Assembly: GCA_025201805.1 (NCBI GenBank)
Contig: MU619253.1
Location: 250,202-314,201, forward strand
Direction: 5' to 3'
Origin: Parasitella parasitica NRRL 2501
Lineage: Eukaryota > Fungi > Mucoromycota
Length of the DNA stretch: 64,000 nucleotides
Shown one piece after another: positions 1 to 64,000 of this stretch; the stretch's first letter is position 1; every line of letters starts with the position of its first letter. Below the pieces are notes generated by a model. The model worked only from the letters and a program-made list of their open reading frames with translations, ran no database searches and was not told the DNA's origin. Made by a program: the position numbers and the translations under genes.

Positions 1-1382
1 AGCGTCAATCCATGGAATCCTCGATTCCTGGACAAGCTATATGCTGGGACCAATCCTATTGGCGTTATTTCTGAACTTTTGCTGGCTGTACTGAACAGCA
101 ACGTCCATGTGTATCATGTATCACCTGTGCTTACACTGATGGAGGTTGAAGTTGCAAAGGCTGTTGGGCGATTATTGAATATGGGAGAGGTTAATGCCAC
201 TATTTCAATTGAAAGCTGCAATGAAAAGTAACCCCATCAAATATAGAATTCAGGTGGTTTACTATGCCCTGGTGGTTCAGCTTCAAATTTGTTGGCTATG
301 GTCACAGCACGAAACAGGATGTTCCCAATGATAAAGTCAGAGGGCTATTTTCCGAAGCCAATGAATCCAGCAGCTACATACGGCAAATTAACAGTGTTTA
401 CCTCGCTCCATAGCCATTACAGTATTGACAAATCAGCTCAGGTCATGGGGCTAGGCACAGATAATATAATCAAGGTGCCAGTTGATGACATTGGAAGAAT
501 GCAAGTAGATGAATTGGGTAATTAAAAAAGCGAGCAAAAAGGATCTTTCTTTGCTAATGATTTGAAAAAGAAAAAATGATTCTATCAAGTATAGAAAAGG
601 GTGAAACGCCATTTTTCATTAATGCAACAGCAGGCACTACAGTTTTGGGTGCATTTGACCCTATTCGACAGATATCAGCATTAGCAAAAAAATACAACTG
701 CTGGTTACATGTGGATGGCTCATGGGGTGGCAGTGCTGTATTTTCGGATAAAGCTAGAAAAGAAAGAGACTGGTTTGATGGCTCCGAGTTGGCAGATACG
801 TTCACATTGAATCCTCATAAACTGCTGGGCGTGCCATTGCAATGTTCCATGCTAATTACACCTCATCAAGGGCATCTGTTGTTTGCCAAGGCCAATTCTT
901 TACGAGCAGACTATCTCTTCCATGGCAACCCATATGATCTGGGAGCAGGCACTATTGGCTGCGGTCGTCGTCCAGACGCTGCCAAAGTATTTTTGGCATG
1001 GAAATTCTATGGACAGCAAGGGCTCGGTGCTCGCGTAGATAGAGCGCTAGCTACTGCAGATGAATTCACACAGCTCGTTAGGCAAAGAGCCTCGTTTGTG
1101 CTAGTTAAAGACCCTAGTCCTTTCTTGCAAATCTGTTTTTGGTTTATGCCGCCAGGCTTGGAAGAAAAACACATTGATTTGTCTAAAGTTACAAGAGAAA
1201 TCCACCGCAGAGTGAATCAATCCGGTGAGTTCATGGTAGATCATTCGCCTTTGGCTGGAACGTCAGATTTCTTTCGCATCGTAGTCAATGCGCCCGCCGT
1301 CGGCCTGCATCGTGACCTTGAAAGACTCCTTGATACCATTGAGGAGGTCAATGCAACTATAGATTGGAAGAATGTTTTATAA
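1..1382 (+). CDS. Group II PLP-dependent decarboxylase (GAD/CSAD/GADL1-like), 5' end outside window
   Basis: Exons 1-189, 247-517, 571-1382 join in frame: NPRFLDKLYAG, PGGSASNLLAM, HYSIDKSA, TAGTTVLGAFDP, WLHVDGSWGG, NPHK (PLP lysine), CGRRPDA. Confidence 0.92.
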
Positions 1383-1552
1383 TTATAAACTTTTTTTTTT
1401 CTTTTTCTGATAACGTGTTGGAGTCAAATGACTTGTTGAGGCATTGTCGAAACAAAATGTTGGACATTTCATTCAAGGCGGGGACTTAGTTCCCTTCTGT
1501 GTCCCCTCCCCCCCCCTTTTCTCCCTTTTTGAGTGGGGTGTTTATTTTGTTT

Positions 1553-1579
1553 TTGTTGTTGTTGTTGTTGTTGTTGTTG
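1553..1579. repeat. (TTG)n microsatellite upstream of the RasGEF gene
   Basis: About 9 TTG units seen directly. Confidence 0.9.
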
Positions 1580-1702
1580 CTGCTCTTTCTGCTTTTTTCT
1601 TTTCTTTTCTTTTTTTTTTTTCCTTCTCATTGTCTTTTTTATTATCCTCGAGAAAAAAAAAGCGTCATTGTGTTTACATCAACAAATTGATAATATCTTT
1701 CC

Positions 1703-4700
1703 ATGGCATCACCTTCTCTGTTATGTAGAGTACAGGCGCTCTATTCCTTTGAATCAAACGACCCTTCCTCCTTGAAATTTGATGAAGGCGATTTCATAGA
1801 TGTCTTGACTAAATTACCCTCTGGTTGGTGGGATGGATGGTAGATGGCAAAATAATATGGTTTTTTCTAAACGCTAAAACTAACATGTCGTTAGGTGTAA
1901 TGGAAGTCGCGGCTGGTTTCCTAGCAACTATGTTACAATAATCGATGAGTATGGTGGTACAGGACCAGTGGTATGCATAAAATCAAAATTGGGAATTTCA
2001 TGGCAACTAACCAATTTTAAATAGTCTCCAACGACAACACCACCAATAACAGCAACAGCAACACCACTGCCACCAATTGGGCCAAAAAATGCCACTAGAA
2101 GAATAAGCTCACAGACAGAATTATTTGACGATAGAGTAGGATCAAGTGGAAATGAAGGCAGTAAACGCACTTCCTTACCACCCAACTGGTCAATTCAGAA
2201 TCGCGAAGACGGATCCGCAAGTTATTATTTTAATACAATCACAGGAGAAATGCGATCAACTTATCCTTACGACGATTCTGGCTCATTTTATGAAGGCGAA
2301 TCCGACGAAGATTCAGCTACTTCAAGTATTGACAGCACCTCGAGGTCAGACTCTGCCTTGGAGGTCAGTTATTTACCAACATCCGAAGAATCTATCGTGT
2401 CTGACCATTCACTGAAAGACATACAACATCAACAACAGCAAGGAAAAGTATGTGCAATTTTTTTCGTTGTTGTCTCCTCAACTATAAACTTACCCCTTAA
2501 TTTTATTATTCTTTCATTATAACTAGTGGATTCAGCGCACTACACCTCAGGGTCTCCCATTTTTTTATAATCTGTCAACTCACGAAACTGCATGGCATGC
2601 AGACTCACAGGTAATCACACAGTTCAGTTGGAAATCTAACAGCTTGTGTTGACCCTATTGTATATGAAATCTTACTAGGAGCAGCAGGGATCGCCCAAAG
2701 TCCAACCTAGATTACCCTCTAATAATGCTACTTCGCCAACATCAGCATCAGCAAAATATCCTTTTCAACCGTCTCCCTCGTTTGACAATAATGAAATTCT
2801 CACATGGAACAAGCTTTCAATTCATATCACCCTGACAATCAACAATTTAATTGCATCTGCAAAGAACTCACAGAGATCCTTGTACAAGAAATACGCTGCT
2901 CGCATAGTCGAAGCTGTAAGGTTCATGTTGGTTGCTTCAGGTACCATCAGCAAGGAATCCCTGCATATAAAAACTAGCAATGTGCTCCGATCACACCACC
3001 GCGCAATGATGGCCTCCATGTCGAAATTAGTCTTGTCGGCCCAGTTATGTGCTGATGGTACTGTACATGATATTAGCAAAATCCTAGCTGATTGTCATGA
3101 GCTACTGGTGGCTGTTCGTAATTTCATCAGCACCTGTGAAAGTATACCTGTAGAAATCAACAATGTCGACCCACATCTGATCTCTTCGCCGCAAGACGAA
3201 AGCAAAGCTCCCTGGGATACGTCCGCAATCCGACGGCAGAATTCTATATCTTCTACCTCAGGATCTGTAATGGACCATGGCATCCGAGCAAAATACGAAC
3301 TGCAGCCTGACTTGATTGAAATTCTGGACGCTTACGGTACTAGTATGCAGGAATCAATGGAGTCTCTTATGGCAAATCTCACACGCCATAGTGATTCTCG
3401 GTGTTCTTTGGCAGTTTTGCTGTTTACTCAATACAGAAATTTCGGTAACCAGAATGGCCAATTTTTGTCTATCATAGAAGACATTGATTTCAATGGAGTC
3501 ATCCAGTCGCCTTTGATGAAAGATCTGGCTGTTGCCAAACAGAAACTCTTTGACGGTCTAGGTTTACTCTTCATCAAGATGCAAACAATGACGGACGACA
3601 CTGTTCCCATGGAGAAGGCCACTACGGAGATGCAACAAGCTGCTCAATCCATCACTGAGGCCATCAGACTAGTGTGTGATCGTATGGCCGATTTAGTCAA
3701 TGAAAAGAAGGGCCAAAGCAAGGTGATTCGGAATACGTCGAGCAATCGTAGCAGCTTGCTTGGATCCATCGACAAGGACACTTCCTTGGGTGATTTCCTA
3801 CACAATGCGACCGGAAGTCACGATCTATCCTTTGATTTAAGTCTGTCTTCTTCAATGACCCTTAAAAATCCTTCTTTAACTTCTACTGAAGACTTGAAGA
3901 AGCGGTCCCAATCCTTGTCCGTAGATACTGCTCAATCTAGCGATAGTAGCAGCACCAAAGCAAGCAATCGCTCCTCTGCCCCCATCACTGAAAACACACC
4001 CACATTAATGGCCGAAACATTGAAAAACAGAGCGCATACATTGACAGAAACTCAGTCGAAACATACAAGCGCAAAATTGAAGCAGTTCTTTGGGGATGAT
4101 CTACCTGATCCCAACGCCTCTTCTAGCGATACAGCACCTACATCTCCATCAGAAATTCCCATAGGAGGAGCAAACGCATCAGGGCAAGGGCCAAGAAAAG
4201 TCTCTGCGACACCATCGAACGTTAGTGCCAACACGGCCGGAAGTTTGCAGGAAGATGAACAACGATATCTCCAATACGACTACAGTGCCAATGAAATTGT
4301 TTTTACCGTCGAGGGCACTGTCAAAGGAGGCACTCTTCGTGCACTTGTCGAGCGCATGACTTTGCATGACTATTTAGATATGAACTTCAACAGCACCTTT
4401 TTACTTACGTACCGATCGTTCTGTACTTCTATGGAATTATTGGAATTGCTCGAAGCCAGATATAATATACAACCGCCTGCCGATCTTACACCCGAGGAGC
4501 TAGAAATATGGGTTACCAAGAAGCAAAAGTTGATTCGATTGCGTGTGTTCAATGTGCTCAAGATCTGGCTGGAGCAATACTATTACGAAGAAGATTCGGT
4601 GATTTTGGATCGCTTGCTGCATTTCACAAACACCAGCATCAAGGACACACTGAGTTTTTCTGCTTACCAACTGGAGCGCCTAATTCAAAAGCGCAAAGAA

Positions 4701-5652
4701 GCCTGCAAAGATCTTAAAAAGCTAGTCATCACTCAGCAGCAAGATTCCCCTGACCCTATATTACCAAAAAATTTGAAAAAGTTCCGTCTTTTGGATCTAG
4801 ACGCAATTGAAATGGCACGTCAATTAACCCTAATGGACTTTAAGCTGTACAGCTCAATCAAACCAGTCGAATGTCTTGACAAAGCCTGGTCCCGTGACAC
4901 TACCCCAAATGATGACCATCATACGCCTGTGGCACGTAACATCCAATCTTCAATTGACTATTGTAACCAGGTTACCACTTGGGTCTCTGACGAGATTTTG
5001 AGTCAATCCGAAGTCAAGAGAAGAAGCGCACTCATCAAATACTGGGTCAGCGTTGCCGAACGCTGTCGTACTCTTAACAATTTCAACACCTGCATGGCTA
5101 TTCTGTCTGCATTTGACAATAGTGCTGTTGGCCGCCTCAAGCGTACCTGGGAAATGGTTGGTGCACGAACAAATCACACTGTTGCGAATATCCGTAAATT
5201 AATGGGAGCAAGTCGTAATTTTAATCAATACAGAGCTCTGATTCATTCTGTGAACCCTCCTTGTATTCCTTTTCTGGGCATCTACCTCCAGGATCTCACC
5301 TTCATTGAGGACGGTAATCCAAACTTTCTCAAGACATCCAAGGATTTGATCAACTTTGCCAAGCGTGCCAAGACTGCTGAGGTTATCCGCGAAATCCAAC
5401 AATATCAAACTATGGGCTATCAGTTTAGAGCCGTGGACGAAATCCAGAGCTTTATTCTCGATAGTTTGCACAGCTCTCGTGATGAAGATCAATTGTACAA
5501 AGAAAGTTTGAAACTTGAACCAAAGTAAGTTGCCGTATAACCATTTTATGATTACAATTAATTGACCCTTCTTTTTTTTTTTTTTTTTGCGTATCAGGGA
5601 ACGAGATGATGAAAAGATTACACGACTCTTGCAGGAATCAGGTTTCTTGTAA
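1703..5652 (+). CDS. CDC25: Cdc25-type Ras guanine nucleotide exchange factor (SH3, WW-like, REM, RasGEF domains), multi-exon
   Basis: ATG 1703 gives MASPSLLCRVQALYSF...SGWWDGW|CNGSRGWFPSNYV (SH3); LPPNWSIQNREDGSASYYFNTITGE (WW); VKGGTLRALVERMT, FLLTYRSF, LNNFN, PCIPFLGIYLQDLTFIEDGN; last exon ends LQESGFL* at 5652. Confidence 0.93.
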
Positions 5653-5701
5653 ATAACCAAACTAATACTTATAATATTATACACTTTAACGCGCACACAA
5701 A

Positions 5702-5760
5702 CACTCACTCTCTCACTCACTCACTCACTCACTCACTCACTCACTCACTCACTCACTCTC
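5702..5760. repeat. (CACT)n microsatellite in the RasGEF 3' region
   Basis: Tandem CACT units seen directly. Confidence 0.9.
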
Positions 5761-7661
5761 ATATATACACTTAAAATTCAAAGCATTCAATATCCTTATT
5801 ATTACCATTTAATTTTTACTTTTTCATTCTTTTATCACTTACACAACTACCCATCAATCAATATAATGAAAAACTACTTATTTTATAAATATAGTGGCTC
5901 TACCTTTTCAAGTACAGCGGCTCTATACAATAAATTGCATGATTATCCAATATATGATTACATATAGTATTGGAGGGTTTTGTACATAAATGAATCCGAA
6001 GCGATCTCATATGATAAATGATAGGATACAAAAATTTCCCACGACTCTGTGGAGTCTTGTAACCTTTTAAAGATACATAACATCTCTCTGAACTCTCTGA
6101 ATAATAATCGTGCGAGCGATAACATGTATGCTCCAAGAGATATTCATAGTACATCTCTTGACTAGCTTATTATTATCGGCGGATACGTGTGCTGCGAATA
6201 ATATATGCACCTATACTACCGGTATATAAAGTATGCAAATTTCAATAGAGGGCTGGAATTTAATAGTGTTAAAATTGAGTTTTTTATTTTTATTTTGGCG
6301 ATGATCAAGTCTAAACCAGAGTTATGGCATATAGAAATTAGTTGCAATGAGCTTGTATATAATTATGATAGATATTCTCATTGAAGTTTCGGTATCAGTT
6401 TAGGTTTATATGCATACAACAAGTCATATATGCAATTAAGATGCTTTCAATGAATAATTGAAGCATGTAATGTGAATAAATTATACCAGACATCCCTTGT
6501 GGATTTCAAAATAGCCTTGATATAACAACATCCAACAATGAAAAAAACTTTATTCCTAACTATCACAAGAGGCAAACTGTGTAATTTTCTGCCAGTTTAT
6601 CTGCGTATAAGACTTGAAGTTTGGTAAGATGTTATTACAGTGTTCTGAATTCTGAAGTTTATAAAAGGTTCAATACTGGTATCAAATATGTCTGATATTC
6701 TTTCACCTTAGTTTATGCATATCCCGGCTTTTAAAATTCTTTTGCATCTGAAGTATTATACTGCCAGCTCTTAACTATCGTCTTATAAATAATTTACAGT
6801 GATTCCTGATCATCATCACAAGGTAAATATAATAGCCAATTCATGCTTACAGTAAATCTGCCTCGACAAAGTTAAGCAATCGGCTGTTGGTGTGCGCCCT
6901 CTTGGTATACTTGCATAAATTTTCGCTGGAATAAAAAACCCAAGTCTACGCATTCTTCCAACAGGGCGCCCTAGACTAGATGGTACAGGGCTTACATATT
7001 ATTTGAATTCCAAGGATCTAATGAATCGTGCTATTTATGAGAGGGGAGGCAAGTCAAAGCGAAAGGATGTAGATCCCCATAAATCAGAAAGAGCTAAACA
7101 CGCTGTGCAGTTGTTTTCCATATATGCACCTCCTCAATCATTTGTATTTCTCAACCCTGGTACATTGAAGCATGAATCAAATTTCCTTGACGCGTTCGCA
7201 AGTTTATAATATACAGCGCATACAGTCTTTATGGTTCAATCAATTGGTCTATTCTCATGGTTTATTGTAGCTATTAGTACCAAATAAATAAGCGATTCGA
7301 TCCTTGTTGTACGGTAGCAGGTATTCGGGGCAGTGATTACTCTCAAGTTAATTCCTATATGGTCTTTGTATATATGATCATTCATATACTGATTGTTGCT
7401 GACAAACCTTAAAATGCCATTACGGCGCTCTTGATGAGGGCAACGGCCTTCACCGTGACCACTGCAATCGAGTTGCTCGTGAGATTTTTTGACATATTCC
7501 TAATCTCTAGGTAGATTCCCCCTTACTAATGTGGGGAAAAAAGAAGCATCACCATCCCTTTTATTATCCCCGTAACTTTTCAACTTGTTTGCTAGCCTCC
7601 TTTTTTTTTTATTTATATATATATATATTTACATCTCTATCTATATAGTAAAACAAATATA

Positions 7662-8902
7662 ATGACTATTAAAGCTGTGATTTTTGACATTGGTACATCT
7701 ACAATTCATACAACTGTGACATAGATCCAAAGCTAACATCCAAGAAATAAGGTGGTGTGTGTGTTGGATCGCCCATGGCAGGAATTCATAGATTTGAACA
7801 ACAGCATGGCTTGCCTAGAAATTATATCAATGTAGCCATGTAAGAATAGCCCTACATGACATGACCAGAAAAACTATGCATATTGACCTTTTTTATAACA
7901 ATATCGATTATTTTTGCTGCTGTTGCAGTGTTCAGCAAGGTGAGCATGGTGCATTTCAAGTAAGTTTTTATTGCAATTTCCATATGGACTATGTCATTGA
8001 CGACCGAAAAAAAAAACCCCCTAGAAATTAGAACGAGGCGAAATCAAACTGCATGATTTCTACCAGGATTTTGGTGCACAATTGTCGCATTCATCCAACA
8101 AAGAGCACTACAGATCGTACCTTGCTAAATCCGGAAAAGGTAATAGCACCATAAACTAAAAGTTTGCTGCATTCAGCATTGATCAGCAACAGTAAACAAA
8201 CCCTCATTTCTGATTTTATAGTTGTCCCATCAACTATTCCTGACATTACTGTGGATGGAAAAGAACTTTTCACCACCATGATGGCGGAAACGGCAAGATT
8301 GGACCCTCACATCTTCCTTGCTATCCAAAAATTGAAAGGCAAGTGAGGAAAATATGGTCAATAAGCGTAAGCTATGTGTTTACATTGCTTCTTGTTGTGT
8401 ACATAGCCAGTGGTAAATACACTATTGCTGCCCTCACCAATAACTTTGATCTTCCTGAAGACGATTTAAAAGAAGCTGAAGCCATGGGTGCATCAGCAGC
8501 AAACCGACTCCGCGCACTGTTTGATCATTTCATTGAGTCTCGCTTGATTGGGTTGAGGTATGTAACGTTCTTCAAGACTAGCGAATACTGAATCAACAGC
8601 ACGCAGGAAACCTGATCCTAAAATCTACCATTACGCCTGTAAAGAAATCGGGATTCAGCCCAACGAAGCCATCTTTCTGGATGACATTGGCATGAACCTT
8701 CGATCAGCCAACAAACTTGGCATGAACACCATCCGTAAGTTGCTTTGAGAATTTGTTTTTATTTTTATATGTATGGTGATAATAATATATACATGAAATG
8801 CAATATACAGAGGTAAAAATGGGATATTCGGAAGACGCAGTAAAGCAATTGGAAGCGTTGACAGGTCTAGATTTGCACAGCAAACTTGTTTCCAGACTTT
8901 AA
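7662..8902 (+). CDS. HAD-superfamily hydrolase (EPHX2/ACAD10 N-terminal phosphatase-like), multi-exon, C-terminal SRL
   Basis: MTIKAVIFDIG|GVCVGSP (motif I), ALTNNF, ESRLIGLRKPDPKIY (motif III), FLDDIGMNL (motif IV); ends LHSKLVSRL*. Confidence 0.9.
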
Positions 8903-8908
8903 ATAAAA

Positions 8909-10590
8909 TTACATTTGATGGAGGAGCAGAGTTGCATCATAAACTATGTACAATTTACGACCTTCTCTCAGGATTTCATCTGCTTTTGATAGTGATGGCT
9001 GTACAGACAAATATACTGGGTTAATGCAAGCACGCACACACATACCATGTAAAATATATTACACTTACCAAACAGGGAGTGCCTTTCATTTCTTCTTCTT
9101 GTTGCTGCTGCTGCTGCTGCTGCTGCTGTTCGTTTTGGTAGTTAATCCAAGTTGCAAGAGCCTCCTTAACCAATGAGTCGGGAGCTAGGGCGAACTTTGC
9201 ATCGTCTTGATGGTGGTGGTGGTGCTGCTGCTGCTGCTGCTGGGATTGATGGGGAATCATGAATGTAAATCCAAACCGCTTCTGTTCCTCCGATGCCTTG
9301 ATTGTGAGCGAAGCAATGACTACTTTGAGCAGCAGCTTCTGTTTTCCCGTTATGGAATCGTAAGTTTTGTAGAGCAAAAACGACGAAAAAGAAGGAGAGG
9401 GAGGAGGCAGTGTGATAGAGTTGGTTTTCGTGATGGTATATTGGTTTAGCTGGTATGATCTTTTTAGCAATCCTTTAATGCTCGAGTGTGCTTTCTAATG
9501 TGCATGTATAAAGTGTCAAAACCAATGTCTCTTTCAATCCATCTTAAATGTGGCAGACAGCAGCACTAACCTTATGTACGTGTATAATGTGTGGCTGTAG
9601 AGTTAAATCTAAATCGGCCTCTGAACTTATCTCTCGGTCAAACTGGCTCTGCGGTTGGGGAGAGCTGGGCGGCGTAAGTAATCCTGCATCTGATGATGGC
9701 TTCTTGTTATCAGGTGGCAGTAATTTCACTGCATTCTGACCGATAGTGTCACTTTTTATGCTGCTGGACTCGATAGGAGTCATTGTTTCTTTGGAAACGG
9801 CTTTTTCAATTTTGAATAGAGAAGCATCCCTACGCACAGCAACATGGATTGTCGCTGACTGTGTGATCTCCTCTTCATCGTCGTCTTCGCTATCGTCCAA
9901 GCTTACGCTGTTATGTTTGGGTGGCAGCGGCGAGAATGAGATTTGCTTCTTTCTGAAGGCTGGTTTTACATGGAACGTTTTATGGTCAAAGAGAGAGTCA
10001 GGGGAGGAGGGCCGTCTGCTGTTGATGGCTGGGAGCGAGTCAGACTTGAATTGCAATGATGTAACTCGGTCGATTATTCTGTATGTATGTCCATTGTATG
10101 TATGATACCGAGCAGGCGCATCTACCATGTAGTAATGTGTCATTTTAGATACTTTAAAATAAAATCGACTCCTTAAAATTTAGATCATACCTGACAATAG
10201 CACAATAGGCATCAAGTCATCGCCACATTGGCTGCCACCATTGTTGGTTGCAATTGTTGTATTATCGCTGCTGCTACTCTGGCTATAACAGCTGCTTGAA
10301 TTGCTACGATAGTTGTACTGCTGCAGACTCCACATCGAGCTCTTTCGATCCATCGTCTTTACAATGCGTACATCAAAGTCAGATCTCTTTTTCTCTTGCT
10401 GCAACGAGTCCAACTTTGACTGGATGACTTTAGACATCTCAATGACTTTGCTATATCTGTCTCTGTCTTTCTCTGATTCTAATTGTCTCGCCAGCTTGGA
10501 TAGCTCTCGTTCCTGGTGCTGAATTGACGATAGCAAATTGATTTGCGAGCAAATGTCGTGGGTTTGTAGGTCGACTTCTTCTTGGCCCAT
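8909..10590 (-). CDS. Hypothetical protein (N-terminal coiled coil, Ser/Gln-rich linkers, globular C-terminus), 4 exons
   Basis: ORFs 10180-10590, 9544-10143 and 9021-9470 linked by short introns; terminal exon YLSVQPSLSKADEILREGRKLYIVYDATLLLHQM* ends at 8909. Confidence 0.75.
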
Positions 10591-13240
10591 AATCGTTTTC
10601 TTGTTTCTTTCTTTTTTTTTTCGATTTTTTGTTTATATTTGGAAACGAAAATAAAGAAGAAAAAAGAGGCTCAAGCGCTTTTTTTTTGGCAAACAAATAA
10701 TGGCACAAAAATTAAGGAGTAAAAGAGAACAAGGGGAGTTCTTGTTAGGCAACTGTGTAGACACATTTAAAGCTTATATAATTCACTGTCATAAGGACGC
10801 CCCTCCAGTCTCCCCTATGAATTTGATTTCTGTACATGATGTTTGTCAAGTAATATCTTTACTCGAGAACTATTGTTAGTTTATGTGCATCAAAAAAAAA
10901 AAAAAAAAAAAAAACTATTGCATTTTGCATTTCATGTGTACAGCTGCAATTGGGTTTCTTGTTGTTTTTGGCATATAATAATTGTTATTAATAGAATACA
11001 AGTGTATAGCTCTCGTTTGCATATTTACTATACATACACTGGGATAGTGGCAGTGTTTATCTCAAGCAGAGATATTGTAAATGGTGCTAATTCTTACATT
11101 CTGATCATCGTTTATTTATACAACATGTATGTATAGAATCGTGTATGGTCATATATATATAAAGCCCCACTTGTTAATTTACTTCATATACATACAACTT
11201 ACCCCTTTTTTCGTATTGTGAAAATTCTGATTTTTAGCAACTACATCTTTGTTATAGCACTACCCACAGTTTTGTAGTGTATACTCAACCACTCCTCTTT
11301 TCTATAATAAATATTACAGGCATCATTTCTCCTGATCAGAAGTGAAATTAAAATTCATTACTATAACAATATATGTATACAAATATATTAATGATCGCAG
11401 AGATAAAAATCATATAGGCGCTCAAAAAGCTTGTCTGACGACCTCGCGGAATAGTGCTTATTTCTTAGTATATGGACTATAAATCATAGGATAAACAATA
11501 GGTTACACCAAGCACTTTTGCATCGCACACATGTGAACAACGGATGAAAGCATCGCCGAGAAGCAAGAAGGAGGCGGTGGTAGTTGGCAATGTGGCCTCT
11601 GTCAAAACTCAGTTGCTTTTGCCAAAAAGACGAATACAGCCCCCCCTCTGCGCTTGGCGCTTGGTGCTACGTGATGGGCATCGCCAATGAAATATGCACA
11701 TAGTTCTACAGCATCACACTGCTGCAAAAATTCTGAAAGATCCACAAGTGGGCTCTTTCCCTTCAATACAGCCTTGTGGTCAAGTAGTTTAGTCTCAGAG
11801 CAGCCATTAGAATACGGTACTAGTTTCAATCTTGATTGGTAGATACGCACATACTTTAGCACGACTTGATTACTTTATTTTTTATTTTTTATTTTTTCGT
11901 TTGAAGCGGCACAGGATGTCTGAAAGCTCTTTGAAGTATCTGAGATTAGGGGAAAGACAATGTTATGTGTGTATAATTTATTGTTCTCTGCTGTAATCGG
12001 ATAAATGGCTGGGCTGCACAACCCAAAAAATACACGTTTATGATAACCCTGACTCAGAGACAAGCGCCAAAAAACAACATACATCCCATGTTGTCATGTC
12101 ATAATCCATTGAGGAATATTCATAAAACATAGTTATCAGATGAAAACTAGAGCGTAATGTCAACAAGAGCGACACTACACTTTGATTATCCATCTTTGTC
12201 AAGAAAATGGTTTACCTCTTCTGATGCAGCTCCCTTGAGGATAATTCCAGGGATTTGCAAATGTCGGACATGTTGATATCTTTTGTTGGCAGATGTGTAG
12301 CTTAGCGTGCTTTTTCTGGTACTCCTTACAGTCTTGCACTTACTCCTTACAAATCGGTGATGTCTGATGGCGTGTTGGTATACATCTCACGAAATGATGC
12401 CACCGCTGAGGCCAACTTGTGATGGTGTTTTGCGAGGAAATTGTCGTGTCATGTAATGGGTCAAGCAATTTTTTTTTTTTTTTTTTTTTTTTACTACAAT
12501 GTCTTTCGGTAAACATACAAGAAGTGAACTTGCACATTGTTTCCATTGTTACTTGTACAAGTTGAGCTTTCTGCTTGATTTCTATCATTAAATCAAATAG
12601 AGTAGAGTCAATTGTGGCATCTTTGCCGTATCATAAATACCTGGACGTTCACTTTTGCTGTGGCTATTTCAGGACTAACAAAAAGACATTTGACCTTTAT
12701 TATAAAACATAAAAACATAAAGAAAGGGGGGGGGGGAGAATAGTCTGTAGCAAAGTTTGAGCTCAAAGACTTTTTCAGTAGGCAACAAGCTTGTCTTAAG
12801 GAACGAAAGGCGCTCTCTTTATCCTTGTAACGTTTGACTACATGTCAAAATTTCTGCCAGGTATTTTTTTTTTTTTTTTTTTTTTTNNNNNNNNNNTAAT
12901 TGTAAGGTTTGATTAAGCTGCCTCATTCTTGAACATTGCTGATTATATGTAAGCCCAGGAAATACATCTAGTTTTTAAGAATTTTCTCGTACTACCCATC
13001 TTCCAGTCCAGGGGCAAAAATGTATGAAAAAGAAGCATGTTGTGCTACAACATGTGCCTGGAGAGCTGCTTGCGTGGAACCGGAATTGAGCCATGTAATA
13101 ACGTATGATGGTGTGCGTCTAAGGTATGTAGCTCTTGTTCCGTGCAAGCCGATAGAGCATACATGAAGATTATTATTGGATAATTGCTATTTTATAATCG
13201 ACATAAGTTTATTTTCGCTTTTATAGGCTAAGAGGGGGGC

Positions 13241-13241
<1 letters not shown>

Positions 13242-13271
<30 letters not shown>

Positions 13272-13276
13272 TGTAT
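13242..13276. repeat. (TATG)n microsatellite
   Basis: Tandem TATG units downstream of the zinc-finger gene. Confidence 0.9.
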
Positions 13277-13481
13277 TTATATCAAAGGATGGGCAGTTAT
13301 GAAAGGTTTGGCATGTGGCAGTAAAACAAAAATAAAAAAATAAAAAAAAAGGGTTCATAATTTCCGGCATAAAAGGTTCTTCTGTTGTATACATGAGTAA
13401 ATGAGTGTAACAAAACACGTGAAGCAAATATCATTTAAGGAGTGGACGGGTTCAGCGTATGTAGAGGGTAACAGGGGATCA

Positions 13482-14734
<1,253 letters not shown>

Positions 14735-16212
14735 AGTTCAAGAATACGAACGGGTATCTAGATTTTTTTTTTTTTTTTTTAAAAAAATTTCTTGTGCTGA
14801 ATATCGTATAGGGTTTGTATGTATGTCAAGGAAGTAGATGAAGCAAAAAATAAAGTGTGAAAAAAGGTAAAGAAAGGAGGAAGAAAGCAAAATGATCGAT
14901 GCAATTATATACTGGAAGTTTTATATTACTTTTTTGGCCACAATCTAAAAGGGTAATGTGCCCTCATTCTCGGTCCTTCTTTATTGATTTTTTTGTCACT
15001 GACACCCCTCAAGACATGTAAATCGAACATGTAATATACATTATTTATGCAATGTTGAACAAGAACCATCGTCATATAATGGGGGGGGGGTTTGAAGAAG
15101 GCCATTTTATTGACACACACATACAGGGTCCTCTGTATATCATACCTATTTATTTATCCTTTAGCTTGCAAGAAACTCGGGCCGCATGATTTCATCACAA
15201 GAAAGCTGTAATGGGATCAATGGTATCACAACAATGTATTTTCGAAAATCATCCTTTCATTCACGATCGGCGATGCCAGTAAAAGTTGATTTTCCTGATT
15301 AAGTTATTGCACAGTTCGTGCGCTTGTTTAGTGGATATATTTGCACAAAATGTGCTTTCGATTAGGCAATATTTTGATATCCTATGTACCTGAATTATTC
15401 ATGCTCTCACTTCGTTCTTCGCCCCCCCCATCTTTCCTTTTGCCCCCTTTCTTAAAATCACTCCTCCCCCAAAGAGACGTTCTCACTCAATTGCTCCTAT
15501 TATGAAATAGGAAAATAGATGTATATACAGCCACGCGCTCACTCTCACTCTCACTCTAGCACATTCCTGCTCTAAAAACGCAGGAGGGCCGGTTTTAGCC
15601 TTATAAAATATATGATTTGGTCTGCACACACGCATCCTTCTTAAAACCCACATTTACTATAGCAACGTAATCTGCTACTAAATTGATTTTAGATAGAAAA
15701 AAAAAAAAAAGGCACGAAAATATGGCAGGAAAGACACATGCAAGAACCGTAAACAAGCAACCTGCGCTATCACAAGTTAACAGCAATGAACTGATAGCTT
15801 GGAAAGGACTACCCGCAATGTCGACTGTATTTCGACGATCGATCTTCATTTTCCAAATAAATTAAACCAAGCACTCCACGCCTTGTGTTACACATTGGAG
15901 TAAAAAATAACGTTAAAATGCATCCAAGTTTAAAATCCAAACAGTTATTTTTAGCTGGATCAACGAATATATATACTATAATAATGTTCATATAGTCGTA
16001 CACGAGAAATAAATGATTTTATGTATGTAGAACTAAAGACTTTTTTTAGCCAACATGGTTGGACAGGCTGGTCTAACGGCATAGTCAACGATTGTATATG
16101 CAGACAGCATACAAGTGAATTACGGCAGCAGCGTCGCTGATGTGTATATTTATATATATATATGTATACCAAGATGGCGTAGATTAGCATTTTGATCGAT
16201 TTCACATATTTT

Positions 16213-16275
16213 ATGTATGTATGTATATATGTATGTTTGTATGTATGTACGTATGTACGTATGTATGCATATGTA
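16213..16275. repeat. Imperfect (TATG)n microsatellite
   Basis: Seen directly. Confidence 0.85.
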
Positions 16276-16404
16276 AATTAGAAAGAAGATTTTGACAGCT
16301 GTATGTGCAGCAGGTAGGGTATTTAAAAAGATTTGTTTTTATAATATCGTGTATTATTTTGTGCTCATGGACAACGGGTCGACCACATTTTTATATTTTT
16401 ACTG

Positions 16405-16572
16405 TCATACTTTCTCAAACAGGACTTTAGCTGGTATTGCTCCCGCGTTAACACTCGTTGTAAGCGCTTTAACAATAGGGGCTTCTCCTTTTGGCGCCCA
16501 TTCTTCTGTATATCTTGGATTTGCATTGAAGCCTGCTTCATGGATAAAGACACAACTATCCACGTAATTCAT
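16405..16572 (-). pseudogene. Tc1/IS630 (DDE_3) transposase fragment
   Basis: MNYVDSCVFIHEAGFNANPRYTEEWAPKGEAPIVK matches the CVFIDE.GF.....W...G..P block; first catalytic D appears as H. Confidence 0.72.
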
Positions 16573-18374
16573 CTATTCTTTTATCGCTTGAATTATCTTT
16601 GGAGTGTCTTGTTCGGCAGCTCTAGTTGAGCCTTTTTAAAGTCAATATCCACAGATTGGCCCAATAGCGATATAGTGTTCTTTTTAACAGTGATAGATCA
16701 TAAAAAGCGCTGATCAATTGAGCTGCTGTAGCCATAATAAAATTCGATCAATCAACAGAGAGAGGGAGAGAGATATTATCATTTTTAATTAAGATCCACC
16801 TGCTCGCAGCATATTATATATGTATTGCTTGTAATAAAGTAAACATATAGACTAGCCTGTTGTCTGGTTCTAGGCTCTCCTCTAGATAAAGAAGATCATG
16901 AAAAAGCAAAGCAAGACTTTGACACATGGGCGCTATATTGATGTCCTTTGATTAATGCGTCCTATTGCAATTGGATTGGCCTAGATTTGATTTCAAAATT
17001 AATTGTTCATCAAATCCCATTTTTTGCATCACTGTTACGCTGCTTTTTTTTTTTTTTTTTTTTTTTTTTTTGAACTAGTTTAAATTTGGAACCAAATACT
17101 GACTAGAACATAAAACTCGATTCATGAAGTGTGCTCCCATGATAAAAAGCATACATATCCCTCTTCATGCTTCCATCTCACATAAAACCTAAAAAAAAAT
17201 GAAACTTATCCCTGAATTTTATTTGCGCTGCCTTTTGAATTCAATTGAAAAGATACTATTGAATTCAATGGATACGGCACATATTCTTGGCGTTACATCT
17301 GTTGCATATTGTATTGGATTTTCTAATGCTAGACTATTCGTAGGGGATCTGGATTATCGCTTCGTGTTGCATGCCACGTACTCGATATTTGCTAAATGGG
17401 CGAATGAGAACTTGGCTTTTTTTTTTTTTTTTTTTCCAATGCAGCCACTGATTCCAGCGTTTAAAAGGCCTTGAGCGCATACGCTACCATCATATTAATA
17501 TTTTATTGATTCATAATTTATATTAGCCTTTCATGGTTCTCTGATCTTCATTATTATAACCCTCTTCGTGAAACATATCGTGCATTAGCAATACTCAACA
17601 GAACCAAATCAGGAACTATTCAAGATTGAAATCAATCTACGCACCCCAAATGTAGGTGAAAAATTGAAAACTTTGCATGCCAATGGGCCCTCCGGAACTT
17701 GCAGCAATAATCTGACTTATTTACAGCAATATCCACTCTTAATTTACTCTTAATCATTTGCATACATTTAACACTGAGATGCTGCCGCACACTAGATGGG
17801 TTATAACGAATAGGGTGTTAATCATTCGCTAATAAATTCGTAACGTTTGTGTGTGTAGGACAAAAAAACCCTTTTAGGCTGAAGCGGTAGGCACTTGCTC
17901 TTTATGTTTCTATTTTAGATTAAAGTTGCATAGTGTTATCAGCGTCTTTTGCAGGGAATAATAACCGCTTTGATCAAGTCGAATTGTACTAAATATCTGC
18001 TTGTGTATATCGACGTCTTGGGGATTTTGAAAGGTGCATACATCTGAGATTGTACATTTTTATAACATTTATGCTGTAACTGTTCATCCTGATATTTTAT
18101 ATGCTAACCTTTAAACTACATTAAACTCAATGTGTGAACTGTAGCACATCTTATTTATACAGACAGTTATTTGTTGGATTGACTGCAATCCTTGAAAATA
18201 AATCGATTCTGACTAAAAACTGTCTCTGTCAGGGATTGAGTAGTAGTGCATCCCTGAATACCACAGCTGTTGCTTACATGTTTGGTAACGTTAGTTGAAA
18301 AAAATAAAGTACATCTTGCAATTAATTGTCGATAGAATTGAAATTCTAGATCATTCGTTTTATTAAAACGTAAT

Positions 18375-20979
18375 TTAAACCTGTGTCCTACGCAATAAGT
18401 TACGTCTAACTCGAAGAGCATTGGCACCAGCGCCCTCTGTACTCTGCTGAGTAATATAAGGAACCTTTTTCCACGGTATATTGGCAACACCAGAGCCTTT
18501 TTCTAACTTTTGATCCAGCATGGCCCATAACGGTAGTTGAATTTCGCCTTTGACAAGGCTAGAAACCTTTTCCAAGGTATTAAAAGGTAGTGGTGTTAGC
18601 AGCAATAATGCATGGCGAGAAGGATCGATCGATCGAACAATAGCTAGACCATGGCAAGTTATTAGATGAGGGAGAGGAGCCGGCTGATCCTGTGTATTAA
18701 AGTAGATGGGAGGAGTCTAAGTGAAAGGTTAGATTTAAGGAGATCCCATCATGACGCCTGAAAGCTTACTTACAAAGGCATCGTCTTTTGATGTTGTGGT
18801 GTTTCTAGGCCCTCTTTGGTGTTTGTAGTTTTCAACATTGCCAATCAGACCCACAAGGCTCCCATTCAAGGCATAGAGCAACTCGTTCGGTTTAACTTCT
18901 TCATGAATCACCCAAATGGCGTTCAAGCCTTGTCTCCAGTCTACCATCCAGGGCACTCGGTCAATCAAGTGCGCTTTGTAATCCCAACGAGGCAGCAGAT
19001 AATTGTCCTCACCCATTCCAGCTTGGTGAAAATAAGAACCGAACGCAATGTCTCGCTGTTGGGTCGAAGTGAAACTATCCGCCAAAGTAACCACGTTGGG
19101 ATCCTGTAGCACACAGCCCAGATAATGTAGTACGGGCGCCTCCTTGGCTACCGCAAAGACATTGGCATTCGGCGTAGGCAGAATATCTATGTCAAATGTA
19201 GGGTGCAAGTTTTTGTATTGTAGCATGTAATGACGCATGGCAAATACGTCGGTTGGCTCGACTTTGTGTATCTGGCTGATGAGCAAGTCGTAGCCGACGC
19301 CCGAAACCCAGCCTTGTGTATTCACTACCAGAGGAATCCATTGATGCTGATCCTCATCTTGCACTTGCTCTTGGTCATGCTCCCAATGATCTACGAGTTC
19401 ATTAATGCACGCCAGATAGTAATCAGGGTTACTGCGAGGCGAAGCAGAGCCAAAATAGAAGCTTCTTTCTGGCTCCAGTTGTTGATGTGTGTAAGGAGGT
19501 CCGAGAATAGGGTTGCTAATGTAATGGAGGGACAGCAAACCAGAGGGCGTAAACTCGCTTTGTCCAACGTCAGCTTCAAGATAGGCCACGCGACTGTATT
19601 TGGCCAAAAGGCGATTGATCAAATATCTGCTGTACGATGATTTACCCATATCCTTTGCTCCACACACAACGGCGACTAATGGACGCACGGCCTGCTGCGT
19701 TGCTTTCTCTATTGCCATGGAGGTATGTGTCTGCCAGGATGATTCGATTTTGAGGGATTTCACGCCAGGCGTTGGCGTAAGAATAGGGTGGAAGCCAGGC
19801 AGAAGGCTGATGTCCAGCGTGTTGTCGAGTTTGGACTCCTTCTTGCTCAATTTGACCAAGTTCTTATTGAACGTGGTAATGGCGTCTCGCATATTCTCTA
19901 ACCCCGAGCCTTCTAGGTCCTTGACGACAATTATGCTCTCAAACTCATCGCAACTGCCTTTTAATTCGTCGAATACGGCCTCTACTAGGTATTCGTCGAT
20001 TTCAACCGGGCTGCCATGAGATTGGACAGAGGCTGCCTCCAGAGACTCGGAGCCAATACTTAGCAGTGAATGTGTGCGCGGTGAAAATACAGGGTAAAAC
20101 GAAACATGCAGATCTTCTTTGACCGCCGTCTTGGGCACTGGCCTTCCAGAAGAAATCACTGCGCCTGCTATGGACATGGACCCGTACAGTGCTGCTGCTA
20201 GCACTTGGCCCATGAATACAACATTCTCGCCCTTTTTCAGCCCTAAAAACAGAAATGTATCCTGCTCTTGATTTATGATGCAGCTGTTGTGCTTGGTGGG
20301 TGTAAAGCGGCTCACTGAATTGTAGTCGATCAATGCAGGCCTAATAAGAGCGAGATTTTTAGTACTGCTTGCGTCTATATTTATCTCTCGAATAGTCGTT
20401 ACATTTTGTTTCTAGGCTTGATGGTTTCCATGGCGATTGGCTTAAGAGAAACGGCGCCATTCGGCGTTGCCGCTCCACTGATGGATGGCATGACACGATC
20501 CTCCTCCAATTCGTCCCTCAAAGCCTCCTCTTTTTCTTCTTCATCATCATCAGTAGCACTTTGTACATCAGAGCCCTCGGCTATACGCTGCAAGTATTCA
20601 TCCTCGTCTTGCTCTGATTCGTTTTCTGAATAATCAACAGGTTCAGGTTTGAATATTCCAGCAATGATGGCAGCTCTTCTAGCGGCAACTGCACTCAGTG
20701 GAGTAGTTGAAGGCTGCACAGCCTCGGTGCTGATCTCTGCCACACTTTTCTGCATCTCTACAGCTACCTCCTCTTTCTTTTCCAGCGAAATTATGTCCGC
20801 TTCATTAGTTTGGCTTCGAGTTTGTCTACGAGATGTTGCAGCAGCTATAAGGGTACTGGGGGCTGCTACCGTAAACACATGTTGGCTTTGTTGCAACTGG
20901 GACTGAAACCGAGACACTTACTTTTAAGCACCTTGTTAGAGTGCACTTGATTTGAGCTTGTCTTTCTTTTTGGAGGCAT
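18375..20979 (-). CDS. GRC3: Polynucleotide 5'-hydroxyl kinase Grc3/NOL9 (Clp1 family), multi-exon
   Basis: P-loop VCGAKDMGKSS, ADVGQSEFTPSG, VVNTQGWVSGVG; start MPPKRK at 20979; ends RRNLLRRTQV*. Confidence 0.93.
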
Positions 20980-21995
20980 CCTTTCCTATGAGAGATCTTG
21001 TAAAAACTTTTTTTTTTTTTTTTCTTTTTTTCCTCTGGTTCGTTTTGAAACATGTCAAAAAAGGTATTCAGTCACACAGGGGTTGCCATACGGTAACAAC
21101 CAAATACAGTAAACTTTCAACGCAGCACTGGCATCTAGTGGCATGAGTAAATATCAGTTCAGCAGACTCAAGTACTGCCGTTGTTGTCAACAGTACCTGA
21201 TGATTCAGTATGCATAAATTAGGGCCATAACCGCGTCTCATCTTACCAACAACATAACATGTAAGAGTTACAGAGTTACAGAGTTACAGAGTTGCTGTCA
21301 TTGCCAATGTTGTAAACCACATTGCACGACTGTTTTGTTCATTTTTCAGTGCAGCATTGAGCCGTTACTGATACCATTGTGTGTGGTAGAAGTCTCTTGA
21401 TCATACTTGTTAACATATCCTTATTTCTGTAGAATCAGATCACGACAAATGAAATGGTATATAGAAGATATATAGCGACAAAGAATTTAGTTTCATTGAC
21501 AATTGGTGTATTTTTTATGCGGTTTTGGTGTTAATAATCCCGAGAATGATAGTTTGTCAGAAAAAAAAAAGCTGTGTAAGGAGATAATTCAACATGTCAA
21601 TTCAGCAAAAATTTGCCACTCAACCATTGTGCAGAATGTGTGCAACAACAGTTGAGAGAACCATCAATAAATACTGCTGCATAGACTGCATCAGATTCAA
21701 CTATGGCCACTACACATACATGTTGATATTTCTGAACAAAGAATATGTTACCAATTAGAAGCAATATAGAGAAAATGACCAGCAGGCATCCTGTAATACT
21801 GGCAGGAGGTCAAAGGGCATTTGCAAAAGAATCAATTAGCCTTATATATCTCCTCGCATATAAAAACAAGATGTTGCAATAAGCATACCATAACAAAAAA
21901 AAAAAAAAAGAAAAAAAAAAAATACGCGGCTATTCAATGAGAAGCAGTTTTTTCTCTGCTCCCATCTCTTTCTTTCTTTTTCTTGTATCGACTAA

Positions 21996-23357
21996 ATGAA
22001 GGAAAACAAGTTTGTTATGGGAGGAGATGATACTGCGAAATCAACCGAAACAGCTACTGCTTCTCCTTCTGCGGCAACTACAGCGACAACACAGCATAAA
22101 AGGCCGGTAAGACACCATGTTAAAAGACGCTCGAGTGGCCGAGTCCACGTAGCCAAATTAGCCCCCATGGCAAGAGCCAACAGCTCAAACCACACCGATA
22201 CCGAAGCCGATTACTTTGATGATCCCAGCACCACAACAGATTATAGCAAACCGACCATGAAACGCTCTCAGTCCCAGCGCTCGCTACACAGAATATCTTT
22301 TGACAGGAAGGGCTTTGCTAATCTCACCGCTGCTCGAAGGAAATCCACTGCCTCTTCAAATGACAAAATCAGCGTAACCGACGTTATCATTCCAGCACCC
22401 ACCAAAAGCGAAAGAATAGCATCCAGCAATCCAGCTTCCCTGAGCAGCAGTAACATTGCTGCACCTGTCGAGATAACATTCAATGCGGTAGCTGATAATC
22501 TGGTCATCCCTAAAAAAGAACTGTTGCCCAAGATTGCATCTCCTTTGAGAGCGTCTATTCAATCCAGCAGCGCCGCTGCTTCAGTCAGCAACATGCCAGA
22601 TACACAGCAGCGAAACAGGAAGCATCTGCTTCGATCCCAATTCATCACTTCGTCTTATGAAGAACCCACCGTGACACTCGCATCCTATAAAGGCTCATTA
22701 GCAGGAGGAGGAGCAGCAGCAGCATTCGTTGCCGCCATCCCGTTCAGTCATAGTCGATCAAATTCTGCTTCTGCTAACCCTAACCCTAACAGCCTCTCGC
22801 GCACTCAGCAAAAACTGTTGTTGCAAAAACAGCAAGCGCTGGTGGAAGACGAGAACAGCCCTGTTCATCCTCGCAACATGTACAAGTTGAACAAAGAGCT
22901 GGATATGGTGGCAAGGGAATACAGATGCATCAAACGGTACGAGGATCCGATGCGAGCGAGTTTAATGCGGTGCATTGTAAACCTTGATTCACACAAAAAA
23001 GCTGCGACGTCTGCCAACCCGCACCAACTTGCTCGGCTTCAATTGGGTGCAAATCAACATAGTATGTCCACATCCCTTGTGCCTACAATTTCCTCCGCCC
23101 TAAACACCACTACCGCCACCACCAACACAGCAATCCCTCATCTAGAGCAAAGACAGATAGCGCATCGTCATCACCGTCTAAAATCGATTGCCTTGTCTCG
23201 ATCCAATGCAAACAAACGTCAGTCACATCAAAGCATATCGCCCAACGCATGCAACAACCACGGAAATAGCGATAACAAATCAAATGGCAATGTGCTTGCC
23301 TTTCCATGGAACGCTGCTGCCCTGATTGATAGACTATTCAGTAGTTCTCCACACTAA
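21996..23357 (+). CDS. Low-complexity protein with Tco89-like motif (putative TORC1 subunit)
   Basis: Single 453-aa ORF; SRTQQKLLLQK...ELDMVAREYRCIKRYEDPMRASLMR resembles the conserved TCO89 family block (from recall). Confidence 0.6.
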   Translation: MKENKFVMGGDDTAKSTETATASPSAATTATTQHKRPVRHHVKRRSSGRVHVAKLAPMARANSSNHTDTEADYFDDPSTTTDYSKPTMKRSQSQRSLHRISFDRKGFANLTAARRKSTASSNDKISVTDVIIPAPTKSERIASSNPASLSSSNIAAPVEITFNAVADNLVIPKKELLPKIASPLRASIQSSSAAASVSNMPDTQQRNRKHLLRSQFITSSYEEPTVTLASYKGSLAGGGAAAAFVAAIPFSHSRSNSASANPNPNSLSRTQQKLLLQKQQALVEDENSPVHPRNMYKLNKELDMVAREYRCIKRYEDPMRASLMRCIVNLDSHKKAATSANPHQLARLQLGANQHSMSTSLVPTISSALNTTTATTNTAIPHLEQRQIAHRHHRLKSIALSRSNANKRQSHQSISPNACNNHGNSDNKSNGNVLAFPWNAAALIDRLFSSSPH

Positions 23358-24167
23358 TCCATTAAATTATAACTTGTACAACAACACCGCCATCATCATC
23401 ATGACACAATTGTATTAATTTTCTTTTACTCCCAAATAACTGAATACCGCATGTAAATATACTATCCAAATAAACAAAATGTTGCTCAATATGACACGTT
23501 TCGATGTTGCCATTGTATCACTACGCGCTGCTTTTACTTTCATAGCAAACGGTGCCTCTGATATCTCAAGACAGAAATAGACATCTCCAACACGTTGTAA
23601 CATGGTGCAAACGGAGAAAATTTTGGAAGCTGTATTCCATCACTTTGATAGTTTGGCAAAAGATAATAGAGATTGCAGGCTATACGTTTAAGCGGGGGGG
23701 GGGGGGAGGGAAAGAAAAGATGATGGACATGATTACTTTAATTGGGTATATTCTATATACATAAATTTCATGTCAGCAAGCCTTGCATCTAACCATAGAG
23801 GTTACAGAGTACTCTGTAATATTATCAGTTTTTCAAAGGTTTTTTTTATTTTTTATTTTCTCTGCCCAGAGGAGGAATGCATTTAATAATTCCGATTGTG
23901 GCAAGTATGACGCTGTGTGCTACTTTGTAGATGCTGTATTATGCGCAGGTTGATTTCGCTTGAAACATGCCGAAAATAAATGCACATAACGGTACGCCAT
24001 AAATGATGGATTTTTCAAGTATCTCTTTTGATGGTAAACAGATGTGAAACATGTTTTCGTCCAACCGCAAACAAGTGAAAAGAAAATAAAATAATAATAA
24101 AAAAAAAGAACCGATCAATGACACACCTTCCTTCCTTTTCTTTCTTTTGGTTCCAGTGCGATACAGA

Positions 24168-24788
24168 ATGTCTGCCACTGTAGTAATATCAAAAGACAAC
24201 CTAACATTGGATGATTTTCTCCAGCTGCAATCACTGCTGAGCTACGAACAAGGCGAATGCGATAAGCATATTGAAGCGTGTCATCAACAAATCAAAGCTC
24301 ATGTCCAGCCTGTTCATCACCGTCATCCCGTCAAATTCCGTCATGCAATCAACCCGCAAGCAGCACGCAAATCCCAACTGGAAAAGCAGCGTCTTGCTCA
24401 GGCTATTTCAAATCTGCAGTATCTCAAGGACCAATACAGACGTCAGCGTGCTCTTGAAATCCAAGCTTACTTGGAAGAATATCGTCGCCAAGCTCTTATC
24501 CGGGCTGTCTTGCAGGAAGAGGAAGAGAGGTATTACCGTCAGTGTATTGCAGCCGCTTTAGAGCAAAGACGCGTCAATTTGCTTTGGCAAAAATTCATAA
24601 ATGCCAAGAAGCAAGAATCGCTGGTACGACAAATGCAAACCCAAGAATTGGATGATAAACAGCAACCTCCAGAGCAAGAAGAGGCAATCAAAGATGATAG
24701 CAGCAGCGGAAGCGGCAACATGGATGACGATGGCTACTGTGATTATCGCTCTGAGCAATTGGCGAATATATTAAAGCAAATATTTGGC

Positions 24789-24859
<71 letters not shown>

Positions 24860-25934
24860 ACAGGAGCAACAACAACAACAGGAGCGAGAGGGAACTCGCA
24901 AAGAACGTGATGCTACCACCACTACCACCATTGCGGATGCTGACAATGACACGGATAATGCCATGGCAGAGGTTTGGAAATATCTCAGCGACCAAAAAGC
25001 TGATACCGAGACGCCTAGAACCGCATTTTTGTCCTCGGAGCATGATCGGGTATTAGGTGCCGGAGAAGAAGAGGAAATTCCAGAATCTGACCAGCAGCAG
25101 GAGGCAGAATCTATCAGCAGCAGCCCTGCATCTTCGCCAGATAATGATCGAATCAAAGCATTGCCTCCTCTACAAGATCACGTGGTGACATTGCAAGACT
25201 TGATACAGAAACTTGCTGCAGAGCCGGTGCTCGTAGATGAACAATACCATCAGTACGACGGTGCTCCTGAGCAGGCCTACGCTGCGAACGAACCTCTGCA
25301 AGAAGGCTTTCCCGCCAACGAAGCTGCTGAAATCACGGATGCTGAAATCGGACAAGACAGACAAGCAAAGGAGAAAAAACCGTTCTTACCTCAGCATATT
25401 TTTACAGACGCAGAGCCTACACCCACACTCGAGAACATGCCAAATACACCGCTGGATAACGCATCGATCAAAGAGGACTCGCATTTTGCAGATTCTATCG
25501 CAGCTGAGCAGCAAAACCACGAAATGCCTGCAGATCCACGCAAGGAGAAGGCGAACGAGCTATTAGATCATATCTCTGACCAATTGTCTGATAACAGCGA
25601 GCTCGTCGAACGTTGGAGACAAGTGCTGTTACACGCAAATCAACTCTGTTTTAGTAAACAGCAGGAGGGTACATTATTGTTGACTGCATCTACAGATACC
25701 AATCGTCAATTTTTGGGCTCTGAGGATGAAATTATGAGAGTTATGCTCAAATTGGACTCTGTTGATTCCTTTGGGGACGACAACATTCGCCAAAAGCGAA
25801 AGAGTCTGGTAAAGAAATGCGAGCACATGCTCGAGGAGCTGGATCAAGTCAAGAAGTCTCAATGGGAAAAAGCTGTTTCCTCCAATAAGCAGGGCCATCA
25901 CCGTCGTCGCCGCCGTAATAAAAAGCACAACTAA
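24168..25934 (+). CDS. BAG-domain protein (Hsp70 co-chaperone-like) with long polyQ
   Basis: C-terminal FLGSEDEIMRVMLKLDSVDSFGDDNIRQKRKSLVKKCEHMLEELD matches the BAG signature; probable start ATG 24168. Confidence 0.85.
24789..24882 (+). repeat. Coding CAG/CAA trinucleotide repeat (about 30 Gln)
   Basis: Seen directly within the BAG ORF. Confidence 0.95.
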
Positions 25935-26088
25935 TAGTAAAAAGAGAGGGTATATTTTGCGAAATGTTGTGTCGATTTATAATCTCGGTTTTCTCTTAAT
26001 TTCCAAATATATTTAACAAACAAAAAAACAAAAAAAAAAAAATTGTTCAAATTTTTTTTTGCTTTCCCTTTTCTTCATTTGCAAACAT

Positions 26089-26996
26089 ATGCCTGTTGTC
26101 AAAAACCTGCCATACATCTTGTCTCATTTTCTGGGTTACAGAAAGCCTGATTATGTTCCAAAAAAGCTGCCTGTTTGGAGGATATATCTCTGGGGTTTCA
26201 TTGCCTCTTGGCTGGGCATTGCAGTAGTAGAAATAATATTTGCGTATGGGCCGTCATTTCAATCGCATCACACACCCATGATTGTAGCATCTTTTGTAAG
26301 CATAATATTTGTTCTTGCACTGTGTCATGTAGACTAACCTCAAATTAGGGCGCATCAGCAGTTTTGGTGTATGGAGTTATAGAGTCTCCCTTGGCCCAAC
26401 CTCGCAATATTATAGGTGGCCAAATAATTGGTGCTGTGGTGGGGGTTGTCATTTCGCAGTTGTTTTTAGGTATTCAGCAAAACTGGGCATCGGAAGGCCA
26501 GTACATTGCAGTACAATGGGTTGGTGGCGCTACGGCAATGGCCTTTTCGTTAGTCATTATGCAAATAACAAAGTGTGTCCATCCTCCTGGCGGTGCCTCT
26601 GCTTTGATTCCAGTTGTAACAACAGCCATCCTTGATATCAAGTGGTTTTACATTGGGGTAGTAGCATTGTCTGCCGTAATCCAGGTTGCCGTTGCATGTT
26701 TGGTTAACAATATAGAGCGAAGATACCCTGTGTATTGGTGGGCTCCTAATGAAGCTCCAATAAAGTTCAATCCAACTGAACTCGCAGCAGTTTTGTCCGT
26801 ACCACACTCGACACATGGACCAGAAGATATTGTCGCTGACAATTTGACAGTAGCAGAAGAGAGCAGAATACATCCATCAAAAGATAATGATAACACCAAA
26901 ATTGTACAAAAACGCCCTAATGGAGCTACCTCGTCGTCTTCCTCTTCTTCTGTCACAGCAATCGACAGGCAGAACATGATAAAGCAACCCATTTAA
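26089..26996 (+). CDS. HPP-family integral membrane protein, 2 exons
   Basis: IVASF|GASAVLVYGVIESPLAQPRNIIGGQ and CVHPPGGASAL; intron about 26296-26349. Confidence 0.92.
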
Positions 26997-27165
26997 ACAT
27001 ACCTAAAAATCCAGATGCAAAATATAACCTATGTACGCCTAATTCCTTGATCCATTTCGCAGGAATTTTACTATCAGAAGAGGAGAAATCATCGCTGGAA
27101 ACTTTGATCTAAAAATTAAGCTCCCAATACTTGATAACATTTTTTTTAAAAAAAAAAGAAGACAT

Positions 27166-27809
27166 TTATTTGTTTTCACCCTGTAGAGTAACTACTACAC
27201 GACGTGAGCCACCCGAGTTACGATGTTCACACAAATAAATCCTACATACTGCAAGTTATTTACACAGATCATGGTATGCATGCACATAGATATACTTGCC
27301 CCTGCCAGGTGCCTAAATTCAGTTTACCATTGGTGATTGGAATATTTAAAGACACACCAACAATTCCAGATTTCAGATGGCCAGGCTGTTATACTTGATG
27401 GGTATTGAAATATGATATTGACTGGATTGACTTACCATATCATCAGGACCTTCTGCGGTATGAACATAGGGAAATGATTCTGGCACAATCTTATTCAAGC
27501 CCATCTCCATGTCTTTTTGAACATCAGAATCGTAATTTTCATTGATCATCAAAGATGCAGAAGTGTGCTGTACTATTAAGAACAGTCAGAATTTTGAGAT
27601 TCATCAATTGTATCATATTTGACAGCTTACAAAAGACATTGGCCATTCCCACCTTAAAGTTTTTCAACTCGGACAATTGACCGACAATCTCCTTGTGGAC
27701 CAAATGACAACCTTTGCCATGTTAGTTGCTAGCCAACAGACATTCTACCGCACATTTATATACCTCTTTTGCGTTCGTTTAGTCGAATTTCTTTCTGAAT
27801 CCAAGGCAT
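27166..27809 (-). CDS. YjbQ/UPF0047 family protein, 5 short exons (missed by the ORF track)
   Basis: Spliced: [141 protein letters not shown]. Confidence 0.95.
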
Positions 27810-28099
27810 AGTTAATGTAAGAAGTGTGTGTGTGTGTGTTTTTTTTTTATCAAAGAAAAGAAGCAAGTTTTGAGTCACGTACCATGAACGTCATTTTTAT
27901 ACGATTTCCTGGGTTCTTGTTGCTATTCCCTTGGCGAGATTCCTTTCCAGGCAAATTTGCACTTTCTGAGATCTTCAACGTTACCTCAAGTCCAAAAATG
28001 TCATATTATCATACGGGAAAGAAATTTCCCGTAAAATAAGTTAATAAATTGTCGAGTTGGGAGATATAGCTCTTCCTCTTTCCGTTGTTTTTCATCATT

Positions 28100-29402
28100 A
28101 TGTCTTGTTCATACAGGTTTATAAATTCATCTTTATCTCAATTACCCAATGATAGGTTGGTAACTCATGTTGACATCATGTTCACATCATTCAGATATCT
28201 TCTAACATATACGGACTCTCAGGGACCATGATATAATACTAAGACAACAGCCAACAAGAGCCAAAATTAGTGTACCAAATGAACGAGAGAAAAGGTCAAT
28301 AGAGCCTCCGCCCATATTGCAAATGAAGTGGATCAATGTTTCGAGCGACGAGAAAAAGTAAAAAAAAAAAAAAAAGAAAAGTCTTCAAGACATCCTCAAA
28401 CTCAAGTAATGATTAATAGCCTTCTGTGAAATAGACAAGCGTTACAAAGCCCTTTTTACTTTGCAATAGTGAACATTGTGCATGCTGAAACACCAGACAC
28501 AACATGTCCATTACCAACAAGAGAATATCTATCAGGTGCCACCGTATCCTCACTTTGTAGACTAAAAGATGTCGACAATACAGACGGCGGATTTTTTGTA
28601 TTTGGCGATTTAGCAGTGAAAAAACCAGGCCTCTTTCGACTCTACTTTAGCCTCTTTGAAATGATAGAGTATACATGTTTGCGATTATTATGTGTAACTT
28701 GTTTTACTAAATTAACCCTTTTAAAAATATACTCGACTAGTGGCAGAGTCAAAAATCGCAAAAATACTTTATCCAACGCATTTATGGTTTACACAACCAA
28801 ACAATACCCAGGTCCCATTGAATCTACCTTCTTGTCGCGCACATTTTCGGACCAAGGTGTCAAAATTCGAGTGAGAAAGTCTCATCAGATGAGCTCCACC
28901 GCCACCTCCTCCTACAAAAAGAAAAGGTAATCATTTTGTATTTGTGCATTATATCTAAATAGAGTAAAAATTCGAATCCATGGTTTGTAGTAGGACCAAC
29001 TTTGCTGTAGCACGAAAAAACCGAAAATGCCATAGTATTTGCCATCCATATCCAACGAAGGAAGTTTTGCCTCCACCTTCATACGCTTCTGAAAGCATTG
29101 TACATTTTGGTAGATGGCATTCGTCAAAGCCTAACAACAACGGAAACAACAGAAACAGTGCGGACATAACTGACTCTGGTAATATTGTGTCTTTCTCACC
29201 GTCAATGGCCTCTTCTCCTACGCTGTCTACTTGCTCATCATCAAACAGTGTTTATTTACCACCAATCACTCAACTTCCTTGTAATATAGAAAACACATCA
29301 CATTCGTTTTATCGGTTACCTCCCTTGCGCGAAATCCTGTATAGTAAGCATTCGAGCGAAACGTACAATTCTTTGCCGATTGATGCTTCATTCTTTAAAT
29401 AA
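28100..29402 (+). CDS. Velvet-domain transcription factor, multi-exon
   Basis: IILRQQPTRAK, RSIEPPPILQM, LSGATVSSLCRLKDVDNTDGGFFVFGDLAVKKPGLFRLYFSLFE, STFLSRTFSDQGVKIRVRK; exact last splice acceptor uncertain. Confidence 0.92.
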
Positions 29403-29886
29403 AATTAAAAAGGAATATACACTCTTTGTTGACTTTAGGAATCTGCCCATTCAAATGACCTTGATCAGCAAATGTCAACATCTGTTGCAATCCTCAATTC
29501 TCTTGAGACTTATTATTGAACCTTTGTATTCTTTTCTAGTAAACTACTATATAGTACAATTAACCCGCGTTTAGTCTGAAGATTTTAGACTGATGAATAC
29601 GCGGTTCATTAAGGGAATCACATTGATATGAAGCCCATATCGGCACGAAACATTTTGCTGTGTTTATCAGTATTTCATCAATAAACCCATTATAATTTAA
29701 TCAGCTTCATGAATCAGAGCAGGTTTATTTGAAAGAAAAAAAAAACCAATAGATTGTCTGATCAAATCTATATTTGTACGCACTTTTCTCTAAATGATCT
29801 TTTTACGCTGAATCTACAATAGAATCAAGTTTAAAGAGTCTATGTCCATGTTCATTGATTAGTAGCAGCCATTACGGAGGGAATTG

Positions 29887-29899
29887 ATTGGTTTACGTG
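29887..29899 (+). promoter_or_regulatory. Putative UPR element: ATTGG (inverted CCAAT) next to TACGTG
   Basis: ATTGGTTTACGTG about 115 bp upstream of the Herp-like ATG; function inferred only. Confidence 0.4.
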
Positions 29900-30012
29900 T
29901 TCAAATGTGACCATAAATGAGTTGATGCTTTCGGCATCAAATATTGGTTTTCTTCCACTCACTCGCTCGTAGCCGTTTGTAGACATACTATCAGTAGCGA
30001 TAGCAATAAATC

Positions 30013-31375
30013 ATGGAAGACATTATAGATAAAGAAATAACAGTGCACGTTCGGTCTCCATCCCTCAACGAGACGCTACAAGTAAAGACCACCTTGAATG
30101 CAACAGTGTTAACTCTAAAGAGCTCTATCGAACCTGTACATCCTCATCATCCAAAACCAGCTAACCAGCGAATTATTTACAGTGGAAAGTTACTAGAGGA
30201 TACTGATATGTTGGTAAATTTGTTGAAAAAGAATGACCAACAAGTTATTCCCACTTTTCATCTCGTTGTTAAACCCTCGCCCGACGCTTCCGCTTCCCGT
30301 ACTCAAACGCCTCTGCCAACTATCACCCCTCCTCCTTGCCCGCAACAGCCTCAACATTCGAATCCATTTTCATTTAGTGGAATTCCTCACAACACAGGTT
30401 TTACTATGCCGCAGCATCAGTATCAGCAGCAACCACAACCAGCGTATCCTTCCTCGTTACCAGGAGGGTATCAAATCGTATACATAAAGTACGTACACTT
30501 TCTGCATTTGCATAACTTACTAAAATCCTTGCTATAGTGGTCAGTATTATCTTGCGCCAACACTCGTCTTGTCTCAAAATCTACCCCCTCAACAATCAGC
30601 AAATACCCAGATGTTTCCAACAGCCCAACATTCATTGTATCAACAGCCACCTGCTGCATTTGCCTCTCACCAACCACCCACTCAGCAGCAACAGCAGCAA
30701 CAGCAGCAAGAACCTATCGTACAGCCTTATATTAATCAACTTGCCCAACCACAACAGCATCAGCAACAGCAACAGCAAAATAACCCGATTTTTGGAGCAA
30801 ATGGGCCTATACTTGCCCAGCCAGCCAATGCTCAGCGTGCGGCATCCATTTGGCTTGCTTTAAAACTCATTGTTGTCTTGTTCATGCTGTGTCAAGGCGC
30901 TAGTATTGAGCGTATCTTTATTTTCCACGTAATTGCGTTTGTATTCTTCTTTTACCAAACAGGGAGATTGAGATTTGTATTGCGTCGGGTTCGAGTTGAA
31001 GATTTAAACAGATTCAGGCCTGGTAATGATGGGGGATTGCAGAGGCCTGCTCCTCCCCCCGCGGCATCTAATCCTACTCCCAACGTGAATGGCAATCCCA
31101 GTGCAGAAGGCGCTTCTACGTCTGTTGCTAGCGATAATAGCAATTTGACCCAAAGAAGACAAGATAGCGGTGAAGCATCTGCGTCTGGTGAGAATGCCAC
31201 TTTTGCTTCTAATCATGCTGCTGCCAATGAACCAGCTAGGCTCATTACGGCTTTGGACGTCTGGAAAAGAGGGGTTTACACTTTTTTTGCGTCTTTGTGG
31301 CCTACTTATGGCGTTGATTCTCAAATCGCTCAAGCGTTTCAAAACGACAATAACAACAATAACCAAGAGCAATGA
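30013..31375 (+). CDS. Ubiquitin-like-domain membrane protein (Herp/Usa1-like, probable ERAD factor), 2 exons
   Basis: N-terminal UBL (HPHHPKPANQRIIYSGKLLED..FHLVVK), Q/P-rich linker, TM pair WLALKLIVVLFML / FVFFFYQTG, C-terminal TFFASLWP. Confidence 0.8.
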
Positions 31376-31666
31376 GATTTAACACTATTTGGCAAGCTGT
31401 TTTTTTTAAAAAATAAAATAAAATAAAAACAAACCTATCGGCGGTGGTGCTTTCTTTGACGCCATTGCTAGGCTTTGACATGCAACTTGACAGTTTTCAT
31501 CATGTACTGTATTTAGTCATTCAACTTGTAGTGGTGGTTTTCATCATTCGATGTCATCAAAAAAGAAAAAAGAAAAAAAAAAAAAAGAAAAAAAAAACAG
31601 AGTCAAAATGAATGACATGCAAGATCATTTTCCTTCTTTCTCTCCTTCGCAAATATAATACACACT

Positions 31667-32098
31667 ATGGATGTCCAAATAAAACCAAACGACAGGCTTA
31701 TACAAGAAGAACTCCTGCAGCCAAAAAGAAGTCCAATACCAGAGTCTATTAAAAAGAAGCGCAAATTGGAGGAACTGCAACGCCTCAACAATGATCAACT
31801 CTCATTTTCAGACAATGACTTTTCTGATGCTGATTCCGGCCTGATGCCCAACGACACCAACACAGCAAAGCTTAAAAAGATGCACCGCAAGAAGAACAAA
31901 GCAGTATCAGCGGAAAAAGAGATGTGCATGTCAGATCGATGCAAATTAGCGAAAGCACAGCTCCTCTACATCACAAGAGAGAATGAAATGTTATGCGACG
32001 AATGGTCGTCAACAGAAAAGGTCCTGAAAAAGCTGAAAACCGAGAGGAAAGTATTGTTAGACGCTCTGGTTAAGAAGAGATACAGGGATGCTGAATAA
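31667..32098 (+). CDS. Small basic coiled-coil protein, INO80 subunit E/TBRG1-like
   Basis: 143-aa ORF; KLAKAQLLYITRENEMLCDEWSSTEKVLKKLKTERKVLLDAL resembles the INO80E-type coiled coil. Confidence 0.55.
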   Translation: MDVQIKPNDRLIQEELLQPKRSPIPESIKKKRKLEELQRLNNDQLSFSDNDFSDADSGLMPNDTNTAKLKKMHRKKNKAVSAEKEMCMSDRCKLAKAQLLYITRENEMLCDEWSSTEKVLKKLKTERKVLLDALVKKRYRDAE

Positions 32099-32187
32099 AG
32101 ATAACTTTCTTGTTTCCATTACAATTACAAGATGATTTTTATGTGCATGTGTATGTACCTTGATTCTATATATTAACATGTATGAAT

Positions 32188-33382
32188 TTATGCGGATTCT
32201 TCGTTGTGGAATTCTTTGGCAAACGTTTCAGCAACAATCAATGGGAACACGAGCGTAGCATCAGCATAAACCTTGCAAGATCTGCTATCAGCACGGATTT
32301 TCCCCCAAGATACAGCTTCATCAGGGCGAGCGCCTGCATCGCTACCATCAAACTCCTGCCCAGTGTTGATATAGACAGCATAGTCAGCCCCGTTTCTCAT
32401 TAAATTGGCGTTGCAAATATGATGCTTGATAACACCACCACCCAAAATAATCATTCCAGTCTTCTTGGCAAATACAGCTTGATTGTTCATGGCACGGATG
32501 TCAGCGGCAATGTCGATGACGAGTCCAGGGTTTCTGTAGGAATGGAAATAGATCATATCGCCCAAAGAACCATCAGTAATGGCAGGGGAAAAAACGGGAA
32601 TCTTGTTTTTGGAAGTCCAATAGTAAATGCTCGATTCGTCGTTAATTTCATTACCAAGACGTTCGATCAAAGTGGAAGGTGTCCAAACGATTCCTTGACT
32701 TTTTTGCTCTTCCAGCATTTTGTCAAAAATAGGGATGACCCAATCCTCAAATTTACAATAGTTGTTGTTGGGCACCAGCAGATTGCCAATTCGATTCAAA
32801 CCCTTTTTACGAAGATCGCTGCCCTTTAATGCAAATTCGCCGAGATAAGTAGGAGCAAGACATTTGATGAAATCTTCCTCTACGCCGCCCGCAGACGCTA
32901 CAATGACATCTACCATTTTGTGCTGGACTAAAAACCGAATAATCTCTCGCAAACCTGAAGACACTAAATTGGATGTGTAGCCCAAAAAGATTTTGCATTT
33001 CGTCTTTTTGCGAACTTCAGGATCGAGGTATTCTACATTTTCGTCAGGAGCAGCAGCCTCATCAGAAAGGCGCCATTTTCTCTATATAATGTTGTTAATA
33101 ATCCATAGTATTTTNNNNNNNNNNNNNNNNNNNNNNNNNNNNNNCAGTATTGATACTTGTTGATGCTACCATTTCCTTGATGATTTCCATAGCCTCGCCG
33201 AGACTGCTGCCTTGATAACCGATTTGTTTGTAAGATCCTAATAACTGGGAGAGTGTCAATTTCTTGTTGAAATCTGGGCCTTGAATAAGGACAGAGCCTG
33301 TAGGCATTTCAACAGATTCAACAAAAACTGCATTCAACGCAGCAGTAGGTTGTGCTGCAGTGTTATTTTCGCTACTTGACAT
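32188..33382 (-). CDS. DYS1: Deoxyhypusine synthase, 2 exons (intron contains an N gap)
   Basis: [69 protein letters not shown]. Confidence 0.97.
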
Positions 33383-34323
33383 GTTGATTTAATAAGTATG
33401 TAGAAGAACAGCTGTTGCAACTAAAAGTTTTTTTCTGGATTTCGATGGAAGATGCGTCGCAAAGAGTCACAGCTCTTAACAAATTGCCAACAGCTACAGT
33501 GAATCTTGGTACCGTAATTGATGTAGGCACTTGACCATACAATAGGAATTCCAGTGACATACATCTATGATTGTATACTCTAAAGAAGGCCTTCTAGTTT
33601 TATGTGATTCTGGATTTTACCTAATTGTTATCAAGACTTTTTTTCAAGCCAAATTACTTGTGATTTCTCTGCGTCAATGTCGGCTTAATGTAACAGACGT
33701 CGGGCGGAAACCATCAGTGTGTTTTTTTTATTTTATTTTATTTTATAGCGCTACGAATCTGTATGATTTAAAATCATTAAATGAAAATGATAATTCAGTC
33801 TGACGGAATCTAATATTCCAAATGTTGGCAACTTGTTTGTACTCAAATATCTACTTGAGTGCTTTATTTCGTAGTATTATTTGATGTTTTCCTCTGATCT
33901 CCAAAATCTGTAACGGAAGGTGTACTTGGCCCAAATTTTTTGAGGTGTTAAAGTCTATACAAATCAAGCAGTAGTAATTATCAACCAGATAAGTTAAGCT
34001 TGAAGTTGATATACACTAGCTGCAATGCTTTTAGTGAGCCTTCCCCACCCCCCTCCTCTCCCCTACACACATCAAGAGTGGAATGCGATCAAAATTATGT
34101 TATATTCAAGTGATTCTAGGTTTCGAAGCGGAATTAAAAGAAGTGAATTTCTAGCAGCATCTCAATGCTACAAACCGATATCTACACACCTTCTTTTACT
34201 GAAAAGATGTGTATGAATGCTGCTCTACCTGTTCTTCGTAGCATGAGCTTAATGTATAACGAAACATTAAGGGAGATCTTTGATCTTGAACATCCTTACG
34301 TGACGTTTTCACGGACATGAATT

Positions 34324-34335
34324 GTTGACGTCAAC
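34324..34335. promoter_or_regulatory. CRE/ATF-type palindrome GTTGACGTCAAC upstream of VMA3
   Basis: 12-bp perfect palindrome containing TGACGTCA about 200 bp before the ATG; a second TGACGT at 34301. Confidence 0.45.
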
Positions 34336-34534
34336 GAACACACAGGTGTAAAAGGCTTTTCTCTGTTAGACTTTTGCTGTTTCTTCTTCTTCACACCAAT
34401 ATAAAAAACTTTTCCCCTTTTTTAACAAAGTACGAAAGAGTTAGTAGTGATATTTTTAAACTGATAGTTGCCGTATGCAGGGGCATTTGTATTAACAATA
34501 TGATTTATTTTATTAGATACATACACAATAGAAA

Positions 34535-35444
34535 ATGAGTGAATACTGGTAAGTTCTCTCTTTGGTAATCATGAAAACATACATTTCTCAATATTTTACT
34601 GCATCATTCTAGTCCTGTTTATGCACCCTTCTTTGGTACCATGGGTTGTGCTGCTGCCATCGTCTTCAGTTGTAAGTAAATCTTTTTCTTGAAGCATAAT
34701 AAAACGAGGCAAAAAAAGTCGCGCTTTGTTCCCTCGGTGCCTTTCTCGTTTTAGATGTGTTTTTTTTTTATTTTGTTACACGATTATTCTAACCGTTCTG
34801 TTTGAATGTTTGAAGGCCTCGGTGCTGCTTATGGTACTGCCAAGTCTGGTGTTGGACTTTCCGCTATGGGTGTCTTGCGTCCTGATTTAGTTTTGAAGTG
34901 TATTGTTCCTGTCGTCATGGCTGGTATTTTGGGTATTTATGGTGTCGTTGTATCTGTACTTTTATCTGGTGGTCGTAAGTATCATATTCCTTAGATGTTT
35001 CAAGTTTTGATTTAGCGCGTTTCCAAGTATTTTCTTTTTGGGTGTACTGAATCATTTTGTATCGTCATATAGTTGCCATGAAGCAAACTCTCTTCAGTGG
35101 CTTCATCCAAATGGCTGCCGGTCTCTCTGTCGGTCTCTCATGCCTTGCTGGTAAGTTACGATGTCGTACCTGACTTATGTTTATCGTAAACTTATGTCTT
35201 CTGAATAGCTGGTATTGCCATCGGTATTACTGGTGATGCTGGTGTCCGTGCTACTGCTCAACAACCCAGAATGTTTGTTGGCATGGTAAGTGCCTGGAGT
35301 TGTTGTTTATCAACATTATCATTTGCTGACTATCTTTGATAGATTTTGATTTTGATTTTCGCTGAAGTCTTGGGTCTTTATGGTCTTATTGTTGCTTTGA
35401 TTCTTAACACTAAGGCTTCTGGTCAAGAGAATGTCTGTAACTAA
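34535..35444 (+). CDS. VMA3: V-ATPase 16-kDa proteolipid subunit c, 6 exons
   Basis: MSEYC|[80 protein letters not shown]. Confidence 0.97.
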
Positions 35445-36755
35445 GTTTCAAAAATCGAGATTGAAAAAAGTAAAATAACAAGCAAAGAGAATCGAAGAAA
35501 AAAAAAGAAATGGAATTCTTTATTCCCCTTTTCTTTATTATTTTAACTAATATCATATAGTTTATTCCTCACTCCCTTCATCTCCATAAATCGATTAAAC
35601 CTTTAAAAAAACTAAAGAGATTAGTAAATCATTGCCTTGTGTTTATGCTATGAGCCATGCGTACGTATATCGCTAGCTGGTATACCTCATTCGTTTGAAT
35701 TTGCTCAGTTCTTGTCAACTCGAAGTGTTTGTTTGCATTATACGGTATTGAATTGCATGACAAGTAACAAAAATCAACTGTTGGCACGTAATTCTATTTG
35801 ATGCGATATTACTATTAAAATTCTTTTTTATCTAAGTGAAATAGAAGTGGTAATCTTCGTTAATTCTGCTTTATTGACACAAGCAAGGTTACCTAACAGA
35901 TAATCCACTAACTATCGGTCAGTTTGTAGTATGAATATTTGTTGGAGTTTCTTTACTCACAGCAGGAAACCCTTTTTTTGTGTTAGACTTTTGATGTATG
36001 TAGTCAAATTATACAAATTTAATTGGCCAGAGCCACCACCACCCCCCTTTTTTTTTGGCCCATTATCAGGTTGAATGAATAGATTGGCCTCTACTGCAGA
36101 CAAGTGGGTAGGATGGTCCTACTCAAGACAAGTGGGTAGCATATACTGCGTGTATAATTCGTTCTTTTTTTTAGGCTTTCAATTGCATTTTGTGCTGGAG
36201 CGTGTAGCTACAGAGCACTGCATTATATTCGATGGTTGTTGGAAACTGCTAATAATGTGTTGTGATTTTCAAGCCCATTGTATTAAAAAAGTTACATCGT
36301 TGCAACAGCTGTGATATTTTGAAGCCATATTAGCATGTGTTTATGCGACAAAGAAAAGATTTCCTCCTAGTTTTGTTGCATCATATAGACTGACGTTCGA
36401 TAGCGTCAATACCCTTACTTATTTAAGTACGCATCACATTTTAACTAGTGCTCGTTCTTTAAACAAAAGACTATTACAATTGTAATAAGTTTACTATATC
36501 GTTGTCCCTACTTAACTGTCTTAAATCGCTGTCTATCCTGATATAAATGTTCTTGCATCAAAATCTTTGCAGATAAACAAATGTTTAAATAAATACGTAA
36601 ACTGGGTGGCATACATACAAAAGCACTACTTTTTGATTTGTTACAGAGCAGTTTCGTACACTTCTAATTGCAGCGTAGAGTCGTATACGCACATCTTGTG
36701 ATGAACACCAATCGATTTTTAAGCTAACGTGGTGAGTCTGATTGACAGTATATAA

Positions 36756-36827
36756 CATGACTAGAATTAATTTGCTTGGGCTCTTTATCAGAAGCTATTT
36801 AAACTTGCTTTAAAAGGTCGTATAAAT
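36756..36827 (+). promoter_or_regulatory. Paralog 1 promoter: CATGACTAGAATT plus TATAAAT
   Basis: CATGAC at 36756, TATA at 36821 (65 bp apart); same layout upstream of the other two paralogs. Confidence 0.65.
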
Positions 36828-36865
36828 GGAGCAACTATTTCTATCGTCTACCAACTGTACAAAGA

Positions 36866-37471
36866 ATGAATTTTTTTAATCCTTTATCATTTACTATGAA
36901 AGATAAGTGTGTTACACGTGCTTACTTCCCTGCAGAAAATCCGTATTCCGTTGTCATTGCAAAATCTGAATTCTCAGGTCTTATCCCCACACACGGTGCT
37001 CCCTCTAGTCTTCTTCTGATTCTTCGTGAACAGTTTCCAAAAGGTACCGCTAAAATCAATCGCTCTGCACCGCAAGGCTGTAACAACTCTCAATCCTATG
37101 AAGATTACATTGAGGTTACTTTTAAAGACGAATTTTCACGACAAATTGCTCTGATGACGCCTTTCCAGCTTCAAGGTCGATGGATTAAAGTACACAGGAC
37201 TATAAATGTGTCAAAAGGTGACCTTTACCAGGTTTTTGTTAGTGGTATTCAACTATTAGATAATCCTTCTACATACTGGCAAGACGTTTTCGTGCACTTA
37301 GAGAAATTTGGCACTGTTGACTCGCTTCATCTTCACAGTACAGACAAGGGGGTTAGCCGCCACAATGGTGATGGATGTGCTATGCTGTTTACTCTGCCTG
37401 ACCGTATAAAAGATATATCTAATCACCCTATACTCAAAATATCTTACAGGAACCACCCTCTAAGTAGCTGA
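36866..37471 (+). CDS. Tandem paralog 1 of 3; LINE ORF1-like tandem RRM-type protein, intronless
   Basis: 201-aa ORF sharing PYSVVI, LREQFPKG, YIEVTFKDE, KFGTVD, HLH, GDGCA, HPILK with the next two ORFs. Confidence 0.8.
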   Translation: MNFFNPLSFTMKDKCVTRAYFPAENPYSVVIAKSEFSGLIPTHGAPSSLLLILREQFPKGTAKINRSAPQGCNNSQSYEDYIEVTFKDEFSRQIALMTPFQLQGRWIKVHRTINVSKGDLYQVFVSGIQLLDNPSTYWQDVFVHLEKFGTVDSLHLHSTDKGVSRHNGDGCAMLFTLPDRIKDISNHPILKISYRNHPLSS

Positions 37472-37886
37472 ATTCTATAAAAAAAAATCATGTCGAGGGG
37501 AGAAGAAGAGGCATTACATATGATGCATTTCATAAAATAAATACATATATACAACACACATAAAGAATTTACCCATAGTATAGCAAATTTAGATATATTT
37601 CAAACGAATATATAGGATATCTAGGAATATCAAAAGAANNNNNNNNNNAAAAAAAAAAAAAAAATTGGCAAAAACTTCCCGTTAATACAACATTGGTATT
37701 GTATGTATACATGCACTCACATCCAATACCTATTATCACCTTACAATTACATGTATTTCTATTGTAGTAAATTGAGCTTATCCTGTGATAAAGATGTACC
37801 AGAAGTGTCTGCATTTCCCCTATATTATTCATGTGATATTAGATATGGGATTTATATAGGGTTGTAAGTGATCATTCCACCGGTAT

Positions 37887-37954
37887 CATGACAAATTAAA
37901 GCTCATGGCTTCCTCGTATAAATTTTCGACACTCTTTTCCAATGTTGTATAAAT
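37887..37954 (+). promoter_or_regulatory. Paralog 2 promoter: CATGACAAATT plus TATAAAT
   Basis: CATGAC at 37887, TATA at 37948 (61 bp apart). Confidence 0.6.
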
Positions 37955-38010
37955 AAAGCATGTTTGCAATCTTCATTATTCTTTCGCACTTTTCCATAAA
38001 CTTTATATAA

Positions 38011-38601
38011 ATGACTTATTTCGATTTCAAACGAGATTTCTTTTCCCTCAAAGTTAAAGATGACTGTCCTAATCCTACCATATTTGAAGGCAGAAAACCC
38101 TACTCTATAGTCATTGAGATAGTAGAATCCCACTATGTCACTAGCTATATTGACGTCTCTGGCTATCTTGATGTCCTTCGCGAACAGTATCCCGAAGGCC
38201 TTGTTATTCTTACTCGTTATGCAGCTGCCGGGAAGTATATTGAGATTGGTTTTGGTGACGAATCAATGCGACATGCTGCTCTGTCAAAACCACCTATGAA
38301 AATTCGCGATCAACTAGTCCACGCAATAAAGTCTACATATTTGGGTGACAGGCTAGTCTATCGACTTAAAATCAAAAATATTGACTCCCTTGGGCGTCCA
38401 TATGAGTATAGGAAGTGGATTCTCGACCATTTGCAAAAATTTGGAACTGTTGAAGACCTCCATCTTCATTACACTGAAGGAGGTAATTGGTTTTTAGGTG
38501 AAGGTTGTGCCATTATCGTCATGTCTCCTGACGATAAACACCATGTTCTCAATCATCCAATACTCAAAATTTCAGTCGAGGAGTACAATGTGACCAGATA
38601 A
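38011..38601 (+). CDS. Tandem paralog 2 of 3; LINE ORF1-like tandem RRM-type protein, intronless
   Basis: 196-aa ORF; PYSIVI, LREQYPEG, YIEIGFGDE, KFGTVEDLHLHYTEGGNWFLGEGCAII, HPILK. Confidence 0.82.
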   Translation: MTYFDFKRDFFSLKVKDDCPNPTIFEGRKPYSIVIEIVESHYVTSYIDVSGYLDVLREQYPEGLVILTRYAAAGKYIEIGFGDESMRHAALSKPPMKIRDQLVHAIKSTYLGDRLVYRLKIKNIDSLGRPYEYRKWILDHLQKFGTVEDLHLHYTEGGNWFLGEGCAIIVMSPDDKHHVLNHPILKISVEEYNVTR

Positions 38602-39637
38602 TGATAAGCGTATATGATTTAGAAACTCAAAGACTTGTAGAAAAGTTGCAAAATAAATAAACATTGTTATGTCAATATTTTATGTACTATGCAATACTAT
38701 GAATGTATTGAGCGTGATGGATAAATTCTTCATCACAAATGAGAAGCGCATAAATTAAAGTATATGTAGAAAATGGCTCCATATAATATCTGTAGACATT
38801 AATTGCGCTCGAAAAAGCCGTAATTTATTTCAACGCTGATTGTATTATAAACAGTTTAAAGGTGTTCTCCATCCATGTTAAGAGGCGGGAGAAAGAAAGC
38901 ACCTTTAGGATTTTAAATGAGTAACTCAACATCGTTTATGTTGTCTCAAGTACAGCTTACAGCTGATATGGCTGTAACATAACGATTTTGCAATTACATT
39001 TTCACACTAGCCATGTATCAACTTTTCGAACCTCTGATCAATTAAATTACAATAAAATACATCCACTCACTGGATTTTGTGTTATGTAATTGCTAATGGT
39101 ATAACTCAGGTTTGCTTGCGGTTTGTTAAATTTTTGACTCAATCTCAAACTTGAGCCCTGAATAACAAGAGATGTATAACTACAAATTAAAAAGGGCGGC
39201 GATCACAAAGGGGTGATTTAACATATGAAGATCGTCTTGCATGTTATGCAATTATCTTATATTTGAATTGCTGTGGTATGTTTTAGAAGCTATAAGAAAC
39301 ACAGAAGCTTGGCAATGTATATTTATGTATCTGCAATTCCTCTAGTCGGTTTTGATCTACCATACAATGAAAAGATTTGCATAATGACATGTATCCTGTC
39401 ATCAGGCTGATCTTTTGGAAGATCAAACTGCAGGTAAATTGCATGGGTTTTCATATGCTAGCTATACTCTTCATAAATTAAGCCGAATTGTTGATCGTGT
39501 TACTATATGCGAGTAGTGACGAACACCATGTTATGGTCATCTTATGATAAGCAGCTCTCCAGGACTCTTGGATACAATGTATTACATTCATATGAAAACT
39601 GTTTCGGTACAACCTTTGACAGCTCTATTTCATGTAC

Positions 39638-39708
39638 CATGACACGAATTGACGTTTTTTGAGTATTTGATTAAAATGTTTCTGCTTGATTTCAAAGGTT
39701 ATATAAAT
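39638..39708 (+). promoter_or_regulatory. Paralog 3 promoter: CATGACACGAATT plus TATAAAT
   Basis: CATGAC at 39638, TATA at 39702 (64 bp apart); upstream TTGACAG and AAAGGT before TATA shared with paralog 1. Confidence 0.65.
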
Positions 39709-39785
39709 GTGAACCTTGTTCTCTAATTCGTTCAAACATCACTTTACCGCTAATTTTTTTCACCATTCATCGACTACACAAAAAA

Positions 39786-40424
39786 ATGAGCCAGCCTGTT
39801 AATGGCATCTCCTTTATCAACAAGGATGAGTGCCCAGAGCCCGATTTATTTCAAGGATCAAAACCTAACTCTATCATCATTGCAGAATTTGAGTTCTCAG
39901 GTCTCCGGTTTCGACAAGAAGGTCCGACTAGCTTTCTTGGTATCCTTCGAAATCAATTCCCTCTTGGAAAAGTTATAATAAAGCTCCCTATAACAAATGT
40001 CAAAGAGCAGCCAAGAACAACAAAAATGTATATCGAAATAGGCTTTGAAGATGAATACTCTCGGGATCAGGCTCTGTCAAAACCCTTCTCTGTTCAAAAG
40101 CGGCTCATCAAAATGCACAAAACGATATTGCTGTCGAATCGAAAGGTTTATAAAGTTTATATAGAGAACATTGAACAAATTGGATTTCCAGTTTCATACA
40201 AAGGAGAGGTTCGCACATACTTGAAAAAGTTTGGTGACGTTGAAGATGTCCATCTTCACTACACGAGAGATGGTAACTGGTTTACAGGCGAAGGCTGTGC
40301 CATTATAGCTATCTCTTCTGACAAAATCCAGCAAATCCAGCAGCATCCAAAACTTACCTTTATGTTCACGGAATACCCTATAAATGGCCAATTCTTCCGA
40401 TATGATTCCCCAAATGTAAAATAA
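39786..40424 (+). CDS. Tandem paralog 3 of 3; LINE ORF1-like tandem RRM-type protein, intronless
   Basis: 212-aa ORF; PNSIII, LRNQFPLG, YIEIGFEDE, KFGDVEDVHLHYTRDGNWFTGEGCAII, HPKLT. Confidence 0.82.
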   Translation: MSQPVNGISFINKDECPEPDLFQGSKPNSIIIAEFEFSGLRFRQEGPTSFLGILRNQFPLGKVIIKLPITNVKEQPRTTKMYIEIGFEDEYSRDQALSKPFSVQKRLIKMHKTILLSNRKVYKVYIENIEQIGFPVSYKGEVRTYLKKFGDVEDVHLHYTRDGNWFTGEGCAIIAISSDKIQQIQQHPKLTFMFTEYPINGQFFRYDSPNVK

Positions 40425-40619
40425 TTACACAAACAAATAATCAGCTTCAAGCACTATATGCTATCCTTTATATGACTCAAAGGCGCCTACTAGCTTATGC
40501 ATACATATCATTCCTTTCTTATGCCACTTTTTTATGAATAAAAATCCAAAACTTTCGTTTACATAACACCTCGGACTTTGACCTTAAGAAGAGTGTTGAA
40601 TACTGTAGAGTGGGGTTTT

Positions 40620-41304
40620 GGATATTTTTCATTATTCCCTAAGCGTGGATTAAAACTAGAGATGTATAAAAGTTGATGATCAGAATTTGAAGGGCATATT
40701 TGGTACAGCTTTGAAAAAAGAAGATGATAAAATACTCTACTCCTATACACAAAGGTGCTTCTTTAACCTATTTGATTTTAGAAAGTTAAGAGTTTAGAAT
40801 GAAGTACCTAAAAACTCTGTGAAAACCTGTCCACAGGAAAAACATGAGAAACTCTTTTTTTTTACAGTTTTCAAGAACTGTAGAGCCTTCCTCAAGAAAA
40901 ATTTAAAATGTTTTTGAATGGAATATATACTGACGGATATACCTGTCAACTTCTTTTTGTCGTAAAGCTAAACAGTTCTTACCAATTGATGATATTCCAT
41001 TGCAACTTGAAGTTTTGAATTATGATAAGTAGAAAAGTATTTTCGACCATGCACGCTTGATCCAGGGAGGAAGGATGTCTTTGTCTCTTACCATGGAAAT
41101 ACCGATATTAGACGCTTATCAAACGCCGAATACTACAACATGGATGGAAATAAAAACAGAACAAGACCAAAAAAGCAGCCGAATATAGAAGAGATCGAAA
41201 CGCATACACTTACTCCTAAAACGGCTTCTGCTGAAAGATACATAGTATGCATACTGTGGAATCGGTATAAATTGTTATATGGATTCACGAAAAAAAAACT
41301 ATAA
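40620..41304 (+). pseudogene. Fanzor1 (eukaryotic TnpB-like nuclease) relic, WED to RuvC-I region
   Basis: Frameshifted pieces FSLFP, CIKVDDQNLKGIF, FFNLFDFRKL, putative intron 40804-40867, MFLNGIYTDGYTC (TDG 40929-40937); open frame 41029-41304 VEKYFRPCTLDPGRKDVFVSYHGNTDIRRLSNAEYYNMDG...IEEIETHTLTPKTASAERY (DPG 41059-41067). Confidence 0.82.
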
Positions 41305-41645
41305 TAAAAAAACAATAATGTCAACTTGATAAAGGTATAGGTTTTTATTATCAAATCGACAGGTGTATAAAGCTCCAGTTCATCTACTGGCCAGGTAGAT
41401 GAACCTTTATATTAAACTGTGGGTAAATGTTCTACTCTCGTAATTTAACATGTACGACAATACTGCGTAACTAGCACCTTAGCTTTGTGCTAACTAACAT
41501 ATCAGCAGACTCAAGATAACTTAAATCTATTTGAGTGAGGAGATAGACTTTACTCGAGGTACCCTGATCAATCTTCTATGCGAAGATTGTTAATATCGAT
41601 CCATAAGCGTATATCATTTCTTGTGTAGTCTTATCCAGTCTACAT

Positions 41646-42105
41646 TAATAGTACATACCTGAGTGTATATCACTTGGTATTCATCTTAGCATATATCGGT
41701 ATATGTAGCATGTCTATAGCATGTCATAAGCATATCTATAGCATTGCACATATTGTACAAGTCTGTAGTACATAATGTATCTGTAGCTAGTATCATGGAT
41801 ATAAGTATATGTCCTATAGTGCGTATCTAGGAACTGGGGATACGCATCTGAAGCATAAATCTTATATAGCATAAGCCCGTAGCATATACTAGATTTAGTA
41901 AATGTCTAAGGCTCGTGTCGAGATATAAGTATCAGTTTATAGCGTCATCCATCCTAATGGTGCCATCTCTAGCTTACATCTTACATAGTATAAATCTGTA
42001 TTGCACATCTTATTATCTGTGCGCATATGTAGTCTATATCAATTTAAGGTAACTGGATGAATCTAGAAGTGGAATGAAGATCATCATAGTGTATGTATTT
42101 CACAC
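41646..42105 (+). repeat. Left arm of 460-bp inverted repeat
   Basis: Reverse complement of 42552-43011 with about 10 mismatches by manual comparison. Confidence 0.97.
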
Positions 42106-42550
42106 ATACAGTAAATTCTTCAATATTTGGAAACTTTTCTTGATTTTTACGGCCCTGAAACATCAAGAATAAAGTGGTCTAACTATGTGGCATCTCAAAA
42201 AAGAATTGAAAATAGACATGGCATAAATGCTATTGCTCATTGTTCTAAAATTATCATGTTACACAATAGATCACACAAAGGGATGAATTTGAAACGTCAA
42301 AGGTAAGCATGACAATGTTTATATTCTCTGCTCTTTAAGCAAAACTTCTTTCGTAAATATGCGATGTTGTGTGAAATTACTAGTAAAAAATATATAAAAA
42401 AATACTTTTTAAAACTGTTATTTATTTTTTAGATGAAGATCATCAAAATGTCATTTAAAAGCTATCTTTATACTAATTTTCCAAGGGTAAATGATTATGG
42501 ATATGAACCAAAATTATATTGGATTATTCATCCAGGACGTCTTGGCAGCA
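42103..42550 (+). pseudogene. Fanzor1-like relic (post-RuvC-I helices, possible RuvC-III remnant) forming the loop of the inverted repeat
   Basis: HIQ*ILQYLETFLDFYGPETSRIKWSNYVASQKRIE at 42103-42210; GT-AG intron-like 42303-42432; QDVLAA at 42533-42550 resembling RDVxAA. Confidence 0.6.
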
Positions 42551-42551
42551 A

Positions 42552-43011
42552 GTGTGAAATACATTCACTATGATGATCTGCATTCCACTTCTAGACTCAT
42601 CCAGTTACCTTAAATTGATATAGACTACATATGCGCACAGATAATAAGATGTGCAATACAGATTTATACTATGTAAGATGTAAGCTAGAGATGGCACCAT
42701 TAGGATGGATGACGCTATAAACTGATACTTATATATCGACACGAGCCTTAGACATTTACTAAATCTAGTATATGCTACGGGCTTATGCTATATAAGATTT
42801 ATGCTTCAGATGCGTATCCCCAGTTCCTAGATACGCACTATAGGACATATACTTATATCCATGATACTAGCTACAGATACATTATGTACTACAGACTTGT
42901 ACAATATGTGCAATGCTATAGATATGCTTATGACATGCTATAGACATGCTACATATACCGATATATGCTGAGATGGATATCAAGTGATATACACTCAGAC
43001 ATGTACTGTTA
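42552..43011 (-). repeat. Right arm of 460-bp inverted repeat
   Basis: Reverse complement of 41646-42105. Confidence 0.97.
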
Positions 43012-43205
43012 TATCAATAACATAGCAAGGTCTCACATCAGGATCTCAGATCAGTCCCAGGGTCTTACAGTAAATCATGGGTAGTCATGCAGCTAGACAG
43101 TGGAACCCTAGTGTAATGAATGTGTATATAATACACCGAGAGATGTATTATGAATAAAAGTGTAAATCTTTGGCAGATTTATTTTATCAGACTTCTGACA
43201 TAACA
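43007..43205 (+). mobile_element. Short LTR-like unit (about 199 bp)
   Basis: Starts TGTTATATCA, ends TGACATAACA (10-bp terminal inverted match, 1 mismatch); internal TATATAA and AATAAA; no target-site duplication visible. Confidence 0.55.
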
Positions 43206-43276
43206 CTGTGGAGCATTACATGGTTTATGATTATGCAATGCTTGAGTACGCATGAATCACATGTGATCTACACGCT

Positions 43277-43854
43277 GACATAATCTCGAACTGTGTTTTT
43301 GTGGATGAAAGTGGCTTCGATATGAATATACGTCCACCTTCAGCTTGGTCAACAGTTGGCACGCCAGCGATTGCTGAAACCAAGTCAACTAAAGCAGCGT
43401 CTTACACCATACTGGGAGCCATCAGTGCACACGGGGTAGTCAATATTGAGCTCAGAGTAGCAACAAAGCCCAAATAACGTAAAAGCAGACACCAAATCCC
43501 AAACAAAGAAAGGGTAAGGCTTTAGATGAAGTGGAAAAAACCCCTTTTATGAGTGGGTTTTATATTGTTATGGATAATTCACCTATTCAGACGAGCAAAG
43601 ATATCGATTAATTGATCATTTCTAGGGGCTATAGAAGCACACATCTTTTACCCTATCCTACCGAGCTCAATCCAGTTGAGCAGTTTTGGTCTGTTGTCAA
43701 AAACAAAGTTTAGGGAGGGGGTTTTTCTGATGATGAGAATCTCAAAACAAAAATTGCAGCAACCTGTAACAATGTTCCTATTCAGCATTTGAGAGCTTTT
43801 ATACAACACTCTTGCAATCAATTCGATAAGAGTAGAAATAAAAAACACATCTAA
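43277..43854 (+). pseudogene. Tc1/IS630 (DDE_3) transposase pseudogene, catalytic domain
   Basis: NCVFVDESGFDMNIRPPSAWSTVGTPA..TILGAISAHGVV, YIVMDN (43570), PYPTELNPVEQFWSVVKNKV; internal stops, frameshifts and deletions. Confidence 0.9.
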
Positions 43855-44203
43855 TTTATAAGTTTTAGTTGATATTACAAAATAACCGCAATTTAATTTC
43901 ACAGAAGACTGCACGTTCACTGTACCGTATACCATCGCTACATCAATTTGGAGAGGCGATGGACGTCCCAAAGTCTTCACAAGACAAAGGGCCATCTCGA
44001 ATTTGGTTGGCACATCCCATCCCGATGGGGCGTGTCGAGACAAGTTCAGAAAGGCTTCTTTTCTTGCAAGTCGACCTAATTCTCGTTCCTCTGTATTCCA
44101 AGTTAGTTTCTTCGACTGTATTAATCTTGTTTTACTTAATGAACCACCACTATAATACCTCGATTGACAAACGACAGCGTTTAAATGCATATTAATCCTT
44201 ACA

Positions 44204-44262
<59 letters not shown>

Positions 44263-44746
44263 NNNNNNNNNNTATATGTCATGCAGCCCTTAAATATCTC
44301 TCTGATTGAGGTTGGTCTCAAGGTAAACAGGTATAGCTATAGCTTTGTAAAAACAAAATTATTTCATACAACAATGCTCCCTATTAATGAAATGTACATC
44401 ATGGTTCGTATCATGTGCGCAATGATAACATAACCATAAAACATAACGCGATGTCAACCTGATTTCATAACTTCTTAGTCTTTCTCATCAGTGCATATAT
44501 GAAAGGGATATAAAATTTCTTATTTTGTTCTGTCACATTAATGCTGCAAAGCAGGGTTCAATGAGCTCATTCAAATCACAAGACAGCTACAGAGTACTGT
44601 GCACGGTTATGAAGACAATGAGTGAAATAGATGTACTAGGATCAACCATTGAAGCTACGGACCATTGAATCAGGTCAAAAAGTATAAATACAAGTGCCAA
44701 GCCATGCAAGTATATGTCTCCCTTGGTCTACTTTAAACACAAAAAA

Positions 44747-46597
44747 ATGTCAGATTCACTTCAAAATTGGAGCAACATCCCGACCGAACTTCTGCAGCGT
44801 ATCTTTCGTGTATATGAGCAATCAGATTGGAAAAATGCAAGAGGTACACTTTATGAATGTCAACTTGTCTGCAAGGTCTGGTCAAAAGCCTCTCAAGCTG
44901 AACTTTACAGAACTGTGTACCTGCCAGCAGCCGATATTGGTAGCTTTGTTTCGACACTTGAGGCCTGTGATCCAGGTCTTGGTCAGAACGTCAAGAGTGT
45001 CCAGTTTCGCCCAGTATGTAATCTCCAAGAGCAAGCTAATCTTGAACCTTCTGATGAAGTATTCCAACACCTTGATATCATTTTGCAACATTGTCCAAAC
45101 ATTGAAAGAATCACTAGCACAATGATCGCTGAACGAAAGTTCATTATGAAAACTCTTGGAACAACAAAACTTCAGCACTTGAGGCAATTCCCGTTTCCAC
45201 AAGACCGTTATTTGCTAGCTTTGAGTAGAGGTCACTATGCTTCTCTTGCTTTGAATCACGAGCATTCTTTTACTGAGCTTTCGTTGGTTGCTGGCTCCCG
45301 AGAACCGATCTTTACCAAGTTGATGCAACGCTTGCCAGATTTCAAAATGTTAAAGCGGTTAAAGCTTTATGGCTCTTCTCAACTCCCCTTTAGTATAAAC
45401 GATTTGGACAACCTTTTAAACATGCTTACACCCATAGATCGCAGCTTGGAAATTGTAATTCATGATCTTTCAATCAGCCCAGACCGCACACCTGAAGTTA
45501 TTTCAAACAACAACATAACAACGCTTCGAATTAGCAATTCCCAGCTTTCTGCTTATCCAATTGCTTATTTGGAAAAGAAGCTAAAAGGATTGAAAAAGTT
45601 AGAAGTGATCACCAGAACTACAATCTTTCCTCGATCACAAACAGAAGAGCAGTATACTGAATGGTGGAACTGCATGAAAGATCTTTGCCAGCGTCTTGAC
45701 TATTATAATATCAGCATTGACGGACACGAAGACCACTTGCGTGAACTAGAGTGCTGGATTGGCCTTATGAATGCATCCCCAAAGCACGATCAGGAACAAA
45801 AAGCTGGTCCAATTGAATTTGTCATGCATGTTAACCGTTCAGATACCACCAAAAAGGCCCATGCTGTCCAAATGAAGAAAGGCGGTTCTTGTGTGAATCT
45901 TTTCCGGTCTTGCAGCAGTTTTACTATGGCTCTTGACCACATATTTAGACATGTACAATCATTGTCGCCCAATACCATCAAGCTATTGGGTGTAAACGCG
46001 TCTTCACAGAAAGACCTGGCATTTGAGAGGGAGAATGTTGAAGGCAAGAGCTTGGAGGCCTTTAACCATGTCATTTCTCTTACCAGCAAACATCCCGCAC
46101 CTGTAATACACCTGGATAGAATGATTCTCCTCGCCCCATTGCTCACTTTGCAGATGAAACAGCCAAGAGTCCGTGAATTGAAGTTTACAAACTCTGTTTT
46201 CGATTCCACTACATTCAGCACAATGTCGCCGCAACTACCAGAAATTGACACATTGATCTTTAAAGGCTGTTTTGTTAAGCATGATTCTCACGCCCGGTTC
46301 GATATCGAGATCCCAGAAACCAAATTAGGCCACTTGGAGTTAGACTTGAGCCATATCGACGATAAACGCCCTATTGGGAACCTTAAGATTCATTTATTCA
46401 CTGCAAGTGAAGAGAAAATAATTTACAGGTACATTGAGGGCGTTAGAACCCGCCAAGAAACTGAAACTAGCGCCAATGCCAAATCTCTCTTCTGCGTTGT
46501 TATCAAATGCAAAGAATTGAAAAGTTGGGAAGTTTCTGGCATTAAACTTGATCACAACCAACAGTGGAAAAACATAGTAAAGAGTCTCCGCCACTAA
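44747..46597 (+). CDS. F-box protein with LRR/RNI-like C-terminus, intronless
   Basis: WSNIPTELLQRIF...LYECQLVCKVWSKASQAELY; HCPNIERI; TATA at 44683 and A-rich context favour ATG 44747 over 44714. Confidence 0.88.
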   Translation: MSDSLQNWSNIPTELLQRIFRVYEQSDWKNARGTLYECQLVCKVWSKASQAELYRTVYLPAADIGSFVSTLEACDPGLGQNVKSVQFRPVCNLQEQANLEPSDEVFQHLDIILQHCPNIERITSTMIAERKFIMKTLGTTKLQHLRQFPFPQDRYLLALSRGHYASLALNHEHSFTELSLVAGSREPIFTKLMQRLPDFKMLKRLKLYGSSQLPFSINDLDNLLNMLTPIDRSLEIVIHDLSISPDRTPEVISNNNITTLRISNSQLSAYPIAYLEKKLKGLKKLEVITRTTIFPRSQTEEQYTEWWNCMKDLCQRLDYYNISIDGHEDHLRELECWIGLMNASPKHDQEQKAGPIEFVMHVNRSDTTKKAHAVQMKKGGSCVNLFRSCSSFTMALDHIFRHVQSLSPNTIKLLGVNASSQKDLAFERENVEGKSLEAFNHVISLTSKHPAPVIHLDRMILLAPLLTLQMKQPRVRELKFTNSVFDSTTFSTMSPQLPEIDTLIFKGCFVKHDSHARFDIEIPETKLGHLELDLSHIDDKRPIGNLKIHLFTASEEKIIYRYIEGVRTRQETETSANAKSLFCVVIKCKELKSWEVSGIKLDHNQQWKNIVKSLRH

Positions 46598-46950
46598 ACC
46601 TATGCAACTAACTTTACCTTACATGTCCTTCATTAACGTATGACCCAAATATATGCCCTGGAATCCGTTCCTTAACCTGTATGCCCCGAATACACTCCTT
46701 TATACATTTGATAATCAGACGCATTTTCCATACAAATAAGTCTCTCTTCTATGAATAAAAACCTATATGCAAACACATACGGACATGTTGTAATATTGTA
46801 ACGGTATATCAAGCTAAATTCCGTTACTTTTTATAAACAATTTATAAATGGGAATGTCACTTACCCAATAGTATTAAAAGGTCAATGCCATAGATGCAGC
46901 GCTCGATTAATATTGAATTATCTCCACGTTTTATATTTGTTTACTAACCT

Positions 46951-47250
46951 TCAAAGAGTATTGCCTCCATCGAAAGGCGAGCCCAGTATCTGTTTTCTGT
47001 ACAAAAAAGATAGGGCTACATTGTTGAATTGCGTGCGCTTGGCAGTGGTGGGGTTTGGGTCGAAGCAGGGGAATTTTACACCAGACAAAAGACAACCAAG
47101 GCCAGCAAGTCTAATTGCAAATGCTGAGACTTGATCGCGGCTCATTGTCTTGAAATCATTGGCACTCCAGTAATCTGCTTTCTCTTTGGATATCTGGACT
47201 TTGCTTCAATGACCACTGGATGGCTTTAGAAACGAAGCTGGAGGATTGAT
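46951..47250 (-). pseudogene. Fanzor/TnpB-like C-terminal relic (RuvC-III region)
   Basis: SHPVVI...KQITG then MSRDQVSAFAIRLAGLGCLLSGVKFPCFDP...GNTL*; RD..SA.AI is the RuvC-III-type motif; the zinc-finger CxxC appears deleted. Confidence 0.68.
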
Positions 47251-48166
47251 GATAGTTGAGCCTGCAACATAACATTCTAACTGTATTTTTTTGAACATCA
47301 TGTTTGGCGGCAGGCGTACAATAAAGCTAAGAAAAGAAAACCTTCTAGTTTTGGATGGGAGGTTGTGTTTGCAGCCAGTTTTTACCTTTGTTGGTCCAAA
47401 TTCTCAATTCATCAATCTACCGTATCCCTAGCCTGCCAAAGCAAGCTGTAGCTGCAATTTCAGGAATCGCTGGCTTGTTTTCAATGTTTGGATTATGTCT
47501 CGTTGTTGTCTTGTCTTGTCTTTAGTCACCGATTTTCCTGATGTAACTGAAAATACATTGCATTTGGCAGGGAACTGTGGTCAGAGTTATGCCCCACTTT
47601 TTGGTTATAATTATTGTTGAGTGCATGCATCATGAAAGTAAATTGGCTGTTCAAGTGCTGATTTGTCCGCAAGACTCACGACTGATCTGACATTTGTTCT
47701 TCTTCATCATTAATAGTGGTTGATATGTATTGTTTTTTAATAGAATAAATCGAAAATGTGAAGGTTTATACATGATTTCTAACTTCAGGGCTCTAACAAT
47801 AACGAGATTTCGTGGCAAGTCAGGATTTCAGTTTTTACCTTCTGAATTTGGAAGAAATAAAATATTTTTTTTTAGTTGTAATACTGTGCAGGACCCTAGA
47901 TCTGCTACACCTACTTTACTTTATGTTAATTGTTTCCCTGATCTGTTTCTTATTGGCCTTTCTTTATTATTATATTCACAAATGCAAGTTTAGCAAAAAA
48001 AAAAAGCAATTATTGAGGTCAGGTTTGTTCCATCAAGCTAAATAAAGTGTAGCTATAATTCTTGACTTGAGATGAATAAATTGTATCAGGAATTCTATCA
48101 ATGCACATATACGGCAAGCAATAAAAAGCGGTATGTATTGATACAAGGTAACGTAGGTATTGTCAA

Positions 48167-49709
48167 TTAGTTATTCTGGAAATCAGTATTCAGGGCTTGA
48201 ATGGCTGAGATTGTACCAAAAATTAAGCCTACTACACCAAGCAACAGAGTTAAGAAAGCTAAAATGTACTCGTACCACACCTTTCCTCTAATTCCTGTTA
48301 GCTTGTAGTAGAAGACAACAGGGAAGATAAAAACCAGCGCACAGTTGGAAAAGGCGCCCAACAAAGACATAAAATCTCCAAAGAAAGGCACAAAAATAGC
48401 AATAACAGCAACAACCACAATGAGAGCACCACGGAATATCAAGCGAAGTGTCCATTCAAAAAAGAAAGACCTATGCTCAGAGTCGATTTTGAGCATTTTT
48501 TCCACATCTAGAGCAAATGAAATCAACAAGATTGGGGTGGTCAGGATAAGATGGATGGTGATGATAATGATAGAGGCGAATTTGGGCCCTTTGTTGGTAT
48601 CAGATAAGGACTCGTAAATGGGAGAAAGAACATCTGAACCATATACATAATATCCAGGCACAGCAGCCAAAAAGTAAAGGATTACACAAAATGTGAGGCC
48701 TGCTGTGATGACCTTGTTCCAGTCTCGTCTATTGCGCATTGATTGCTCGACATGAGGATAAACAGGGTTGCCGCCTAAAGTGTCGCATATCAGCATATGA
48801 ATGAATACATACGCACACACACACACATACACAGCACACTTACCAAAACTAAAAGAAATTGAGCTGAGAGCAATAGGAAACATATTCCATATAACACCAT
48901 CATGATGTGAGTCCGTGTGATCAGGTGCTTCTTTCACCGCGACAACCAATACGATCAGGATAACAACCACGGTGGACAGCATCCCAAATACACCGAGAAC
49001 GGTCATTTCCTTCAACGACCTAAAGAATAGGAAGGGCACAGCGACGATACAGGTACAAATAATGACCCAAATGGGAAATGTCAATTCTGCAGAGGATCCT
49101 TTTGCTACGGTGTGCAAATTCAGACCCGACAACAGCAAGTAAAGCACGGGCACACCTACCAGTGTGATGGCAGTGAAAAAGAAGGCTATCCAGCCGCCCA
49201 CCTTGCCAAATGCTGCAGTCGCCACTTCTTGGTACGATGATAGACGAGTTTTGCCATCGTAATACATGGAGCGGATCAGTAAAATACCAGTATCTATAAC
49301 AACAGGTTTAGCTGTAAATCCTATGATTGTAAGAGTATTTACATATTGATAAAATCCAACTAAGACAAAGGATAAAAAGGCCAATCCAACCACCCTGTGC
49401 TAAAGCATATGGCAAACCAAGAGCGCCTGTGCCAGCGACCACACATATAACACTGCACAATGCACTTATACTTGAACCCTGTTTTGATCTGTCGATGCCA
49501 AATTCAAAATGTTCGTTTTCATCTTGTTCTTCGTCTTCCGTAATGACTTCCTCCGAGACTATATGCAATACATGTTAGATAGAGGCCGAAAAGATAGTCG
49601 ATCTGTAGAGGACATACTAACCTGGAGGAGAGGAGCATTCCTTTTTATCGCTCGAAATAGGCGCAGTGTAGCTTGTTGTCGGCTTATTCAATAATTGACC
49701 CTCGTTCAT
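48167..49709 (-). CDS. Amino acid/auxin permease family transporter (Aa_trans, Avt1-like), 4 exons
   Basis: VICVVAGTGALGLPYALAQGGWIG, SFSFGGNPVYPHVEQSM, PFFGDFMSLLGA; start MNEGQ at 49709. Confidence 0.94.
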
Positions 49710-50390
49710 TTCGTATAGTTGTATTGGTGAAAAGAAGAAGAAGAAGAAAAAAAAAAAGAGAGCATTTTTCTCCCCGGTTCATAACTTGAAAATTTTGATT
49801 TGTCTCGCTTTTCACTTTGGCACTGATGTTAGAAATGAAAACCTTCCAAGCGGAGACATTGACCTGACTGAGACACGATTTATCATTTATATGATAGCCA
49901 TCATTTATTAATAATGCAACTCTACATTTTGGAGCTTTATTAAAACTGGCATTGAAAGAATCTTTATATTTGCGTTGACGACAGCTGTCTGATTCATGCT
50001 ACATTTTGCCCTGTCTGGTGGTAGCAATCGCTTTTCTCGATCTGCATCGCATTTAACTGCGTACGGCCATTTTTTATTTTCAGCATGCTGGTACGCCTTT
50101 TCATTCGGTCGAAGCGTGGAAAAATGTAGGCGGGATTTACTTTATTGTGTTACTACGATTGTTCGCTTTATGACATAGATCAGATAACTACTGTACTTGC
50201 GACTTGTTGGAAAGGGCTGTGTACACGCATGCTACATCTTTTGATATACGTTTATTACACAAACATTTAGCGAGAGTGCATCATAAACAAACTGACAATT
50301 TATATTGATATTTTAATATTAAGAGAAGTAGCAGATCTGTGTCGCTTAACCCCACTCAAAACTTACTAAAGCAAACTTTTCAAAGCTGTC

Positions 50391-50421
<31 letters not shown>

Positions 50422-50775
50422 NNNNNNNNNNTAACGTACATAACACTATATCCTTTGTGGCACTTGTGAAGAGATCCAAATATAGTAAATATAATGGACA
50501 CTGCTAATTGACAGCAGATAAACAATACCGGACTTTCCTATCGAAATTTTAGTATTCAAGATACTGAATGCTTTATAACAAAAATTAATGCCATTTATTT
50601 GCAGCGAAAGCGAACACAAAAGTATCTCATTTACTCAATCCCAATTTCGTTTTATAGCAATGGATTTATGAGTTTATTGTCTATGTGCAAATGTAGGTAT
50701 CAATACTGTACACGTAATCACATTTTATTACCATAGCCTTGGTCGAATAAAATTATTTTGAAAGTGGAATAAACA

Positions 50776-51400
50776 GATTTCTATGATTGCACGACCATGT
50801 CTTGTTTACGAGATGCGGCCAAGCAGCTTTTTGCCAACTTAACAACAAACATGTATTCAAGAAGAGCTTGTCAGCAAGACTCGAAAATTGTCGTAAATAT
50901 CTTGCTGAGAATCCATTTGTGTTGAAATAGTACTTTGAGGCCTAGAAAGCCGTTCAGGAAACATCAAAAGATAACTCGTACGCCTCCTCGTCAATGTATA
51001 AATTATTCAGTGAATAGTTTGTTTAGAGTTTTGACACAAGAAAGGAAGTGCATCGTTTGCCAAAGATCTGGACTAGCAAGGACCCATTCCAGAGTATTGC
51101 CTGAAAACTAGTGCTAGTCTACTAAACGCCTCGAGAATTACAATACCCAAAATATATAAAGAGTTCAGCATCAAGCCATAGGTGAATCAATTGAGGATTC
51201 CTTGTGCTGAAGATTGATGAAGACAAGTCAACGATCAACTGTTTATCATTTGTTCAACCAACAACAAATACGGCTCATGAGAGGAAACAATGCAAAGACC
51301 AGATGAAACAAAGGGGCCTTGGTGTGCCTGAATGCCAATAGCTTTAATTGGGGAGGGGGGGTTTAAACCACACAGTCAGGCTAATGAATATGCTAATGTT
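50776..51400 (+). pseudogene. Heavily deleted Fanzor/TnpB-like relic (N-terminal helix plus RuvC-II/zinc-finger remnants)
   Basis: DAAKQLFANLTTNMYS...ILLRIHLC* (50812-50925); VLKIDEDKSTINC (DE 51216-51221); KGALVCLNANS (51310-51342). Confidence 0.5.
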
Positions 51401-51892
51401 TTATCGTTTCTCGACTTCATAAAACGCAGGCATTGATGAACAGCCAACGGTCAACTACTTGTTTACACCCGTCAGGCATACCTTCAGTTGATTATGATAT
51501 AGACACAATGAAAAGAAGCAGGAGAAGACTCACAAGATGGCACACTGTGTAGATAGATACCACTAAACAATAAAATGGAATAAGCTTCCTCTGTGATGCA
51601 CATGCACATATTCTTTTAATAGCATTAGATTCAATTTTAAAACTGTCTTTTAGATGTCCCCTTTATCCCCCCCTGGCCAGCTTATTCTTTGTTTAGCCAT
51701 GTATCTATAGCATCAACAATAATGAAAGCAAGTGTCATGAAGGATGATGTCTGATGGTAAATGAATGCTGCTGTGGATGCTGTTGACAACATATTTTTAT
51801 TAAATAGTGTGATTAGTAGTATAATAGATAACAATAAAAAAAATATAAACAAATCTATTCTAGTATACTCCTATCCCTCTGCGATTGCTGCC

Positions 51893-51898
<6 letters not shown>

Positions 51899-51942
<44 letters not shown>

Positions 51943-51980
51943 TTTCTCTCTCTCTCTCTCTCTCTCTGTGTCTGTCTCTC
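51899..51980. repeat. Compound (TG)n(TC)n microsatellite
   Basis: Seen directly. Confidence 0.95.
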
Positions 51981-52020
51981 GTGATTATAATTTTTCTCCT
52001 TGTTATAGTGTAAATTTCAT

Positions 52021-52441
52021 TTATTGCTGTTGGTATTGTTGCTGTTGTTGCTGTTGTTGCTGTGGCAGGAGGGGAATAGGCGTAATGGAACGGTGTTTGT
52101 TGATATTGTTGGCAGATGACATTGCACTTGCAGGTCTATTTTGTTGTGGTGGTGGTTGTGTCATCATGGCGGCATACAGATTCCCATTACTCATATAATT
52201 GGGTAACTGATAAAAGGATGATTGAGCTGAATACATGTTGTTGTTCATTGGTGGCACAGAAGATCTGCCATTACTGTAATAGTCATACATGGAAGGAAGA
52301 TTAGGAGTATATCCATATGGCAGCTGTTGCTGGGCTTGGCCTGATCTATTTGGGCTGGTATGCTTTTTATTGTTGGTAGTGGGCACAGATGGATTCATAT
52401 ATACTGGGTGGTGCATCTGTTGTTGGTATTGGTGGTGTTGT

Positions 52442-52479
<38 letters not shown>

Positions 52480-53510
52480 CTGATGGTGTTGCTGCTGAAT
52501 GTGCTGAAAGTTGATATTGTGTGTTCCTGGTTCAGGCAGTTTACCTAGCAACCCTTCAATTTTGACTTTTCCTGGGTTCATTTTTGGCTTTTGGCGCTTA
52601 GCCTCGGCTTTTTCTTGTTCCCTTTGAATCAGCAGATCCATGCCTGACATGGTGCTCATGCGTTGCTGCTGCTGCTGATGCTGCTGCTGCTGCTGCACTG
52701 GATGCTGTTTTTGATTTCTCGGCTGCATGGCATGCTGCTGTTGTTGCTGTTGAAGATATTGAAATTGAGCCAATTGTTGCTGCTGCTGCTGTTGTTGATA
52801 CTGTTGGTACTGATGCATATGATGTATAGCAGGGGGGAAATCTAAATTGGTGGAAGAGTGCCTCAAGTGCTGGCCAATGACTTTGTCATCGTCGTCGTTG
52901 TCGTCGCCGTCGTCGTTCTGACTGTCTTTGATGAACCTTGCCAAGTCATCGTTGGAAACAGAGCGATGGTTGTTGCTGATGATGACCGAGGAGATGTTTG
53001 TACTTGCGTCAGAATGCTGCATCACTGAATGTTGGCCTGGATGCTGCTCAAATTGCTGGGGTAGAGTAGGTGCAGATCTATTTATTCTGTACGGCAAAAC
53101 GCCCTGCGAAGGTCTCTTCATGGCCTGATGGATAGGTAGCAAGTCATCTTGATCGTCTTCGTCTTCGTCCTCATCATCCTCGTCTTCGTCTATGGAAGAG
53201 TGAGCAATGTTAAAAGTTATGCTAATATGCTTACTCCGAAATGAGGGGCTGTTAGAAAGGGGTTCTTACCTGTATTGTCTTCTTCATCACTTGGTAACGG
53301 AATTGTCGATTTTGGTCTTGTAATGACGATCTTTTGCTTGCTGTATTTCTTTTGCTTGTCCTTGACGCTGTCTTGTTGGTCGCTGTTGTTTGACGAATGG
53401 GCGGCGTCGTCATCGTCATCGTCATCATCTTCATCATCGCTTGGCATGATTTTAAGATTGCGGTTGCTTGTTCTCTGGTGGTGACCTAGATTGAAGAAAT
53501 GAGAATGCAT
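52021..53510 (-). CDS. Hypothetical Gln/Asp-rich, largely disordered protein, 2 exons
   Basis: ORFs 53217-53510 and 52021-53142 joined by an intron; one ordered block MSGMDLLIQREQEKAEAKRQKPK..KIEGLLGKLPEPG. Confidence 0.75.
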
Positions 53511-53945
53511 GCCAGACGGTTTTTCAAGCTAAACACAAACCAGATAGCCATGCTTGATGGGGCGAGGTATCGAAATTTATGCTGCGATCAAAGCTTTCAG
53601 TAAGTTCTTTTATTGTAGACATTTCAGAGGGAAATTGAGAGAAAAAGAAAAAAGATTTTTTTTTCACTTGACATTGCCTTTAATTCTTTATTTATTTATT
53701 TATTTATTTTTTATTTTTTATTTACTATTTTTCTTGCATTTTGTCCAAGTAAACAAAACGACTCCTGAAGACAAAACAGTTAAAAATAGATTGTATTATG
53801 TGGTGGATGTAAAAGACTCCAATAGGAGAGAAAGTGTTGCAGTACATTGAAAGAGTCACTCAAGTGGCTTGATGCGCACAAATCAACATAATGAATAAAA
53901 ACTTCTCGCTTCACTTTAGGTATTCCAACTTCTTCCGCTCGAATC

Positions 53946-55967
<2,022 letters not shown>

Positions 55968-56346
55968 TTGATATCTTTATTTTAAAACCTGTGTATGGCA
56001 TATAAAAACTATTTTCAGTAGCTACATACTGTATCTTGACATTTAATTTTTAATTATGCATTCACTGCTGTACCGTATCTTTTATGTCCTCCTCCTCTGC
56101 TGCCCTTCCCCCACCTCCTCATCCCCTTATCCCCTCCTCTTATCATCTGATGGATGACTTTGGCTAACAATTCTCTACAACCAATTTTTCAAACCACTAC
56201 AAAGATGGCCTCTACCGCATTGCATACTACAATCAATGGTTAATTATTGACCACAAACGAGACACAATAGCTGGCAATGAATATAGAGTTTTCAGTGTCA
56301 TCAAATCTTTATAATCTGCATACCAATACTTGTGCAAAAAGCCTAG

Positions 56347-56405
<59 letters not shown>

Positions 56406-57687
56406 CACAAGAACGCATTTTAGATCACTTTGGATACTTGATTTTGCAACATTTGGATGACCATTGTCGCTCAAAAGCGCGCCAAGCGATTTTATATGAT
56501 CGGTAAATTCGTTTTGCTACAATTTTTTAATTTTATTTTTATTTTTATACTCTCGTCTGAAAGATCCAATTGAACAAAACTCAAAGATGTACAAATATTA
56601 GAAGCTTTTGTTAGCGTGCTTTATTGAAAGCATGCAAGCCATATTTTTCGACACGACAAAAATCAGGTATTATCAACTATGCCGATACACATTGGCCCAA
56701 AACTCAGAAAATCAGTGGTAGCATTGGATAGAGTCGATCTCATGTTTTTACTTGATACTCTTTAAAGAAAATTTTGTCTCTGAAAATGGCTCCGTTTTGT
56801 TTTAATAGAGAGTAAAACTGATTTTCCAAGCGTAAAGTAGAGTACGAGGGATGCGTTGCAAGCTTAACTGTATAGCTTTTTTTATTCTACTCCAAAACAC
56901 ATTGAATACTGCTCGTTATTCGTTAAAAAGAGAAGAACGATAAGGCATTCGCATATTATCACTTTGAGTTTCTACGCTACCAAATGTTGGCTAATTTGAT
57001 GTTGGCTTTTTATACTTGTGCTCTGCTTTGAAGATCAGTTTTACCCTTTAGTAAGGCAGCATTCTCAAAGCTTTTACGATTTCTTTTTCAAGAAGTTCCA
57101 AATTGGGTAATAATCATTAAATATTATGTTCCGTGGGCACGCTTTATGTCTAGCAATGATGACTTAGTGATTGTGTAGATGTATGCCAAGAATACGTACT
57201 ACTCTATATACACTGTATATAGGGCCTCCATTGTGATTCTAATCCATATATGCGGAAATTGCCCACCGCCAAGATTATTGCAGAGACTTTTTGGTCACCA
57301 TCAACATAAATGGAACCCCCCCCCCGAGATTTCTACTTGAGGAATTTTTTGACTTGGCAAAAAAGAGAGAAACAAAGCTTTCCACTTTTTGTCAGGTTTT
57401 CCGAATTGAATGGATCTATATCTTACTTCCAATCCATTGCTTGTCTTCCGTCGTCTTCGATATAGAGATTTTCTTAACCATTTTTATAAATGGCCTTGCT
57501 TAAAATTGAAGACATATCAACTATTTATTTGAAAAACAAAACAAATTGAGATATCAATAAAGATTGACTAATAAAAAGCCCGCAAATTGGGGAGTTGTAA
57601 ACCCGCAAAAAAACCTACAAAGCTGCAAATTGGTACTGTGAGCACTGTATTGCTTTCTTTTCCATCTTTATAATAATATAAAATTTA

Positions 57688-60524
57688 ATGAGACATCTAT
57701 TCGATAGCAGAAAAGAAAACAAATCAATAAAACTTGTTAAAAAGCTTCAAGAAGAAGCCGATAAAGAGTGGGAAAACGAAATCGTTCGCAGAAAAGAACA
57801 GGAACTCAATGATGAAGCAATCGCAAAAGAGTTGCAGGCACAACTAGAACATGAAACTAATAGCGATAGTGCCCCTAGGCCACCTCCATTACCTATAAAG
57901 CCTAGACAATACAATTCATCGATCAATAGTAAGTAATCGACATTGCATTGGTAGCTTGATGTACTCATTTTATCATTCTTAGTTTCAGACAACGCCGCTT
58001 CTTCATCATCAACTGCGAGTCATTCGACAAAATCCTTGCCTACACACTCTTCTTCGTCGTCTTTTACCATCAAGCCGTTGTACAGTATCTCCAGTGCTGA
58101 TTCACAGCAGCCCGCTTTACCACCAAGAGATCAAAATGCTAATAAAAAGCCAGTAAAATCATATTTACAGCCTGAAAGATACAAACCAGAGCTCCAATTT
58201 TCTCTTGCTTCCCCTACGCCAAGCCCTAGCTCTGTATTTTATGAAAAAACACCCAAGCTATCCCCTGCTATTTCACCTCTTCCAGCATTGGAAACAGCAA
58301 AAGCTAGCACGCCTTCAATTCAGAATAGCAACGAGCCATTGAATATCCAAAAAAATTATGATAATGGGACTTGCAGTAATAATAGCAATGGCAACAATGT
58401 ACCGCCTAGTCCTATTGTTATGCAACCATCTCGCCCTGCTTTCAATTCGCAGCCACCTCGACCACTTAATCGCATGGAAATGCCATTTCCTACTGATGTA
58501 AATCCAGCTAATTTTCGACCCATTGCTGCAAATCATTCAGCACCTTCTTTGTACAACGATCATCACCACCATTCTGAATATCCGCCAAATAAATCCGATC
58601 CCATTGTTTTACCGTTATCACAACAACCGCAACAGCACTACAACACAATCCCTGCTGCTATACTTGCTCCACCACCGAGCCCCTTGTATCAGAAAAATGA
58701 ATCTGATGCCGCTTGTTTTCCTCAGCATATTCAACAGCAACAGCAAAGCTATCCTTATCAGCCAATGCGTCAAAATACGCCTTCTCCTGCTATATCACTT
58801 CCATTCAACTCTAATGCTATTTACCATCATTCAAAGTATTCCCAGCAACCACAACAGCAACCATTTCAGCCAATCTATCAAGCAACGCCTCCACCGCAAC
58901 CACAATATCAATCGACAAAGCCTTCTTTTGTGCCAGCTTCGAGCAGTGGTGGTTTTCAATTACCTTCCATGCCTACGTCTGCATCTTTTAACAATGCAAA
59001 GACCACAACAAAACAAAACTCGACTTTCTCGCCAACTAATCCTTATTACAAGAAACAAGACAAAGAAAAATCCAAGTTTTCTAATTCTACTATTTCACTC
59101 AAGCCAGATGAAGAACAGCCTCATGAACATGAAGATGAGGGTGAAGATGAGGACGATTGGGACAATGTCAATCCGGAAAGAAAAACATCACTTGGATCAT
59201 CTACACCAGTTGCATCCACTGCTACTCCTACTGCTTCCACTCTTGCGGACGTTAATGATGATGACAAGGAATCAGAAATTGATTATTCAGATATGATTTA
59301 TGACAGGAGAAACGAGTCGACAGAAGAGGGAAATGATGTAAAAGACGATGAAGACAAAGACGATAACTGGGAAGATACAGCTGTGGATCCGTTTGATGAT
59401 GATTTTGCAATACATGTGTCTAAAGAGTCCATGGCTACGAGCGCTATTGTCGTTGGTGATTCCGGAAAACAAAGAGCAAGCAGTGTTGTCACTAATCTCG
59501 CACCTGCTATTCAAATTCTGGATCCCACCTTGGCAGTAACCCCCACTTTATCTCTTCCGCTTTCAATAAGCAAGATTGCAGTGGAGAAGAGAAAGCCCCC
59601 GCAGGACAAAGTCGAAGACTTGTTTGAGGGTAAAAGCACTTCTCATCAATACGTTGAAAAGGAAAGCGAAGAGATTGAGCATAGACCTATCGCACTTCAT
59701 TCAAGACGGCAGTCTATGGGAGCATACCTTTCGCCATCAACATACGGCACTCCTATACCTGGCCCTTCGTCCCATCAACCATTACAGCACCAGTACCAGC
59801 ATCAGCAACTTTTTTACAACAATCGTCCTCAGTCAACACCATTAATAGAATTAGATCTACAAGAGGATGAGCAAAGCAAAGTGTATCCCACTAATACGCT
59901 AAAGGCTGGTGCTCCCCCTTCAGTCATGTCCCCCGATAATCCTTACGTCAAAAAACAAGGCAGTAAGTATATGAACCGGCCATCATTGATGAAATCATTC
60001 ATAAATATGTCTTTTTTTACAGTTGTTCCTGCAACCGATTACGGATACTTTAAAGAAGGTGATGTGCTTCAAAACAAGACATTACCAGAATTACCTAAAA
60101 CTGCTAGTAAGCGATAGTTACTCAATATTCGCAATCCAGTTGTAGACTAATGCAACTTTTGTTTCCCGTAGCAACGAACGATGACCGTCATATTACAATT
60201 TCAAGTATCAGTCCAGGTCAGCGTGTATGGATCCGAATCCACCCAACCGACACTGGTAAAGACTTGGCAGAACGTATTCATATTGTGGCATCCTATCAAA
60301 CCCGTCGTGTCACCAAGATAACAACTAAAAATGGACGTAGTGTTCCCCTGGACAACAAACCCGTATTTGAGGATTGGAATGAAATAATCAATTTTAAAGA
60401 AGGTGAACAGTGGATCGTAGAATGGGAACCCATTGAACATCCATACGTAGATATTATCACCGAAGGAAAGGAGTTCATGAGACAATTGAAGGCAAATTTT
60501 AGAGGGTCATCATCATCTAAATAA
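57688..60524 (+). CDS. Hypothetical Pro/Ser/Gln-rich protein with small globular C-terminal domain, multi-exon
   Basis: ORFs 57688-57936, 58036-60117 and 60150-60524 linked by short introns; C-terminal QRVWIRIHPTDTGKDLAERIHIVASY. Confidence 0.8.
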
Positions 60525-60705
60525 CACAATGTAAACTAAGCTTATGGGAAGCATTGCTCTACTCAGAAAAAAAAAGCCAATTAATTATAACTTCACTTAA
60601 GTTTTCACTGTTTGAAAATAAATGCAACATTGCATCCGATTTATGTACATGTAACACTTTTTACCGGGATTTTTTTTTGTTTATTGTATAATATAAAGCT
60701 GTAAA

Positions 60706-62571
60706 TTACCATTTCGTAGCGAGCGGATTGCCCAGATTTTGAGTAACAGCATGATATCGAGTACGAAGCAGTTGCTGAGCTCTCTCGCTAGCAGGATCAA
60801 CAATCCACTCACTGTGCAACTTTGAGTAACCTAGTATTATAAATGTATAGGCCCAACTTACTTGTATATAGCCTTGATAATCTGGTTATCTTCGGGTCTA
60901 ACGCCCTGAGAGGATCTATAAATATTTTCAACGTGACCCACCCAGTCCTTGGCATTGATTATTTGTTCCGTTTCTTCAGCGCTACTGCTGGGAGGCAGCT
61001 GACCGCCGCCATTAGCACAGCCGCCAGGGCATGCCATGACTTCCACGTAATGGTAATTGCACTTGCCGGTTTTGATTTTACGTACGACATTCTGGATATT
61101 GCGGAAGCCGTAAGCAGTGGCAAATCTCAATAAAATTCGTCCGTCTTCTGCTACCAAAGAATATTCCTTGACATCGGCATTTTTGCCGGCCTTGACAATG
61201 ACATGCGCTGAAGATATATTCAAAGGATCATTTGGTATATCGTACATTTTGAATAGCTCTCGCGCAGCTGTAGCAAAGATATATTCTAATCCACCACCAG
61301 AAGATGAGCCAGATACACCATACACCATCTCCATCTGTGTAGCAGGATCAATGCCAAGCTTGTTGAATAAATCATCGATAGGGCTTTCTGTCATCTGTCT
61401 AAAGTCAAGGTTTTGCTCAACAAACATCTTGTCAATTTCGCTGGTGGTCAAGACACAATCTACTTCCCTTGTGTTGTACTGCTCTAAAAAGAAATCGGGT
61501 CGGCTAGCCTCCAGCTTTTTATCGTAGCATGGCATAATAGAAACGTGGTATATTTGATCCGGGCTGTACAAAGAAATGTGAGATTCTGAATCATAGCATC
61601 GACTTTCCATTACATACGTCAGTCCTAAATTCTTGGCAAAATAATCCTTGACAAGAGATCCCATCATCTGCTGGGGTGATTTCGTGCTAGTAATAAATGG
61701 CAGTACTTCACCGTGCGTCTTTTCAGCATAACAAACCCAGCCTGGGCATGAAGACGCAAGCATTGGCAAATCTTGGTTCACAAGGGCCCCACCTTCGCCT
61801 GCCTTATTAGTCCCGCCGCCCCTCTTTCTTGCTCTGACCTTGGGCTTGCCTTGCTCCTCCAAAGCCAACTTTTCTGCATCCGCTTGTTGCATGGCTGCTT
61901 CTAATGCTTCGCCTCCATTCTGCATATAATGCTTAAATCGATCAACAAATTCTCGGGCAGATTCTACCAGCGATAGATCCTGCGTGAATGCTGTATCGAA
62001 TACATGATGTGCCCCTAAAAAATGCTTAAAAAAATAGACTAATTTGTGATGGACTTGAAGGGTTGACAATCTATACTTGGCGGCGAGCGATGCTCGTGAT
62101 TGGGGGCTGATAGAAATGACAATGGTTCGATGATTTTGTGGTTGATTCTGTTCAGCTGCTATCTTATTTTCCTGTAGTATTTTGAATAGTTCATCTTGGG
62201 ATTGCATAGAAATCAGCACGCTTTCGGCAGAGGTTACGCAGCCACTGTTTTAAGACAAATGTCAAAACACCGTTTGATTTGTAAGCGTAAAAACAAAATT
62301 ACCTGCATGCCAAACAATCGTTTAGGGTAATCGATGCTGATTCGAGTTTTTCTTCACCGCCATCTTGAGAAATCTCATAATAAGCACCTTCTCCATCGAC
62401 TTTGATTTCACTCTAACTTCCAATTAGTAATTTAGCACATTTCAAAATATCTGACTGACTAACAGGTCCTTTATTTTCTGATTTTTCTACTTCAACAGGC
62501 TTGATGCATGCTTGAGAAGGAGCAATATAGTCGTTTAAATCTGTAAGCACAAGAGCTGAAGAAAAGGTCAT
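60706..62571 (-). CDS. NAR1: Cytosolic Fe-S assembly factor Nar1 (iron-only hydrogenase-like), multi-exon
   Basis: [27 protein letters not shown]|[47 protein letters not shown]; ends TKW*. Confidence 0.96.
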
Positions 62572-62701
62572 TTTCTTTCACTTATTAATGTAGGAATGAA
62601 CGGAAGAAGAAGAAAAAAAAGTGGAGAAATACAAAAGAGAAAATGGCTTGTAATTTGAACAGCCAATAAGTGACACGAGTAGATTGCGGATCATCTACAA
62701 A

Positions 62702-63660
62702 TTAGCGGGTTTTATTCTTTCCTCTCTGTATTTCGTATTCGTCCTTGTCTAAAACTTTCCCGAAAGCATCTCTTCGTATGGTACTTGGCTTTCTATCCTT
62801 GATGTAACCTGCTTTATGTCTCCAGCAGAATTCCTTGTCTTTTTTCTCTCCTTTCGTATAGCTGTATTGAATCAAATCGTACAGATATTTGTAATAAAAC
62901 ATCAAATTGTCGTATCGTCCATCATACACCTGCCCTTCTTTCAGCTCAAAGGCCTGAGCGTATTCCACATATAGATAATAAATGGCCTCAATTGTTGATA
63001 AATAGTTGACACTTAGGTTTTGAAATCTCCAGAAAAATGTTAGTCGAGGTTCAAGGGTTACTTTTTGCACTGCTCGTAGTAAGGGTGTATCTCGGACCAT
63101 CTTTTGTGCTTGCTTCCAAGTGCCGTCGATTACTATCATATGGTCAAAGGAATCTTGAGGGATTTCGCTTAATTTCCTTGCATCCTTAAACATATATATG
63201 ATGAATAAATGTAGCAAGTAATACAAGCAGACTTACAGGTCCAGGAAACAGCATGAGTACTCGTTCTGGTTGGCTAAATCGTGGCATTTTCTTCCAACTG
63301 TAAACACGCACATCTTTGTCGGCTACTATTCTAGCATGTAGTGCTGTAGTCGTACCATCGGATTCAGCTTCGTGCTTAATGCTGTAATGTAAAGTTATGA
63401 CACTTTTTATGTGCTTATGCCTTGTGCTGACCTTACATGTCTATTGTTACTGGAAGCTTTACAAACGGAACCTGTGATCTTTCCATGCCAATCACAGTAA
63501 AGCAGTTGTAGCAATAATGCTTCATATTTTTTTGACAATTTGGACATTTTTCACGATGCAGCATGTCATACAAGACTGTGTCATCTTGGATTTTCAAGTC
63601 TTTGAATGGTGATTTCTCTCGTACTTGTTTTAAATCTTCTGCTGTTAGTTGGTTTGACAT
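62702..63660 (-). CDS. DTW-domain protein (DTWD1-like tRNA acp3U transferase), 3 exons
   Basis: CPNC..YCYNC zinc site, IKHEAESDGTTTALHA, LFPGP, IVIDGTWKQA, LSTIEAIY, YDNLMFYY. Confidence 0.9.
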
Positions 63661-63803
63661 GTTGAGGAGTATAAGGGGAAAAATTTTCGCTGTTGAGATT
63701 GATTTTCGGTAATTTAAGGAGAAAAAATACAAGTGTGATATATAAGTGAAGATATTTTTTATTCACAAAAAAGTGATACATGAAGAATATCAAGCTTAAG
63801 ACT

Positions 63804-64000
63804 TTAAAAGGTTAATTCTAAGAGTGCTTGTTTAATAGGGATAGCGTCTTCTTCCTCTTGGAACTCGATATCGTATTGTGAACCGACATGCTTGAACAAA
63901 TGACAAAGCACAATTGTATATGATTGCGCCAGATGACTACATAGGACAGAATCTGCTACAATGCAAATATCCAAGTAGATGGGCTTGATGTTGGCATCAT
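63804..64000 (-). CDS. Possible 3' end of a gene entering from beyond the window
   Basis: Open frame of about 65 codons ending DIEFQEEEDAIPIKQALLELTF*; no recognisable motif. Confidence 0.25.
   Translation of the reverse strand, partial: DANIKPIYLDICIVADSVLCSHLAQSYTIVLCHLFKHVGSQYDIEFQEEEDAIPIKQALLELTF

What the first reader, a model, noticed from the sequence alone, without database searches (positions are those of the whole stretch)
36866..40424. Tandem trio of intact genes that look like domesticated, truncated LINE ORF1 (RRM-only) proteins
Seen: three co-oriented intronless ORFs of 196-212 aa, strongly diverged yet colinear and uninterrupted. They share P[YN]S[VI][VI]I, LR[EN]Q[FY]PxG, YIE[VI]xFxDExxRxxAL, KFG[TD]V[ED]x[LV]HLH, G[ED]GCA and HPxL. 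Recalled knowledge: this motif order matches the two RRM-like modules of the gag-like ORF1 of Mucorales L1/Tx1-type non-LTR retrotransposons, which normally continue into a CCHC knuckle and an EN-RT ORF2. All three stop just before where the knuckle would be, and no ORF2 is present. Neighbouring TE sequence is full of stops while these are intact. Inference: a co-opted, amplified host gene family, possibly RNA-binding or a dominant-negative retrotransposon restriction factor analogous to L1TD1, Fv1 or Ty1 p22.
Basis: partly seen in the sequence, partly recalled or inferred. Interest (0 to 1): 0.85.

Follow-up and report, generated by a model that had tools for sequence, protein, structure and literature searches.

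The report
Domesticated LINE ORF1 tandem-RRM gene trio
Three neighbouring small genes in this Mucor-type fungus are conserved host genes descended from the RNA-binding half of a jumping-gene (LINE) protein, a new fungal case of a transposon protein turned into a host gene, though its job is still unknown.

Summary
Three intact, co-oriented, intronless ORFs (201, 196 and 212 aa; 35-38% identical) carry all the quoted motifs. The N gap at 37639-37648 is intergenic and touches none of them.

A profile of the family matches the N-terminal half of approximately 500-aa LINE ORF1 proteins (hhalign 99.8%, E 1.9e-28). In this genome those proteins continue into two CCHC knuckles and sit upstream of an APE/RT/zf-RVT ORF2. 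The trio proteins stop exactly where the first knuckle begins. An AF2 model (pLDDT 78) shows two RRM-like modules.

They behave as host genes, not TE copies:
- The DNA is single copy in this genome.
- The same A-B-C trio lies in the same place in Parasitella parasitica, and a tandem pair sits beside the same right-flank genes in Mucor lusitanicus.
- dN/dS is 0.31, 0.35 and 0.12, with no bootstrap replicate reaching 1.
- All three share a CATGAC-N58-TATAAA promoter module that one LINE copy lacks.
- In a tree, the knuckle-less family is one well-supported side of a branch (97/99).

Contigs of one run of uncertain type outline ORFs A and B exactly, which suggests transcription.

Function is unproven. 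RNA binding is likely. LINE restriction is possible but untested, and the complex prediction gave no verdict.

The parts
36866..37471 (+). Gene A: 201-aa knuckle-less tandem-RRM protein derived from LINE ORF1
   Evidence: Intact ORF. Parasitella orthologue is 66% identical; dN/dS 0.29-0.34, bootstrap 0.21-0.46. Contigs of run X1 cover 36852-37469.
38011..38601 (+). Gene B: 196-aa paralogue
   Evidence: Intact ORF. Parasitella orthologue is 68% identical; dN/dS 0.33-0.39. An X1 contig covers 37998-38653. tblastn with the own-genome LINE ORF1 gives E 3e-10.
39786..40424 (+). Gene C: 212-aa paralogue, the most constrained of the three
   Evidence: Intact ORF. Parasitella orthologue is 79% identical and of the same length. 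dN/dS 0.12-0.17. AF2 model pLDDT 78, pTM 0.72, with two RRM-like modules at 29-115 and 120-196.
36742..36826 (+). Promoter module of A: TTGACAG 36742-36748, CATGAC 36756-36761, TATAAA 36821-36826
   Evidence: The blocks are invariant against Parasitella. CATGAC to TATA offset is 65 nt. The X1 contig starts at 36852, about 30 nt after the TATA.
37887..37953 (+). Promoter module of B: CATGAC 37887-37892, TATAAA 37948-37953 (a further TATAAA at 37917-37922)
   Evidence: Both blocks are conserved with Parasitella. Offset 61 nt.
39616..39707 (+). Promoter module of C: TTGACAG 39616-39622, CATGAC 39638-39643, TATAAA 39702-39707
   Evidence: Conserved with Parasitella; the upstream region is 83% identical. 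Offset 64 nt.
37639..37648 (.). Assembly gap, intergenic between A and B; not part of any gene
   Evidence: Both flanks are colinear with the ungapped Parasitella locus.

Best explanation
The three ORFs are members of a host gene family found here in Mucor, Parasitella and the window's species. The family arose by domestication of the tandem-RRM nucleic-acid-binding module of a LINE ORF1 protein. That ORF1 has the architecture RRM-RRM-CCHC-CCHC plus an acidic tail and a C-terminal helix, as in Grem-LINE1/Jockey-like ORF1p.

Shown: the ancestral copy lost both zinc knuckles, the tail and ORF2. The genes have a TATA promoter with an upstream CATGAC element, which the one LINE copy examined lacks. 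The gene was duplicated in tandem together with that promoter into paralogues A, B and C before the split from Parasitella. All three have since been kept by purifying selection.

Inferred: each product is a soluble protein of about 23 kDa made of two RRM-like modules that binds single-stranded RNA. Module 1 keeps the sheet motifs it shares with LINE ORF1p (SIVI, YIEIxF, R..AL). The RNP1-like strand of module 2 is rebuilt: LINE G-R-G-F-V-T-L becomes G-E/D-G-C-A-I-I, and G-L-x-Y-T becomes H-L-H-Y-T. Together with a new N-terminal KDxCPxP motif this gives a family-specific Cys/His set (C16, H156, H158, C171) on or near the usual RNA-binding face.

Most likely mode of action (inference): an RNA-binding or RNA-chaperone protein without the parts ORF1p needs to build a retrotransposition-competent particle. 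It either serves host RNA metabolism or competes with ORF1p for LINE RNA.
For: Homology to LINE ORF1:
- The own-genome search finds 9 further matches (E 6e-17 to 8e-8), several in ORFs of about 500 aa with CCHC knuckles.
- One of these is followed by APE (PF03372), RVT_1 (1.7e-28) and zf-RVT.
- hhalign of the family against LINE ORF1 gives probability 99.8%, E 1.9e-28, over 148 columns.

Fold:
- Foldseek matches tandem RRMs (hnRNP A1/A2B1, HuR, Sxl) at E from 5e-6.
- VIA-align matches module 2 to RRMs at Z 8.3, rmsd 2.6 over 75 residues.
- The top ESM Atlas structural neighbour is a Mucoromycota CCHC protein cluster.
- The LINE ORF1 model shows the same two modules followed by the knuckles.

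Host-gene status:
- Window 36300-41200 has no second copy in the genome.
- The Parasitella locus has the order DS, VMA3, A, B, C, F-box, Aa_trans, a 485-aa gene, kinase.
- The M. lusitanicus tandem pair lies next to the orthologous Aa_trans, 476-aa gene and kinase.
- dN/dS is 0.31, 0.35 and 0.12, and 0 of 500 bootstraps reach 1. Neighbouring genes give Aa_trans 0.10-0.17 and F-box 0.40-0.57 at similar dS.

Single origin is not rejected: 15 knuckle-less proteins fall on one side of a 97/99 branch, and A, B and C each pair with their Parasitella orthologue at 100% support.

Direction of transfer: CCHC-bearing relatives occur more widely (Rhizopus arrhizus, Chlamydoabsidia padenii, several Mucor species) than the short family.

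Promoter: CATGAC lies 61-65 nt upstream of TATAAA in five of the six promoters and is absent from the 5' region of the one LINE copy checked.

Diagnostic substitutions were tabulated.

Suggestive transcription: X1 contigs at 100% identity outline ORF A and ORF B and start 26-50 nt after the TATA boxes.
Against: - No Pfam RRM hit, and the profile gives only weak sequence hits to solved RRMs (E 0.04).
- RNA binding was not measured. The acidic and Cys replacements at RNP1-like positions of module 2 could mean weakened or changed binding.
- Run X1 is only guessed to be RNA, and ORF C has no coverage in it.
- The tree is unrooted. The direction LINE to host rests on taxonomic breadth and on the generality of the RRM-CCHC architecture (PMC3905857), not on a rooted test.
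- Orthology of the Mucor members to A, B or C is unresolved (a polytomy).
- The Cys/His cluster is inferred from strand alternation, not from coordinates.
Confidence: 0.8

Rival explanations
1. LINE restriction factor. The proteins bind Grem-LINE1-type RNA or join ORF1p particles. Because they lack the knuckles and the C-terminal helix, they poison RNP assembly or retrotransposition, in analogy to Ty1 p22, Fv1, or the role proposed for L1TD1. This is a functional refinement of the best explanation, not an alternative origin.
For: - Module 1 keeps the motifs shared with ORF1p.
- Related LINEs are present in the same genome in several near-identical copies. ORF1 of C57 and C69 are 98% identical, which fits recent activity.
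- Three paralogues are retained.
- There is precedent for restriction by truncated Gag, and it has been proposed for L1TD1 (PMC12129022).
Against: - Selection is purifying with no sign of an arms race (omega 0.12-0.35), although site tests were not possible with two species.
- The trio is 23-29% identical to present LINE ORF1s and is old, whereas restriction factors usually track their target.
- It lacks the C-terminal helix that may mediate ORF1p self-association.
- In Mucor, LINE control is already assigned to RNAi (PMC7377519).
- A reporter assay reported no L1 suppression by human L1TD1 (PMC12129022).
Confidence: 0.18
2. They are not host genes but remnants or ORF1-only members of a transposable element (a non-autonomous LINE derivative) that happen to be intact.
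For: - They are intronless, lie in tandem next to repeat-rich DNA and are homologous to ORF1.
- Other knuckle-less ORF1 fragments in this genome and elsewhere do nest inside LINE clades, for example the C81 copy.
Against: - Single copy at the DNA level.
- Orthologous position in three species.
- omega significantly below 1 between orthologues.
- Promoters conserved between species.
- No ORF2, knuckle or poly(A)-type element ends.
Confidence: 0.03
3. Reverse direction: an old host tandem-RRM gene of Mucoraceae was captured by a LINE and became the N-terminal half of its ORF1.
For: The tree is unrooted and shows only two sides of one branch. ORF1 is known to be modular and reticulate (title of PMC4120745).
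Against: - The RRM-RRM-CCHC architecture is general for Jockey-like ORF1p outside fungi (PMC3905857). Atlas neighbours include a cnidarian CCHC cluster with the same shape.
- CCHC forms span more Mucorales families than the short form does.
- The short genes are intronless.
Confidence: 0.05
4. A host protein whose module 2 no longer binds RNA. Instead it uses the new Cys/His surface (C16, H156, H158, C171) for a metal ion or a protein partner, so the family acts as an adaptor or regulator rather than a plain RNA binder.
For: These residues are invariant in all six trio proteins and are held by 10-12 of 12 members of the closer clade. LINE ORF1s have G, variable residues, and F at the same columns. 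The alternation V-H-L-H-Y puts both histidines on the face opposite the hydrophobic core (sequence reasoning on the model).
Against: No coordinates were available to check the geometry. Cys and His may be conserved for other reasons. The P0012/P0057 sister clade has Y instead of C at column 171.
Confidence: 0.15

Closest known systems
ORF1p of Grem-LINE1 / Jockey-like non-LTR retrotransposons (RRM-RRM-CCHC)
   Same: Homologous over about 150 residues covering both RRM-like modules (hhalign 99.8%). Same predicted topology. The related elements in this genome have the architecture published for Grem-LINE1: ORF1 with zinc fingers and ORF2 with AP, RVT and zf-RVT (PMC7377519). [quoted passage not shown]
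   Different: No knuckles, no acidic tail or C-terminal helix, no ORF2, single copy, fixed chromosomal position, its own TATA promoter, and a rebuilt RNP1-like strand in module 2.
L1TD1 (eutherian gene derived from L1 ORF1)
   Same: A host gene made from a LINE ORF1 RNA-binding part and conserved across species. It has been proposed both as an RNA regulator and as a LINE repressor (PMC12129022).
   Different: An independent event in a different kingdom, from a different ORF1 class. L1 ORF1p has coiled coil, RRM and CTD (own knowledge). No L1 ORF1p chain appeared in the sequence or fold searches of the PDB. Here there is a tandem array of three paralogues with two RRM modules each.
EKA family (AVRk1/AVRa10) of Blumeria graminis
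   Same: A fungal gene family derived from a truncated LINE ORF1 that lost its C-terminal nucleic-acid-binding part (PMC4641428).
   Different: EKA has hundreds of dispersed copies that arose repeatedly within TE clades. It shows positive selection and acts as effectors of a plant pathogen. Here there are a few single-copy syntenic genes on one side of a well-supported branch, under purifying selection, and the sequence begins without a hydrophobic stretch (read by eye, no predictor run).
Cellular tandem-RRM proteins (hnRNP A1 UP1, HuR, Sxl)
   Same: Best structural matches over both modules, Foldseek E 5e-6 to 1e-4.
   Different: 11-17% identity, no Pfam RRM_1 hit, non-canonical RNP motifs, and a direct evolutionary link to a transposon protein rather than to these families.
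Truncated-Gag restriction factors (Ty1 p22, Fv1)
   Same: A truncated TE structural protein encoded by the host genome. This is an analogy recalled from knowledge.
   Different: Those act by co-assembly with the capsid and are close in sequence to their target or evolve rapidly. Here no interaction was shown and selection is purifying.

Membership tests
LINE ORF1p (Jockey-like / Grem-LINE1 type), as a functioning transposon gene | Homologous RRM module(s) | tested here: met
   hhalign 99.8%, E 1.9e-28; own-genome profile hits.
LINE ORF1p (Jockey-like / Grem-LINE1 type), as a functioning transposon gene | CCHC zinc knuckle(s) directly after the RRMs | tested here: not met
   No C..C....H....C pattern in any trio or short-clade protein. 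The proteins stop at the first knuckle column.
LINE ORF1p (Jockey-like / Grem-LINE1 type), as a functioning transposon gene | Followed by an APE/RT ORF2 | tested here: not met
   tblastn with APE and RT finds nothing in the 64-kb window.
LINE ORF1p (Jockey-like / Grem-LINE1 type), as a functioning transposon gene | Multi-copy and dispersed | tested here: not met
   Window 36300-41200 matches only itself in the 32.8-Mb assembly.
Domesticated transposon-derived host gene | Orthologues in the same genomic position in different species | tested here: met
   Parasitella trio between VMA3 and the F-box gene. M. lusitanicus pair beside the same Aa_trans, 476-aa gene and kinase.
Domesticated transposon-derived host gene | Purifying selection on the coding sequence | tested here: met
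   omega 0.31, 0.35 and 0.12; 95% bootstrap upper bounds 0.46, 0.53 and 0.19.
Domesticated transposon-derived host gene | Expressed | tested here: inconclusive
   One run of guessed RNA type. Its contigs match ORFs A and B exactly, none lie on ORF C or the A-B and B-C spacers, though short ones lie upstream of A (36300-36528) and downstream of C (40868-41029).
Domesticated transposon-derived host gene | Demonstrated host function | not testable with these tools
   Needs genetics and biochemistry.
RRM superfamily | beta-alpha-beta-beta-alpha-beta fold | tested here: met
   AF2 model pLDDT 78. Module 2 matches RRMs at Z 7-8.3, rmsd 2.1-2.8 over 70-79 residues. Both modules align to tandem RRMs.
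RRM superfamily | Sequence membership (Pfam RRM_1) and canonical RNP1/RNP2 aromatics | tested here: not met
   No Pfam hit at E<=10. The RNP1-like strand of module 2 reads G-E-G-C-A-I-I.
Gag/ORF1-derived restriction factor | Binds the element's protein or RNA and lowers transposition | not testable with these tools
The one in-silico attempt is listed under Tried and rejected.

The most novel reading that the evidence does not exclude
Mucoraceae keep a conserved array of ORF1-derived tandem-RRM proteins as a protein-based layer of LINE control alongside RNAi. These would be decoys that bind Grem-LINE1 RNA but cannot package it. Their second RRM would have been converted into a Cys/His (possibly zinc) site that replaces the lost CCHC knuckles.
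Probability: 0.15. Interest if true: 0.8.

Novelty: new variant of a known kind. Interest (0 to 1): 0.6.

Why it matters
Few host genes derived from LINE ORF1 are documented: L1TD1 and a handful of exon captures in vertebrates, and the EKA effectors in powdery mildew. My library searches found none described for Mucorales.

This case has several clean features. The donor element family is still present in the same genome. The truncation point is exact. Orthologues are syntenic across at least three species. Three paralogues are kept under purifying selection with a shared promoter module.

Relatives of the family exist in Mucor lusitanicus, a genetically tractable species in which the centromeric Grem-LINE1 elements and their RNAi control are already studied. 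Whether a truncated ORF1 protein modulates LINE activity or serves host RNA metabolism could therefore be tested directly there.

Tried and rejected
- Pfam scan of the three proteins found no meaningful hit; the only one was PP1 at E 0.05, below its cut-off.
- PDB sequence search with the family profile gave only weak RRM hits (Musashi1 E 0.04).
- Complex prediction of protein C with residues 60-300 of the own-genome LINE ORF1 returned 'no answer' (score 0.00, controls not run). It is neither support nor evidence against binding.
- Isoelectric points of the RRM regions do not separate the short family from LINE ORF1s.
- tblastn for knuckle or ORF2 remnants in the window found none.
- The 5' region of the one LINE copy examined was searched for the CATGAC/TATAAA module; it is absent, so there is no sign that the promoter comes from the LINE.
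- The search for RNA runs gave a single run of uncertain type. ORF C is uncovered, and the one read-laying run was used.
- The search of earlier findings near the place returned nothing. The genome-wide look-up gave only unchecked first-reader notes.
- Orthology of the Mucor members to A, B or C could not be resolved (a polytomy).
- Paralogue-level dN/dS was not attempted, because 35-38% identity means synonymous sites are saturated.
- The species of the window was not identified. Only its nearest available relative, Parasitella parasitica, is known (neighbouring loci 72-86% nt identity).
Full report
**Observation**

The window holds three co-oriented ORFs without stops: A at 36866-37471 (201 aa), B at 38011-38601 (196 aa) and C at 39786-40424 (212 aa). 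At the local base composition (36% G+C), a 200-codon frame stays open by chance with probability about 6e-7.

The assembly gap 37639-37648 lies in the A-B spacer, 168 nt after the stop of A and 362 nt before the ATG of B. No frame depends on it. In the ungapped Parasitella locus the same two genes are in the same order. The alignable blocks stand 433 nt apart there against 346 nt in the window.

**What they are related to**

Pfam gives nothing. A profile of the three proteins searched against the window's own 32.8-Mb assembly finds nine further places (E 6e-17 to 8e-8). Most lie in ORFs of about 500 aa. In these ORFs the homologous part is followed by two CCHC knuckles.

On contig C69 such an ORF1 (498 aa) is followed by an endonuclease ORF (PF03372) and an ORF with RVT_1 (1.7e-28) and zf-RVT. 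This is the architecture published for the Grem-LINE1 elements of Mucor: ORF1 with zinc fingers and ORF2 with AP, RVT and zf-RVT (PMC7377519). [quoted passage not shown]

Profile-profile comparison of the short family (A3) with these LINE ORF1 proteins (A4) gives probability 99.8% and E 1.9e-28 over 148 columns. Trio residues 19-178 align with ORF1 residues 77-224. In a joint alignment every short protein ends at the column where the first knuckle begins: LINE '...LTLTYTNMKP-SCSRCH' against 'FMFTEYP...', 'ISVEEYNVTR*' and 'ISYRNHPLSS*'. tblastn with LINE ORF1, APE and RT finds no knuckle or ORF2 remnant anywhere in the window.

**Fold**

An AlphaFold2 model of C was built from six sequences (pLDDT 78, pTM 0.72). 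It has two beta-alpha-beta-beta-alpha-beta modules, at 29-115 and 120-196.
- Foldseek matches solved tandem RRMs (hnRNP A2B1 and A1 UP1, HuR, Sxl, PABP) at E from 5e-6 over 175-200 columns.
- VIA-align matches module 2 to single RRMs at Z 7-8.3, rmsd 2.1-2.8 over 70-79 residues, and HuR RRM1-2 over 149 residues.
- In the ESM Atlas the nearest structure cluster is a Mucoromycota CCHC protein family.
- A model of the LINE ORF1 shows the same two modules (87-250), then the knuckles, a disordered acidic stretch and a confident C-terminal helix at 426-470. The trio lacks all of these later parts.

**Host genes, not transposon copies**

- Window 36300-41200 matches only itself in the assembly. A multi-copy repeat starts only at about 41247.
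- Parasitella parasitica (LN728825.1) has the same three genes in the same order, all intact (205, 199 and 212 aa). They sit between deoxyhypusine synthase plus VMA3 on the left and an F-box-like gene, an amino-acid transporter, a 485-aa gene and a kinase on the right.
- Against these orthologues dN/dS is 0.29-0.34 for A, 0.33-0.39 for B and 0.12-0.17 for C, at dS 0.5-0.9. Bootstrap 95% intervals are 0.21-0.46, 0.22-0.53 and 0.07-0.19, and no replicate reaches 1.
- For comparison, the neighbouring transporter exon gives 0.10-0.17 and the F-box gene 0.40-0.57 at dS 0.42-0.69. The trio is as constrained as ordinary genes.
- An exhaustive profile search of 1.84 billion representatives finds 46 proteins. 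Knuckle-less relatives of 170-236 aa occur in Mucor lusitanicus (three genes), M. plumbeus, M. bainieri and unnamed assemblies.
- In M. lusitanicus two of them form a tandem pair directly beside the orthologous transporter, 476-aa gene and kinase. This is the same right flank as in Parasitella and in the window at 48159-55961.
- All gene models are single exons.

**Phylogeny**

The maximum-likelihood tree used 34 rows and 174 columns. Ten fragmentary rows were left out: P0031, P0033, P0037, P0043, P0044, P0046, P0047, P0032, P0036 and P0048.

A 97/99 branch puts 15 knuckle-less proteins (the trio of both species, the Mucor members and the Logan members) on one side. The other side holds all CCHC ORF1 proteins plus five short, probably decayed, ORF1 fragments, including a copy on contig C81 of this genome. 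A, B and C each pair with their Parasitella orthologue at 100% support, so the triplication predates that split.

The tree is unrooted. The LINE-to-host direction is inferred from two facts. CCHC forms have a wider range (Rhizopus arrhizus, Chlamydoabsidia padenii, several Mucor species). The RRM-CCHC architecture is also general outside fungi (PMC3905857; a cnidarian CCHC cluster).

**Promoters and expression**

The upstream regions are 78-83% identical to those of Parasitella, with long invariant blocks.

Five of the six promoters carry CATGAC 61-65 nt upstream of a TATAAA box. A and C also carry TTGACAG just before it. The sixth, Parasitella B, has ATAAATAAAG at the aligned TATA position. 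CATGAC occurs on either strand only 0.44 times per kb in the window. The 5' region of the one LINE copy examined has no such module. The paralogues therefore arose by DNA-level tandem duplication of a gene that already had a host-type promoter.

The one public run that holds this DNA is X1, whose RNA type is only a guess. It is stored as contigs at 100% identity. Its contigs cover 36852-37469 and 37998-38653. That is ORF A and ORF B from 13-14 nt before each ATG, starting 26-50 nt after the TATA boxes. Nothing lies on the spacers or on ORF C. This suggests that A and B are transcribed, but it is not proof.

**How it probably works (inference)**

The product is a small two-RRM protein. Module 1 keeps the residues it shares with LINE ORF1p: S29, I32, L54-R55, E84, F87, R93, A96-L97. 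Binding of single-stranded RNA is the most economical expectation.

Module 2 carries clade-specific replacements exactly on its beta2 and beta3 strands:
- LINE G (14 of 14) becomes H156.
- H158 is present in 10 of 12 members.
- The RNP1-like 'G-R-G-F-V-T-L' becomes 'G-E/D-G-C-A-I-I', with F replaced by C171 in 10 of 12.
- A new N-terminal 'KDxCPxP' motif has C16 in 12 of 12.

The alternation V155-H-L-H-Y places both histidines on the solvent face of the sheet, next to position 3 of the RNP1-like strand. A Cys/His surface, possibly a metal site, may therefore have replaced the usual aromatic platform. I could not check this on coordinates.

Without the knuckles and the C-terminal helix, the proteins lack parts present in every full-length ORF1p. 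They could act in host RNA metabolism, or they could compete with ORF1p for LINE RNA. Several near-identical LINE copies coexist in this genome.

Purifying rather than diversifying selection, the old age of the family, and its 23-29% identity to present ORF1 proteins argue mildly against an arms-race restriction factor. I put that reading at about 0.15-0.2. A complex prediction of C with the LINE ORF1 RRM and knuckle part gave no verdict and is not counted either way.

**Comparison with what is known**

The kind of event is known. L1TD1 is an L1 ORF1-derived eutherian gene with debated roles as an RNA regulator or L1 repressor, and a few vertebrate exons come from L1 ORF1 (PMC12129022). The EKA/AVRk1-AVRa10 family of Blumeria derives from truncated LINE ORF1s (PMC4641428).

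The present family differs in four ways:
- It is an independent domestication in early-diverging fungi.
- It comes from the RRM-RRM-CCHC class of ORF1.
- It keeps only the two RRM modules.
- Unlike EKA, it is low-copy, syntenic, on one side of a well-supported branch and under purifying selection.

Full-text searches for Mucorales together with LINE1 and domestication, or for Grem-LINE1 together with ORF1, returned no description of it. I class it as a new variant of a known kind.

**Verdict**

- Observation: confirmed.
- Function: open.
- Interest: moderate to high for transposon-domestication and Mucorales genome-defence research, because a tractable relative carries members of the family.

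Noticed in passing
window 41247-44500 (inverted repeat arms 41646-42105 and 42552-43011): A multi-copy repeat starts at about 41247, with at least 40 copies at 91-94% identity elsewhere in the genome. It contains a 460-nt inverted repeat at 98% complementarity with a 446-nt loop, i.e. a foldback-type element between gene C and the F-box-like gene. Only short ORFs are present.
   Followed up: partly
L004 = G000:C81:5342-8788, ORF 1414-2250 (minus): This is another knuckle-less ORF1-like ORF (231 aa from its first ATG; P0016). It also stops just before the knuckle position but keeps the LINE-type 'GRGFATI' strand. In the tree it nests inside the LINE clades on a long branch. Its core is unique in the genome, but it is flanked by multi-copy repeats. 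It may be a decayed LINE copy or a younger, separate truncation.
   Followed up: partly
L014 = G000:C69:136000-145999 (minus strand: ORF1 7860-9356, APE 7039-7854, RT 3975-7157): A LINE copy has an intact 498-aa ORF1. Its ORF2 is split into an APE ORF and an RT/zf-RVT ORF that overlap in different frames. The ORF1 on contig C57 is 98% identical, which suggests recent activity of this family.
   Followed up: partly
L016 7552-8519 (minus), Parasitella parasitica: Parasitella has an extra 283-aa gene model without Pfam hits between genes B and C. The spacer is 3.3 kb there against 1.2 kb in the window.
   Followed up: no
window 36300-36528 and 40868-41029: Short X1 contigs at 100% identity lie outside the three ORFs, in stretches not conserved with Parasitella. 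They may be unannotated transcripts or DNA carry-over in that run.
   Followed up: no
window 12887-12896, 33115-33144, 44263-44272, 50422-50431, 54016-54025: The window has five further assembly gaps. The one at 44263-44272 follows a long T run just upstream of the F-box-like gene.
   Followed up: no
P0026 (Mucor velutinosus KAK4509527.1): A 504-aa LINE ORF1-like protein, whose knuckle region is partly decayed, is named 'L-serine ammonia-lyase' in its source record. This is probably a misannotation.
   Followed up: no
L017 10001-10621 (Mucor lusitanicus): The third M. lusitanicus member (P0008, 206 aa) sits alone, between a vigilin-type KH-domain gene and an OTU gene on the same scaffold. The family has therefore also dispersed by at least one move away from the array.
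   Followed up: no
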